Shown here: positions 1 through 34,357 of the stretch, one piece after another
How the letters are laid out: each line of letters opens with the position of its first letter
Numbering within the stretch: the first letter of the stretch is position 1
NCBI GenBank assembly: GCA_035549675.1
Contig: DASZQL010000159.1
Location: 1-34,357 of the forward strand
DNA length: 34,357 bases
From: Phycisphaerales bacterium
GTDB lineage: Bacteria; Planctomycetota; Phycisphaerae; Phycisphaerales; UBA1924
Reading direction: 5' to 3'
Position numbers and translations under genes: made by a program
Notes under the pieces: generated by a model
Seen by the model: only the letters and a program-made list of their open reading frames with translations
The model's database searches: none
Told to the model about the DNA's origin: nothing

Positions 1-1
1 C

Positions 2-469
2 ACCGCCGAACTCGGCTCGATGAACGTCACCGACCAGCTCGACGCGATGCGATCCATGGCCGCGGACCCGGTTCGCGTCCTTGTTGCGCCGCGCGTCGCC
101 GCCTGCATCGTCATGATCCCGATCCTGACCATCGCCTCGAACATCTGCGGCGTGCTCGGCGGCTGGCTCATCGGCGTTGGCGTCTACGACATCAACAACG
201 CCCGCTACTGGGAGTTCACCGCCTCCTTTGTCGAGTGGATCGACGTGACCGACGGCCTCATCAAGTCGATTTTCTTCGGCGCCGCCATCGGCCTCATCTC
301 GTGTTACAAGGGGTTTTTCTGCCGCCCCGGCGCCCAAGGCGTCGGCCGCGCGACGACGGAGGCCTTCGTGTCGAGCTTCGTCGCCATCATCGCGCTCAAC
401 CTCGTGCTCGCGAAGTTCCTGAATGACTGGCACCGCATGGGCGGCATGATCAGGGCGCTGGTGTCGTAA
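2..469 (+). CDS. mlaE: MlaE/YrbE-family ABC transporter permease, C-terminal part (5' end lies upstream of the window)
   Basis: The frame is open from nt 2 (TAELGSMNVTDQLDAMRSMAADPVRVLVAPRVAA...). This matches the conserved MlaE segment (AEiGsM.vteQiDAL..m..dP...Lv.PRv.A), followed by hydrophobic TM helices. GC3-rich codons. Confidence 0.8.
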   Translation, partial: TAELGSMNVTDQLDAMRSMAADPVRVLVAPRVAACIVMIPILTIASNICGVLGGWLIGVGVYDINNARYWEFTASFVEWIDVTDGLIKSIFFGAAIGLISCYKGFFCRPGAQGVGRATTEAFVSSFVAIIALNLVLAKFLNDWHRMGGMIRALVS

Positions 470-935
470 GCGCAGGGCACGTTCGTCTTCCCCATCCGCC
501 CCGGTCAACTGAGTATGATGTCTCGACGGGCACGGGGATGCCTTTGCGCGCGCCGGCGGTCAGTTCTGGCCGCATCGAAAAGCAAATCCGTAAAAATTTA
601 TGTCCTGTCCTTACAGTGAGTTGCAGCAAGCAAAGGCAACATTGATGGTCGCATTTGTGCGCACGCAAAATGGCCGCATAGGGAAAGAGTAGACGCAGCG
701 TATGGTGCGAAACGCACTGATAAGAAGACATCAGGACCACAGAAATATGGATTTTGCAACAAATGAACCACGATATTGTGTGATTTATTAAGAAATTGCC
801 GAGGCCACGTCACGGGCCATTGTGCTTTGTAAGCACGCAGACTAAATAGCCACCACCTAGTTAGAAGCAACACCGATCGTCGTGCGTCGATACGCTGCAC
901 GCGATTGACGCGAGCCCATAGAGAGGGACGACACG

Positions 936-3900
936 ATGAATTTCCAGACGGTCACGCGAAACCGCAGGAGCTGGAGCCAGCTGCTAATCGCCGGTCTCGC
1001 GGCACTGACGGCCTCGCACGCTCAGGCCCAACTCGTCGTGCCAATCGGGCACGATTTTGATGGCGACGATGTCGACGACCGCGTGGTCGGCTACCCCGCC
1101 GTTGGTTCGGAAGTTGCAACGGCCGGCCTCGTCCGCGTCTACGACGGCTTGACGCTCGAGCCCCGGCTCAACCTCCGAAGCGGCGAACCAGACGATGCCT
1201 TCGGTTTGTGCGTCGCCTCTGCCGGCGACCTTGACGGCGACGGTGCAAACGACATCATCGTCGGTGCTCCGCTGCACAGTCGGATCCACCTCTACGGCGG
1301 CGCGGTTTACATCTTTTCCGGCGCGACGGGCCAGCGGCTGGAACGAATCGAAGGCAATCCTTCGCAGATGATCGGCCGCGCCGTCGCCGGTGTGGGCGAT
1401 TTCACAGGAACGGGCGTGCCGTGCTACGCCATGTCCGGCAGTCAAGTCCTTCCGGACGGCTCACGCCGCGGCTTCGTTCAGATCCGAGTTCTGGGAACAC
1501 CCGAGCCGCGTGTCGTTTTCGAAGCCGACGAGTCAAACGATCTGTTCGGCGCATCGCTAGTGGGACTCGGTGATATCAACGCCGATGAGAAAGCGGACAT
1601 CGCCATCGCCGCTGAGTTAGCCACCAACTCGGGCGCGACCAGCGGCGGCATCTACATTTTCCACGGACTGGATTGCGTCTCAGGCTGTCCCGAAATCGTG
1701 CACACCGTCGACGCGGCGGCGTATTACGCCGCCGAGACCGACATGGACATCACCGCGTACGGCTGCTTCCTGCTCAATGGAACCGATGTGGATGAGGACG
1801 GCAAGCGTGAACTCCTCGTGGTGTCGCGAGGCATCGATTCCGAAGATCGCGCGGACTTCGTCCTCGACTCGATCTCTCTGGACGACGGACAGATCGTCGC
1901 GCAGGAGCGCTCGCTGTTTCTGATCGCCGACGGCGACGTGAACAAGGATGGAACTGTTGCGCCGAGCGACGCCTTCCTGGTCATCCAGAACATCAGCAGT
2001 AGTGAGTCCGTTCTCGATTGGTTCCACACCGATGTGAATAGCGACGGCACCGTGGATCTTGATGACGTTTACCGGGTCATCACAAGCTTCGACGAGGACT
2101 CGCCGCTGGTCGTCCGCGCGGGTTCAGCCGCCGCGGCAGGGGCGGTTGCCGCCGGCACATATCCCCCCGGAGGACTTCCGACATGTGTTGGATGGATTTG
2201 GATTGGGATACTTCCCAACCCGAATGAACCACAGAATCCAGAGGACGACTTTGTCATTCCAGAGTGTTGCATTCCGCAAGACAACACTTGGGAGACCCTC
2301 GACGATCTGCTGGGCGGGTGCGGCACACCCAGGGACCCCATCGAGCCGGAGCCGGATGACGGCATTGTCGATCCCGGGCCGCCGAATCAGGGCGGACCGA
2401 TCATGTCGGGCCCGAATCCAGACCCGGATTGTCCCACTCCCCCATGCCCGTGCCATTGTGTGCGATCGTGGCGGGGCAACTGCATTATCGTCGAGTGTGA
2501 CCACATCATCAGCTATCCCGGTAACCCACCCACTATTCGTCCCAAAGATCCAAGAACCCCAAGTCCGAACCCGCGCGGGCCGAGAGGGAACGAGTCTCGG
2601 GCGGACACCACCAATGATTCAAACGACTCCGTTTCCAACCCCGAGTTGGACCGTCACGGACCCGGTGAGTCCACTTGCAATCCGGTCCTTCTCTCCGACG
2701 GCATCAAAACCGAGCAAGATGAAGACTTGCGCGTCGCGCTTCCGGGCCGCGACTTTGTTCTGAAGCGCACGTACAGCGCCGGGTCCACGCAGGACGATCC
2801 GCGGTTCCCGAGCATGATCGGCCGCGGCTGGGGCACTTCCGCCGACGGGTGGGTTACCTTCGTCCCGACTCGAATGGATTGGGTCAGCATTGAGGCCGAC
2901 GAGTCCAACGCATTTGTTGACGCCTTGGAGGTTGTCGCGTTCCCGGTCGAAGGGAGCACGAAGCTGTTCGTAAGCGAAGACGACCCGAACCGCTTCGACA
3001 CGCTCGCCCCGAGCCTGACTCACGGTTGGCGAGCCGCTGCCCGCGTGCGCGGCGTTCTAGTTCCGGTCTGGCTCATCGAGACTTCCGGTCACGGACAGAC
3101 GGTGTACTACCGCACGTCCGCGCGTGAAAACGGAGAGGGCACACTCTCCGAAGAACTCCAATCGCTCGACGGTCGAATCCTGCAGGAACGCGACGAGTTC
3201 GGCAACGCGTTCACCTATCAGTACATGTCGCTCACCGATTCCGACGGCCACGCGGCGAGGCCGCGCCTCAAACGCCTGTTCCTCGGCGGCGAAACCGAAT
3301 CGACCTGCAAGGCCAAGATCGAGTTTGTGTGGGATCTCGGCACCGAGTCAGCCCCGGGTTCCGGGCGGCTGACCGAAGCCAAGGTGCTACGCCCACAGGG
3401 CAGTTCGTGGGTCACCATGCAGTCGGCACGCTACACCTACGTCGGAGACCTTGATTTCGGCGATCGAAGCGCGGTCGGGAACAATGTCAATCAACTCGCC
3501 GCGGTCCGCCAGCGCGTCCGGCTCGACGCCGGCGACGCGCCGGGAGAAGGGTCGTGGTACGCACGCGGATACCACTATCGGTACCACCACTCGATGAGCC
3601 ACGGACCCGCTCTGCTCACGCACGTCTTTGAGCCTGAGTCCATCGAGTATTTCGCCGAACATTGGGCCGCCATCTCCGCGGACTCGCAAGACGAATCCAT
3701 CGCGATGGCGATCAACAAGCTCATCGAGCATCACAATCTCAGCGAGGCCGTTGGCGGATCCGGAAGCCCCACGGTCAGCGAGCTCGCGAGCAAGGAGATC
3801 CAGTACTACTCGAGCGGCGATTCCGCGCCCGGCTACGACGAGGGCAGCCTCGAGGGCCTCGTCAGATCCGAAATTCTGCACCGTGGTTGTTCGTGTTCCG

Positions 3901-6900
3901 GCGGTCAATCTTCGAAGACAGAGTTCGAGTACGCGCAGCGAGCAATCCAGGACGTTGAGCGGGTGCACGAGTCGGCGGGCGGCACAGTGACGATGCACCC
4001 CATCAGAATGTCCAAACTGACAATCCGCCGTGATTCCGTGTGGCGCGATGGTCAATGGCAGGAGCACCAGATCGTTCGAAACTGGTCCGAGGATCGGCTC
4101 TTCGGCCTCGGCTGGGGCACCTTCGGCATCCCTGCCACCTTCGACCATCCCTTCTCAGTCACCGTCCACATCCTGCGGTGGGTGCCGGTTCCCTTTGTAG
4201 TCGCGAACGAGGTTGAAGATCCCGCCACCGATCGCGTGTGGCGGACGTACTTTGAGTTTGAGAACCATAATCCCGTTCGCAAGTTCAATGCGTCGGCGAT
4301 CGCATCGTTTGAGACGACCTCTGCCGGATTGCTCAACTACGCTGACACCAACGATGATCCTGGCGCAACCGCAGACCCGAAGGAGGCGGTGAACTTCAAC
4401 GAGGGCGGCGTGCTGGAACTCAGCCAGTTCGACGACTTCGGCCAGAAAACCGCCGAAGCTGTCGCGCGAATCAGCTCTATAGGGGAACCGCAAGACGAGA
4501 TCCTGCTCCGCGAACTGGAGTATCTGTCTGACAACGAGGGGGACCGCCCGGATCTGCTAATCAGAACGACCGAGTTCCGAACCGACGAGGTAAGTGGCCC
4601 ACGCGAAGTTCGCGAATACCAGTACCAGTTCGACCACACGTCCGGAATGCGCCGAAGCCAGGTCGCCCAATCGGCCTGCATTGAGCAGCGCGAGACGCAA
4701 CAGCAACATGGCCCGCCCGGATCGGGCGAGGTCGTCCGCGCGAGTGGCTTTACCGGCGCGGGCGATACCGCATGGACGAGGTCGGGTGATGGCTCGTTCA
4801 CCGTGATGACCTACGACACGCTCACGGGGGCGATGACCAGCACCGTGAGAAATGCTCCCATCACCGACGCGCTCCCGTCGCCGAGCTTTGGGATTGCCGC
4901 GTCCGGAGACCGGTCCGCCGATGGCGGACAACTGCTCACCGTGCGCGAAGTCGATCTTGCCGGCAGGCCCCGCAGCGTCACCGATGAAAGCGGCAATGAA
5001 ACGATCTTTGATTACATAACCGAACCGGTCTTCACGTACGCCACGCTGGGACAGGTTGCATCGACTCCGACCCTAACCGCAAGCAACCAGCACTACCTGC
5101 GCGTCACATCGACCCCGCCGACCGGTGTCGGCCCTGTGTCCAGGCAGTGGGCCAACGCCGGGTACCAAGTTCTCCGATCGAGCAGCTACGTTCCGGGGAG
5201 CGGCCTCGAGATCGGCAGAGTGATCTATCAGTACGACAGCCGAGGCCAGCACCGCGAAACACGGACGTGGCACGACATCGCCGGTGATCTGTCCAACCTC
5301 GAGCAGTACGAGTACGACGGCCTGGGCCGCCTGATCCGCACGATCTCCGCAACGGGCCATGTGGCCGAGACCGACTACGACAGCTTTGACCGCGTCATCG
5401 AAACGCGGCAGGGATCGGCCGTCGGCAGCATGCAACTGGTCGAACGCAACTTCTATGACCATACCGGAACGCTTGCATCACCGCACCAAGGCGTCGGAGA
5501 CGGACTTCTCACACTGACACAGCGGTTCGCAAGCGGCAGTGACATCCGCTCGACGGTCTCGATTTACGACTGGCGCGGCCGGAAGCGCCTCAGCTATCTG
5601 GCGGGCTCATCCGCCATCACCCCCGCGAAGGGTGCCTATGTCGCCGAGGTTCTTGACAACCTGGGACGACCGGTCGAACAAGCCACCGTCAGCGGCGAAC
5701 AAAGTCTTTCATCGCTTATTGGTTCCCTGCAAGACGATGAGCTCACGTCCTTTACCGAATTCCTCGCAACCCCGAATCACCCAGTGGAGCGCGTTCGCGC
5801 GCTGTCCTACGGACCCCGCGGCCTCGTCTTCGAGGACACCGATTCGTTCCGTAACGATGGCGGCGTGCTTTCACGCACAACACGGCATTGGCTCGACGAT
5901 GAAGGTCGCGAGCTTGTAGCAGTCGGTCCGGATGGCCCGGTCGTCAAGAAACAGTACGACGGCCTCGGTCGCGTCACGACGACCATCACCACCGACGGCG
6001 CCGCGGCAAGATCCACCTCCAGCCCGTCCTTCGCCGCCGTCACCGCGATGGAGCCCACGACCGAGGTCACCTTCGAGCGCACCAGTTCTCTGTTCGATGG
6101 CCGCGGCCTGCCGGTGCTCGACCGCGTGGAACAGCGACGCCACGATCTGACCGATTCGACCAAAGGCATCGGCGGGTCGCCGGTCAAGCAACTCGCCGCG
6201 ACCGTATACGACGGCGTCGCCAAGCCGATCGCGACTGTCCGTTATGGGAGCGGACTGCAATCCGGATCCGCATCGGATTCCTATGCATCCGGAGGCGGAA
6301 CCGACGCGGTGCCCCTGACCGCCGTACCCACCCGGGGCCCCGGCCGGATCATTACCGAAACACACTACGACGACGCCGGGCGCGCCACTGAGTCCGTGGA
6401 TCCCCGCGGCATAGTCAGTCGGATGATCTACGACGACGCCGGCCGGGCTGTCGCCACGATCGACAATGTTTCAGATCAGTCCGGCGGCGACCCCGTGAGC
6501 GTGACCCGCGACTCGGACGGTTTGTGGAGCGTCGTCAATCGTCCGACAAGCGAGCATCCGGAGCAAGATGATCGGAATCGCGTTGTCTCGATGGTCTATG
6601 ACGGCGATGGGAACATCACCCACCGTATCGCGCACAAGCCGGCAACAAGCGGCGATGAGCGGCAGGTCACCGAATATGTCTATCAATGCCCCGGCACAAC
6701 GAGTCTGGAGGGGGGGGGCGGCAGCGTGACGAACGGAGCGCTGTCCAACAAACTCCTTTACGAAGTCCGCTATCCCAACCCGGGAACCGGCCTGCCGAGC
6801 ATCACACCCGAGGATACCGTCCGCTACGCCTACAACCGTCTCGGCGAGAGGCTCGGCGCCTTGGATCAGAACGGGACGCTGATCAGGTACCAGCTCGACG

Positions 6901-9900
6901 AAGCGGGTCGGATTCTTTCAGAAACGGCGACGTGTTCATCACCGAGCATCGATGCCGAGTCGAACAGAATTGCGACCGCGTACGACAGGCTCGGCCGCGC
7001 TTCGACCATGTCCATGACCGACGATGGCATGAGCATCCACAGCCAGATGGCGATCGACTACGACGGTCTCGGTCGCATCACGCGCGTCCGGCAAAGCCCG
7101 TTCGGGTCCATCACTCATGTCGCGACCACAGCGGTGGATTATCAGTACGACGGAACGACCTCCGCCGGACAGTTGGTACACGATCGTCTCATTGAAATGG
7201 CTTACCCCGCGTGGTCGCCCGAATCGTACAGACCTGTCCAGACCATCGCCTATGGGAGCGAGGCATCTTCGTCCGATCGCATCTCGCGCATCACCGGCTT
7301 CTCATGGACCCGTGGCGGAGCTGTGGGCTCGACGGACATCATCGGCTCGGCTTCTCACGAATACCTCGGCCTCGCGCGGCGCGTGGTCTCAAAGTTCCAA
7401 AAAGCGACCGGTGGCATGCTGGTTCGAGACCGGTGGGTGGATGCGGACACCGGAGCCCACACCAGCGGCAGTTACGAGGGTCTCGACCAGTTCGGACGCG
7501 TTCGGCGCCAACTCTGGACGCTCGGTGAACCGATCAATCCCTCGGCCTCGGGTTCAAGGCCGCCGCTTGTCCGGCTCGACTACGCCTACGACGATGGCGG
7601 AAACACCCTGTCGCGACTGACCCGTCGCGCGGGTTCAAGCGGCGCCGCCACCCCTCTGCGCGATGAACTCAATACCTTCGACGGCCTGAATCGCTTGACG
7701 GAGAGCCATCGGGGCGAGGTAAGTCAGATCGGTCGTGGCAGTGAGCAGTGGGTGCTGGACCAACTCGGCAACTGGACAACGTGCAGGCGCGCCACACTTG
7801 TCGCGGGCGGTTCGTACAACCGTGTCGAAGGTCGCGAGTTCAACGCGACCAACGAGATCAAGAACACAGAAATCACGGGCACCGATGCGCCGTCGCAACG
7901 GCTGTTCGAGTACGACCACGCCGGCAACCTGGTCGGCCAACGGATCCTCGACGCGCTGGACGACGAGGGCGAGTTCGCCGCGCAGCGCTGGAAGCGGTTC
8001 ACGTACGACCCGTGGAACCGGCTGGTGAAGGTCGAGATCGAGCGGCGGGCCGGCGCCCTGGTCGAGGGGCCGCGGAAGACGGTCGCGGCGTACACCTATT
8101 ACGCCGGCAACCAGCGCGCGACAAAGACCTGGCGTGCGAACCGGTCCGCCGATTCGCTCTTCTTCTCGGATGATGATGACGGCGAATCGGACCCGCCCGG
8201 ATACGTCGATACTCCTGATCGCCGCTCGACCTATATCTATGATCGTGACTGGCACTTATTAGAAGAGCGAACCGAGGGGTACAACGCCGGGCAGCGGGGC
8301 GAGAACAGTCTCGCCTCGCCGTACGCCGGCCCGTGGGGTTGGGGACCCGGCGGCTCCTTCGCGGCTGCGCCGGACGAAGAAGCACTCCGCGTCAACCGCT
8401 ATCTCTGGGACCCCACGCAGTGGGATGAGTTCGTCCAGTTCCGATCGTTGCACGCGGAATCGTCGGGAAGCAGCCAGACAGTGGTTGAAGACGAGCGCCG
8501 CTGGGCGCTGACGGACCGCAACCACACCGTCATCGGTCTGGTCGACGACGCCGCGGTGACGGCCAGCGCGAGCTCGATCGTCCCTGAACAACTGCAGCGC
8601 AACCGCTACTCCCCCTACGGCCGCGCCGAGCGCGAGTGGGCCGCGGACGTCGACGGCGACGGCCGGATCAATATCACCGACCTGAACAAGATCGCCGACG
8701 CCACCGACATGACCCTCGCCGCGGATGGTTCCAGCGGCGAGTACATCCCGGGCGCCGACGTGGACTCCGACGGCACCATCGGCACGACGGACCTCTTCCA
8801 CGCCACCACGGTCCTGGCGCTGGGCACCGACCCCTTCGACCTCGACGACCCCCTCCACACGGATCCGATTGGCCCCGGCGGTGTACATGCTGTGGAGGAC
8901 GGCTCGCTCTGGCGCTCCTACTGCACCATTGGCTACAGCGGAAGCCTCTACGACCAGCACGCGCGCCTCTGGCTCATGCGCTCACGCTGGTACGACCCCG
9001 AGCTCGGCACTTGGCTCACGCGCGATCCGGCCGGCTATGTGGATGGCATGTGCCTCTACCGCTATGTGCGCGGGAATCCGTGCTTATACTTCGATCCATT
9101 TGGGCTGTTCTCATTTGGCGAGTATTGGTCTGACATCAAAGCCGGCGCGGCGGAGCTCGTTGCTCGCATTCCGAATGCGCTGACAGGTGCGGCAACGGGA
9201 GCCGCCACGGGCGCGGCTACGGGGGCAGCCGTTGGTGCAGGGGTAGGACTTGTCGCCGGTGCTGGCGTCGGCGCGGCACCCGGTGCAGTCGCGGGTGCCG
9301 CCGCTGGAGCGACCGGTGGAGCAATCGGCGGGTTCATCAGCGGGCTTATGGCCGATTCGAGCACGCCGGTCACCGAGGTGATGAAACAGGCTGCTATTGA
9401 CGGTGTTGCCGCAGGCATTACGGGAGGCGTTAGCGGCCCATTGCTCGGTGGGACAAGCGGAACTGCGGCTGCGATGACCACCACCGGAACCGTCGTCCCG
9501 GTTGCGGCGAGCACAGTTCAAGCCTCGGCACAAGCTGCTGCCGCGACCGCCGCAGCAGCCGGTATTATGGCCGCAAAGACGCAGGGACCAGCAACAAGCC
9601 AGACTACCCCAAGCACAACAGGAGAAGGAGCGAAGGGCGGTACGTACACGATGGTTGATCCCGAAACTGGCAATGTCGTTCGATCAGGGCGGACGAATGA
9701 TTTATCGCGACGGCAAAAAGAACTGGGACGCGACCCCAATACCAAACATTTGGAATTTAGAGAAGACATGAGAACAGACAATTACAACACACAGCGAGGT
9801 CGAGAGCAAAAACTACACGATTATTATAACCCACCTCTAAATAAGATTAATCCAATTAGCCCTATGAATCCCAACCGACAAAAATACATGGATGCAGCCC

Positions 9901-9920
9901 CCGATGTGTGCCCACGTTAA
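936..9920 (+). CDS. Giant secreted RHS/YD-repeat polymorphic toxin (signal peptide, FG-GAP repeats, dockerin-like pairs, YD shell, C-terminal nuclease-like toxin)
   Basis: Uninterrupted 8985-nt ORF with SD-like gagaggga 8 nt upstream. Sec-type signal MNFQTVTRNRRSWSQLLIAGLAALTASHAQA. Many YD repeats (YDGLGR, YDDAGRA, YDRLGRA, YDSFDRV, YDWRGR). Shell entry motif NPVLLSDGIKTEQDEDL. Canonical RHS core end RSRWYDPELGTWLTRDPAGYVDGMCLYRYVRGNPCLYFDPFGL. Confidence 0.95.
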   Translation: MNFQTVTRNRRSWSQLLIAGLAALTASHAQAQLVVPIGHDFDGDDVDDRVVGYPAVGSEVATAGLVRVYDGLTLEPRLNLRSGEPDDAFGLCVASAGDLDGDGANDIIVGAPLHSRIHLYGGAVYIFSGATGQRLERIEGNPSQMIGRAVAGVGDFTGTGVPCYAMSGSQVLPDGSRRGFVQIRVLGTPEPRVVFEADESNDLFGASLVGLGDINADEKADIAIAAELATNSGATSGGIYIFHGLDCVSGCPEIVHTVDAAAYYAAETDMDITAYGCFLLNGTDVDEDGKRELLVVSRGIDSEDRADFVLDSISLDDGQIVAQERSLFLIADGDVNKDGTVAPSDAFLVIQNISSSESVLDWFHTDVNSDGTVDLDDVYRVITSFDEDSPLVVRAGSAAAAGAVAAGTYPPGGLPTCVGWIWIGILPNPNEPQNPEDDFVIPECCIPQDNTWETLDDLLGGCGTPRDPIEPEPDDGIVDPGPPNQGGPIMSGPNPDPDCPTPPCPCHCVRSWRGNCIIVECDHIISYPGNPPTIRPKDPRTPSPNPRGPRGNESRADTTNDSNDSVSNPELDRHGPGESTCNPVLLSDGIKTEQDEDLRVALPGRDFVLKRTYSAGSTQDDPRFPSMIGRGWGTSADGWVTFVPTRMDWVSIEADESNAFVDALEVVAFPVEGSTKLFVSEDDPNRFDTLAPSLTHGWRAAARVRGVLVPVWLIETSGHGQTVYYRTSARENGEGTLSEELQSLDGRILQERDEFGNAFTYQYMSLTDSDGHAARPRLKRLFLGGETESTCKAKIEFVWDLGTESAPGSGRLTEAKVLRPQGSSWVTMQSARYTYVGDLDFGDRSAVGNNVNQLAAVRQRVRLDAGDAPGEGSWYARGYHYRYHHSMSHGPALLTHVFEPESIEYFAEHWAAISADSQDESIAMAINKLIEHHNLSEAVGGSGSPTVSELASKEIQYYSSGDSAPGYDEGSLEGLVRSEILHRGCSCSGGQSSKTEFEYAQRAIQDVERVHESAGGTVTMHPIRMSKLTIRRDSVWRDGQWQEHQIVRNWSEDRLFGLGWGTFGIPATFDHPFSVTVHILRWVPVPFVVANEVEDPATDRVWRTYFEFENHNPVRKFNASAIASFETTSAGLLNYADTNDDPGATADPKEAVNFNEGGVLELSQFDDFGQKTAEAVARISSIGEPQDEILLRELEYLSDNEGDRPDLLIRTTEFRTDEVSGPREVREYQYQFDHTSGMRRSQVAQSACIEQRETQQQHGPPGSGEVVRASGFTGAGDTAWTRSGDGSFTVMTYDTLTGAMTSTVRNAPITDALPSPSFGIAASGDRSADGGQLLTVREVDLAGRPRSVTDESGNETIFDYITEPVFTYATLGQVASTPTLTASNQHYLRVTSTPPTGVGPVSRQWANAGYQVLRSSSYVPGSGLEIGRVIYQYDSRGQHRETRTWHDIAGDLSNLEQYEYDGLGRLIRTISATGHVAETDYDSFDRVIETRQGSAVGSMQLVERNFYDHTGTLASPHQGVGDGLLTLTQRFASGSDIRSTVSIYDWRGRKRLSYLAGSSAITPAKGAYVAEVLDNLGRPVEQATVSGEQSLSSLIGSLQDDELTSFTEFLATPNHPVERVRALSYGPRGLVFEDTDSFRNDGGVLSRTTRHWLDDEGRELVAVGPDGPVVKKQYDGLGRVTTTITTDGAAARSTSSPSFAAVTAMEPTTEVTFERTSSLFDGRGLPVLDRVEQRRHDLTDSTKGIGGSPVKQLAATVYDGVAKPIATVRYGSGLQSGSASDSYASGGGTDAVPLTAVPTRGPGRIITETHYDDAGRATESVDPRGIVSRMIYDDAGRAVATIDNVSDQSGGDPVSVTRDSDGLWSVVNRPTSEHPEQDDRNRVVSMVYDGDGNITHRIAHKPATSGDERQVTEYVYQCPGTTSLEGGGGSVTNGALSNKLLYEVRYPNPGTGLPSITPEDTVRYAYNRLGERLGALDQNGTLIRYQLDEAGRILSETATCSSPSIDAESNRIATAYDRLGRASTMSMTDDGMSIHSQMAIDYDGLGRITRVRQSPFGSITHVATTAVDYQYDGTTSAGQLVHDRLIEMAYPAWSPESYRPVQTIAYGSEASSSDRISRITGFSWTRGGAVGSTDIIGSASHEYLGLARRVVSKFQKATGGMLVRDRWVDADTGAHTSGSYEGLDQFGRVRRQLWTLGEPINPSASGSRPPLVRLDYAYDDGGNTLSRLTRRAGSSGAATPLRDELNTFDGLNRLTESHRGEVSQIGRGSEQWVLDQLGNWTTCRRATLVAGGSYNRVEGREFNATNEIKNTEITGTDAPSQRLFEYDHAGNLVGQRILDALDDEGEFAAQRWKRFTYDPWNRLVKVEIERRAGALVEGPRKTVAAYTYYAGNQRATKTWRANRSADSLFFSDDDDGESDPPGYVDTPDRRSTYIYDRDWHLLEERTEGYNAGQRGENSLASPYAGPWGWGPGGSFAAAPDEEALRVNRYLWDPTQWDEFVQFRSLHAESSGSSQTVVEDERRWALTDRNHTVIGLVDDAAVTASASSIVPEQLQRNRYSPYGRAEREWAADVDGDGRINITDLNKIADATDMTLAADGSSGEYIPGADVDSDGTIGTTDLFHATTVLALGTDPFDLDDPLHTDPIGPGGVHAVEDGSLWRSYCTIGYSGSLYDQHARLWLMRSRWYDPELGTWLTRDPAGYVDGMCLYRYVRGNPCLYFDPFGLFSFGEYWSDIKAGAAELVARIPNALTGAATGAATGAATGAAVGAGVGLVAGAGVGAAPGAVAGAAAGATGGAIGGFISGLMADSSTPVTEVMKQAAIDGVAAGITGGVSGPLLGGTSGTAAAMTTTGTVVPVAASTVQASAQAAAATAAAAGIMAAKTQGPATSQTTPSTTGEGAKGGTYTMVDPETGNVVRSGRTNDLSRRQKELGRDPNTKHLEFREDMRTDNYNTQRGREQKLHDYYNPPLNKINPISPMNPNRQKYMDAAPDVCPR
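1047..1835 (+). other. FG-GAP / integrin-alpha-like beta-propeller repeat region of the RHS protein
   Basis: Repeated Ca-binding-like DxDxDG motifs followed by hydrophobic strands: FDGDDVDDRVVGYP, AGDLDGDGANDIIVGAP...GGAVYIFSG, GVGDFTGTGVPCYAMSG, LGDINADEKADIAIAAE...GGIYIFHG, GTDVDEDGKRELLVVSRG. Confidence 0.7.
1926..2090 (+). other. Dockerin/EF-hand-like repeat pair 1
   Basis: DGDVNKDGTVAPSDAFLVIQNI ... TDVNSDGTVDLDDVYRVITSF. These are two DxNxDGxV Ca-loop plus helix units, as in type I dockerins. Confidence 0.6.
8646..8825 (+). other. Dockerin/EF-hand-like repeat pair 2, inserted inside the C-terminal RHS core region
   Basis: DVDGDGRINITDLNKIADAT ... GADVDSDGTIGTTDLFHATTVLALG. It lies between the YSPYGRAE motif and the GYSGSLYD...RWYDP...DPFGL core terminus. 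Confidence 0.6.
8931..9107 (+). other. RHS-associated core terminus with predicted autoproteolysis motif (DPFGL)
   Basis: GYSGSLYDQHARLWLMRSRWYDPELGTWLTRDPAGYVDGMCLYRYVRGNPCLYFDPFGL matches the GY.G...D...GL...R.R.YDP..GRF...DP.G......LY.Y...NP....DP.GL consensus. The Leu codon ends at 9107. Confidence 0.85.
9177..9575 (+). other. Gly/Ala-rich glycine-zipper-like segment of the toxin C-terminal region
   Basis: TGAATGAATGAATGAAVGAGVGLVAGAGVGAAPGAVAGAAAGATGGAIGGFISGLM ... GGVSGPLLGGTSGTAAAM ... AAATAAAAGIMAA. GxxxG/AxxxA periodicity. GC-rich like the host genome. Confidence 0.5.
9636..9917 (+). other. Putative GIY-YIG (URI-fold) nuclease toxin domain
   Basis: GGTYTMVDPETGNVVRSGRTNDLSRRQKELG ... 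RGREQKLHDYYNPPLNKINP. GTY-x11-RSG fits GIY-x(9-11)-YIG with the second Tyr replaced. G.T..L..R supplies the conserved Arg. E..L....Y.P.LN supplies the catalytic Glu and Asn. The DNA here is visibly AT-richer than the rest of the gene. Confidence 0.6.
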
Positions 9921-10395
9921 TAAGTTAGACACAGCTGGATTGGCACCGGAGGGATCGGTCGTCACTGTGCCACTACGAGATCGTGGGTATGGCGTTGGCG
10001 TGATTGCGAGAAATAGCGGCGACGGAATTTTATTAGTTTATTTCTTCGGCATTCGGCTCGACGCCAACGACCTACCAATTGATTGGTCGACGATCAAACC
10101 TAGCGCCGCAATTTGGGTTCGACTTGTCGGAGATTTGGGCTTGCTGAATAACGCTTGGAATGTAATTGGCACAGTAAATCCATGGAGTCGTCTCGAATGG
10201 CCCATGCCTCCACTAGCAAGGTATGTTGATGGCATTGGATATTATAAATCATTTTATGATGATAATACTCTCGATAAAATTCGGGAAGTTCGTATTACTG
10301 AGACAGAAGCAAAGCAATTTTGGGAAGACGGCATGAGCGGTTATGTGGCGGCCGAAATAGCGCTGACCAAGCGACTCAGCAGACTAGCTCCATAA
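9892..10395 (+). CDS. Putative cognate immunity protein for the RHS C-terminal toxin
   Basis: 167-aa ORF (alternative ATG at 9904). It overlaps the RHS stop codon (9918-9920) and shares the reduced GC of the toxin tip. Lying immediately 3' of a polymorphic toxin is the canonical immunity position. I recognise no family. Confidence 0.6.
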   Translation: MQPPMCAHVNKLDTAGLAPEGSVVTVPLRDRGYGVGVIARNSGDGILLVYFFGIRLDANDLPIDWSTIKPSAAIWVRLVGDLGLLNNAWNVIGTVNPWSRLEWPMPPLARYVDGIGYYKSFYDDNTLDKIREVRITETEAKQFWEDGMSGYVAAEIALTKRLSRLAP

Positions 10396-10473
10396 ACAAG
10401 TAATCTCCTTCGTCCTTTATCTTGCTAAGGGCATTGGCATGTGGGATAGAAGCCCTCCATACCGTAGCTGGTT

Positions 10474-10643
10474 GCATCGAAGTTTTCCATGCCGTGCCAT
10501 CGAAGTCGATCGGAACCTTCGACGATTGGGCAAAGCCGATGGCGAAGAAACACCCTGTGCGCGGACCGACGTTGACGGCGCGGTTCACACTCGATGAGAG
10601 AACGGTAGACATCGAAGTCGGCGGAACCGACTTCGATGGCACG
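10474..10643. repeat. REP-like palindromic repeat cluster A (degenerate hairpin 10493-10530 plus perfect hairpin 10610-10638)
   Basis: CATCGAAGTCGG-CGGAA-CCGACTTCGATG has a 12-bp perfect stem. It abuts the RAYT stop codon (10644-10646). An upstream 27-nt block CCGACGTTGACGGCGCGGTTCAC(A/C)CTCGA is also present in cluster C with one variable position. Confidence 0.85.
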
Positions 10644-11202
10644 TCACACGAATCCCTTCCACTTGTCCCACGAACCCGGCTTTCCCGGCGGCGGGTCGCA
10701 CTCCAGCTCGCTTTCGCGGCGTCCCATCCACCAGCGAACGCTCGACCACTTCCAGTCTTCGGGCCGCTCCACCAGGCCACGTTCGACGGGGTTGCGGTGG
10801 ATGTACCGGACCTCGCGGCAGAACTCGCTCAGGTCGCGGACGTTGCGGTCGAAGCCGCCGCCCTTCTGCCAGAAACGAGGGCGGCCGGTCGCGTCCTTCA
10901 GCCGGTTCAAGATCGGCGAACTGTCTCGGCACCACCGCCCGAGCGCGCGCTGGGTGATCGACATCTTGATCGACCAGAGCACACGCTTCATCGTCACCCG
11001 TTCATCGGGCCGGCAGAGCAGGTGCACATGCTCGGGCATGATGACCCAGGCAAAGAATCTCGAGGTTGAACTTGCGGCGAGCGTGTGCGAACCGGGCTAC
11101 GAGCGCATCGGCGATCCGCGGGTTGGTGGTGAGGAGGGGCAGTCGCTTCTGACAGGAGAAGGTGATGAACCGAACGCCGCCCGGGATCTCGTACCGGCGC
11201 AT
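10644..11202 (-). pseudogene. REP-associated tyrosine transposase (RAYT, IS200-like Y1/HUH transposase) with a 1-nt frameshift
   Basis: C-terminal frame: MPEHVHLL (HUH motif) ... YIHRNPVERGLVERPEDWKWSS (catalytic Tyr motif). N-terminal part, in another frame: MRRYEIPGGVRFITFSCQKRLPLL...ARRKFNLEI. The two frames join at about 11052-11057. Removing one T from CTTTG restores FNLEILAWVIMPEHVHLL. The span is 559 nt = 3n+1. Flanked by REP hairpins on both sides. Confidence 0.8.
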
Positions 11203-11334
11203 GCGTTTCCGAATGGGCTCCCCGGGGGTCACGCGGGTACGATATCGGTCGGGCGATGGATAGGAGACGTGTCGAACGGGCGTGCCATGGACAACCACCT
11301 CGGGACTTGGACGGGTGCGACTGAGGACGAAGAA

Positions 11335-11410
11335 CATCGAAGTCGCCGAGCCGACTTCGATGGCACGATTGACACCGTGACCGCCGAGGAACATCGATGC
11401 CACCCGCCCG
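11335..11410. repeat. REP-like repeat B (hairpin 11335-11362 plus conserved right flank)
   Basis: CATCGAAGTCG-CCGAGC-CGACTTCGATG followed by GCACGATTGACACCGTGACCGCCGAGGAACATCGATGCCACCCGCCCG. That flank is nearly identical to 12545-12592 (3 mismatches by eye). Confidence 0.8.
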
Positions 11411-11449
11411 TACGACTCTGTATGGAATGTGATACCGGCGGCTGCACAC

Positions 11450-11471
11450 CCGCCGAGTTTCAACTCGGCGG
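11450..11471. repeat. Perfect 10-bp inverted repeat upstream of the RAYT pseudogene
   Basis: CCGCCGAGTT-TC-AACTCGGCGG. No T-run follows on either strand, so it is not an obvious intrinsic terminator. Confidence 0.5.
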
Positions 11472-11606
11472 CATTCAGATAGATACTGCGTTCAGGTTCG
11501 GTCTAGCCTGGGGTATCGTAGAATATAGATGTCGTTCACGTTATATGCCTCTTAGTGATTCAATAACTATCACCGAGTGATTGATTAATGATTGCCTGAT
11601 GACAAC

Positions 11607-11900
11607 ATGAACAATACGAACGAGCTGTTTTTTGCCGACGCATTCGGCGCCGAACGAGATTTCTTCCAGGCCAAGTGGCACGGGAAAACTGTGCATATGG
11701 AACCCACGCGACGGGGCTCGCCGTTCGTTTGGATTGCTGTCGTGGTGCTGCCGTGGCTCCTCGCAGAGGGCGTTCTTTGGGTTCTTCGATATGTGACGGT
11801 GCACCACCCTGCTCAGGCTGGGGGAATTAACTACGGCATGATGGCACCTGTCCTGCGAGTATCTGCGGCCTGCTTAATGGCATTTTGTCTTTATCTCTAA
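11607..11900 (+). CDS. Small predicted two-TM membrane protein (orphan cassette 2)
   Basis: ATG at 11607 (the track ORF starts at TTG 11592). Two hydrophobic helices: SPFVWIAVVVLPWLLAEGVLWVL and MMAPVLRVSAACLMAFCLYL. AT-rich upstream region. No family recognised. Confidence 0.45.
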   Translation: MNNTNELFFADAFGAERDFFQAKWHGKTVHMEPTRRGSPFVWIAVVVLPWLLAEGVLWVLRYVTVHHPAQAGGINYGMMAPVLRVSAACLMAFCLYL

Positions 11901-11915
11901 TGGCTGCAAACATCT

Positions 11916-12314
11916 GTGTGGCGGCGAAAAGAGCCCGTTGTCATCGCAGCACCGTCGATAGGCCAGTTCAGGCATATTCCTTCAGGCCAGTCCTGGGCTA
12001 TTGCCGACATCGCGAAGTTCATATTCACGAGCGGCTGGGTTCGCGATCCAAGCCGGGGTGAACGAACCCACTATGCGCTGCAACAATGGACGATTGTTTT
12101 TCGTACACCCAGCCACGAATCGCAACTGAGCGTCCTGCTCACCGAAATTGGATTGGGGATACGATTTCGTCGCGGCGTAAAAAAGATCGCACGCGCCTGT
12201 AACATCCAGATCGAATACCGACGTGTGCCCTTGAAGGATTCTCCCGACCGTGCCGAATGTAAGCTTTTATTCGGTGACACTCTCGACATGGCGCGAACGT
12301 GGGGCCATCGCTAG
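11916..12314 (+). CDS. Hypothetical protein (orphan cassette 2)
   Basis: 132-aa ORF with a GTG start 15 nt after the preceding stop. Reduced GC relative to the genome. No family recognised. Confidence 0.4.
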   Translation: MWRRKEPVVIAAPSIGQFRHIPSGQSWAIADIAKFIFTSGWVRDPSRGERTHYALQQWTIVFRTPSHESQLSVLLTEIGLGIRFRRGVKKIARACNIQIEYRRVPLKDSPDRAECKLLFGDTLDMARTWGHR

Positions 12315-12337
12315 CCTAGTAGCCACCTCGGCCGATG

Positions 12338-12592
12338 GTATCGAAGTCCTCCATTTCGTTCCATCACAGTCCGGCGGGTGGCATCGCATTCCGGCATCGT
12401 GCCATCGAGTTCCGCTGGGGACTTCGATGGTTGGGCGGAGCCGAGGGCAAAGAAGCATTGAGTGCGCGGGGCCGACGTTGACGGCGCGGTTCACCCTCGA
12501 CGGGAACGAGGGAGACATCGAAGTCGGCGGAACCGACTTCGATGGCACGATTGACACCGTGATCGCCGAGGAGCACCGATGCCACCCGCCCG
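12338..12592. repeat. REP-like palindromic repeat cluster C (degenerate hairpin 12398-12435, perfect hairpin 12516-12544, right flank to 12592)
   Basis: The 29-nt hairpin CATCGAAGTCGGCGGAACCGACTTCGATG is identical to copy A. It shares the left block with A and the right flank with B. It fills the intergenic gap between 12314 and 12614. Confidence 0.85.
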
Positions 12593-12613
12593 AAGGTTGC
12601 AAGGGGAACTAGT

Positions 12614-13057
12614 ATGAACGACGCATGGTCGTGGAAGCTTTCCGATCAGGGGTATTCCGTTCGAATCGACTGCGACAGCCGAGTGTCCTATGCGTACTTA
12701 CTAAAAGGCACAGCATTTGTTGGTGACGTGTGGCTAACCAACACAGATTATGATCCGGACGAGATCCCTTGGGATACAAGCCATCAGGAGATGCCGTTTC
12801 GCAATCCTAAAGAATACACTATCTCTCACGAACCATTGATTGATCCAAATCCAGATGACTTTGTATTTTATTCTTGGCATGACAAAGGTTCCTTACGTGT
12901 GGCCATTTTGTACCTCGGACAACCGCTCGCCATTTTGGGCGACGGCATCAAGCCTGGTTGGTGTGTGTTTGCAAAAAAACGAGGGCCATTGGCTCAGCCA
13001 CTTCTTATCGATGTTCGGCGCAATAACCAAGACAGACCGCCCGACACAACGAGCTAA
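12614..13057 (+). CDS. Hypothetical cytoplasmic protein, candidate orphan immunity protein (cassette 3)
   Basis: ATG preceded by aagggga (SD) at good spacing. Clearly AT-richer codons than the genome. 147 aa, Trp/Asp-rich, no TM segment. No family recognised. Confidence 0.65.
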   Translation: MNDAWSWKLSDQGYSVRIDCDSRVSYAYLLKGTAFVGDVWLTNTDYDPDEIPWDTSHQEMPFRNPKEYTISHEPLIDPNPDDFVFYSWHDKGSLRVAILYLGQPLAILGDGIKPGWCVFAKKRGPLAQPLLIDVRRNNQDRPPDTTS

Positions 13058-13115
13058 CGGCGGCACGTTCTTGACCGAGAACTGTCTAAGACGTGCCAGC
13101 AGACGACTGGTCCAG

Positions 13116-13230
13116 GGCCCGGCTCGTGGGCCGGAAGGGATTCGTGTGACGTGCCCGAGCGGACCTCGATGGCACGATGTGTGCAGGGAACGCTCGACCA
13201 CTTCCAGTCTTCGGGCCGCTCCACCAGGCC
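13116..13230. mobile_element. Scrambled RAYT/REP relic
   Basis: 13116-13149 resembles the reverse complement of the RAYT 3' end (GGAAGGGATTCGTGTGA, i.e. ...KGFV-stop on the + strand). 13150-13176 is a degenerate REP hairpin (CGTGCC CGAG ... CTCG AT GGCACG). 13188-13230 is an exact 43-nt copy of RAYT-internal 10736-10778 (codes GLVERPEDWKWSSV on the minus strand). Confidence 0.75.
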
Positions 13231-13332
13231 GCGCGTTGACTCTGACCGCCTCATCGGAACACCCGGCCTTCTTTCCATGCCATGATGGGAGTTTCCGTTT
13301 CGTTCGAACTCTGGCTGTACCGATGAAGTGAG

Positions 13333-14227
13333 GTGCCAGAGGAACCCACAGTGAGCTCCGCAACGGCCCGACACACCGAAGTCGTCATCCTCGACCGCCT
13401 CTGCGGCACGTGCATGATGCAACTCCGCGGGGAGCCGTGCGACGGCGTGTGCCCGGGGTGCGGCGAGCGTGTGGCCGCGGCGCTTGATGGGGCTCACTTT
13501 GTCATGCGGTCGCCGTGGTACCTCGCGCGGCTGATCCGCGGCGGACGATTCATCTTCTGGGGAAACCTCGCGGCGATCGTGGGCGGGATCGCGTTTCTGT
13601 TCGCCGCCTCGGCGGTGCAGACGGTGTGGATCGCGCTCGTGTTCGGCGCGTTCATCCTGGTAATGGAACTGCTCGTGCACTCGGGGTGGTGGATGATCAC
13701 ACTCGCCGACCCTGATGCACTGCGCGACCCGCACCGTGCTTTCGGCGGCGTCATTCGCGCCACGGTCATAATGAGCCTGCTCTTTCTCCTGGGAGGAACG
13801 GCGCTCTTGGCGTTCGCCCCCCCCAGTGCTGCCCCCGCCTCCTGGCGGCAAGGCGCCGCCGAACCCTTATTTTCTGGTCAGCGCTTTGCTCATCGTTGGT
13901 TACCTCGCTGTCTGCTTTGTGCGCGCGATCCTGGCGAGGTCGTACTGCCACTGGATCATCCTGGCGTCTAGAGCACAGCGGAACGAGCCAATCCGTGACT
14001 ACCGCTTCCCGTTGTATCGCATCTTCCTCGCCTTCATCCTGCCCTGGCACCTCGTGATCGAGCCGGTGCTGCTGGTCGCGTCGGTCGTCGAGACCACGAA
14101 CAAGCTCAAGAGCTGCCTGAAGCTTCGACCGAGCATCGCGGGGACGGCGCGCCCGAAGCGGCGCGACGACGGTCTCGCGCAGGTGTTCTACGCCGACTCG
14201 CACGCGCCGGACTGGCCCGGCGGCTGA
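13333..14227 (+). pseudogene. Zinc-ribbon (CxxC...CxxC) multi-TM membrane protein, reading frame broken at a C8 homopolymer
   Basis: Frame 1 (GTG 13333) gives DRLCGTCMMQLRGEPCDGVCPGCG plus TM helices. GC3-rich coding signal switches to frame 2 just after CCCCCCCC (13817-13824). C7 would give ...ALLAFAPPVLPPPPGGKAPPNPYFLVSALLIVGYLAVCF... through to the stop at 14227. The span is 895 nt = 3n+1. Confidence 0.6.
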
Positions 14228-14251
14228 CCCTCGATGACGTGATCTTGGTAT

Positions 14252-14336
14252 TAGGCCCGGAGGGACTTGAACCCTCACTCCCCTTGCGGGAAAGGGGATT
14301 TTAAGTCCCCTGCGTCTGCCATTTCGCCACGGGCCT
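14252..14336 (-). tRNA. tRNA-Leu (anticodon UAA), class II with long variable arm
   Basis: Minus strand: AGGCCCG TG GCG AAATGGCAGA CGC A GGGGA CTTAAAA TCCCC T-TTCCCGCAAGGGGAGT GAGGG TTCAAGT CCCTC CGGGCCT A. It has a 7-bp acceptor stem, a GG in the D loop, a TTCAAGT T-loop and anticodon TAA. CCA is not encoded at the 3' end. Confidence 0.85.
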
Positions 14337-14377
14337 TCGAAGAAACTTCCGTTTCCTGTGCCGGGCCGCCGCGGTGC

Positions 14378-15151
14378 TCAACCGGCGCGGGCCTCGGTTT
14401 CGACTTCTTCCATGTACCGACCGGTCAGGCCCTCTTCGCGCAAGACTTCGGCGTGCGGCATGTGCGTCGCGCGCATCACGCCCTTCAAGTGCGGCTTCAC
14501 CATCTCGCGCATCCGCGCCTGCTGCTCGACGATCGGGAGCGTCGCGTCGATCACGGATAAGCCGAACTCCGGCACCATCGACTCGTACTCGTTCAGGATT
14601 CGGCCCTGGAAGAGCTCGAAGCTCTTGTATGGGTCTTCGCTGAGCCGCAGGTCCATGCCCGCCTCGTACCACTTGAGCTCGGGGCGGCCTGACAGAATCC
14701 GGTCGAGCGCTACGTCGAGCGGAACGCGGAAGTAGAACGCCGCGGTGGGCTTGGGGGCCATGCGGTAGATGCGTCGGACGTATTCGCGGTCCATGCCACG
14801 GGCGGAGTCGCGGGCGAAGGCGGTGTAGATGTAGCGGTCAGCGAGGACGACGGCGCCCGCGCGGAGCGGCGGGAGAATGGTCCGCTCGAGGCGGTCCGTG
14901 AAGTCCGCTGCGTGGATCAGCGAGAACGTGAGCGGGCTCAGGAGCCGCTCCACCTTGCCCTTGCGCGTGGTTTCACGCACCAGCGGCGAGCTGTTCCACT
15001 CGCTGAAGTAGCAGGCATAGCCCTGGGCGGTCAGCCACTTCGAGAGGAGGTCGAGCTGCGTGCTCTTGCCCGAGCCGTCGATCCCTTCGACGATGAAGAG
15101 TTTTCCGGGGAGCGAGCCGAGGTCGGCGTACTGGCTGAAATCCGAAGGCAT
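14378..15151 (-). CDS. Thymidylate-kinase-like P-loop kinase, paralogue A (intact Walker A)
   Basis: ATG at 15151 (the track ORF extends to 15187). Walker A VEGIDGSGKST. Tmk-like AADFTDRLE...LRAGAVVLADRYIYTAFARD. Differs from housekeeping Tmk (DRY..S..AYQ) and carries a ~45-aa C-terminal extension. Confidence 0.75.
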   Translation of the reverse strand: MPSDFSQYADLGSLPGKLFIVEGIDGSGKSTQLDLLSKWLTAQGYACYFSEWNSSPLVRETTRKGKVERLLSPLTFSLIHAADFTDRLERTILPPLRAGAVVLADRYIYTAFARDSARGMDREYVRRIYRMAPKPTAAFYFRVPLDVALDRILSGRPELKWYEAGMDLRLSEDPYKSFELFQGRILNEYESMVPEFGLSVIDATLPIVEQQARMREMVKPHLKGVMRATHMPHAEVLREEGLTGRYMEEVETEARAG

Positions 15152-15312
15152 GGCTGAACATCCTGCGAAAGAACGCCGCCGCCCCACTGGCGACGATCGT
15201 GCGAATCACACAGTATGCCCGAAGCCGGGCGCGATGGAACGGACGCCCGGTTCGTCTGAAATACCCGTCATCCGGCTGCCGCGGCGTCGCACCGACAAGA
15301 GAGCGGAACAGC

Positions 15313-17019
15313 TCACTGCGGCTGGTGCGGCAGCCCGGATAATCGGCCGCCCTGGCGGGGCGAAGGCATGTCCGCCCGAGCTTCAGCCGCGCCGTTTCGA
15401 GACACCGACGCGCTGCCGCTCCCGGCCCATTCGAATCGGGGCGAGAGGCCGACGTACCGACGGAATAAGCCGCTCTTTCGTTCGGCGCCCCAGATATCGA
15501 CGGCCGGATTGTCCTTCGCGCCGACGGAAAGGACGACTTCCTCGTCGCGCACGCTGACGGTGACGCCGGCGACGTTCTGCGTGTGCGTGCGGTCGAGTCC
15601 GTCGGCGATCCGCAGGATGCCCGAGAGCTTGCGCACGAGGCGCCGGTCTCGCTTCGGCAGCTTGGCGAACGTCGGGTGATCGAGAGTGGGTTCGGCGCGG
15701 CGGTGGTACCTCGCGATGTTGGCGATCAACTCGAGCTCGCGGTGGCTGAACCCGGCGATGTCGCTGTGCACGATGAGGTGATAGCTGTGCTTATGGTGGC
15801 GCGAGTAGTTGATGAGATAACCGACGTCATGAAGGATCCCCGCCGCGAGGAGCAGGTCGCGCGCGGAGCGATCGTTGCATCCTTCCAGCGATTCCGACGA
15901 CTGCTCGACGATCTGGTCGAACAGTTGCATCGCCAGGTCGGCCACATGGTTCGAGTGGGCTTCCTCGTACCGGCAGGCCGTCGCGAAATGCTTGAGCGCC
16001 CGCCAGCGGTCCACCATACCCGGCGTCGCGCCGCTGCCGTTGGGCATGCGCTCGGCGATCATGGTCAGCAGCAACCCGTCGCGGATACCGCGGTCATGAA
16101 CCTTGAGGGTGTTCACTTTGAGGCGCCTCATCGCGCGCTCGACGATGGCGAGGCCCGGCACGATGATCTCGGCCCGGTCGGCGCTGAGACCGGGCACCCG
16201 GAGCCGCTGGCGCACGGGCATCTGGTCGAGCCAGTCGAGAATGTGCCGGACTTCGGAGCGCTGGATCTCGTAGCCGCGGGGCGTGAACGGGAGCATGTCG
16301 GGACCCGTGCCGGTCGCGCCGCGGTGCATCGAGATCGCCGCGAGGGTGGTGAAGGTGCCGCCGGTCCCGATCAGGTACTGCGGCGAGAACGCCGGCTGGC
16401 GGATCCACTCTTTCATCGTCTTTTTGATCGCCCGGTCCATGTCCTCGAGCGCGCCGACGTCGCCCGTCGTGCAACCCGGGAACCGCTCCGCGACGCGGAC
16501 CGCGCCGAGGGGCACGGTGAAGACCTGCTCGACGACGCCGCCGGAGGCGAGGACGATCTCCGTGCTCCCGCCGCCGACATCCGCGATCGCGACGTTCGCA
16601 TCATGCAGGTCGAACGAGTGTGCCACGCTGAGGAAGGCGAGCCGCGCTTCGTCCTCCGCCGAGATCGGCTCGATCGGGATCCCGGCCCGCTCCTGCACGA
16701 GACCCAGAAACTCATCGCGGTTCTTCGCCTCGCGCACGGCGGCGGTGCCGATGGCGCGGATGACGTCCGCGCCGTACCCCTCCGCGATCCCGCGCATCCG
16801 TTCCACCGCCGAGGAGGCCTTCTCCATCGCCTCGGGGCTCAGGCGTCCGCTGGCATCGAGCCCCTGCCCGAGCCGGGTGATTTCCTTCTCGTCATCGAGA
16901 ATGCGATAGCTGCCGTCCGCGGCGACCTCCGCGACGATCAGGCGGATACTGTTGGTGCCGACGTCGATCGCGGCGAGGCGCATGAACTCTCCATCGGCCG
17001 GATGTGTTCTGGAGTTCAC
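15313..17019 (-). CDS. ppx: Ppx/GppA-family exopolyphosphatase / pppGpp phosphohydrolase with C-terminal HD domain
   Basis: ASKHA-fold motifs AAIDVGTNSIRL, DVGGGSTE, IGTGGTFTT. HD region ILHDVGYLINYSRHHKHSYHLI. GTG 17019 overlaps the CHAD stop (GTGA). Alternative ATG at 16983 (MRLAAIDVG). Confidence 0.9.
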   Translation of the reverse strand: MNSRTHPADGEFMRLAAIDVGTNSIRLIVAEVAADGSYRILDDEKEITRLGQGLDASGRLSPEAMEKASSAVERMRGIAEGYGADVIRAIGTAAVREAKNRDEFLGLVQERAGIPIEPISAEDEARLAFLSVAHSFDLHDANVAIADVGGGSTEIVLASGGVVEQVFTVPLGAVRVAERFPGCTTGDVGALEDMDRAIKKTMKEWIRQPAFSPQYLIGTGGTFTTLAAISMHRGATGTGPDMLPFTPRGYEIQRSEVRHILDWLDQMPVRQRLRVPGLSADRAEIIVPGLAIVERAMRRLKVNTLKVHDRGIRDGLLLTMIAERMPNGSGATPGMVDRWRALKHFATACRYEEAHSNHVADLAMQLFDQIVEQSSESLEGCNDRSARDLLLAAGILHDVGYLINYSRHHKHSYHLIVHSDIAGFSHRELELIANIARYHRRAEPTLDHPTFAKLPKRDRRLVRKLSGILRIADGLDRTHTQNVAGVTVSVRDEEVVLSVGAKDNPAVDIWGAERKSGLFRRYVGLSPRFEWAGSGSASVSRNGAAEARADMPSPRQGGRLSGLPHQPQ

Positions 17020-18104
17020 GCACGAAGACCCTGCACGGCGCCGTGATACTCATGGGACGCCGCTGCACCGTCCACCACGACGACGGGCTCGATGCCCCCG
17101 GCGATGTCGCCCCGCCCGTTCGGACCGTCGCCCAGAAGCTTGGAAACCGCCGTCGAAAGCTCGGGCTCCGCGATGGTTCCCCACCAGCGGATGAACGATG
17201 TCCGGGCGGCGTCGCGTTCGGAACGGAATCGGACCGCGAGCGAGGCTAGCCCGTCGTGCAGCGTCGCGGCTCCGCCGGTTTCGCCCGAGGAAACGATCGG
17301 CGTCGGCAACGATTCGCTCGCCGCCCGGCGCCAGCTCTGCTCAAGCCAGTCCATCGCGTCGTGCATGTCGTTGATGACACCGAGCCGGTCCTGGATGCCG
17401 ACGATAAGCCCGTGCGCCCGCTCGACATCCGCTTCGTCGAAGCAGTCGCGGAAAATCTCGATCGCGTACCGGAGCCGCTTGCCCTCGATGCGCAACTCAT
17501 GCAGGTTGTCATAGACGCCCAGATCGGTGGCGCTGGTGGCCCGCATGGCGTTGAACAACCGCGGGATCTCGCGCTCGGCGACTTCGCCGGCGGTGGTGAT
17601 GTCGCCCGCTTCATCGACAGGCGCGTTGCGGAGCAAGCGTTTCCCGACGCGGGCCAGCTTCTTTCTCGCTTTGCCCCGGCACGCCTTCGCGATGCCCTCC
17701 AACGCGGTTTCACGCTCGCGCTCGAGCCCCTCGACCGCGTAGTCCAGCGCCGCGGCGTCGCCGCCTGCTAGCCCCCCGCGCCGCTCCTTGTACAGGTCCA
17801 TCAGCACGTCGCAGCGCCGCACATTCCCCGCGGCCCGGCGGATGCGCCGCAGACGGCGGTTCATCTTCTTCACGCGCCCGCGCCTGAGGCATCCCGCGAA
17901 AGCCGCGATCGCTGTTCCCGCCCGGCGGGTCGCCACGCGAACATGGTGAACGTCCCGGTCACTGGGGTTGTCGCCCGCGCGATCGAGCTGTTCCATCAGC
18001 TCGACGAGCGAATCCAGCCGGGAGCCGACGGCCTCGTGCAGGGCATCGCCGATGCTCATGACGGGCTCGATGGAGGGATTGTCCTTCTTCGGCTGCTGGC
18101 TCAC
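17016..18104 (-). CDS. CHAD (conserved histidine alpha-helical domain) protein, predicted polyphosphate-binding
   Basis: DVHHVRVATRRAGTAIAAF, LHELRIEGKRLRYAIEIF and LGVINDMHDAMDWL are typical CHAD helices. GTG 18104 overlaps the upstream stop (GTGA). Alternative ATG at 18059. The part of the track ORF upstream of 18104 overlaps the preceding gene and is Arg/Pro/Gly-rich. Confidence 0.8.
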   Translation of the reverse strand: MSQQPKKDNPSIEPVMSIGDALHEAVGSRLDSLVELMEQLDRAGDNPSDRDVHHVRVATRRAGTAIAAFAGCLRRGRVKKMNRRLRRIRRAAGNVRRCDVLMDLYKERRGGLAGGDAAALDYAVEGLERERETALEGIAKACRGKARKKLARVGKRLLRNAPVDEAGDITTAGEVAEREIPRLFNAMRATSATDLGVYDNLHELRIEGKRLRYAIEIFRDCFDEADVERAHGLIVGIQDRLGVINDMHDAMDWLEQSWRRAASESLPTPIVSSGETGGAATLHDGLASLAVRFRSERDAARTSFIRWWGTIAEPELSTAVSKLLGDGPNGRGDIAGGIEPVVVVDGAAASHEYHGAVQGLRA

Positions 18105-18883
18105 GGGCGCGCTCCCGTCATGTTTCCCACCACAGAAAGCACGCCATCCGATAGCGATTTGAACACGGTGCGAACATCGCCGTCGGCGTCCACCACCGAG
18201 AACTTGTACCGCTCGGAGAGGTCGTCGAAGACCGCGAGCAGCCGCGTCTGGTAGCGGACGAACGACTGGTAGACGTCGTGCTCCTCCTGGAAGTCCATCC
18301 CGGACTCCCAGTAGTCGAACCCACCCGCGGCCATGACGCGCTGGGTGAGCTTGGGGAGGCTGATCTTGAGATAAAAGACCGCGTCGGGACGGGGCGCGAA
18401 GCGATAGACATCGCGGATCCACTCGGGGTCACCGCCGCGGACGATGGAGCGCGCCATCATGGAATAGACGTAACGATCGGCGAGCACGACGAAGCCGGCC
18501 CGGAGCGCCGGGATGATCTCGTTTTCAAGCCTGTCGGCGAAGTCAGTGGCGTAATAGAGGTCCATGGTGAGGCGGCCGAGGGTGTGGCCCTCCTTCGCCT
18601 GCCTGAGTCCCTCGCCGGCCAACTGGCTGCGGGTGAGGGCGGTGTGGGCGACGCCGAAGCCGCGCGTCTCGAGCCACTCGCGCAGGAGCGCAAGCTGGGT
18701 GGACCGGCCCGCGCCGTCGGTCCCCTCGACCGCGATCAGTCGGCCGGGCAGCGACGAGATGTCCGCCGCATCGCCGCCGTTGATCTGGATGTCGGCATCC
18801 GCGCCGCCGCGACGAAAACCCGCCTCGGAGCGGTAACCGCTCGAGTTCGAGTGCGCTTCGACCGCGGCCTTGAAACTGGGCAT
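18101..18883 (-). CDS. Thymidylate-kinase-like P-loop protein, paralogue B (Walker A Lys replaced by Arg)
   Basis: VEGTDGAGRST (Arg codon at 18704-18706) where paralogue A has GIDGSGKST. Otherwise colinear with A (ATDFADRLE, LRAGFVVLADRYVYSMMARS). ~45-aa N-terminal extension. Confidence 0.75.
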   Translation of the reverse strand: MPSFKAAVEAHSNSSGYRSEAGFRRGGADADIQINGGDAADISSLPGRLIAVEGTDGAGRSTQLALLREWLETRGFGVAHTALTRSQLAGEGLRQAKEGHTLGRLTMDLYYATDFADRLENEIIPALRAGFVVLADRYVYSMMARSIVRGGDPEWIRDVYRFAPRPDAVFYLKISLPKLTQRVMAAGGFDYWESGMDFQEEHDVYQSFVRYQTRLLAVFDDLSERYKFSVVDADGDVRTVFKSLSDGVLSVVGNMTGARP

Positions 18884-18968
18884 GAATTCGAGGCTCCGTC
18901 ACGGGCGCGGATGGGCCAACGGCGGCATTGTAGCGACGCCGGGCGAGGCCGCCCCGGACACTCCAATT

Positions 18969-18997
18969 GTTAAGAAAAACGGCTGAATTAGCGTCAA
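18969..18997 (-). promoter_or_regulatory. Candidate sigma70-type promoter for the Tmk-like/CHAD/ppx operon
   Basis: Minus strand TTGACG (18997-18992), 17 nt, CTTAAC (18974-18969), in an AT-rich patch. A TACAAT also lies at 18932-18927. Motif match only. Confidence 0.2.
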
Positions 18998-19028
18998 AAT
19001 AACGCGAACAACCCCCGATCGAGGGCGT

Positions 19029-19859
19029 TTACGCGCTGTTCAATGCCGACTGAGTGGATGGGCGGTGGATATCCGTGAACACCTCGTTGGAGGGCCCCGT
19101 CTCGCGGAGTGCGGCGAAGGTCAGGCTGACGGCGATGTTCCGCAGGAGGCGCGAGCGGACCTCGGGTCGCGAAACACGCTCCGGCGCGGGGATGACCTGA
19201 CGGACGGACCCGATCGGACCCGGCACTGCCCCCCGGCGGCTGGACCATTCGAGCAGGCCCCAACCGCCGGGCATCTCGCGCGGCTTGATCAAGCCAGGGA
19301 CTGTGAGCAGGTACAGCCGGTCGGCGACGCGGTACTGGCTCATCAGGAAAAACTTCGTGTCGCCGTGAATGCCTTGCTCGACGCGGCGGAGCGCGCGGAC
19401 GACTTCGCGGTACGCGGCGAGGCGGCTGCGCTCGAAGTCCCACGATTCGAGCTCGCTGAAGAGCGCGCTGCCGGAGCGCTGCAGATGCGGCTCGTAGTGG
19501 CGGATGAGGTCGCGCTCGATGCGGGATTTCTCCGCGGTCAGGCGGGTGCGCTCGTCGATGAGACGGTCGCGCTCGGCGGTCTCCCGGAGGAAGTCGCTCC
19601 GGCACTGCTTGCACTCGATGACGACGGTGACGGGATCGATCTTTTCGCGCCGGGGGCGCGATGGGGCCGCGCCGCCCCACAGTGTTCCGCTGCGCTGGCG
19701 CTCGTCGCGCGTCGGGCGGCGGACATCCATGTAGCCCGCGGCGTCGGCGCGGTAGCGCGAGAGCGGGCAGCGCACTTCCGTCGCGGCGGCGGAACATCCG
19801 TGCTCGATGAGAAACCGGAGCGCCGCGCGCTTCAGGTCCGCGTGCCTGCTGGATTCCAT
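19029..19859 (-). CDS. PD-(D/E)XK nuclease-fold protein, MmcB-like, with inserted helical region
   Basis: ATG 19859 (MESSRHADLKRAALRFLIEHG). Motifs TEVRCPLSRYRADAAGY ... VVIECKQCRSDF (D...ExK). Later ADRLYLLTVPGLIKPREMPGGWGLLEW resembles the MmcB C-terminal block. A ~90-aa charged helical insert lies between them. The track ORF upstream of 19859 overlaps phoU. Confidence 0.45.
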   Translation of the reverse strand: MESSRHADLKRAALRFLIEHGCSAAATEVRCPLSRYRADAAGYMDVRRPTRDERQRSGTLWGGAAPSRPRREKIDPVTVVIECKQCRSDFLRETAERDRLIDERTRLTAEKSRIERDLIRHYEPHLQRSGSALFSELESWDFERSRLAAYREVVRALRRVEQGIHGDTKFFLMSQYRVADRLYLLTVPGLIKPREMPGGWGLLEWSSRRGAVPGPIGSVRQVIPAPERVSRPEVRSRLLRNIAVSLTFAALRETGPSNEVFTDIHRPSTQSALNSA

Positions 19860-19938
19860 GACGCACCACCCTCGACCAACGCACGCACCATCCGTGTGCG
19901 AGCGGCGGGAGTGTAGGCGCGCCCCGGCGGTGCGCGGC

Positions 19939-20619
19939 TCAAACGGGGGCGTGGCGGACGACCTCACCCTCGACGACGAAGATCACCGACTCGGCGATGT
20001 TGGTGCTCAGGTCGCCGATCCGCTCGAACGCCCGGACCACCGAGAGAAGGTCCACGATCGACTTGGCGTCCTTCGAGTGCTCGGCGACTTCCTGAACGGC
20101 CCAGGTCACGATGGCCTTGTAGAAATCATCGACGTGCCGGTCCTCGCCCCGAACGTGCGCGGCGAGCGAGGCATTCCCCTCGGCCAGCGCGCGGATCGAG
20201 TTGCCGAGAATCGTCTGCGCCGCCTCGGCCATGTCGCGCAGAACATCGGGGTAGGCGATCGGCGTCTGCTTGCCCATCGCGATCACGCGCTTGGCGATCC
20301 CCTTGGCGAGGTCGCCCACGCGCTCGAGGTCCGCTTCGATGCGCAGGGCCGCGACGACGAACCGCAGGTCGCCGGCGACCGGCTGCTGCAGGGCGAGGAT
20401 CTCGAGGCACTCGGACTCGATGTCGATGTCCATCCGATCGATCTCGGCGTCACCCGTTTTGACCGTCTTGGCCAGGACTTCGTCGCGCTCGAGCAGGGCC
20501 TTCGTCGCCTTGGCGACGCGGCCCTCGACGCTCGCGCACATCGTGAGTAACGCCCGGCGGAGGTCCATCATCCGCTCGGACAGGTTCTGCGACATCCAGT
20601 CAGCATTCGACACGGGCAT
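19939..20619 (-). CDS. phoU: Phosphate signalling complex protein PhoU
   Basis: Two PhoU repeats (DAEIDRMDIDIESECLEILALQQPVAGDLRFV...EADLERVGDLAKGIA and DRHVDDFYKAI...RAFERIGDLSTNIAE). Lies directly downstream of pstB. Confidence 0.9.
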   Translation of the reverse strand: MPVSNADWMSQNLSERMMDLRRALLTMCASVEGRVAKATKALLERDEVLAKTVKTGDAEIDRMDIDIESECLEILALQQPVAGDLRFVVAALRIEADLERVGDLAKGIAKRVIAMGKQTPIAYPDVLRDMAEAAQTILGNSIRALAEGNASLAAHVRGEDRHVDDFYKAIVTWAVQEVAEHSKDAKSIVDLLSVVRAFERIGDLSTNIAESVIFVVEGEVVRHAPV

Positions 20620-20634
20620 TCCCCATCATACGCC

Positions 20635-21513
20635 TCAACCGAACCGCCCGGTGACGTAATCCTCGGTTTCCTTGTGCTTCGGCCGGGTGAACATATCGAC
20701 CGTCCGCCCGGACTCGATCAACCGCCCCTCGTAGAAAAAGGCGGTCATGTCGGAAACACGGGCGGCCTGCTGCATGTTGTGGGTGACGATGACGATCGTG
20801 TACCGCTCGCGGAGCTCGCGGATCAGGTCCTCGATGCGGAGCGTGGACTTGGGGTCGAGGGCCGAGGCGGGCTCGTCCATCAGCAGGACTTCGGGACCGA
20901 CCGCGATGGCCCGGGCGATGCACAGCCGCTGCTGCTGACCGCCGGAGAGGGCCAGCGCGGAGTTGCCCAGCCGGTCCTTCACCTCGTCCCACAACGCGGC
21001 CTGCCGGAGCGATTTCTCGACCAGCTCGTCGAGCTCCGAGCTGGTCATCCGCAGGTGAAGGCGCGGGCCGAAGGCCACGTTGTCATAGATGGACTTGGGG
21101 AACGGGTTGGGCTTCTGGAACACCATCCCTACGCGGCGGCGGAGGTCCACCACGTCGAGATTCGGGTCCATGAGGTCGATGCCGTGCAGGTCGAGCGAGC
21201 CTTCGGCGCGGGCGCTGGGGATGAGGTCGTTCATCCGGTTGATCCAGCGCAGGAAGGTGGTCTTGCCGCACCCGCTGGGACCGATGAGCGCCGTCACCCG
21301 GCTCGTGGCGATCTCGATCGACACGTCGCGGAGAGCCTGGTGCGTGCCGTACCAGCCGCTGAAGCCCTGGAAGCGGATCGCGGTCGCCGTGGTCGCCTGC
21401 TCGCCGCGCGAGGCCTCGGCCCGGGCCGCGATGGACGACAGCGGATTCGGCGGGGCGGGTGGGTGCGTCACGGGCCTCTCACGGGTTGGTTTCTCTTCAA
21501 CGAGCTGGGTCAT
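20635..21513 (-). CDS. pstB: Phosphate ABC transporter ATP-binding protein PstB
   Basis: Walker [10 protein letters not shown], signature LSGGQQQRL, Walker [13 protein letters not shown]-loop [11 protein letters not shown] 21513 overlaps the pstA stop (ATGA). The rest of the 694-aa track ORF is a shadow extension. Confidence 0.95.
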
Positions 21514-22784
21514 TGGAGCTGCTTCTGGGCTTTCTGCCGGATGATCATCGCGGCAACATTGAACAGAATCAACACGCCGAGCAGGACGAGAATCCCGGTC
21601 GCGGCGACCTTGTGGAACTCCTGGTTGGGCTGGCTGGCCCAGTGGAAGATCTGCAGCGGCATGACGGTGAAATCTGACATCAGGTTGCGGGGCGTGTAGA
21701 GAATGAACACCACGCCGCTGACGACGAGGAGCGGCGCGGCCTCGCCGATGGCGCGGCTCAGCGCCAGGATCGACCCCGTCATGATGCCGGGCACCGCCGA
21801 GGGAAGCACCATCGTGGAGATCGTCTGCCAGCGGGTCGCGCCGAGCGCCAGCGCGCCCTGGCGCAGCGAATCGGGCACCGCACGGAGCGCCTCCCGCGAC
21901 GCGATGATCACGATCGGCAGCACGACGAGCGCGAGCGTCAGCCCGCCCGCCAGCACCGTGCTCCCCATCGGCAGGCGCAGGTGGTACCACGCGTGCTCGT
22001 CGCCGAAGCTCAGCATGTTTTGCGTCTTCCACGAGCGGACGCGGGCGGCGTCGAGCACGACCTCGTCGTTCTTGCCGTCCGGCCGGTCGGCCGCGACGCG
22101 GATCGACGGGCGCTCGGACGAGAGCAGGTGGCCCGTCACAGTCGAGCCGTCGTCGAGCGTGAACTCGAAGGAGCGGGCGAAGACCACATGGCGGCTCGTG
22201 ATGTCGGCCCTGTTGATTTCCACTTCGCCCGCTACCGGGTCCCGCAAGCGCAACTGATCGTCCGTCTCCTCCTGCAGGAACGCCTGGATCGGCGCAGGGC
22301 GGCCCACCGCTTCGATCACTTCCATGCGGTCGTAAGTGGAGAGATTCGGGCTGCCCAGAAGGCCGAAGACTCGGGCGAAGACCGTGAGACCGATGATGCC
22401 GTAGACGATCGACGGGACACCGGCAAGATTGCTCACGTTGAGCTGGAATAGCCCATGAACGTGTCGCCAGAGGCGCGTCCTGGGCTTGTACTCCTCGAGC
22501 AGGATCGCCGTCGCAACCCCGACCGGCACGGCAACCGCCATGCAGATGACGCACACCCACACCGACCCCCACAGGGCGGCCTTGAGCCCCGCTTTCGCCG
22601 GGAACCGTGACGCGAAGCCGGTGAAGAAACCGAGGTCGAGATACTTCCAGCCTTGCACGGCGATCGCGCCGATGAGCACCGCGAGCAGGGCGCAGCACAG
22701 GCACGTGATCAGCAGGCATCCGCGGCTGAACCAGCGGTCCACGCGCCGCCGTTTCGCGATCGACTTCGCCCGTTCGCCCGCCAT
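21510..22784 (-). CDS. pstA: Phosphate ABC transporter permease PstA (long form with ~120-aa inserted loop)
   Basis: TM helices plus EAA-type motif [27 protein letters not shown]. An extra non-hydrophobic segment (aa ~146-268) sits between TM helices. Confidence 0.9.
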
Positions 22785-23806
22785 CAGTGGTACACCTCGC
22801 GGTAGCGGAGCATTACGCGGTGCCCGATGACCGTCAGCACGAAGGTCATGACAAAGAGCGTCGCCGCGACGGCGTAACTGGAGAGATACTCGACGCCGTG
22901 CGCCGGGGCGTCGCCGAGGAAGATCTGCACCATGTAGCCGGTCATGGTCTGGACTTCATCGCGCGGGTCGAGCGTGAGCCGCGCGAGGCCTCCCGCGGCG
23001 AGGGCGACGATCATCGTCTCCCCCACCGCTCGCGCGATCGCGAGCAGATAGGCGGCGATGATCCCCGAGAGCGCCGCCGGCACGACCACCTTGGTCGAGA
23101 CGTCGAACCGCGTGCACCCGACGGCGTAGGCGCCCTCCCGCAGACTCCGCGGCACGGCGCGAAGCGAATCCTCCGCCAGCGAGCTGACGATCGGCAGGCA
23201 CATGATCCCCACCGCGATCCCGGCGCCCAGCGCGTTGTATGCGCTGATGGGCTTGGTGATCCACTCGTAGAGGTCTTCCGGAAGCCACGTGAGCGCCGGC
23301 GCGGCCCGCATCACGATGTTGTCGTGCAGCCACTGCAGGGCGGGCGTGATGGCGATCAGCGCGAAGTAGCCGTAGACGACCGTCGGGATGCCGGCGAGGA
23401 GCTCGAGCACGGGCTTGAGCACCGCGCGGAGCCTGGCCGGTGCGTACTCGCTGAGGTAGATCGCCGTCGCCAGACCGAAGGGGAGCGCCACCACCGCCGC
23501 GACGGCGGTCACGACCAGCGTGCCGCAGACCAGCGGCCAGATTCCAAAGTGCTTCTCCGCGCCGAGAAGGGGCGACCATTTGGTCCCGAAAAAGAAATCG
23601 GTGACGCTGGCTTCGGGCCGCTGGAAGAAAGCGACCGTCTCGACCAGGAGAACGGCAATGATCGAAACGGTGATGAGCGCCGCGAAGACGCCGCACACCC
23701 CGAGCACGACCATCACGCCCGTTTCCCGCGCGCGGAGCAGACCCCTCGACCGCCGTCGCGGTTTGGCAGGGACAGCGGCCGCGGTGGGTGCGGGGAGTGT
23801 GCTCAT
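22784..23806 (-). CDS. pstC: Phosphate ABC transporter permease PstC
   Basis: Multi-TM protein. Motif [26 protein letters not shown]. The stop overlaps the pstA start by 1 nt (TGATG). Confidence 0.9.
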
Positions 23807-23885
23807 GTGACGGGCCTGGTCACCGGAAACGGTCGGAACGGTGGCGGGGAGAGAACGCGGAGAAGACCGCAGGGACCATTCCGGA

Positions 23886-24902
23886 TCAGTGCGCGTAGAT
23901 CGTCGAAAGCGGGCCGGAGACCTTCTCGCCCTTGTCGTTCAGGAACTTCGTCCCCGTCTTGCGGTCGCGGAAGATGCCCTTGGCGGTCTCGTACATCGCG
24001 CTGGGAAGCTTCACGTAGCCCGCGCCTTCGACGAGTTCATCCGCCTGATCGAGGTAGAAGTCCACGAAGGCCTTCACTTCGGGGCGATCCGCGGCCTTGC
24101 GGTTCACATAGATGAAGAGCGGGCGGCTGAAGGGGGCGTAGGTGCCGTGCTCGATCGTTTCGTGAGTCGGAGCGACCGCGCCCTTGCCCGCGTCCACCGA
24201 CACCGCCTTCAGTTTGTCCTTGTTGGCGAAGTAGTACGCGCAGCCGAAGTAACCGATCGCGCCGGCATCGCCCTCGACGCCGCGCACGAGCACGTTGTCG
24301 TCCTCGGAGACGGACATATCGGAACGGATCGAGGCATCGGTGCCGTCCTTGCCCGCCTTATGCGCGACGATTTCCTTGAAGTAATCGAATGTTCCCGAGT
24401 CGGTGCCGGGAGAATAGACCTTGATGGGCTTGTCCGGGAATCCGGCGCGGACTTCGGACCATTTTTTGGCGCCGCCCTCGAGATAGACCTTGCGGATCTC
24501 ATCGATCGTCAGCGTGTCAACCCAGGTGTTGCCCTTGTTGACCACGATCGAGAGGCCGTCGTATGCGATCGGGAGCTCGATGTACTCGACGTGCTTCTCG
24601 ACCGCCTTTTCGTGCTCTTCCTTCTTGATCGGGCGCGAGGCGTCGGAGATGTCGATGTCGCCGACGCAGAACTTCTGGAAGCCGCCGCCCGTGCCCGACG
24701 TGCCCACGGTCACGTTCACATTCGGGGCCGCAGCCTTGAACTCCTCTGCCACGGCGGAGGTGATCGGCTCGACCGTGGACGACCCGTCGCACTTCACCGA
24801 GCCGGTCAGCCGCTCGTTGGGCCCCGCGAGGCTGAACGCCGCGACCGCGCTGATGGCGCCCACGACGACGAGCGAACGGGCCAGTTTCCAGGAGGAGTTC
24901 AT
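23886..24902 (-). CDS. pstS: Phosphate-binding periplasmic protein PstS family
   Basis: Signal peptide MNSSWKLARSLVVVGAISAVAAFSLAG. PBP motifs DGSSTVEP, GTSGTGGGF, SDASRPIK, SPGTDSGTFDYF. First gene of the pstSCAB-phoU string. Confidence 0.9.
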   Translation of the reverse strand: MNSSWKLARSLVVVGAISAVAAFSLAGPNERLTGSVKCDGSSTVEPITSAVAEEFKAAAPNVNVTVGTSGTGGGFQKFCVGDIDISDASRPIKKEEHEKAVEKHVEYIELPIAYDGLSIVVNKGNTWVDTLTIDEIRKVYLEGGAKKWSEVRAGFPDKPIKVYSPGTDSGTFDYFKEIVAHKAGKDGTDASIRSDMSVSEDDNVLVRGVEGDAGAIGYFGCAYYFANKDKLKAVSVDAGKGAVAPTHETIEHGTYAPFSRPLFIYVNRKAADRPEVKAFVDFYLDQADELVEGAGYVKLPSAMYETAKGIFRDRKTGTKFLNDKGEKVSGPLSTIYAH

Positions 24903-25078
24903 GCCGACGATTCCTTTCGGTTGGTGAAGTCCAAGAGGGATTCAGATCGCGCCCGGCGGGTAGTAGACAAACCGATTGTTTGGATTGCGCTAAGACTGTG
25001 TTGGCACTTGGCAAGGCCGCCGACGGGCGACGCCGCCGTCGGAAGCGGTGATTCGGCCGCTTCCGCGGCAGTTTCCTC

Positions 25079-25106
25079 TTGACCGGCAACGACTTACAGC
25101 TACATT
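25079..25106 (+). promoter_or_regulatory. Candidate sigma70-type promoter for the PEP-CTERM protein gene
   Basis: TTGACC (25079-25084), 16 nt, TACATT (25101-25106). SD GGAGGAG at 25118-25124, ATG at 25134. Motif match only. Confidence 0.3.
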
Positions 25107-25133
25107 CGGGGCTCACCGGAGGAGAGTATTCCA

Positions 25134-25736
25134 ATGCGTTCAGTATTTGTTCTTGCCGTCGGTTTCGTCGCCGCGCCGGGTTTTGCCTCGCTCATCAATG
25201 GCGACTTCGAGGCCGGGAACACCGGCTTCACCAGCCAGTACCAATACGTCACGGTCAGCGTTCCGCCGAACGAGGGCCAATACGGCGTCACGCATTCGTC
25301 GCTCGAATGGTCCAACTTCTGGAACACGGTGAACAACGATCACACGACCGGGTCGGGCCAGTTCCTCATCGTCGATACGGTCGCGGATCTCACGATGTGG
25401 TCCGAGACCGTCGATGTGGCGCCGAACACGGCGTACACCTTCGGCGCCTGGCTCGCCACCTGGACCCTCGGGTTCCAGCCCGCCCAGGTCGCTCTGGAGA
25501 TCGACGGCCAGCTCATCACCACTTGGACCGGCCCCGCGCCGACGGCATGGACCCAGTACTCCGCCGCGTGGACCAGCGGGGCGGCTTCCACCGCGACCAT
25601 CCGGCTCTATTCTCCCGTGCACATCCAGCCCGGCGGCGACATCGCCATCGACGATATCACGCTCACCGCGGTGCCCGCCCCCGGCGCGTTGGCCCTCGCG
25701 GTTTTCGCCCCGCTCGTGGGCCGCCGCCGCCGATAA
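25134..25736 (+). CDS. Secreted jelly-roll/CBM-like protein with C-terminal PEP-CTERM sorting signal
   Basis: Signal peptide MRSVFVLAVGFVAAPGFA. NGDFEAGNTGF opening typical of CBM4/9-like or DUF642-like beta-sandwiches. C-terminus VPAPGALALAVFAPLVGRRRR is a PEP-like motif, a TM helix and an Arg cluster. Confidence 0.75.
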   Translation: MRSVFVLAVGFVAAPGFASLINGDFEAGNTGFTSQYQYVTVSVPPNEGQYGVTHSSLEWSNFWNTVNNDHTTGSGQFLIVDTVADLTMWSETVDVAPNTAYTFGAWLATWTLGFQPAQVALEIDGQLITTWTGPAPTAWTQYSAAWTSGAASTATIRLYSPVHIQPGGDIAIDDITLTAVPAPGALALAVFAPLVGRRRR

Positions 25737-25760
25737 ATCGCGCGTCGGACCTCTGGCAAG

Positions 25761-27224
25761 TCACTCCGCCGCCGGCACAATCAGTTGGAACGTGCTCCCG
25801 CGCCCGACGGTGCTATCCACTTCGATCCGACCCCGGTGCAGGTTCGCGATGTGCTTGACGATCGCGAGACCCAGGCCCGTCCCGCCGGCCTCGCGGCTCC
25901 GTGCTTTATCCACCCGGTAGAACCGCTCGAAGACCCGCGACAAGTGCTGCGGCGGGATGCCCGGCCCGTTGTCCGCCACCGAAATGACGACCTCCGGACT
26001 TCCGTCTTCGCCGCGCGCGGACTCGGCGGATACACGAACCACGGATCCTTCCGGGCTGTACCGGATCGCGTTCGAAAGCAGATTCGAAATCGCCTGCTCG
26101 ATGAGCGGGCCGTTGATCAGTGCGGCGGGGAGATCAGGCACCGAGACTTCAAGCTGGATCTGCCGGGCGATCGCCGCGGCCTCGTGCTGCATGCACGCCG
26201 CCTCGACGACGGGCCAGACCGGAGTCGGCTGGGTCTCCAGCGCCTCGCCGTCCTCCGGGTGCTCAAGCTTGGTCAGCATGAGCATGTCGTCGATGATCGC
26301 GCCCAAGCGTTCCGCATTGCGATGCACGACAGACAGGAACTCGCGCACCTGCGCTGGGTCTGAAGGTTCGGTCTCCAGCAGCGTCTCGACGTACCCCTTG
26401 ATGTTCGTGATCGGCGTGCGGAGCTCGTGGGAGACGTTCGCGGCGAAATCGGTCCGCACCGACTCGAGGCGCCGGAGCTGGGTCACGTCGTCGAGCACGA
26501 TCACGGTGCCGACGCGCTCCCCCTCGGCGTCGCGCAGCGGGCCGCTTGTCGCGTGCACCCGCCGCGGCCGAACGCCGATCAGGTCGAACTCGTCCGGCGC
26601 GCCGCGCACATCTTCCGTCGCCGCCGCGACAAAGGCGTTGAGGTCCGGTTGGCGCGCCACCTCCTGCAAAAGCCGCCCGCGCGCCGTGCGACCGGCCAGA
26701 TCGAGCATGTCCTCCGCGGCACGGTTCAAACTCAAGATCCGATGCTGCAGATCGAGCGCGATCACGCCGCCGTCGATGGACTGCAGGATCGCCTGCTGCT
26801 CGTTGCGCTGGGTCCGCAGCTGCGCGATCTGGTCGCTCAGCCGGTCCGACACGTGATTCAACGACTCGGCCAGTGAGGCCAACTCCTCGTTCGACGGCGG
26901 GATGATGCGGTTTTCGAGCTCGCCCGAGGCTAGCCGTGCTGCCCCCTCGCTGATCCGCATGATGTCCCGCCGAAACTTGGATAGCCCCAGCACGGCCACG
27001 ACCGCGACCACCCCGATTCCCGCCGCTCCAGCGATGAACAGCGATGGCAGCCGGTCGTCCCGCACGTCCCGCGGCAGGACCGCGAACACATACCACCACC
27101 AGCCGATCGAGACCGCGACCTGCACCGCGAGCAGTGCGAGCCCGAACTTCCAGACCAGTGATCGTTGTCGCCGGTGAGGCATGTCGCATCCCGATCCCCG
27201 CCGCGGGGGCGATCGAGAATACAT
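25761..27224 (-). CDS. phoR: Phosphate regulon sensor histidine kinase (PhoR-like)
   Basis: Two TM helices, HAMP-like linker and PAS-like segment. H-box SHELRTPIT, N-box LLSNAIRYS, G1 DNGPGI, G2 GGTGLGLAI. Start uncertain: ATG 27224 or ATG 27182 (MPHRRQRS...). Abuts the phoB stop. Confidence 0.85.
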   Translation of the reverse strand: MYSRSPPRRGSGCDMPHRRQRSLVWKFGLALLAVQVAVSIGWWWYVFAVLPRDVRDDRLPSLFIAGAAGIGVVAVVAVLGLSKFRRDIMRISEGAARLASGELENRIIPPSNEELASLAESLNHVSDRLSDQIAQLRTQRNEQQAILQSIDGGVIALDLQHRILSLNRAAEDMLDLAGRTARGRLLQEVARQPDLNAFVAAATEDVRGAPDEFDLIGVRPRRVHATSGPLRDAEGERVGTVIVLDDVTQLRRLESVRTDFAANVSHELRTPITNIKGYVETLLETEPSDPAQVREFLSVVHRNAERLGAIIDDMLMLTKLEHPEDGEALETQPTPVWPVVEAACMQHEAAAIARQIQLEVSVPDLPAALINGPLIEQAISNLLSNAIRYSPEGSVVRVSAESARGEDGSPEVVISVADNGPGIPPQHLSRVFERFYRVDKARSREAGGTGLGLAIVKHIANLHRGRIEVDSTVGRGSTFQLIVPAAE

Positions 27225-27226
27225 CC

Positions 27227-27994
27227 TCAACCTTCCGTCGCTGGCCGGTCGTCGGAAACGCGATACCCCACGCCGCGGACCGTCTCGATCACCTCGCCAT
27301 AAGACCCCAGGCGCTGCCGGAGCGCCGCGACGTGGACGTCGATCGCACGGCTCGAGAGCACGGTCCCATCGCCGCGGACGGCGCTGACGATCTGGTCCCG
27401 GGTCCGGACGAAGCCGGGCCGCACCGCGAGGAAATGGAGCAGGTTGTACTGCGTGAGCGTGAGGTCCAGCGCCTTGCCGTCCACGGTGACGATGTGCCGA
27501 GCGTGGTCGATCGCGATGGCACCCCCGGAAAGGGTGAGCGTCGAACCCGCCGCGACCTCGCGCCTGCGGAGCACCGCCTTCGCCCTCGCCACAAGCACGC
27601 GCGGGCTGAAGGGCTTGGTGACGTAGTCCTCCGCCCCCAGTTCAAGGCCCACGACAATGTCCGATTCTTCTCCCCGCGCCGAGACCATGAGAATCGGGAT
27701 CGTTCCGGTCGCTGGATCGCGCTTGAGTTTGCGGCAGACATCGAGCCCATCTAAATCGGGCAGCATGATGTCCAGAACGATGAGATCGGGCTTCGCCTGC
27801 TCGACCATCTTCAAGGCTGCGCGCCCGGTGGTGGCGATCTGAGCTTGGAATCCCTCGCGCGTCAGGTGGAACTGAATAAGCGACGCGATATCCGGCTCGT
27901 CCTCTACAATCAGGACGTGCCGTCGGGTGGATGACAGATTCCGCGTCTGCGTGGGCGACAGAGCCGTCATGAGCGACAGTTTAATTCCTCTCAT
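27227..27994 (-). CDS. phoB: OmpR-family response regulator (PhoB-like)
   Basis: Receiver VLIVEDEPD...LIVLDIMLPDLDG...KPF. Winged helix LTLTQYNLLHFL...VDVHVAALRQRL...IETVRGVGYR. Start ATG 27994 or 27970. Confidence 0.85.
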   Translation of the reverse strand: MRGIKLSLMTALSPTQTRNLSSTRRHVLIVEDEPDIASLIQFHLTREGFQAQIATTGRAALKMVEQAKPDLIVLDIMLPDLDGLDVCRKLKRDPATGTIPILMVSARGEESDIVVGLELGAEDYVTKPFSPRVLVARAKAVLRRREVAAGSTLTLSGGAIAIDHARHIVTVDGKALDLTLTQYNLLHFLAVRPGFVRTRDQIVSAVRGDGTVLSSRAIDVHVAALRQRLGSYGEVIETVRGVGYRVSDDRPATEG

Positions 27995-28084
27995 GCTCAA
28001 ATTGGGGCCCTTGACAAAATCTTCAAGAAACGTCGCCTTGCACCCGTTTCCTGCACATCCCAGCCGTATCTGAACCGTGCCGAT

Positions 28085-29107
28085 ATGGTTTCAACCGTGC
28101 GCGACCCGTTCGTTGTCATCCTGAGTCCCTACGACCTCAGCCGCCAAACCTCCGCTGCGATGAGCGCGCTGTTGCTCGCCGACCAGGTCGTGACGTTCCT
28201 TCCACTCCCCGCCGGCGGGGCCGCCGCGTCCGATATCTCGGCGGCGTTCAATCATTCGCCGCGCTACGAACGATTCATGGATTCCTGGCGTTGGACGCGA
28301 CCACTCTGGCGCGAGGCCAACATCGTCGCCGCGGCGCACGGCGACCTGGACCCGCTCGACGATATCCACGATGTGGCGATGACCGTGCAAGCCCGACCCG
28401 AGCTCGTGCCTCTTCTGCCTCTGCTCAATGAATCACTCTTCGCCGACGACGCGACCTATCTCGATACCGTTTCGCGCGACCTTCTTGGGGGGATGGACCC
28501 GGGGATCTACCTGCCGCTCAGCGCGGGCCTCGAGCGCTTCGCGTCGCGGGCCTCGCTCCCGCTCCTCCGCACACTCAACGGCGGCGCCGCCGACCGCGGC
28601 TGCCGGTCACTCACGCGCGTCGCGGCACGGATCGAAGTGCCGATATTGCTCGACGCATCGGGTGAGTTGATCCTCCATGCGCGCCGCGCGTTGCACAATC
28701 CGCTCAACGAGCTGCTCGCGGCGCTATCGCACGAATGCCACGTCATCCACGATGTGACGCACGGCGTCGACGATTCGCTGCCCCGAGCCGCCTCTGCGTA
28801 CACAGCGGCATTCACCGAATCCGTAGGCGACTCGAGCCTCATCGACGACGAGGCCGGCCGCCGTGCGCGGCCCGCTCTGATTTCCCTGGCCGTCGGCGCC
28901 ATGCCCTCCGACGCCACTCTCCGCTCCGCCGCCGCGGCGCTGGGCGCGACCGGAAAGCATGCGGCGCCGAAGCCCGGGGGCACAATCGTCGCGGCGCCGC
29001 CCGCGCTCGGACCTCTGGTCGTCCTCGACATCAAGGAGCTGCCATGGGACTTTGGTTCGCCGCCCGGGCCAGACGATCGCGGATCGCATCCCACACGCCG
29101 CCGGTAA
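28085..29107 (+). CDS. Hypothetical protein (no recognisable family)
   Basis: 340-aa ORF with strong GC3 bias in this frame. Divergent from phoB. The last 77 nt overlap the convergent sua5 3' end. Confidence 0.55.
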   Translation: MVSTVRDPFVVILSPYDLSRQTSAAMSALLLADQVVTFLPLPAGGAAASDISAAFNHSPRYERFMDSWRWTRPLWREANIVAAAHGDLDPLDDIHDVAMTVQARPELVPLLPLLNESLFADDATYLDTVSRDLLGGMDPGIYLPLSAGLERFASRASLPLLRTLNGGAADRGCRSLTRVAARIEVPILLDASGELILHARRALHNPLNELLAALSHECHVIHDVTHGVDDSLPRAASAYTAAFTESVGDSSLIDDEAGRRARPALISLAVGAMPSDATLRSAAAALGATGKHAAPKPGGTIVAAPPALGPLVVLDIKELPWDFGSPPGPDDRGSHPTRRR

Positions 29108-30029
29108 ACGCCGGGCGCTCGACCGCAATCAGTTCCTTGCGCATCGCGTCCGCCTCGTGCAGCGCCGCATAGAGCCGCGCCGCGTATGCCTCGGCATCAC
29201 GCGGCATCCGCACGACAACCGAGGGCAGCGCCAACGACAGGCCTTCGCCGATCGCTAAAACCGCAATGCCGCCCTTCATCGCCCGCGCCCGCGCGGCAAT
29301 CTGTTCCCATTCCGCACCGTCAAACAGCACCATCCTCGTTCGGGGCGAGTAGTGCATCGGCAACATCCCCGGACTCGGAAGCGCCTCATTGTTCATTTGT
29401 GCGGATCCGCCGGGTGAAACCGTGGCGCCGATCCGCTCCGCCGTGAGCACCCCCATCCGCAGCACCCGCGGCCGCTCGGCATCAGCGCCGACCAGCGACA
29501 CAACCGTCGATTCGATCCCGCGCCGAGACGGCCCGCCATCGAGCACCATCACTTCTTCATCCGCGAACGCCGCGCGCACGTGCGCCGCAGTCGTCGGGCT
29601 GATGCGCCCCGACGGGTTCGCGCTCGGCCCGACAATCGGCCCACCGAACTCGCGGATCAACGCCAGCGCCACCGGATGATCCGGGCACCGCACGCCCACC
29701 GTTGCCCCCCCCGCTGTCACGACGTCGGGAACATCCGCCGCCTTCGGCAGGACCATCGTCAGCGGCCCAGGCCAGCAGCTCGCCGCAAGTTCACCTGCCT
29801 TCGCGGGCCACACCGACGCAACACGCTTCGCCATCGCAACATCGGCGACATGGACGATCAATGGGTTGTTCGACGGCCGTCCCTTGAGCGCGAAGACGCG
29901 CCGAACCGCATCCGCGTTCAGTGCGTCGGCCCCGAGTCCGTAGACCGTTTCCGTTGGAAACGCGACCACACCGCCGGCGCGAAGCCGCTCCGCCGCCGCC
30001 CGGATGTGCGCTTCGGTCGCGCCGTTCAT
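29031..30029 (-). CDS. sua5: L-threonylcarbamoyladenylate synthase (Sua5/YwlC/TsaC2 type, with Sua5 C-terminal domain)
   Basis: YrdC-fold motifs VAFPTETVYGLGADA, KGRPSNNPLIVHV, WPGPLTMVL, GPSANPSG. ~120-aa C-terminal Sua5-type domain. Confidence 0.9.
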   Translation of the reverse strand: MNGATEAHIRAAAERLRAGGVVAFPTETVYGLGADALNADAVRRVFALKGRPSNNPLIVHVADVAMAKRVASVWPAKAGELAASCWPGPLTMVLPKAADVPDVVTAGGATVGVRCPDHPVALALIREFGGPIVGPSANPSGRISPTTAAHVRAAFADEEVMVLDGGPSRRGIESTVVSLVGADAERPRVLRMGVLTAERIGATVSPGGSAQMNNEALPSPGMLPMHYSPRTRMVLFDGAEWEQIAARARAMKGGIAVLAIGEGLSLALPSVVVRMPRDAEAYAARLYAALHEADAMRKELIAVERPAFTGGVWDAIRDRLARAANQSPMAAP

Positions 30030-30080
30030 GCCAGCACGATATCCGCGGAAACCCGCGGTCGGAAGCGAATAGGGAACAGA

Positions 30081-31874
30081 TCAGCGCGTCCCGGTCTTGA
30101 TCGCCTCGGGCGCATCGGGCACGTCGAAGACGATGGCGTTCCGCTCCAGCGCATCGCCCCGCGCCGCCGCGAGCTGCGAGAGCGCGATGTTGTATCCCGT
30201 GATCGCGAACATCTCCTCGAGTTCCGCCTGCGCGAGCTGCTCCTGGCGCTGGAACTTGAGGTTCAGGAAGTCGGGCGTCAGAGACTGGATCGTCCGCTCG
30301 AGCACCTGCAGCGTGCGGAGGTTCTCGACCGCCGCGAGCCGCGACGAGCGGAGCTGCTCGATGAGCTGGTACTGAGTCTGCACCTCGCGGAGCGCTTCCT
30401 TCACCTGGAGCACCACCTGCTGGACGGACGTGCGGTATCCGATCGTCGCCTGCATCCGCTCGAGCTGGGTCCGACGGTACGCCGCCTCCGCCGCGCGGTT
30501 CCCGATGGGTACTTCGTAATCGACGCGCGCCAGCATGTTGACGAACTGCCCCTCGGTGATGTCCTCGTACGCGTCCCCCACCCCACTCGCGAGCCCCTGG
30601 AAGCGGGACTGCAACGCCAGATTCAGCAGCGGCAGCCGCGCATTGTCCGCCACCGTCTGCCGGATCGACGCATCGTCGATGAGAAGCAGCGCCTGCTTGA
30701 CCTCCGGCCGCTTGTCGATCGCCGCGGTGAGCGAATCGAGCAGGCTGTAGCTGATCGGCTGGTCGAGCGCTTCGTCGGCGGGCATCAGCATTGTCTCGTC
30801 GCCGACCGTGATTTCGGGATCATTGATGAGCGCCTTGAGCTCGTCCGACGACACCCGCAGCTCGTTCACCGCGCGGATCACCGCCGAGCGGCGACGTTCG
30901 ACCGTCGCCACGGCGTCCGAAATCTCGGCCGGGCGAGCATCGAAGCCTTCGCGGGCCTTGACGATCTGCCGCGTTTCGATGCCGCGGTTGAGGTTCTGCT
31001 GTGCAATCTGCACGCTCGCCCTGGCGCGCACGAGCCGCCAGTACGCCTGCTCGGTCCGGTTCACGACGTCGATCACCGTCGCCTTGACCTGGTACACGCT
31101 CCGCCGCTCGGCGTTCTCGTTCAGGCGAACTTCCGCCAGCGCCACATCGGACCCGAAGCCGCGGAGCAGCGGCTGGTCCAGCCGCAGTTGCAGGAACGCG
31201 GCGTTCGATGGATCGGGATTGATGGCAACGCCGGGAGTCTTGTCGTCGTTGTACGTCTGGCCCTGCGAGATACTGAAGAGACCACCTGACGTCATCTGCT
31301 TCCGGATGCCGGTGGAGTACGCGACCGACTGGTTCACGCGCGCGGGGGTTCCGATCGGGATCCCGCCGATGACCGTCTGCGTCTGCGGCTGATCGATGCT
31401 GTCCCACTCGACGCCGCCGAAGAACACCCAGTCGAACGCCGCCTCGGCCTCGACGACCCGTGCCTGGTCGATCGCCGGCAGCAGCCGCGCCCCCTGCACA
31501 TCGAGGTTCTGCTGGACCGCGCCGAGGATCGCGCGCCGGATCGAGATCGAGACCGTCCGCGTCTCCTGGCCCAGCAGGTCCGCGCCGATCGGCGGCGCGA
31601 TCTTCGAGTACGCCACCGGCCCGCCCATCTCGTCGAGCTCTTTGATCCGCTCTGGAGGGAAACTCACCTCGCCGGTGGGCCGCGTCAGCTCCAGCCGGTC
31701 GGCCTTCGCCTCCGCCTGCCTCGTCTCCGCTCGCGCGGCGTCCACCACCGACTGACGAAGTGTGTCAGCCGAGGAGCGGGCCATCGGGTTTTCACACCCG
31801 CAGAAGAGCGCCAGACCCGCCAGGGCGACCACCACACCCGCCCTGATCGGGTACGATTCCAGTGTCCGGTGCAT
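30081..31874 (-). CDS. TolC-family outer membrane efflux protein
   Basis: ATG 31874 gives MHRTLESYPIRAGVVVALAGLALFCGC, a signal peptide and possibly a lipoprotein signal. Two OEP-type repeats with long helical segments (AQQNLNRGIETRQIVKAR..., LQVKEALREVQTQYQLIEQLR...). Confidence 0.75.
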   Translation of the reverse strand: MHRTLESYPIRAGVVVALAGLALFCGCENPMARSSADTLRQSVVDAARAETRQAEAKADRLELTRPTGEVSFPPERIKELDEMGGPVAYSKIAPPIGADLLGQETRTVSISIRRAILGAVQQNLDVQGARLLPAIDQARVVEAEAAFDWVFFGGVEWDSIDQPQTQTVIGGIPIGTPARVNQSVAYSTGIRKQMTSGGLFSISQGQTYNDDKTPGVAINPDPSNAAFLQLRLDQPLLRGFGSDVALAEVRLNENAERRSVYQVKATVIDVVNRTEQAYWRLVRARASVQIAQQNLNRGIETRQIVKAREGFDARPAEISDAVATVERRRSAVIRAVNELRVSSDELKALINDPEITVGDETMLMPADEALDQPISYSLLDSLTAAIDKRPEVKQALLLIDDASIRQTVADNARLPLLNLALQSRFQGLASGVGDAYEDITEGQFVNMLARVDYEVPIGNRAAEAAYRRTQLERMQATIGYRTSVQQVVLQVKEALREVQTQYQLIEQLRSSRLAAVENLRTLQVLERTIQSLTPDFLNLKFQRQEQLAQAELEEMFAITGYNIALSQLAAARGDALERNAIVFDVPDAPEAIKTGTR

Positions 31875-31918
31875 TCGGGCCGAAGTATGGCGTCGCCGCG
31901 TGCTCTGGTCAATGCGCC

Positions 31919-31950
31919 GAACCGCTCCCGTTCGCACAGCGGAGCGGTTC
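31919..31950. other. 10-bp perfect inverted repeat in the TolC-like / SH3b divergent intergenic region
   Basis: GAACCGCTCC-(12 nt)-GGAGCGGTTC. Confidence 0.4.
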
Positions 31951-31998
31951 AACTCGTTGGATCACCATCCCCCACGCCGTCCTATTGGAGCAGCACAG

Positions 31999-33342
31999 AT
32001 GAATCTCAGGCGTGTTACTCGAACCCTGATCGCACCCTTCGTAATTTTCTTCGCCGGGATCGCCGCCGCGAACGCCCGCGCCGAAGACCGCTGGGTTGTC
32101 CCCACGCGCGACGACGTCGCCCTCCGGTGCGGCAGTTCGTCCGTCGAGAACGTCGTCACCACGCTCAAACGCGACCAGGTGCTCCGCGCCGACATGGACA
32201 AGGACGGCTACGTCCGTGTCGCGTACCCCGCCGGCACGCTCGCCGTCGTCCCGATGGCCGAGGGCGATCTCAAGGGCGGCACCGTCACGCTGACGCGCCG
32301 CTCGCGCCTCAAGGCGTACTGCAAGACCGACCCCGTAATGGAGGAATGCTGGCGCGCCCTGATGGACGACTTCCTCACCCCCGGCACCACGCTCCGCCAC
32401 GTCGGCCCGATCAACAACCGCGCCGGCGCTCAGGAGGGCTACGTCGTCGACGCCCCGGCCGGCGCGATGGGGTGGGTCCTCGCGGGCGACGTCCGCGCCG
32501 CGACTACCGATGAAGCCAAGCGCGCCGCCTCGGCGCCCGCGCAGCCTGCGGCCCAACCCCCAGCACAACCGCCCGCTTCGCAACCCCAGTCCACCCAGTC
32601 CGCCCCAACCACTAATCCAGAGACCTCGGCCGCAAGCGAACCCGCGACCGAAGCGCCCGGCGCGAATCAACCGTCCTCCACACACGAACAACCCGCGGCG
32701 AAGCCCGCCGCCGGTTCCGGAACCGGCGTCCACGAGGCGCAGCAGCCTGTCCGCTCCGGCGGCGCGCCCGCTCGCTCTTCCGAGCTGACCGTCGCGCAGA
32801 ACGTCAAGCGCCTCGACAAGTCACTCGAAGCGCTCGACCGCGAACCGATCGAGTCCGCTGAGTTCGAGCCCCTTCTCGCGGAATACGAGAAGACCCGCCA
32901 CAGCATCACTTCATCCGAAGACGAGTCCCGCTACGCCTCGCAGATCGACACGCGCATCGACCTCGTGCGGATGCGCATGGACCACCAGAAGATCACGCGC
33001 TCCATCAAGGAGCTCGAAGAGAAAGCCCGCAAGGGTCTCTCCGACATGGAGCTGCGCATCGCCAAGCTCACCAAGGGCCGCGAGTATCAGGCCGTCGGCC
33101 GCCTGACCGCGAGCGTCCTCTACGACGGCAAGCGTCTGCCCCTGCTCTATCGCCTGGTGTCGATCGACACCGAAGTCCCCCGGACGGTGGCGTACATCAA
33201 CCCCAAGCCCGGTGAATCACTCGACTCAACCCTTGGCGCGATTGTCGGCGTCAACGGCGAGGGCGACCGCGACCCGGGCGCCCGCGTCCGCGTGATCACC
33301 CCGACGCAGCTCGACGTCCTGCAGGCCGCCGGCGCCGAGTAG
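31999..33342 (+). CDS. Secreted protein with SH3b-like N-domain, Pro/Ala/Gln-rich linker and C-terminal coiled coil
   Basis: ATG 31999 gives the signal MNLRRVTRTLIAPFVIFFAGIAAANARA. SH3b-like VALRCGSS...LKRDQVLRADMDKDGYVRVAYP. Low-complexity PAQPAAQPPAQPPASQPQ. Helical C-terminus. The track ORF upstream of 31999 overlaps the TolC-like gene region. Confidence 0.6.
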   Translation: MNLRRVTRTLIAPFVIFFAGIAAANARAEDRWVVPTRDDVALRCGSSSVENVVTTLKRDQVLRADMDKDGYVRVAYPAGTLAVVPMAEGDLKGGTVTLTRRSRLKAYCKTDPVMEECWRALMDDFLTPGTTLRHVGPINNRAGAQEGYVVDAPAGAMGWVLAGDVRAATTDEAKRAASAPAQPAAQPPAQPPASQPQSTQSAPTTNPETSAASEPATEAPGANQPSSTHEQPAAKPAAGSGTGVHEAQQPVRSGGAPARSSELTVAQNVKRLDKSLEALDREPIESAEFEPLLAEYEKTRHSITSSEDESRYASQIDTRIDLVRMRMDHQKITRSIKELEEKARKGLSDMELRIAKLTKGREYQAVGRLTASVLYDGKRLPLLYRLVSIDTEVPRTVAYINPKPGESLDSTLGAIVGVNGEGDRDPGARVRVITPTQLDVLQAAGAE

Positions 33343-33910
33343 TCGGGACCGCCGCGCGTCGAGAGCTGGTCTTTTTGTTGGGCGATTTCTTTTTCGCAAC
33401 CGTTTTCGTGCGCGCCATCTTGGCGTTGCGCTTCGGCGGGTTCGGCTTTCCCGCGCTGAACAGCATCTTCACGTGCGGGATGCCCGCCTCCGTGAACTCC
33501 GGACCCGACGGCGCCCACCCGATGCTTCCGTAGAACGCCTCGACCCCGATCCGCGCGTGGCAGAACAGCTCGCGCAGCTTGAGCTCGCCGAAGGCGCGCC
33601 GCTCCAGCTCCACCACCAGCAGCTTGCCGATGCCCTCCCCCTGCCGCTGCGGGTCCACCGCCATCTGCATCAGCTTCCCGACGCCCTTCTTCGGATAGTG
33701 CGGCAGCAGACACACCGTCCCCACTACCCGAGGCCCCTTGGGATGCGACGCCACCGCCACAAAGTGCTCGAACTTCTCCTCCACGCCCGGGAAATCCTTG
33801 CGGAACGCCTCGATGCTGTACCCGATCGGGCGCAGCAAAACGCGTTGCCGCAGGTCGAGCTCCTGCGCATACAGCGGGTCATCGGCGTCGATGCGTTTGA
33901 TGAGAATCAT
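33296..33910 (-). CDS. GNAT-family N-acetyltransferase (ElaA-like) with Lys/Arg-rich C-terminal tail
   Basis: Acetyl-CoA motif VDPQRQGEGIGKLLV. ~150-aa GNAT core, then KPNPPKRNAKMARTKTVAKKKSPNKKTSSRRAAVPTTRRRRPAGRR. The tail end overlaps the convergent gene by 47 nt. Confidence 0.8.
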   Translation of the reverse strand: MILIKRIDADDPLYAQELDLRQRVLLRPIGYSIEAFRKDFPGVEEKFEHFVAVASHPKGPRVVGTVCLLPHYPKKGVGKLMQMAVDPQRQGEGIGKLLVVELERRAFGELKLRELFCHARIGVEAFYGSIGWAPSGPEFTEAGIPHVKMLFSAGKPNPPKRNAKMARTKTVAKKKSPNKKTSSRRAAVPTTRRRRPAGRRAASG

Positions 33911-33970
33911 GCGTGAACGCGCATCCTACAAAAATCCCGGCATCCAGCCCGAAGGGCCGGTCGACAGCAG

Positions 33971-34016
33971 CCGGGGGTTGAACGAGGTCACAGCAGTGAC
34001 CGCGCGAAACCCCCGG
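33971..34016. other. Nested stem-loop element (possible structured RNA or REP-like palindrome)
   Basis: CCGGGGGTT GAACGA GGTCAC AGCA GTGACC GCGCGA AACCCCCGG. It has a 9-bp outer stem, a symmetric 6x6 internal loop and a 6-bp inner stem with a 4-nt loop. GCCC-GAA-GGGC and CCCC-GAA-GGGG hairpins flank it. Confidence 0.3.
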
Positions 34017-34172
34017 TGATCACGCGGCGCCCATCCGTACCCCGAAGGGGCACTCGTGCCTCGGCTGCGCCTTTCAACACGCACCCGAATCCTTCGTAAC
34101 CGCACCCGGCGATCTCGCCTTCCCGCTCGCCTATGATGGTCCCCCATTCGCACTCCCAACGACCAGCCTCCG

Positions 34173-34357
34173 TTGAACGACCGAACGACTCAACCCGTCC
34201 TCGAATCGGAGCCCGCTCTCGACACGGCCGAGCCGGAGCCACCGAGTCCGGCGATCTCTCGCCCCGCCCCCCTCATCGCGGACACCCGCCCGGACTTGCC
34301 CGCGTGGATGGGTGTGCTCCGCCATCGCTTCTTCTTCTGGGTCTGGGTCGGGTCCAT
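34173..34357 (+). CDS. Possible 5' end of a gene running off the window (start TTG 34173 or ATG 34308)
   Basis: Open frame with GC3-rich codons: LNDRTTQPVLESEPALDTAEPEPPSPAISRPAPLIADTRPDLPAWMGVLRHRFFFWVWVGS. Not in the ORF track because it lacks a stop. Confidence 0.3.
   Translation, partial: MNDRTTQPVLESEPALDTAEPEPPSPAISRPAPLIADTRPDLPAWMGVLRHRFFFWVWVGS

Follow-up and report, generated by a model that had tools for sequence, protein, structure and literature searches.

The C-terminal regions of the CdiA toxins comprise an N-terminal entry domain and a C-terminal catalytic domain, which recombine independently of each other, with the entry domains acting through specific receptor proteins of the inner membrane. 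Among the nuclease toxins, the Tox-URI1 clade has a signature of Y, YxG, R, [RK]xxE and N, with partners that include Imm26, HINT and RHS (PMC3482391), and its immunity proteins are Imm14, Imm26, Imm44 and Imm51 (Zhang et al. 2012, PMC3482391); Tox-URI2, an accepted URI toxin clade, has KxG (PMC3482391). In Pseudomonas aeruginosa Tse5 (RhsP1), the C-terminal domain inserts in membranes after its release at DPxGL-(18)-DPxGL, a motif which we use here as defined in that work (PMC9637101). Tse5-CT and EsxX glycine-zipper toxins depolarize membranes (PMC9637101, PMC12744356), and the Agrobacterium T6SS DNase Tde1 cannot enter without its glycine zipper, which permeabilizes the membrane of the target (PMC10240207).

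Here we describe an Rhs locus that combines elements resembling each of these within a single C-terminal region. It lies in a stretch of 34,357 nucleotides, which was analyzed as a whole and is referred to below as the window. We consider it fairly probable that the locus encodes a Sec-type (non-PAAR) Rhs toxin, whose post-cleavage region is a mosaic formed by two cassettes of different history, namely a glycine-zipper carrier and a URI nuclease with its Imm26 gene.

Results

Organization of the locus

The forward strand of the window carries at 936-9920 an open reading frame for a polymorphic toxin of 2994 aa, recognized by matches to Pfam (RHS_repeat, E = 1.2e-19; Dockerin_1, 8.5e-08; FG-GAP, 3.3e-06) and NCBIfam models (Rhs_assc_core, 9.6e-16, ending at aa 2724; YD_repeat_2x, 7.3e-15). 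Its N-terminus, MNFQTVTRNRRSWSQLLIAGLAALTASHAQAQ, looks like a Sec signal peptide when read by eye, and domain searches of the 2994-aa protein recovered neither a PAAR nor a VgrG domain. The end of the Rhs core on the same strand (9024-9107) consists of DPAGY (9024-9038), 18 codons and DPFGL (9093-9107); this corresponds to the DPxGL-(18)-DPxGL aspartyl autoprotease motif, with a predicted cleavage after Leu2724. The protein thereby presents the RHS repeats, the Rhs_assc_core and the autoprotease motif ahead of a variable C-terminus that characterize Rhs/YD-repeat polymorphic toxins.

Downstream of the motif, still on the forward strand, there follow a double glycine-zipper pre-toxin module (9108-9452, with the profile core at 9162-9434), a spacer that is Ala/Thr/Pro-rich and of low complexity in translation (9453-9620), and a Tox-URI1-like GIY-YIG nuclease tip (9621-9920), in which the 97-aa domain occupies 9627-9917 and the stop codon 9918-9920. 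An Imm26 immunity gene, recognized by Pfam, extends over 9904-10395 on this strand; read from the ATG at 9904 it codes for 163 aa. A REP-like repeat block at 10493-10645, which has no assigned strand and comprises the repeat families D1-D6, I1 and I2 with the palindrome CATCGAAGTCGGCGGAACCGACTTCGATG, marks the 3' boundary of the low-GC cassette. At this block the Logan contigs end and the depth goes up; the repeat search found further REP-like copies at 11323-11410, 12398-12592 and 13148-13233.

The sample is a soil metagenome and the ends of rhs cores are repetitive, which would be compatible with the junctions being products of a chimeric assembly, in which separate rhs alleles were fused where their sequence is conserved. 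We rejected assembly chimerism, an explanation that is barely credible, because in the sole public run holding the window's sequence, which was used for the Logan check, one independent contig covers 8592-10636 and spans both module borders with 0 differences. The depth of this contig is even (6.9, with flanking values of 8.0 and 7.8), and the reading frame is unbroken through both borders.

The nuclease tip and its immunity gene

The original prediction had read a GIY-YIG-like nuclease from the string GTY-x11-RSG-RT-NDL-SRR followed by REQKLHDYYNPPLNKIN, which is present as claimed, and structure modeling bears this reading out. Going by its modeled fold, the last 97 aa of the Rhs protein are an ordinary GIY-YIG/URI-fold nuclease domain: the AF2 model (pLDDT 95.1) has a beta-beta-alpha-beta-alpha arrangement, with strands at residues 5-10, 17-23 and 43-49 and helices at 26-35 and 53-67, and its best 15 PDB matches in Foldseek are all GIY-YIG nucleases (the UvrC GIY-YIG domain, I-TevI and PD-T4-3). 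The match to UvrC has a probability of 1.00 and a TM of 0.57; the E-values of the Foldseek search are modest (0.016). The tip shares this fold with the UvrC N-terminal domain (1yd6, 1ycz) and I-TevI (1ln0) at TM 0.53-0.57 over about 80 residues; however, the identity is 14-21%, the second Tyr is replaced by Arg in the tip, and the tip is part of a secreted toxin whereas those domains serve repair or homing.

The conserved residues in the window's tip are Y7, R19-x-G21-R22, R29, R57-G58-x-E60 and N81. Among 70 relatives there is no variation at G21, R22, R29, R57, G58 or N81; Y7 and E60 occur in 69 each, and R19 in 67. A profile alignment with UvrC equates Y7 with the Tyr of GIY, G21 with the Gly of YIG and R29 with the catalytic Arg, while E60 and N81 were matched to the GIY-YIG Glu and Asn by their order within the motif set; the catalytic set, R29 in helix 1, E60 in helix 2 and the C-terminal N81, is present in full. 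The family departs from the classical motif in having Arg19 at the position of the Tyr in the YIG strand. Since Tox-URI2 has KxG here, replacement of this Tyr does occur within the GIY-YIG superfamily. The window's tip further has Leu33 where 65 of the 70 relatives have His, and could be weakened on this account; the position aligns with Tyr43 of UvrC, and a literature search for the phenotype of UvrC Y43F gave nothing.

The assignment to the superfamily rests on fold and residues because the Pfam matches of the tip lie below the gathering cut-offs, with MUG113 at 17.0 bits against 22.3 (E = 0.009) and T5orf172 at 14.5 bits against 20 (E = 0.05), and the window's tip gave no match to GIY-YIG PF01541 in Pfam. 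Among its homologues the best Pfam matches are T5orf172 (1.1e-5) and GIY-YIG (0.083), and we take MUG113, T5orf172 and PF01541 all to belong to the GIY-YIG clan. In sequence-only searches of the PDB, the single-sequence matches were designed Kelch-like repeat proteins aligned over a short Pro-rich stretch only, and the profile of the tip reached UvrC at no better than E = 1.3. An exhaustive profile search recovered 974 cluster representatives; of the 150 of these that were listed, nearly all have the domain at their C-terminus or close to it, and in these and in the genome loci it occurs behind many differing upstream regions, including HINT and RHS.

The downstream ORF matches Pfam Imm26 (PF15428) with E = 5e-11 and 43.3 bits, against a cut-off of 23.3, over profile positions 2-102 of 107. 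Read from the upstream ATG at 9892 it codes for 167 aa (9892-10395) and overlaps the stop codon of the Rhs ORF, as had been described. The ATG at 9904 (MCAHVNK), from which the overlap with the Rhs ORF is 17 nt, is more likely to be the true start because the homologue in a related locus, L004, begins with MCARISK. Of the 47 ORFs scanned that directly follow the tip (46 in other genomes and the window's own), 44 are Imm26, and they come from many phyla. On the grounds of its family and of this gene association, the product, an Imm26 immunity protein, is predicted to neutralize the tip, in line with its earlier designation as an immunity gene.

The locus thus agrees with known Tox-URI1/Imm26 pairs in having a C-terminal URI nuclease, carried in those pairs on RHS or HINT proteins, with Imm26 immediately downstream. 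Of the Tox-URI1 signature, Y7, R29, R57xxE60 and N81 are in agreement, but YxG is RxG. The RxG of this subfamily recalls the KxG of Tox-URI2. Further differences from Tox-URI1 are that the tip has no above-threshold Pfam model and that the window's copy has Leu in place of the usual His.

Composition and module borders

In 200-nt windows the GC content is 0.60-0.70 until about 9600, 0.41-0.52 over 9600-10500, and at least 0.61 beyond. The breakpoint near 9600 and the AT-richer DNA from about 9580, for which a string at 9780-9832 had been quoted, are therefore real. Positions 9621-10395 have a GC of 0.470, whereas the mean of the window is 0.644 (SD 0.043 in 775-nt windows), and form the lowest-GC region of the 34 kb; lower values occur in 6 of 1344 windows of 775 nt, each of which overlaps this region. 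On this profile the original prediction held that host-like sequence continues past DPFGL and that the exchange unit is the nuclease with its immunity gene only. The Gly/Ala-rich segment would then be a resident inherited with the core, with exchange at about 9580-9620, and the total GC, the existence of a real border at 9621 and the occurrence of the tip behind many upstream regions and of the zipper ahead of many tails are all in keeping with this.

However, the high total GC past DPFGL follows from the codons of Gly (GGN) and Ala (GCN), in which the first two positions are fixed (GC1 0.69-0.73, GC2 0.69-0.70). These codons keep the GC of the zipper segment high, so that the drop in total GC becomes visible only at about 9600, and in a segment this rich in Gly and Ala total GC is uninformative on host-likeness. 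At the third position, GC3 drops at DPFGL from 0.80-0.88 to 0.56-0.60 and falls a second time, near 9500-9620, to 0.40. By segment, it is 0.75-0.88 in the core, 0.56 in the zipper module with the spacer, and 0.40 in the tip with the immunity gene (0.39 in the Imm26 gene itself). We applied an amino-acid-matched codon test, in which a reference codon usage is imposed on the amino acids of the segment itself to obtain an expected GC3. For 9108-9626 the observed 0.56 compares with 0.77 expected from the core (z = -6.4) and 0.84 with the last 300 core codons as the reference (z = -10.2), and is below the GC3 of all host genes measured (0.64-0.92). The strongest GC3 change-point likewise lies at DPFGL (9075-9093; support 8982-9111; gain 63 lnL).

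The deficit pertains to both parts of the segment: the zipper module (9108-9452) has a GC3 of 0.60 against 0.76 expected from core usage, and the spacer part (9366-9626) 0.52 against 0.77. Selection for repeat avoidance as a sufficient cause of the low GC3 in the zipper was ruled out, because the spacer part is without repeats and its GC3 is equally low. Measured against the core, both cassettes past DPFGL have a foreign composition.

Comparison with L004 yields the same break. By blastn, 77-82% nucleotide identity ends at 9106/9107, nothing is matched over 9108-9620, including the entire spacer, and a match of 66.8% covers 9621-10379; the two Imm26 proteins are 64% identical. Homology with all 3 core-end copies in L004 stops at 9106/9107, and these copies diverge from each other after DPFG. 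With its GC3 deficit, the strongest change-point and the end of L004 homology all at DPFGL, this site keeps its place as the principal junction, and a further border lies at about 9620. A compositional and homology break at DPxGL is therefore present, though hidden in total GC, and a resident Gly/Ala-rich segment is quite improbable. What stands of the narrower exchange unit is its border near 9620, where L004 homology resumes at 9621 and GC3 changes at about 9513, together with the varied upstream regions of the tip.

The second GC3 change-point, at about 9513, has a gain of 7.7 lnL and a permutation p of 0.003; this step is far weaker than the first and its location is poorly fixed (support 9486-10153).

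Whether zipper, spacer, tip and immunity gene could have arrived as one cassette, with the GC3 difference between the linker (zipper plus spacer) and the tip being local codon or amino-acid noise, turns on how this border is weighed. The dominance of the DPFGL change-point (63 against 7.7 lnL) is as expected from a single cassette, and so is the amino-acid-matched codon usage of the linker, which is nearer to that of the tip with the immunity gene (z = +2.7) than to that of the core; in L004, too, everything after DPFG has a similar GC3 (0.74-0.77). Nevertheless, the second step is significant by permutation, and against the codon usage of the linker the z-scores are -3.4 for the tip and -4.7 for the immunity gene. 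Moreover, L004 has the window's tip and immunity gene but not its linker, so that the two loci must differ by one or more exchanges within the C-terminal region, and the zipper was found upstream of the tip in none of the 150 tip representatives listed or the 48 genome loci. A single cassette is hence rather unlikely. Taking the falls of GC3 at DPFGL and near 9500-9620 with the gap in L004 homology over 9108-9620, we conclude that the C-terminal region is a three-module mosaic, consisting of the core to DPFGL, the zipper module with its spacer, and the URI tip with Imm26.

No close allele came to light for this comparison: the relatives recovered from metagenomes with the core end are only 47-58% identical and none of them has the zipper or the tip, which leaves L004, at 77-82% nucleotide identity, as the nearest; a search of genome contigs with the core end and linker returned no relative. 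At 67-82% identity to the window, L004 gives neither which module moved nor when.

The glycine-zipper module

The module has the pattern W..N..(GxxxG)n, GVGAxPG, (GxxxG)n, followed by DP..GAIxG. Alignments with 8 metagenomic homologues (A4, A5) have a mean column identity of 54% and 25 invariant columns, and in the run GAATGAATGAATGAAVGAGVGLVAGAGVGAAPGAVAGAAAGATGGAIGGFISG each fourth residue is invariantly Gly or Ala in the 9 sequences; the match to the zipper HMM has E = 8.4e-31. Its AF2 model is all-helical (helices at 3-49, 56-81 and 88-108), at a low confidence (pLDDT 64). The Pfam matches of the module are all sub-threshold, the nearest being DUF6861 (E = 0.008; 16 bits against 28), on which we found no useful literature, and Gly-zipper_OmpA (E = 0.022; 15 against 27). 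Proteins that carry PF13441 and PF13488 annotations are weak matches of the A5 profile, which may reflect composition alone, and the word-indexed search with the zipper profile was flooded by low-complexity candidates. We therefore liken the module to glycine zippers in its presumed working and do not place it in the Pfam Gly-zipper families.

The zipper is conserved in at least 12 proteins, directly after DPxG, and the tails found behind it elsewhere include at least 7 that are unrelated. Two relatives, P0014 and P0016, have the zipper without an enzymatic tail, and directly downstream of them are genes for small membrane proteins, with two TM segments in one case (L002, 4507-4842) and one in the other (L003, 1696-1935). 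This suggests that the zipper can be the toxin itself rather than a carrier. By extension, the module in the window might be a second toxin, a membrane-depolarizing pore former in the manner of Tse5-CT and the EsxX zippers, instead of or besides a carrier of the nuclease. A small two-TM ORF (11607-11900) in a low-GC patch of the window could be cited in its favor; however, this ORF is on the far side of a transposase pseudogene, at a distance of 1.2 kb, and has no similarity to the membrane protein in L002. The gene that directly follows the window's toxin codes for the soluble Imm26, with no membrane protein adjoining, and in P0005, which combines the zipper with a tail, the next ORF has at most one weak TM-like segment. 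A toxic role of its own for the window's zipper is accordingly somewhat unlikely, though a serious contender. We return to the reading of the module as part of a mosaic toxin, in which it probably inserts in the target membrane and thereby either carries the nuclease in or forms a pore.

Discussion

The features of the locus can be arranged into a candidate mechanism. Autoproteolysis after Leu2724 would release a C-terminal fragment of 270 aa, of which the zipper (9108-9452) with the spacer would enter the cytoplasmic membrane of the target and take the attached nuclease across, with Tde1 as a precedent. The Tox-URI1-like tip (9627-9917) would then, judging from its fold and residues, cut nucleic acid in the target cytoplasm, while the overlapping Imm26 gene (9904-10395), which is probably translationally coupled, would protect the producer.

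Each of the known systems parallels one facet of this arrangement. Tde1 likewise has a GxxxG run N-terminal to a DNase domain, and its role in entry is that proposed for the window's zipper, the two being likened by motif and role; however, Tde1 is a T6SS effector of small size that is loaded by an adaptor and whose nuclease is Ntox15, whereas the window's zipper is a longer two-helix module that sits inside an Rhs C-terminal region before a URI nuclease. The zipper-only relatives with their downstream membrane-protein genes resemble the arrangement of Tse5, a likeness of organization and not of sequence. In that case the entire toxin is the C-terminal domain, for which the immunity protein is Tsi5, a membrane protein, while the window's module adds a nuclease and a soluble immunity gene. 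As in CdiA-CT, the C-terminal region is divided into a presumed delivery part and a catalytic part, but CdiA uses another secretion system, the sequences are unrelated, and the lipid bilayer would be the target of the window's glycine zipper.

More tentatively, and with the balance leaning somewhat against so broad a statement, the double glycine-zipper of about 95-115 aa after DPxGL might be an uncatalogued, portable pre-toxin family by which Rhs cargo in general is taken across membranes. Alone with a Gly-rich tail it would be a pore-forming toxin countered by a membrane immunity protein, and fused to enzymatic tips it would deliver them to the cytoplasm. It would then define a second, internal recombination border in Rhs C-terminal regions, here at 9620/9621, analogous to the split between entry and toxin domains in CdiA-CT.

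The nuclease-immunity pair is not new in kind: as the original prediction noted, URI/GIY-YIG tips are known in polymorphic toxins, and a catalogue of 2012 already lists URI nucleases on Rhs proteins together with Imm26 (PMC3482391). What the locus does illustrate is that total GC is blind to the borders of horizontal transfer inside Gly/Ala-rich coding sequence, and that GC3 and the amino-acid-matched codon test move the apparent junction back by 500 nt to the canonical DPxGL. It also shows plainly how an Rhs C-terminal region can be made up of two independently circulating cassettes, the glycine zipper and the tip with its immunity gene. If it is true that the zipper carries cargo across the inner membrane of the target, this would help explain how Rhs nuclease tips without a known receptor pathway enter the cytoplasm.

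Composition of the locus and integrity of the assembly

The largest ORF of the window (936-9920, + strand) encodes a 2994-aa Rhs protein, on which Pfam recovers RHS repeats, FG-GAP and dockerin-like repeats; the NCBIfam match to the Rhs-associated core domain ends at residue 2724, the Leu of the DPFGL motif encoded by 9093-9107. Total GC in 200-nt windows stays at 0.60-0.70 until about 9600, lies at 0.41-0.52 for 9600-10500 and rises again beyond. With a GC of 0.470, the stretch 9621-10395 is the lowest of the 34 kb, about 4 SD under the 0.644 that the window averages, in agreement with the original prediction of AT-richer DNA from about 9580; the AT-rich and motif strings which it listed, and the 167-aa ORF overlapping the toxin, are likewise all present as described. 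The sole public run with the sequence, a soil metagenome, yields one independent contig that spans 8592-10636 with zero differences and even depth, which rules out an assembly artefact there.

Dockerin/EF-hand-like calcium-binding repeats (DVDGDGRINITDLNK, DVDSDGTIGTTDLFH) at 8640-8800 occupy the last part of the core, just 5' of the autoprotease motif, a place taken by Gly-rich stretches in the orphan modules of a related locus (L004, see below); there is another pair close to the N-terminus (1930-2080, aa 333-382). A few kb 3' of the rhs locus, adjoining Ppx/GppA phosphatase and CHAD-domain genes (15313-18422, - strand) for polyphosphate metabolism bear no relation to the toxin; they hint at the lifestyle of the source organism.

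The nuclease tip and its immunity gene

Structural modeling identifies the C-terminal tip (9621-9920, domain 9627-9917) as a GIY-YIG/URI nuclease domain. The AlphaFold2 model, built with a 70-sequence alignment, has a pLDDT of 95.1 and a beta-beta-alpha-beta-alpha topology, and a Foldseek comparison with the PDB gives GIY-YIG nucleases for each of its 15 best matches, namely the UvrC N-terminal domain, I-TevI and PD-T4-3, the last a 5hmC-specific enzyme. In a profile-to-UvrC alignment Tyr7 corresponds to the GIY tyrosine, Gly21 to the YIG glycine and Arg29 to the catalytic arginine. Across the 70 sequences G21, R22, R29, R57, G58 and N81 are invariant, and Y7 (69/70), E60 (69/70) and R19 (67/70) nearly so. 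Model confidence, structural matches and conserved residues thus uphold the nuclease family first proposed for the tip. Pfam searches with the last 97-114 residues yielded sub-threshold matches only (MUG113, E = 0.009-0.014; T5orf172, E = 0.05-0.08); when the tip was run together with four close homologues, MUG113 matched all five, T5orf172 four (best 1.1e-5) and GIY-YIG one. MUG113 and T5orf172 are both members of the GIY-YIG clan.

Y7, R29, R57xxE60 and N81 of the tip agree with the signature given for Tox-URI1 ("Y, YxG, R, [RK]xxE, N"; PMC3482391), from which there are two departures. First, the YIG tyrosine is replaced by Arg in the subfamily. Second, Leu33 (9723-9725; residue 2930 of the Rhs protein), aligned with UvrC Tyr43, stands at a position that is His in 65 of the 70 relatives and Leu in four; the closest relative, in L004, has His. 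With this residue the nuclease of the window may be weakened or altered.

An exhaustive profile search (E <= 0.001) returned 974 cluster representatives of the tip domain. In nearly all of the 150 matches listed, from proteins 90-2271 aa long, it forms the C-terminus or ends a few residues short of it, and it starts sharply at [AP][KR]GG[TV]Y after HINT domains, Rhs DPxG ends or other regions. We gathered 48 genomic loci with the tip from Myxococcota, Planctomycetota, Acidobacteriota, Bacteroidota, Chloroflexota, Proteobacteria and others; in almost all of them an ORF of about 150-180 aa begins -8 to +13 nt from the toxin stop codon. Of 47 scanned ORFs directly 3' of the tip, 46 from the gathered loci and the window's own, 44 are Imm26; the window's ORF passes the Pfam Imm26 threshold with E = 5e-11. 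By these profile matches it is an immunity gene, as anticipated, and belongs to the Imm26 family, one of four listed as partners of Tox-URI1 (PMC3482391). The closest homologue of this ORF, in L004, begins with MCARISK, which argues that the start is probably the ATG at 9904 (MCAHVNK), with a 17-nt overlap with the toxin ORF. A URI tip of 59% identity, followed by an ORF of the usual size, occurs at 2280-3046 of a 3.8-kb contig (L022) in a MAG labelled Candidatus Methanofastidiosia archaeon, and may be due to misbinning or to transfer between domains.

Two borders flank a separate module

The original prediction had host-like sequence continuing for 500 nt beyond DPFGL, which would then be no border, and restricted the exchangeable unit to nuclease and immunity gene, with the junction at 9577-9580. 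Total GC cannot support this reading. It is blind to the distinction between host-like and foreign sequence in 9108-9626, because abundant Gly (GGN) and Ala (GCN) codons set GC at the first and second codon positions to about 0.70; if codons were chosen there as in the tip and immunity gene, total GC would still be near 0.62. GC at third codon positions (GC3) is 0.75 in the whole core, 0.88 in its last 200 codons, 0.56 in 9108-9626, 0.40 in the tip and 0.39 in the immunity gene, with a range of 0.64-0.92 in the other genes of the window. With the amino acids held fixed, the expected GC3 of 9108-9626 is 0.77 by the codon usage of the core (z = -6.4 for the lower observed value) and 0.84 by that of its last 300 codons (z = -10.2), and GGC makes up 28% of its Gly codons as opposed to 56% in the core. 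A likelihood change-point analysis places the main GC3 break at 9075-9093, that is, at DPFGL (support 8982-9111, gain 63 lnL), and a second, weaker one at about 9513 (support 9486-10153, gain 7.7 lnL, permutation p = 0.003).

L004, a 4.6-kb contig (1-4569; GCA_023806625.1, JAMTDX010000029.1) of a MAG labelled Accumulibacter sp., carries three Rhs C-terminal modules in tandem, all with URI-type tips and each with a different linker, accompanied by Imm26 genes. In blastn comparisons, window 8965-9107 matched all three core ends (77-82% identity), each match ending at 9106/9107, and 9621-10379 matched one tip with its Imm26 gene (66.8% over 765 nt; immunity protein 64% aa identity), while 9108-9620 had no match in this contig; the three modules themselves diverge directly after DPFG. 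This pattern shows two sharp borders, at 9107/9108 and about 9620/9621, enclosing a module with its own history. DPFGL is hence a border after all, and the junction first placed at 9577-9580 survives as the second one, displaced by no more than about 45 nt, though not as the only one. In L004 the second tip has a classical GIIY...YIG motif and a 350-aa partner with only a weak Imm26 match, and the GC3 of tip and immunity gene is host-like (0.75-0.77) as against 0.40 in the window's copy.

The glycine-zipper module and its surroundings

The product of 9108-9452, a double glycine-zipper segment separated from the tip by a spacer (9453-9620), aligns with at least 12 metagenomic proteins, in which it directly follows the Rhs DPxG end. 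The alignment (54% mean column identity, 25 invariant columns) has the shared pattern W..N..(GxxxG)n, GVGAxPG, (GxxxG)n, DP..GAIxG; a Pfam search with the module gave nothing above threshold, and its low-confidence model (pLDDT 64) is helical. The tails that follow the module are of at least seven unrelated kinds, and it precedes the URI tip in none of the 150 tip matches listed and in none of the 48 genome loci, which makes the window's combination a chimera of two parts that circulate separately. At L001 (1-9092; GCA_046128195.1), orphan Rhs C-terminal fragments (TEN_YD-shell pieces) form a long array beside a DDE transposase, with small ORFs after each fragment; in one of them (P0005) the zipper module is joined to a short tail that contains HGAHH.

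In two zipper proteins the tail is no more than a Gly-rich stretch, and small membrane proteins are encoded directly 3' of them, the layout expected of a membrane-acting toxin with membrane immunity, as in Tse5/Tsi5 (PMC9637101, PMC12744356). The window differs from these loci in that the adjoining gene encodes the soluble Imm26. An ORF of about 97 aa (11607-11900, + strand), located in a patch of lower GC 1.2 kb 3' of the Imm26 gene and past a transposase pseudogene, encodes a protein for which two transmembrane segments are predicted and which is a candidate membrane immunity protein for a glycine-zipper toxin; it has no similarity to the membrane protein 3' of the zipper-only toxin at locus L002.

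That pseudogene is a frameshifted IS200-like/RAYT tyrosine transposase gene (10644-11463, - strand; Pfam Y1_Tnp E = 2.7e-6, read through the frameshift), surrounded by REP-like palindromic repeats (core CATCGAAGTCGGCGGAACCGACTTCGATG; 10493-10645, 11323-11410, 12398-12592, 13148-13233), which start about 100 nt 3' of the immunity gene and delimit the patches of low GC that follow. A 50-nt piece of it (10732-10781) is repeated at 13184-13233 with 96% identity. A 26-nt inverted repeat (12395-12420 / 13154-13179, 92% complementary) brackets a 147-aa ORF (12614-13057, + strand; GC 0.49, GC3 0.50) with no Pfam or NCBIfam match, which might encode an orphan immunity protein or be carried as cargo by a REP-flanked unit.

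Proposed mechanism and relation to known systems

Beyond the domain identities, borders and gene association demonstrated here, we infer a mechanism that would begin with Sec export of the Rhs protein, given its signal-peptide-like N-terminus, the lack of a PAAR domain on it and of T6SS genes within the window. The DPAGY-(18)-DPFGL aspartyl autoprotease motif would free a 270-aa C-terminal fragment, whose glycine zipper may enter the target cytoplasmic membrane and let the attached nuclease pass through, a role that was demonstrated in the T6SS DNase Tde1 for its GxxxG motifs (PMC10240207). The URI domain would then cut nucleic acid, and Imm26, probably translationally coupled to the toxin, would protect the producer. 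As the main alternative, the zipper may itself be a pore-forming toxin, as the membrane-protein genes beside the zipper-only toxins would suggest; this is compatible with the carrier role.

A 2012 study (PMC3482391) described RHS and HINT proteins that carry URI nuclease tips paired with Imm26, Rhs proteins with GIY-YIG/URI tips are routinely reported, and the general polymorphic-toxin template includes pre-toxin domains, placed after the releasing site and ahead of the toxin; the nuclease-immunity pair is therefore of an already known type, and the locus of a known kind. The zipper module is conserved and uncatalogued, and the evidence points to its recombining separately from core and tip alike. 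As a practical lesson, total GC misplaces transfer borders where the coding sequence is Gly/Ala-rich.

Follow-up and report, generated by a model that had tools for sequence, protein, structure and literature searches.

The permissive, decaying tail of an Rhs locus in a Phycisphaerales genome has probably accumulated a standard RAYT–REPIN unit, one more REPIN, and a scrambled RAYT/REP relic. The arrangement, contained in the 34,357-nucleotide stretch of DNA analyzed here (the window), appears to be local clutter where the DNA is decaying, not a new system for shuffling cassettes. According to this explanation, (i) a RAYT–REPIN unit, consisting of a RAYT (REP-associated tyrosine transposase) gene bordered 3′ by a REPIN doublet and 5′ by a REP, would have settled in the expendable tail of an Rhs locus on the chromosome; (ii) the two leftover gene junctions would have been filled by a further REPIN (REP-C) and the scrambled relic; and (iii) the REP family would be an old extragenic repeat, dispersed lineage-wide in the Phycisphaerales and normally situated in ordinary intergenic DNA. 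REPs would sit at the cassette boundaries because the vicinity offers no other sizeable intergenic gaps and because the region is under weak selection, as judged from the frameshifted RAYT, the nonsense codon in cassette 2, and the fragmentary state of the relic.

Table 1. Features of the Rhs locus and its downstream tail, in window coordinates
Feature	Position	Strand	Description
Rhs polymorphic toxin	936–9920	+	2994 aa
Imm26-family cognate immunity gene	9892–10395	+	Pfam Imm26, 5.3e-11; overlaps the rhs 3′ end and stop codon
REP-A unit	about 10440–10643	+	REPIN-type doublet: minus-strand REP 10489–10523, plus-strand REP 10607–10649
RAYT	10644–11202	−	1-nt frameshift near 11045–11060
REP-B	11329–11410	+	Single plus-strand hairpin 11335–11362 and 45-nt tail common to REP-C; RAYT 5′ side
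Cassette 2	11607–12314	+	One low-GC gene, predicted membrane protein; in-frame TAA at 11898–11900
REP-C unit	about 12334–12593	+	REPIN-like palindromic element: minus-strand REP 12391–12432, plus-strand REP 12511–12553
Cassette 3	12614–13057	+	Intact orphan immunity gene, 147 aa
RAYT/REP relic	13116–13233		Inverted RAYT 3′ end, degenerate REP hairpin, and direct RAYT copy

Rhs repeats, a core end of the PxxxxDPxGL type, a variable tip, and an adjoining immunity gene are all present at the locus, which lies between an mlaE-like gene (positions 20 to 469) and a tRNA-Leu gene (14252 to 14336). The Rhs protein matched the Pfam model RHS_repeat (E = 1.2e-19), as well as FG-GAP and Dockerin, and the NCBIfam model Rhs_assc_core (E = 1.5e-16). 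Motif position and GC content placed the end of the core at DPFGL (positions 9093 to 9107) and the start of a low-GC toxin tip at about 9500. A previous sequence-only reading of this DNA had listed a toxin tip with its immunity gene, REP-A, REP-B, and REP-C, a RAYT, two further cassettes, and a relic; all of these are present, with small boundary corrections (Table 1). Its REP units are where it had placed them, but REP-A and REP-C are longer than it had stated. It had also claimed that the module boundaries carry one REP family, and REP sequence indeed occupies four of the four intergenic gaps between the Imm26 gene and the first host gene; none was found in the approximately eight other window gaps of at least 40 nt.

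We considered whether the array could be an assembly artifact, with the shared hairpin serving to join unrelated pieces. The REP-A and REP-C hairpins are identical to each other over about 37 nt, and an independent Logan contig of about 2 kb (L127; public run SRR12170509) terminates within the REP-A hairpin. This contig came from a protein-cluster look-up whose single close relative was one of Imm26 only; look-ups for exact copies of the cassette 3, tmk, and PhoU proteins returned no match. However, the same contig is 100% identical to the window, base for base, over positions 8592 to 10636, and the distal RAYT fragments and nested unit structure would be hard to obtain by misjoining. Moreover, the units differ by 8 to 21% outside the hairpin and are therefore not collapsed copies, leaving an artifact hardly credible. 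The neighboring genes tmk, ppx, and phoU-pstBACS are intact, indicating that the breaks in the RAYT and cassette 2 are not general assembly noise. Pervasive frameshifting from a noisy assembly was likewise rejected, as an apparent split at 20635 to 22784 corresponds to pstB plus pstA.

To define the repeats, we combined exact matching with a profile search. The 29-mer CATCGAAGTCGGCGGAACCGACTTCGATG occurs exactly twice, at positions 10610 to 10638 and 12516 to 12544 (0 expected in shuffles), and a looser stem pattern picked up the copy in REP-B. A REP profile HMM trained on 181 copies from related genomes gave six significant hits (E < 0.01) and no others anywhere in the 34-kb window: on the plus strand at 10607 to 10649, 11329 to 11371, 12511 to 12553, and, in part, 13157 to 13182, and on the minus strand at 10489 to 10508 and 12391 to 12432. 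Six REP copies are thus found inside 2.7 kb versus none in the remaining 31 kb, a strong local clustering that runs counter to the explanation we favor. REP-A abuts the RAYT stop codon. REP-C has outer inverted arms at 12370 to 12386 and 12577 to 12593 and, as single-stranded DNA, has a predicted fold consisting of one long hairpin (−66.9 kcal/mol, z = −5.3). A search of Rfam detected no known RNA family at the REPs, a tRNA being the only match.

Each unit begins 20 to 60 nt past the stop codon of the preceding plus-strand gene (10395 to 10440, 12314 to 12334, and 13057 to 13116). This spacing would be consistent with REPs kept as 3′ hairpins, either terminators or mRNA stabilizers, for each codirectional immunity gene, as would the terminator-like score of the REP-B hairpin on the minus strand. 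Such a role is nevertheless quite improbable: a consensus terminator scan found no plus-strand T-tract terminator at REP-A or REP-C, REPs lie immediately downstream of genes by default, and cassette 2 is already a pseudogene.

The gene between REP-A (3′ side) and REP-B (5′ side) encodes an HUH transposase of the RAYT type. Once its frameshift was repaired, the protein scored 102.7 bits against NCBIfam REP_Tyr_transpos (NF047646; cutoff, 80) and matched Pfam Y1_Tnp (4e-07), whereas its score against the IS200 family model NF033573 (25.5 bits) fell below the cutoff of 55. The protein retains HVHLL as its HUH motif and RYIHRNP as its Tyr motif. The frameshift was located from two relatives (P0016 and P0014) that align in two reading frames; a CTTT run lies near 11050, and the frameshift could be genuine or a rare assembly error. 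More than 1,146 homologs were found, the best 64 to 67% identical, with a typical length of 184 aa. On contigs carrying two of the closest relatives (L124 and L125), the same hairpin family flanks the RAYT in the same layout; the window's RAYT is thus cognate to its REPs, in agreement with the resident cognate HUH transposase proposed from the sequence alone.

Sequences related to the RAYT recur at the distal border of the region. Within the relic, positions 13117 to 13155 match the RAYT 3′ end in reverse complement, positions 13148 to 13182 form a degenerate REP hairpin, and positions 13184 to 13233 (50 nt) are a 96% direct copy of the internal RAYT segment at 10732 to 10781. The latter fragment implies either a second, destroyed RAYT copy or a rearrangement, and the fragments together indicate that RAYT/REP sequence has evidently been duplicated or rearranged within the region. 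We infer that the extra copies arose by such local duplication or rearrangement or by local REPIN insertion.

REPIN–RAYT systems were reportedly described by Nunvar et al. in 2010. The unit in the window resembles such systems (PMC3116915) in having a Y1/HUH transposase (REP_Tyr_transpos family) whose gene has cognate palindromic REPs on either side, in the inverted REP doublets that give long hairpins, and in the dispersal of the REP family, mostly outside genes, across related genomes. It differs in its occurrence in Phycisphaerales, in the frameshifted RAYT, in the destroyed RAYT fragment 2 kb away, in its location in an Rhs immunity tail, and in REP-C, which combines the left and right flanks of the RAYT as if the RAYT lay inside a REPIN. 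With IS200/IS605 elements, the unit shares a Y1 HUH gene between same-strand hairpins, those at 10610 to 10638 and 11335 to 11362 being direct repeats. Unlike those elements, it encodes a protein under the IS200 model cutoff and above the RAYT cutoff, and there is no evidence here of multiple identical element copies.

The REP units are direct repeats of one another, with exact runs of 23 to 37 nt and overall identities of 79 to 92%. REP-C corresponds to the left part and hairpin of REP-A (79%, 179 nt) joined to the REP-B tail (92%, 78 nt), and it may be a RAYT unit that collapsed between its two directly repeated hairpins. These features raise the alternative that the 200- to 260-nt units serve as portable homology, by which RecA-type recombination, within the genome or with DNA of relatives, would insert, delete, and reshuffle cassettes, the role of retained rhs-core fragments in orphan arrays. 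The direct repeats, the resemblance of REP-C to a collapsed unit, and the relic, a rearrangement at a REP, would all fit, as would the lack of an rhs or toxin fragment in the cassettes to provide homology. In addition, one related genome carries two diverging toxin paralogs with a REP inside a conserved segment common to both (L014 and L115, below). However, the spacer and tail motifs specific to the 260-nt unit were absent, at up to 4 mismatches, from all of the at least 117 related loci listed, and metagenome contigs scanned with a unit-specific 21-mer gave two chance matches only. No donor with matching units is therefore known, and the divergence between units speaks against recent exchange. 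We consider this alternative unlikely, with REP-mediated recombination plausible as a minor contributor.

To determine how the REP family is distributed elsewhere, we conducted a census of contigs from related genomes. The hairpin family was detected in at least 117 eight-kilobase blocks from many Phycisphaerales genomes, and none of the loci listed overlaps the window. Among the blocks listed, there were 189 REP copies at 132 sites; 69% of copies lay fully outside crude open reading frame calls, versus 26% of the DNA, and the mean GC content of REP flanks equaled that of the locus. The minus–plus arrangement was the common form (29 of 38 doublets in these blocks). Rhs-like sequence was present in only two of the blocks listed (L014 and L115), which are paralogs from one genome; because they share a 790-nt, 93% identical segment with the REP inside it, we counted them as a single event. 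Thirteen of the 15 listed blocks with two REP sites bracket ordinary DNA of normal GC content. Of the other two, one (L073) brackets a RAYT relative and one (L061) a low-GC gene, the latter encoding DUF7832 and lying between two REPINs of the same orientation. Low-GC DNA at REP flanks was slightly more common in these blocks than in controls (4.2% versus 0.7%); this excess and the REPIN–DUF7832–REPIN case run against the explanation we favor.

Among RAYT relatives on long contigs, the three closest (L124, L125, and L126) are all in a housekeeping-gene context. No REP was found past the immediate RAYT flanks of L124 and L125 in 10 kb on either side, which makes the extra REPIN and the relic in the window unusual and is a further observation at odds with our explanation. 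The sequence-only reading had suggested a specific link between RAYT/REP elements and toxin arrays. The housekeeping contexts of the RAYT relatives and the ordinary DNA within 13 of 15 REP pairs give no support to such a link, and enrichment of the family at rhs loci was largely lacking in the related genomes (Rhs-like sequence in 2 of the at least 117 blocks listed). Its other suggestion, that REPs colonize cassette junctions, holds only trivially, in that intergenic DNA is what REPs colonize.

To characterize the genes at these junctions, we compared both cassettes with protein and domain collections. The GC contents of cassettes 2 and 3 are 0.53 and 0.50, respectively, and that of the window is 0.64. 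Cassette 2 is collinear across its stop codon with its single full-length homolog (P0132, 249 aa; 33% over 203 aa, gapless, E = 9e-35), a protein without family assignment; division into two genes was rejected because this homolog spans both halves with no gaps. A word-based search with the second half alone returned no matches, cassette 2 matched no Pfam or NCBIfam model, and PADLOC defense-system annotation of the cassettes gave no significant match. Cassette 3 has nine homologs, the nearest 47% identical. The gene for one (P0008) overlaps an Rhs-LHH toxin gene at the 3′ end of the latter, and that for another (P0005) lies third in line downstream of an Rhs-Ntox8 toxin; on these grounds cassette 3 belongs to a small family of immunity genes that elsewhere directly follow Rhs toxins. 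The sequence-only reading had spoken of orphan cassettes and of an immunity-gene array; an immunity assignment holds for cassette 3 but is not supported for cassette 2, which has no family assignment.

Mobile-element genes have been found to disrupt the orphan regions of Rhs/CDI loci (Poole et al. 2011, PMC3150448). The present locus resembles these in its DPxGL core end, low-GC tip, and overlapping cognate immunity gene and in its additional low-GC downstream genes, one of them from an immunity family. It differs in that its downstream cassettes are without an rhs-CT or toxin fragment and in having a RAYT with REPs as the intruder in place of an ordinary insertion sequence. A tblastn search of positions 10396 to 13332 with the Rhs protein and the LHH and Ntox8 tips gave only chance matches (all E > 1). 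Classical rhs-homology displacement is thus no obvious route of arrival for the cassettes, and their lack of rhs-core or toxin fragments also counts against our explanation.

All plus-strand hairpins around cassettes 2 and 3 have a single orientation, like the end hairpins of IS200/IS605 elements, another observation counter to the explanation we favor. This co-orientation, the retained HUH and Tyr motifs, and the L061 gene between same-orientation REPINs would be expected if the RAYT excised and integrated cassettes as single-stranded DNA in an integron-like immunity-cassette system. An analog with a different enzyme exists in the rAID-1 orphan-immunity arrays of Bacteroidales, which have a XerD-family tyrosine recombinase at the array 5′ end whose close homologs are confined to the immunity-array context (Ross et al., bioRxiv 10.1101/471110). 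As in those arrays, codirectional immunity-type genes of skewed GC content are separated here by repetitive intergenic sequences and adjoin a gene for a strand-transfer enzyme. Unlike in rAID-1, the sole recombination enzyme is an opposite-strand Y1 HUH RAYT with close relatives in housekeeping contexts, the repeats come from a genome-wide REP family, and there are two cassettes only, one of them dead. Integron-like mobilization is highly improbable, given that the RAYT is frameshifted, that immunity arrays do not adjoin RAYT relatives, that REP-bracketed genes in the related blocks listed are overwhelmingly ordinary host genes, and that the outer unit ends show no conserved target or cleavage motif. 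Since the nearest homolog of cassette 3 is only 47% identical and REPs occur at none of its homologs, there is no sign of recent mobilization. It is correspondingly very doubtful that the RAYT or a working paralog moves REP-bounded immunity genes as single-stranded circles, with L061 as a second example. We infer no dedicated role of the repeats in cassette traffic.

In the titles and abstracts of the 15 best-ranked of 32 papers mentioning both terms, no RAYT–Rhs link was described. The sequence-only reading had known of no described link between RAYT/REP systems and toxin-cassette arrays; this stands for RAYT in the papers covered, but the pairing of a recombinase with repeats was already described in the rAID-1 arrays. 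A functional co-location would assign RAYTs and REPINs, whose benefit to the host has long been an open question, a concrete role in immunity-gene capture, but the evidence points away from this. The locus documents a REPIN–RAYT family in Phycisphaerales. REPINs have been proposed to originate from the ends of an IS200-like element (Bertels & Rainey 2011, PMC3116915), and the free REPIN described here, in which two RAYT flanks are joined, fits that proposed origin.

REP sequence was present in all four intergenic gaps of the array, as the sequence-only reading had claimed for its module boundaries, and in none of approximately eight other gaps. The anatomy described downstream of the Rhs gene was confirmed by exact matches and by a profile HMM of the REP hairpin built from 181 copies in other genomes. 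The 29-mer hairpin, for which no chance occurrence is expected in the window, was exact at 10610-10638 and 12516-12544, with a variant at 11335-11362. All six significant profile copies fell within 10.4-13.2 kb (see table), and the other 31 kb of the window contained no copy. The local REP cluster is real, and we consider it scarcely credible that the array is a misassembly. The proposed repeat units exist but extend beyond the hairpins themselves. REP-C joins the left part and hairpin of REP-A (79%, 179 nt) to the tail of REP-B (92%, 78 nt); as single-stranded DNA it folds into a single long hairpin (z=-5.3) and is therefore a REPIN-type element (inverted REP doublet).

Coordinates of features of the Rhs locus and the downstream array
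Feature	Position	Strand	Remark
Rhs protein, 2994 aa	936-9920		RHS repeats, Rhs-associated core
Imm26-family immunity gene	9892-10395		overlaps, follows low-GC toxin tip
REP-A unit	~10440-10643		
'+' REP copies	10607-10649, 11329-11371, 12511-12553	+	profile HMM
'-' REP partners	10489-10508, 12391-12432	-	profile HMM
RAYT gene	10644-11202	-	NCBIfam NF047646
Cassette 2	11607-12314		single gene, in-frame TAA at 11898-11900
REP-C unit	~12334-12593		
Cassette 3	12614-13057		nine homologues
Relic	13116-13233		three parts
Partial REP copy	13157-13182		profile HMM

The RAYT (REP-associated tyrosine transposase) gene, once repaired, scored 102.7 bits against its NCBIfam model (cutoff, 80) and below the cutoff of the IS200 model. 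Relatives align to it in two frames, indicating a 1-nt frameshift near 11045-11060 that may be genuine or a rare assembly error; its HUH and Tyr motifs are intact in sequence. More than 1146 homologues were found, the closest among the matches listed being 64-67% identical. In two long contigs carrying close relatives (L124 and L125), the RAYT is flanked by the window's hairpin family in the same layout; in L125 its 5' side carries '-' copies and its 3' side a '-+' doublet. Hence 10440-11410 represents a RAYT unit of the standard kind and, as proposed, the REPs are cognate to the RAYT. Features of REPIN-RAYT systems (taken from PMC3116915) were found at the locus, together with the RAYT frameshift and a RAYT-derived relic, which is made up of the RAYT 3' end in reverse complement, a truncated REP hairpin, and a direct copy of RAYT 10732-10781 (96%). 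Together with one hairpin, the RAYT gene (the segment 10644-11368) is nested in a REPIN-like unit directly after a GGCACG tail, and this segment itself terminates in a hairpin plus GGCACG. As judged from sequence, REP-C as joined RAYT flanks would fit the derivation of REPINs from IS200-like element ends; an IS200-style insertion beside a REP would also fit the nested RAYT.

The Rhs locus has a cognate immunity gene. Its DPFGL motif (9093-9107) precedes a C-terminal region (9108-9920) consisting of a glycine-zipper stretch and then a low-GC tip of ~90 aa, which matched no Pfam or NCBIfam family and, paired with the Imm26 gene, looks GIY-YIG-like by eye. Upstream of rhs lies a 466-nt noncoding low-GC (0.52) stretch without REP (470-935). 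An independent Logan contig (L127, SRR12170509) matches 8592-10636 at 100% identity and stops within the REP-A hairpin, which places the same strain in that public sequencing run.

Both further cassettes had been called orphan modules. For cassette 3 this held: one homologue overlaps an Rhs-LHH toxin gene at that gene's 3' end, and a second homologue occupies the third gene position after an Rhs-Ntox8 toxin, so cassette 3 is an orphan immunity gene. Cassette 2 matched no Pfam or NCBIfam family; a homologous protein (P0132, 249 aa) aligns gap-free over both of its halves (33%, 203 aa). Retained rhs-CT fragments, the classical orphan-module feature, are absent, with no rhs-core or toxin fragment anywhere in 10396-13332. 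That REP units served as recombination anchors is doubtful; the lack of rhs fragments and the units' direct orientation speak for this reading.

Beyond the array, the genes farther downstream (tmk, ppx, a CHAD protein gene, a second tmk, and phoU-pstBACS) are intact chromosomal housekeeping genes. The two thymidylate-kinase-family paralogues (14378-15187 and 18101-18883, both minus strand) flank the ppx/gppA and CHAD-domain genes and adjoin phoU-pstBACS. A tRNA-Leu(taa) (14252-14336, minus strand), which could mark an island edge, lies ~1 kb past the distal end of the array. Between them is one normal-GC ORF pair (13333-13971 and 13826-14227, plus strand) without a family match, encoding a membrane protein that carries a zinc-ribbon-like motif and is apparently split over two overlapping frames; this could reflect a frameshift or two genes.

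A hairpin-pattern scan of species-representative genomes returned at least 117 eight-kb blocks, nearly all from Phycisphaerales or Phycisphaeraceae MAGs (up to 26 per MAG). The blocks listed held 189 REP copies at 132 sites, with 87 singlets and 38 doublets, 29 of the latter being '-+' as in the window. By crude ORF calls, 69% of copies lay wholly outside ORFs versus 26% of the DNA. A role of REPs as functional 3' hairpins of immunity genes is improbable. Flank GC equaled locus GC on average, low-GC flanks making up 4.2% versus 0.7% in controls. One block (L008, 6415-6732) carries a tandem array of 109-nt period in which two REP variants with different loops alternate, three copies each.

Among the blocks listed, RAYT occurred only in L073 and Rhs-like sequence only in L014 and L115. 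The latter two are paralogues of one genome (Phycisphaeraceae ACE_PLA8) with a common 790-nt segment (93% identical) covering both the REP and the 5' portion of a small Rhs-tail toxin gene, and were therefore counted as one event. Their toxin genes (L014 1094-4282; L115 5900-8000) encode dockerin-like repeats and an Rhs-core tail and diverge past a DPxGL-type motif; the L014 module is also bracketed by a second repeat family, composed of 37-nt tandem units of GGCGGGTGGCACCGAACGTTA..., and by an IS-like element in identical copies. Ordinary normal-GC DNA separated the sites in 13 of 15 blocks with two REP sites. In L073 the paired sites bracket the RAYT relative itself, and the sole low-GC case (L061, Phycisphaeraceae SRP287051_co1_63) holds a DUF7832 protein gene directly after a transketolase-family gene. 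There (2499-3257), two same-orientation '-+' REPINs (79% mean column identity, 200-nt alignment) surround a 517-nt low-GC segment.

Among the matches listed, the three closest RAYT relatives on long contigs each have a different setting of housekeeping genes, and none has Rhs in its vicinity. Of the systems described so far, the nearest to RAYT-driven cassette mobilization is the Bacteroidales rAID-1 orphan-immunity array, in which a XerD-family recombinase accompanies repetitive intergenic sequences of integron-like type (bioRxiv 10.1101/471110); these defining features are absent from the window locus, and mobilization of the cassettes by RAYT is highly improbable. Of the 15 best-ranked of 32 papers naming both RAYT and Rhs, none seemed pertinent to a link between them; disruption of orphan regions by IS elements and by genes of transposons is already known (PMC3150448). 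Given the lineage-wide data, the proposed dedicated association of RAYT/REP with toxin-immunity arrays is unsupported, and an ordinary reading that dispenses with it is probable. Two of the four REP-bearing gaps are simply obligatory RAYT flanks; the other two most probably arose when the RAYT unit was duplicated or rearranged locally, or when a REPIN inserted locally, in an insertion-tolerant region with two broken genes out of five and a scrambled relic.

Follow-up and report, generated by a model that had tools for sequence, protein, structure and literature searches.

The four-gene cassette described here most probably represents a bacterial, Phycisphaerae-type family-3 polyphosphate kinase (PPK3) of Planctomycetota, encoded together with its accessory proteins; judging from its sequence relationships, we put the probability of this reading at roughly 0.8. 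It mainly confirms a known system, being a further member of PPK3 rather than a new kind of system. PPK3 was defined in 2026 (JBC) from one archaeal enzyme, SaPPK3 of Sulfolobus acidocaldarius, a heteromeric polyphosphate (polyP) kinase composed of two exapted dTMP-kinase paralogues, Saci_2019 (cPPK3) and Saci_2020 (rPPK3), whose operon has the order SixA-PPX-cPPK3-rPPK3-CHAD (PMC12995831). A heteromeric kinase of the Tmk fold had been proposed for the present locus in a sequence-only reading, which cited a Sulfolobus PPK3 with two Tmk-like subunits encoded beside ppx. This agrees with the published account, and the proposal itself is borne out, at the level of homology, by the match of sequence, profile, tree, and neighborhood to the characterized PPK3. 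The accompanying claim that a bacterial, CHAD-linked version was undescribed does not stand: the Sulfolobus operon already has a CHAD gene, and bacterial PPK3 operons with PPX, CHAD, SixA, and Pst neighbors have been predicted (Fig. 5/S19 of PMC12995831).

The cassette lies within a window of 34,357 nucleotides, the whole stretch of DNA that was analyzed. Open reading frames and Pfam matches give the minus-strand order Tmk-like B, CHAD, Ppx/GppA, a 161-nt gap, Tmk-like A, and tRNA-Leu, in agreement with the order, coordinates, and approximately 160-nt gap claimed previously. The relevant features are the following:

27227-28000, minus strand: phoB-like response regulator (context)
25761-27230, minus strand: phoR-like histidine kinase (context)
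23886-24902, minus strand: pstS, high-affinity phosphate transporter
22784-23806, minus strand: pstC, high-affinity phosphate transporter
21510-22784, minus strand: pstA, high-affinity phosphate transporter
about 20635-21510, minus strand: pstB, high-affinity phosphate transporter
19939..20619, minus strand: phoU (context; part of the Pho regulon block that precedes the cassette)
18884..19028, minus strand: region upstream of B, 145 nt, AT-richer; a TACAAT box precedes the ATG by about 40 nt
18101..18883, minus strand: B, rPPK3-like, 260 aa (Pfam Thymidylate_kin, 1.3e-22)
17016..18104, minus strand: CHAD-domain protein, a polyphosphate-binding module, 362 aa from GTG (Pfam CHAD, 1e-34)
15313..17019, minus strand: long-form Ppx/GppA exopolyphosphatase with domain III/HD, 568 aa (Pfam Ppx-GppA, 8e-59)
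15152..15312, minus strand: PPX-A spacer, 161 nt
14378..15151, minus strand: A, cPPK3-like, 257 aa from the ATG at 15151 (Pfam Thymidylate_kin, 9.6e-20)
14252-14336, minus strand: tRNA-Leu(UAA), the 3' neighbor of A

Both of the 4-nt GTGA overlaps claimed for this locus were read directly at their junctions: at 18104-18101 the GTG start of CHAD lies over the stop codon of B, and at 17019-17016 the GTG start of PPX lies over the CHAD stop. A second possible start for PPX is the ATG at 16983, which a GGAG precedes by 5 nt; relatives have Arg or Lys at this position and begin at the upstream overlapping start. The open reading frame of A spans 14378-15187, and its most likely start is the ATG at 15151, as the resulting 257 aa are in line with the 253-258 aa of its homologues; it is this start that yields the gap of about 160 nt quoted earlier. 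The spacer contains one weak terminator-like hairpin (15196-15176), with no significant RNA structure (z = +1.0); scans of 15152..15312 for Rfam families and for a sigma-70 consensus promoter were negative. A is likely cotranscribed with PPX across these 161 nt and their weak hairpin.

In sequence, A belongs to the catalytic PPK3 clade of Saci_2019 and STK_15430, apart from the canonical dTMP kinases. Its best solved relative in a PDB search is the Sulfolobus tokodaii cPPK3 homologue STK_15430 (PDB 2plr/5h70; E 3e-52, 180 bits), the true Tmks in the same search scoring about 1e-14 or weaker, and it aligns with Saci_2019 at 46% identity. Against the subfamily profiles it scores 362 bits (A-type) versus 219 bits (B-type). 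In the phylogeny with Tmk and the Sulfolobus pair that had been suggested as a check, A groups with Saci_2019 and 25 further A-type proteins (27 in total) in 194 of 200 neighbor-joining bootstraps rooted on Escherichia coli Tmk. The motifs of A comprise the P-loop GIDGSGKST, SEWNSS, DRY, the lid residues R151/R156/K160, and a C-terminal GLTGRY tail, of which the EWNSS, DRY, and lid motifs are shared with Saci_2019. The Walker-A K29, D105-R106-Y107, R114, R118, R151, R156, K160, and R215 are all present and are 94-100% conserved in the A-type proteins; basic residues conserved in the catalytic PPK3 subunit line the polyP cleft (PMC12995831).

That A and/or B are ordinary or specialized nucleoside-monophosphate kinases, acting on dTMP or a modified nucleotide and merely sitting beside polyP genes, we regard as very improbable. 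It is true that Pfam Thymidylate_kin matches both, that their TIGR00041 dTMP-kinase scores (76.9 for A, 81.3 for B) are barely under the cut-off of 83.25, and that homologues of both carry the public annotation "dTMP kinase." Yet the closest characterized relatives, those of PPK3, have no dTMP kinase activity (PMC12995831), the Tmk base-recognition segments are replaced in A and B, and the A-B pair and its PPX/CHAD linkage are kept across phyla. The AYQ of E. coli Tmk is ARD in A and ARS in B, the STQAYQ segment differs in both, and FYAAR is matched in the alignment by HAADF (A) and YATDF (B); E. coli Tmk itself reaches only about 45 bits against either subfamily profile. The profile comparison recommended by the sequence-only reading also separates the pair from PPK2: neither protein has a PPK2 Pfam match at E <= 0.01, the only matches being Thymidylate_kin and, for B, a weak AAA_30. 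Two motif claims of that reading hold in part. S..AYQ of the housekeeping DRY..S..AYQ motif is indeed missing, but DRY is present in both A and B; and of the terminal extensions of about 45 aa ascribed to each, that of B is N-terminal and of this length, whereas that of A is C-terminal, only about 35 aa, and bears a conserved GLxGRY motif.

B is a clear paralogue of A, with 43% identity over 195 aa (E 7e-55), close to the 40 percent estimated by eye. Encoded on the same strand 3 kb upstream of A, it provides the second, regulatory-type Tmk paralogue expected of a PPK3. B matches Saci_2020 better than A does (98 versus 75 bits), and Saci_2020 is in turn scored higher by the B-type profile than by the A-type profile (133 versus 91 bits); monophyly of the B-type is not supported, being recovered in 13 of 200 neighbor-joining bootstraps, the root being a single long-branch outgroup, E. 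coli Tmk. A structural model of B (pLDDT 82) has ST1543 as its best structural match, with a target-normalized TM-score of about 0.9, as against about 0.8-0.88 for canonical Tmk structures; pLDDT falls below 50 at residues 1-19 and 26-28, and 10-residue block means stay below 80 through residue 40. In the published account, the PPK3 regulatory subunit is marked by a missing DRX arginine, to which its inactivity is ascribed (PMC12995831). In our alignment this loss is not seen in B or the B-type proteins: B has D136-R137-Y138 and about 99% of the B-type retain DRY, while Saci_2020 has DGY. The P-loop of B is instead GTDGAGRST, in which Arg60 replaces the Walker-A Lys and is invariant across the aligned B-type proteins. 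The basic residues of the lid are gone (the R156 equivalent is absent and that of K160 is Asp), and B carries the conserved Arg145, Arg149, and Arg182. We infer from these features that B is a regulatory-type PPK3 subunit that became catalytically degenerate via another route than Saci_2020.

Since B keeps DRY, it could retain nucleotide binding or some activity. B might then sense energy charge (ATP/ADP) and shift the complex from synthesis to ATP regeneration or back, or might harbor a second, different active site, a proposal that we find doubtful but worth weighing. The invariance of the Walker-A Arg and near-invariance of DRY in the B-type of many phyla and of Nitrososphaerota would speak for selection on the site rather than decay; the Sulfolobus rPPK3 is degenerate in another manner (GIMSSGKT, DGY). 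However, a Walker-A Lys-to-Arg change generally abolishes phosphoryl transfer in P-loop NTPases, and B is devoid of the lid basic residues conserved in the catalytic type. Saci_2020 by itself is also inactive (PMC12995831). A bolder extension, for which we hold out still lower odds, is suggested by the combination of the invariant Walker-A Arg, the intact DRY, and the arginine set: the regulatory subunit of bacteria and Nitrososphaerota might be a conserved nucleotide-binding pseudokinase rather than a decayed scaffold. In Phycisphaerae its gene would have moved ahead of, and become translationally coupled to, CHAD and PPX, reflecting a physical rPPK3-CHAD-PPX-cPPK3 complex at the polyP granule; energy charge and Pho status would decide whether this complex makes polyP, regenerates ATP, or releases Pi.

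Returning to the reading of the locus as a PPK3, its genes show conserved linkage over the 80 related GTDB species loci, from many phyla, that were kept for counting. A and B are adjacent in 79 of these, with B directly downstream of A in 76; PPX is nearby in 52/80, CHAD in 24/80, and at least one of PstS, PstC, PstA, or PhoU in 17/80. The order B-CHAD-PPX-A is found again in seven further loci of Phycisphaerae type (L001-L003 and L083-L086; three from the 80 scanned and four fetched separately) and, among the loci scanned or fetched, was seen only in loci of this type. One of the seven has a CHAD-PPX fusion, one has pst-phoU upstream, and the 4-nt B/CHAD overlap is found also in L083, L084, and L085. 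Given this recurrence, the arrangement is not due to chance, and the neighborhood conservation that had been put forward as a check is thereby seen. More broadly, a relative is encoded in each of at least 445 matched stretches of GTDB species genomes, and 310 clusters of relatives at 50% identity reach E <= 1e-30. Natural fusions of A followed by B are known from about nine distinct clusters at 50% identity, in some cases with PPX domain III attached, and lend indirect support to the predicted complex of the two subunits. AlphaFold2 modeling of one such fusion, P0054, from a shallow alignment of only five fusion sequences, gave a mean pLDDT of 71 and a pTM of 0.65, with the five models ranging from 41 to 71; MAFFT alignment of the fusion with single-domain homologues stacked B homologues onto the A domain. 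The sole source of P0054 is one 3.1-kb MAG contig, and it may be an assembly artefact. A literature search for polyphosphate kinases in Phycisphaerae returned nothing relevant.

The cassette sits directly 3' of phoBR-pstSCAB-phoU, which suggests that polyP synthesis and mobilization are probably coordinated with phosphate uptake. The region upstream of B (18884..19028) probably holds the cassette promoter, though a consensus promoter scan of it returned no match. A Pho-box-like element, AACAATYGGNNTGTC, has just two sites, one ahead of pstS and one ahead of B, its pattern having been derived post hoc from both; an unbiased window comparison picks a GC-rich segment instead, and relatives have no obvious counterpart of AACAATYGGNNTGTC. 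Such surroundings, here and at other loci, would also suit a module that is mainly degradative under Pho control, converting stored polyP to ATP via A/B and to Pi via PPX, with polyP synthesis left to a PPK1 or PPK2 whose gene lies at another locus. SaPPK3 shows about 50-fold higher specific activity in polyP-dependent ADP phosphorylation, ATP formation being strongly favored (PMC12995831), which leans the same way. The enzyme is nevertheless reversible, and most PPK3-encoding genomes are without PPK1 and PPK2 and have a separate canonical tmk (PMC12995831). Within the 34-kb window, likewise, no PPK1, PPK2, or canonical Tmk is found among the scanned ORFs, as had been claimed for the first two. 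On balance, we consider a chiefly degradative role rather unlikely.

By homology to SaPPK3, we infer the kinase activity, A-B complex, inactivity of B, and Pho control at the planctomycete locus. As a PPK3, A would catalyze reversible phosphate transfer, with ATP/ADP on one side and the polyphosphate chain end on the other, while B, as a catalytically impaired paralogue, would oligomerize with A and activate it, the complex probably being A2B2, as in the c2r2 of Sulfolobus. The CHAD protein is predicted to bind the polyP chain or granule, and the long-form PPX to hydrolyze polyP to Pi. B, CHAD, and PPX are coupled in translation, and A comes after them on the same strand.

Older biocatalysis papers apparently use the name "PPK3" for a different, PPK2-type enzyme. 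In the present sense, bacterial carriers of PPK3 have been called "a few taxonomically scattered bacteria," with no Planctomycetota named in the text (PMC12995831). Our survey presents a different picture: published as rare in bacteria, PPK3 is widespread there, in Planctomycetota, Chloroflexota, Acidobacteriota, Nitrospirota, and others, and the family is often wired to the phosphate-starvation machinery. The label "dTMP kinase" in public annotation is a mislabel of PPK3 genes. For the inference of polyP metabolism from genomes and metagenomes, this means that polyP may still be made by organisms in which neither ppk1 nor ppk2 is scored as present. As to how the complex is regulated, the Lys-to-Arg P-loop that is invariant in regulatory subunits outside Sulfolobus offers a concrete, testable clue.

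Comparison with known systems sets the locus in context. Canonical Tmk (TIGR00041/PF02223) shares with A and B the fold, P-loop, DRX motif, and type-II-like lid arginines, but the thymine-recognition segments are replaced in A/B, for example the Gln of AYQ by an invariant Arg. The E. coli ppk-ppx operon, which is linked to the Pho regulon, also coencodes a polyP kinase and an exopolyphosphatase, yet its kinase is PPK1, unrelated to A/B, and it includes neither CHAD nor a regulatory paralogue. The two-domain class II PPK2 (for example, Pseudomonas aeruginosa PA3455) likewise combines an active P-loop kinase module with an inactive oligomerizing paralogue (PMC12995831); it belongs, however, to another P-loop kinase family and has both modules in one chain, in contrast to the separate genes of A and B. 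The predicted bacterial PPK3 operons are of the same family and have the same neighbors (PPX, CHAD, PstS/C), with both c and r present. Closest among characterized systems is SaPPK3: in both cases a catalytic-type and a degenerate Tmk-fold paralogue are encoded with PPX and CHAD. The two nonetheless differ in several respects. The planctomycete order is B-CHAD-PPX-A, with no SixA gene at the locus, as opposed to SixA-PPX-c-r-CHAD; B keeps DRY and has the Walker-A Lys-to-Arg change, as opposed to GIMSSGKT and DGY in Saci_2020; the N-terminal extension of B and the C-terminal GLxGRY tail of A differ from SaPPK3; and PPX is a 568-aa long form with domain III, as opposed to 411 aa in the SaPPK3 operon. 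Unlike SaPPK3, the cassette resides inside a pst/pho block of a mesophile-type, GC-rich planctomycete. Read from sequence, then, the departures from the published description of PPK3 are three: the Phycisphaerae-type gene order, the DRY-keeping, Lys-to-Arg regulatory subunits outside Sulfolobus, and the position 3' of phoBR-pstSCAB-phoU.

Four minus-strand genes fill positions 14378-18883 of the window, forming the downstream end of a co-oriented block of phosphate genes. Open reading frames and Pfam domains bear out the order given in the sequence-only reading (B, CHAD, Ppx, A, tRNA-Leu), where A and B are the two thymidylate-kinase-like (Tmk-like) paralogues.

Phosphate block and predicted polyphosphate kinase (PPK3) cassette, in order of transcription
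27227-28000, minus: phoB-like, phosphate block
25761-27230, minus: phoR-like, phosphate block
23886-24902, minus: pstS, phosphate block
22784-23806, minus: pstC, phosphate block
21510-22784, minus: pstA, phosphate block
about 20635-21510, minus: pstB, phosphate block
19939-20619, minus: phoU, phosphate block
19029-19862, minus: ORF of ~277 aa between phoU and the cassette
18101-18883, minus: B, Tmk-like, 260 aa
17016-18104, minus: CHAD protein
15313-17019, minus: Ppx/GppA protein (PPX) with domain III/HD, 568 aa
14378-15187 as longest ORF, minus: A, second Tmk-like protein
14252-14336, after A: tRNA-Leu(UAA)

The GTGA start/stop overlaps claimed for both junctions can be read directly from the sequence at 18104-18101 (B/CHAD) and 17019-17016 (CHAD/PPX). 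PPX has a possible alternative start at ATG 16983, with GGAG 5 nt upstream; in relatives, the upstream overlapping start must be used. A probably begins at ATG 15151, giving 257 aa, a length similar to that of its homologues, and a PPX-A spacer of 161 nt, in agreement with the ~160 nt first estimated. The paralogy of A and B, put at ~40% by eye, holds up at 43% identity over 195 residues (E 7e-55). Their nearest homologues, among the matches listed, lie in Planctomycetota and Phycisphaerae metagenome-assembled genomes (MAGs). Among the window ORFs scanned there is no PPK1 or PPK2, as had been noticed, and no canonical Tmk.

The ORF at 19029-19862 matches nothing in Pfam or NCBIfam, none of the 80 related PPK3 loci encodes a counterpart, and it probably lies outside the PPK3 module; a 145-nt AT-richer intergenic region separates it from B. 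The 15-mer AACAATYGGNNTGTC (18957-18971 and 24966-24980, minus strand) occurs only upstream of B and of pstS, 70-80 nt before each start codon. The 15-mer was chosen post hoc and did not stand out when the two upstream regions were compared without bias; it is a lead towards a possible Pho-dependent element common to both genes and should not be read as a result. Elsewhere in the window, a 2994-aa protein with RHS repeats, FG-GAP and a dockerin-like domain (936-9920, plus strand) is followed by a 4-kb lower-GC stretch (9000-13000; 0.55-0.59 versus about 0.66) of small ORFs without Pfam match, which together resemble an RHS-type polymorphic-toxin locus whose tip and immunity genes vary.

The closest solved relative of A is ST1543 (2plr/5h70), the Sulfolobus tokodaii cPPK3 homologue (E 3e-52), with true Tmks at ~1e-14 or weaker. 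We compared the window with the S. acidocaldarius locus and with a set of 80 related loci drawn from the genomes of GTDB species. In a neighbor-joining tree rooted on E. coli Tmk, A shares a single clade with the S. acidocaldarius catalytic subunit Saci_2019 and every A-type protein (80/80), recovered in 194/200 bootstraps of a 55-taxon subset with the same root. With the window and its three nearest relatives left out of the profiles, A scores 362 bits against the A-type versus 219 against the B-type, and Saci_2019 268 versus 198; E. coli Tmk reaches about 45 bits against either. Judged by sequence, A is of the catalytic type (c-type). B also matches ST1543 best (E 6e-35) and scores 320 bits B-type versus 200 A-type, the regulatory subunit Saci_2020 scoring 133 versus 91. 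The AlphaFold2 model of B (pLDDT 82, pTM 0.79; N-terminal ~40 residues of low confidence) finds ST1543 first (target-normalised TM-score ~0.9) and canonical Tmks next. B is of the regulatory type; since B-type monophyly under E. coli Tmk rooting is unsupported (13/200 bootstraps), it is best called 'r-type'.

Column statistics over 80 A-type and 78 B-type proteins, including those of the window, separate the two types. In the A-type, the Walker-A Lys, SEWNSS, DRY and R114/R118/R151 are invariant or almost so, and the lid residues R156 and K160, as well as R126 and R215, are conserved. The B-type has Arg at the Walker-A position throughout (GxDGxGRS/T), even in Bryobacterales and Nitrososphaerota despite a varied glycine pattern, a TGLTRS-like sequence in place of SEWNSS, no R156 and Asp at the K160 position; DRY and R145/R149/R182 are retained. 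Of the Tmk motif DRY..S..AYQ, reported as absent, DRY is present in both A and B, and only AYQ is missing. Its Gln is an invariant Arg in both, and where E. coli Tmk has FYAAR, the alignment shows HAADF in A and YATDF in B. Given the roles of these residues in Tmk, the changes are compatible with an anionic second substrate other than thymidine. A also carries a C-terminal tail (residues ~225-257; window 14378-14480) with a conserved GL(T/S)GRY(L/I/M) motif. This motif is found in c-type proteins of Planctomycetota, Chloroflexota and Actinomycetota (loci L001-L007, L015, L020, L023, L024, L029 and L035) and is absent from Acidobacteriota, Nitrospira and archaeal c-type proteins; the tail might serve for docking or reach into the active site.

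B adjoins A in 79/80 related loci, the lone exception being cut by a contig end, and lies directly downstream of A in 76. PPX is nearby in 52/80, CHAD in 24/80, and at least one of PstS, PstC, PstA and PhoU in 17/80. The B-CHAD-PPX-A order occurs, among the 80, only in the three Planctomycetota/Phycisphaerae loci, and again in four Phycisphaerae-type contigs fetched via close homologues (L083-L086). The B/CHAD 4-nt overlap is repeated in L083, L084 and L085, and the L083 cassette lies downstream of a pst-phoU block; in L084 (7276-10008), CHAD and PPX are fused as one 910-aa protein within the cassette (one Phycisphaerae genome). The sequence-only reading hinged on the four-gene linkage being kept in relatives, and by this recurrence it is conserved in Phycisphaerae-type loci.

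Natural A-then-B fusions turn up in roughly nine distinct clusters at 50% identity, and some have PPX domain III/HD added; they support a physical c-r association, although single-MAG examples may be artefacts. P0249, P0253 and P0261 are single chains of 650-700 aa with c-type, r-type and PPX domain III/HD regions, a three-way fusion joining PPK3 to the exopolyphosphatase C-terminal domain. P0281, P0317 and P0327 (1000-1240 aa) combine an N-terminal MFS transporter, a c-type PPK3-like kinase domain and a DUF2252/APH kinase-like domain, a predicted membrane-anchored architecture of so far undescribed function. P0268 (2575 aa) and P0321 (1610 aa) place a c-type PPK3-like domain beside an 'InPase' pyrophosphatase domain, P0268 with an ART-PolyVal domain as well; these predicted domain sets are features of mobile-element polyvalent proteins.

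What is directly established is the gene content, the family to which A and B belong, the state of their motifs and the linkage; by homology, an A2B2 PPK3 would interconvert ATP + polyP(n) and ADP + polyP(n+1), with B activating A through oligomerisation, CHAD tethering or capping the polymer and PPX releasing Pi. Lying just after pstSCAB-phoU, the cassette may well be coordinated with the uptake of Pi. CHAD is a specific polyP-binding module (PMC6537752).

The Sulfolobus enzyme of two Tmk-like subunits next to ppx, named in the sequence-only reading, proves to be recent work: Hofmann et al. (J Biol Chem 2026; PMC12995831) showed that Saci_2019 (cPPK3) and Saci_2020 (rPPK3), both of which carry a thymidylate kinase annotation, assemble into a heterotetrameric polyphosphate kinase whose reaction is reversible. 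Its operon runs SixA-PPX-cPPK3-rPPK3-CHAD, and its clade comprises mainly bacterial Tmk paralogues with neighbourhoods including PPX, CHAD, SixA and PstS/C (PMC12995831). The window system belongs to this known family, and the supposition that a bacterial CHAD-linked version was undescribed is contradicted by those neighbourhoods. PPK3 is much broader in bacteria than the published 'a few': GTDB species genomes contain at least 445 matching stretches that encode a relative, and there are 310 50%-identity clusters at E <= 1e-30 and 3880 proteins at E <= 1e-40 against ST1543. Besides this breadth, three further modest points are new: the split gene order specific to Phycisphaerae-type genomes, the universal r-type Walker-A Arg, and the GLxGRY tail on the c-type subunit of the three phyla. 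The inactivity of rPPK3 has been ascribed to a lost DRX arginine (PMC12995831), which fits Saci_2020 (DGY, P-loop GIMSSGKT). Unlike Saci_2020, B and its bacterial and thaumarchaeal relatives keep this arginine, and the published explanation does not fit them; we infer that replacement of the Walker-A Lys by Arg and loss of the lid residues impair catalysis by B, which may still bind nucleotide.
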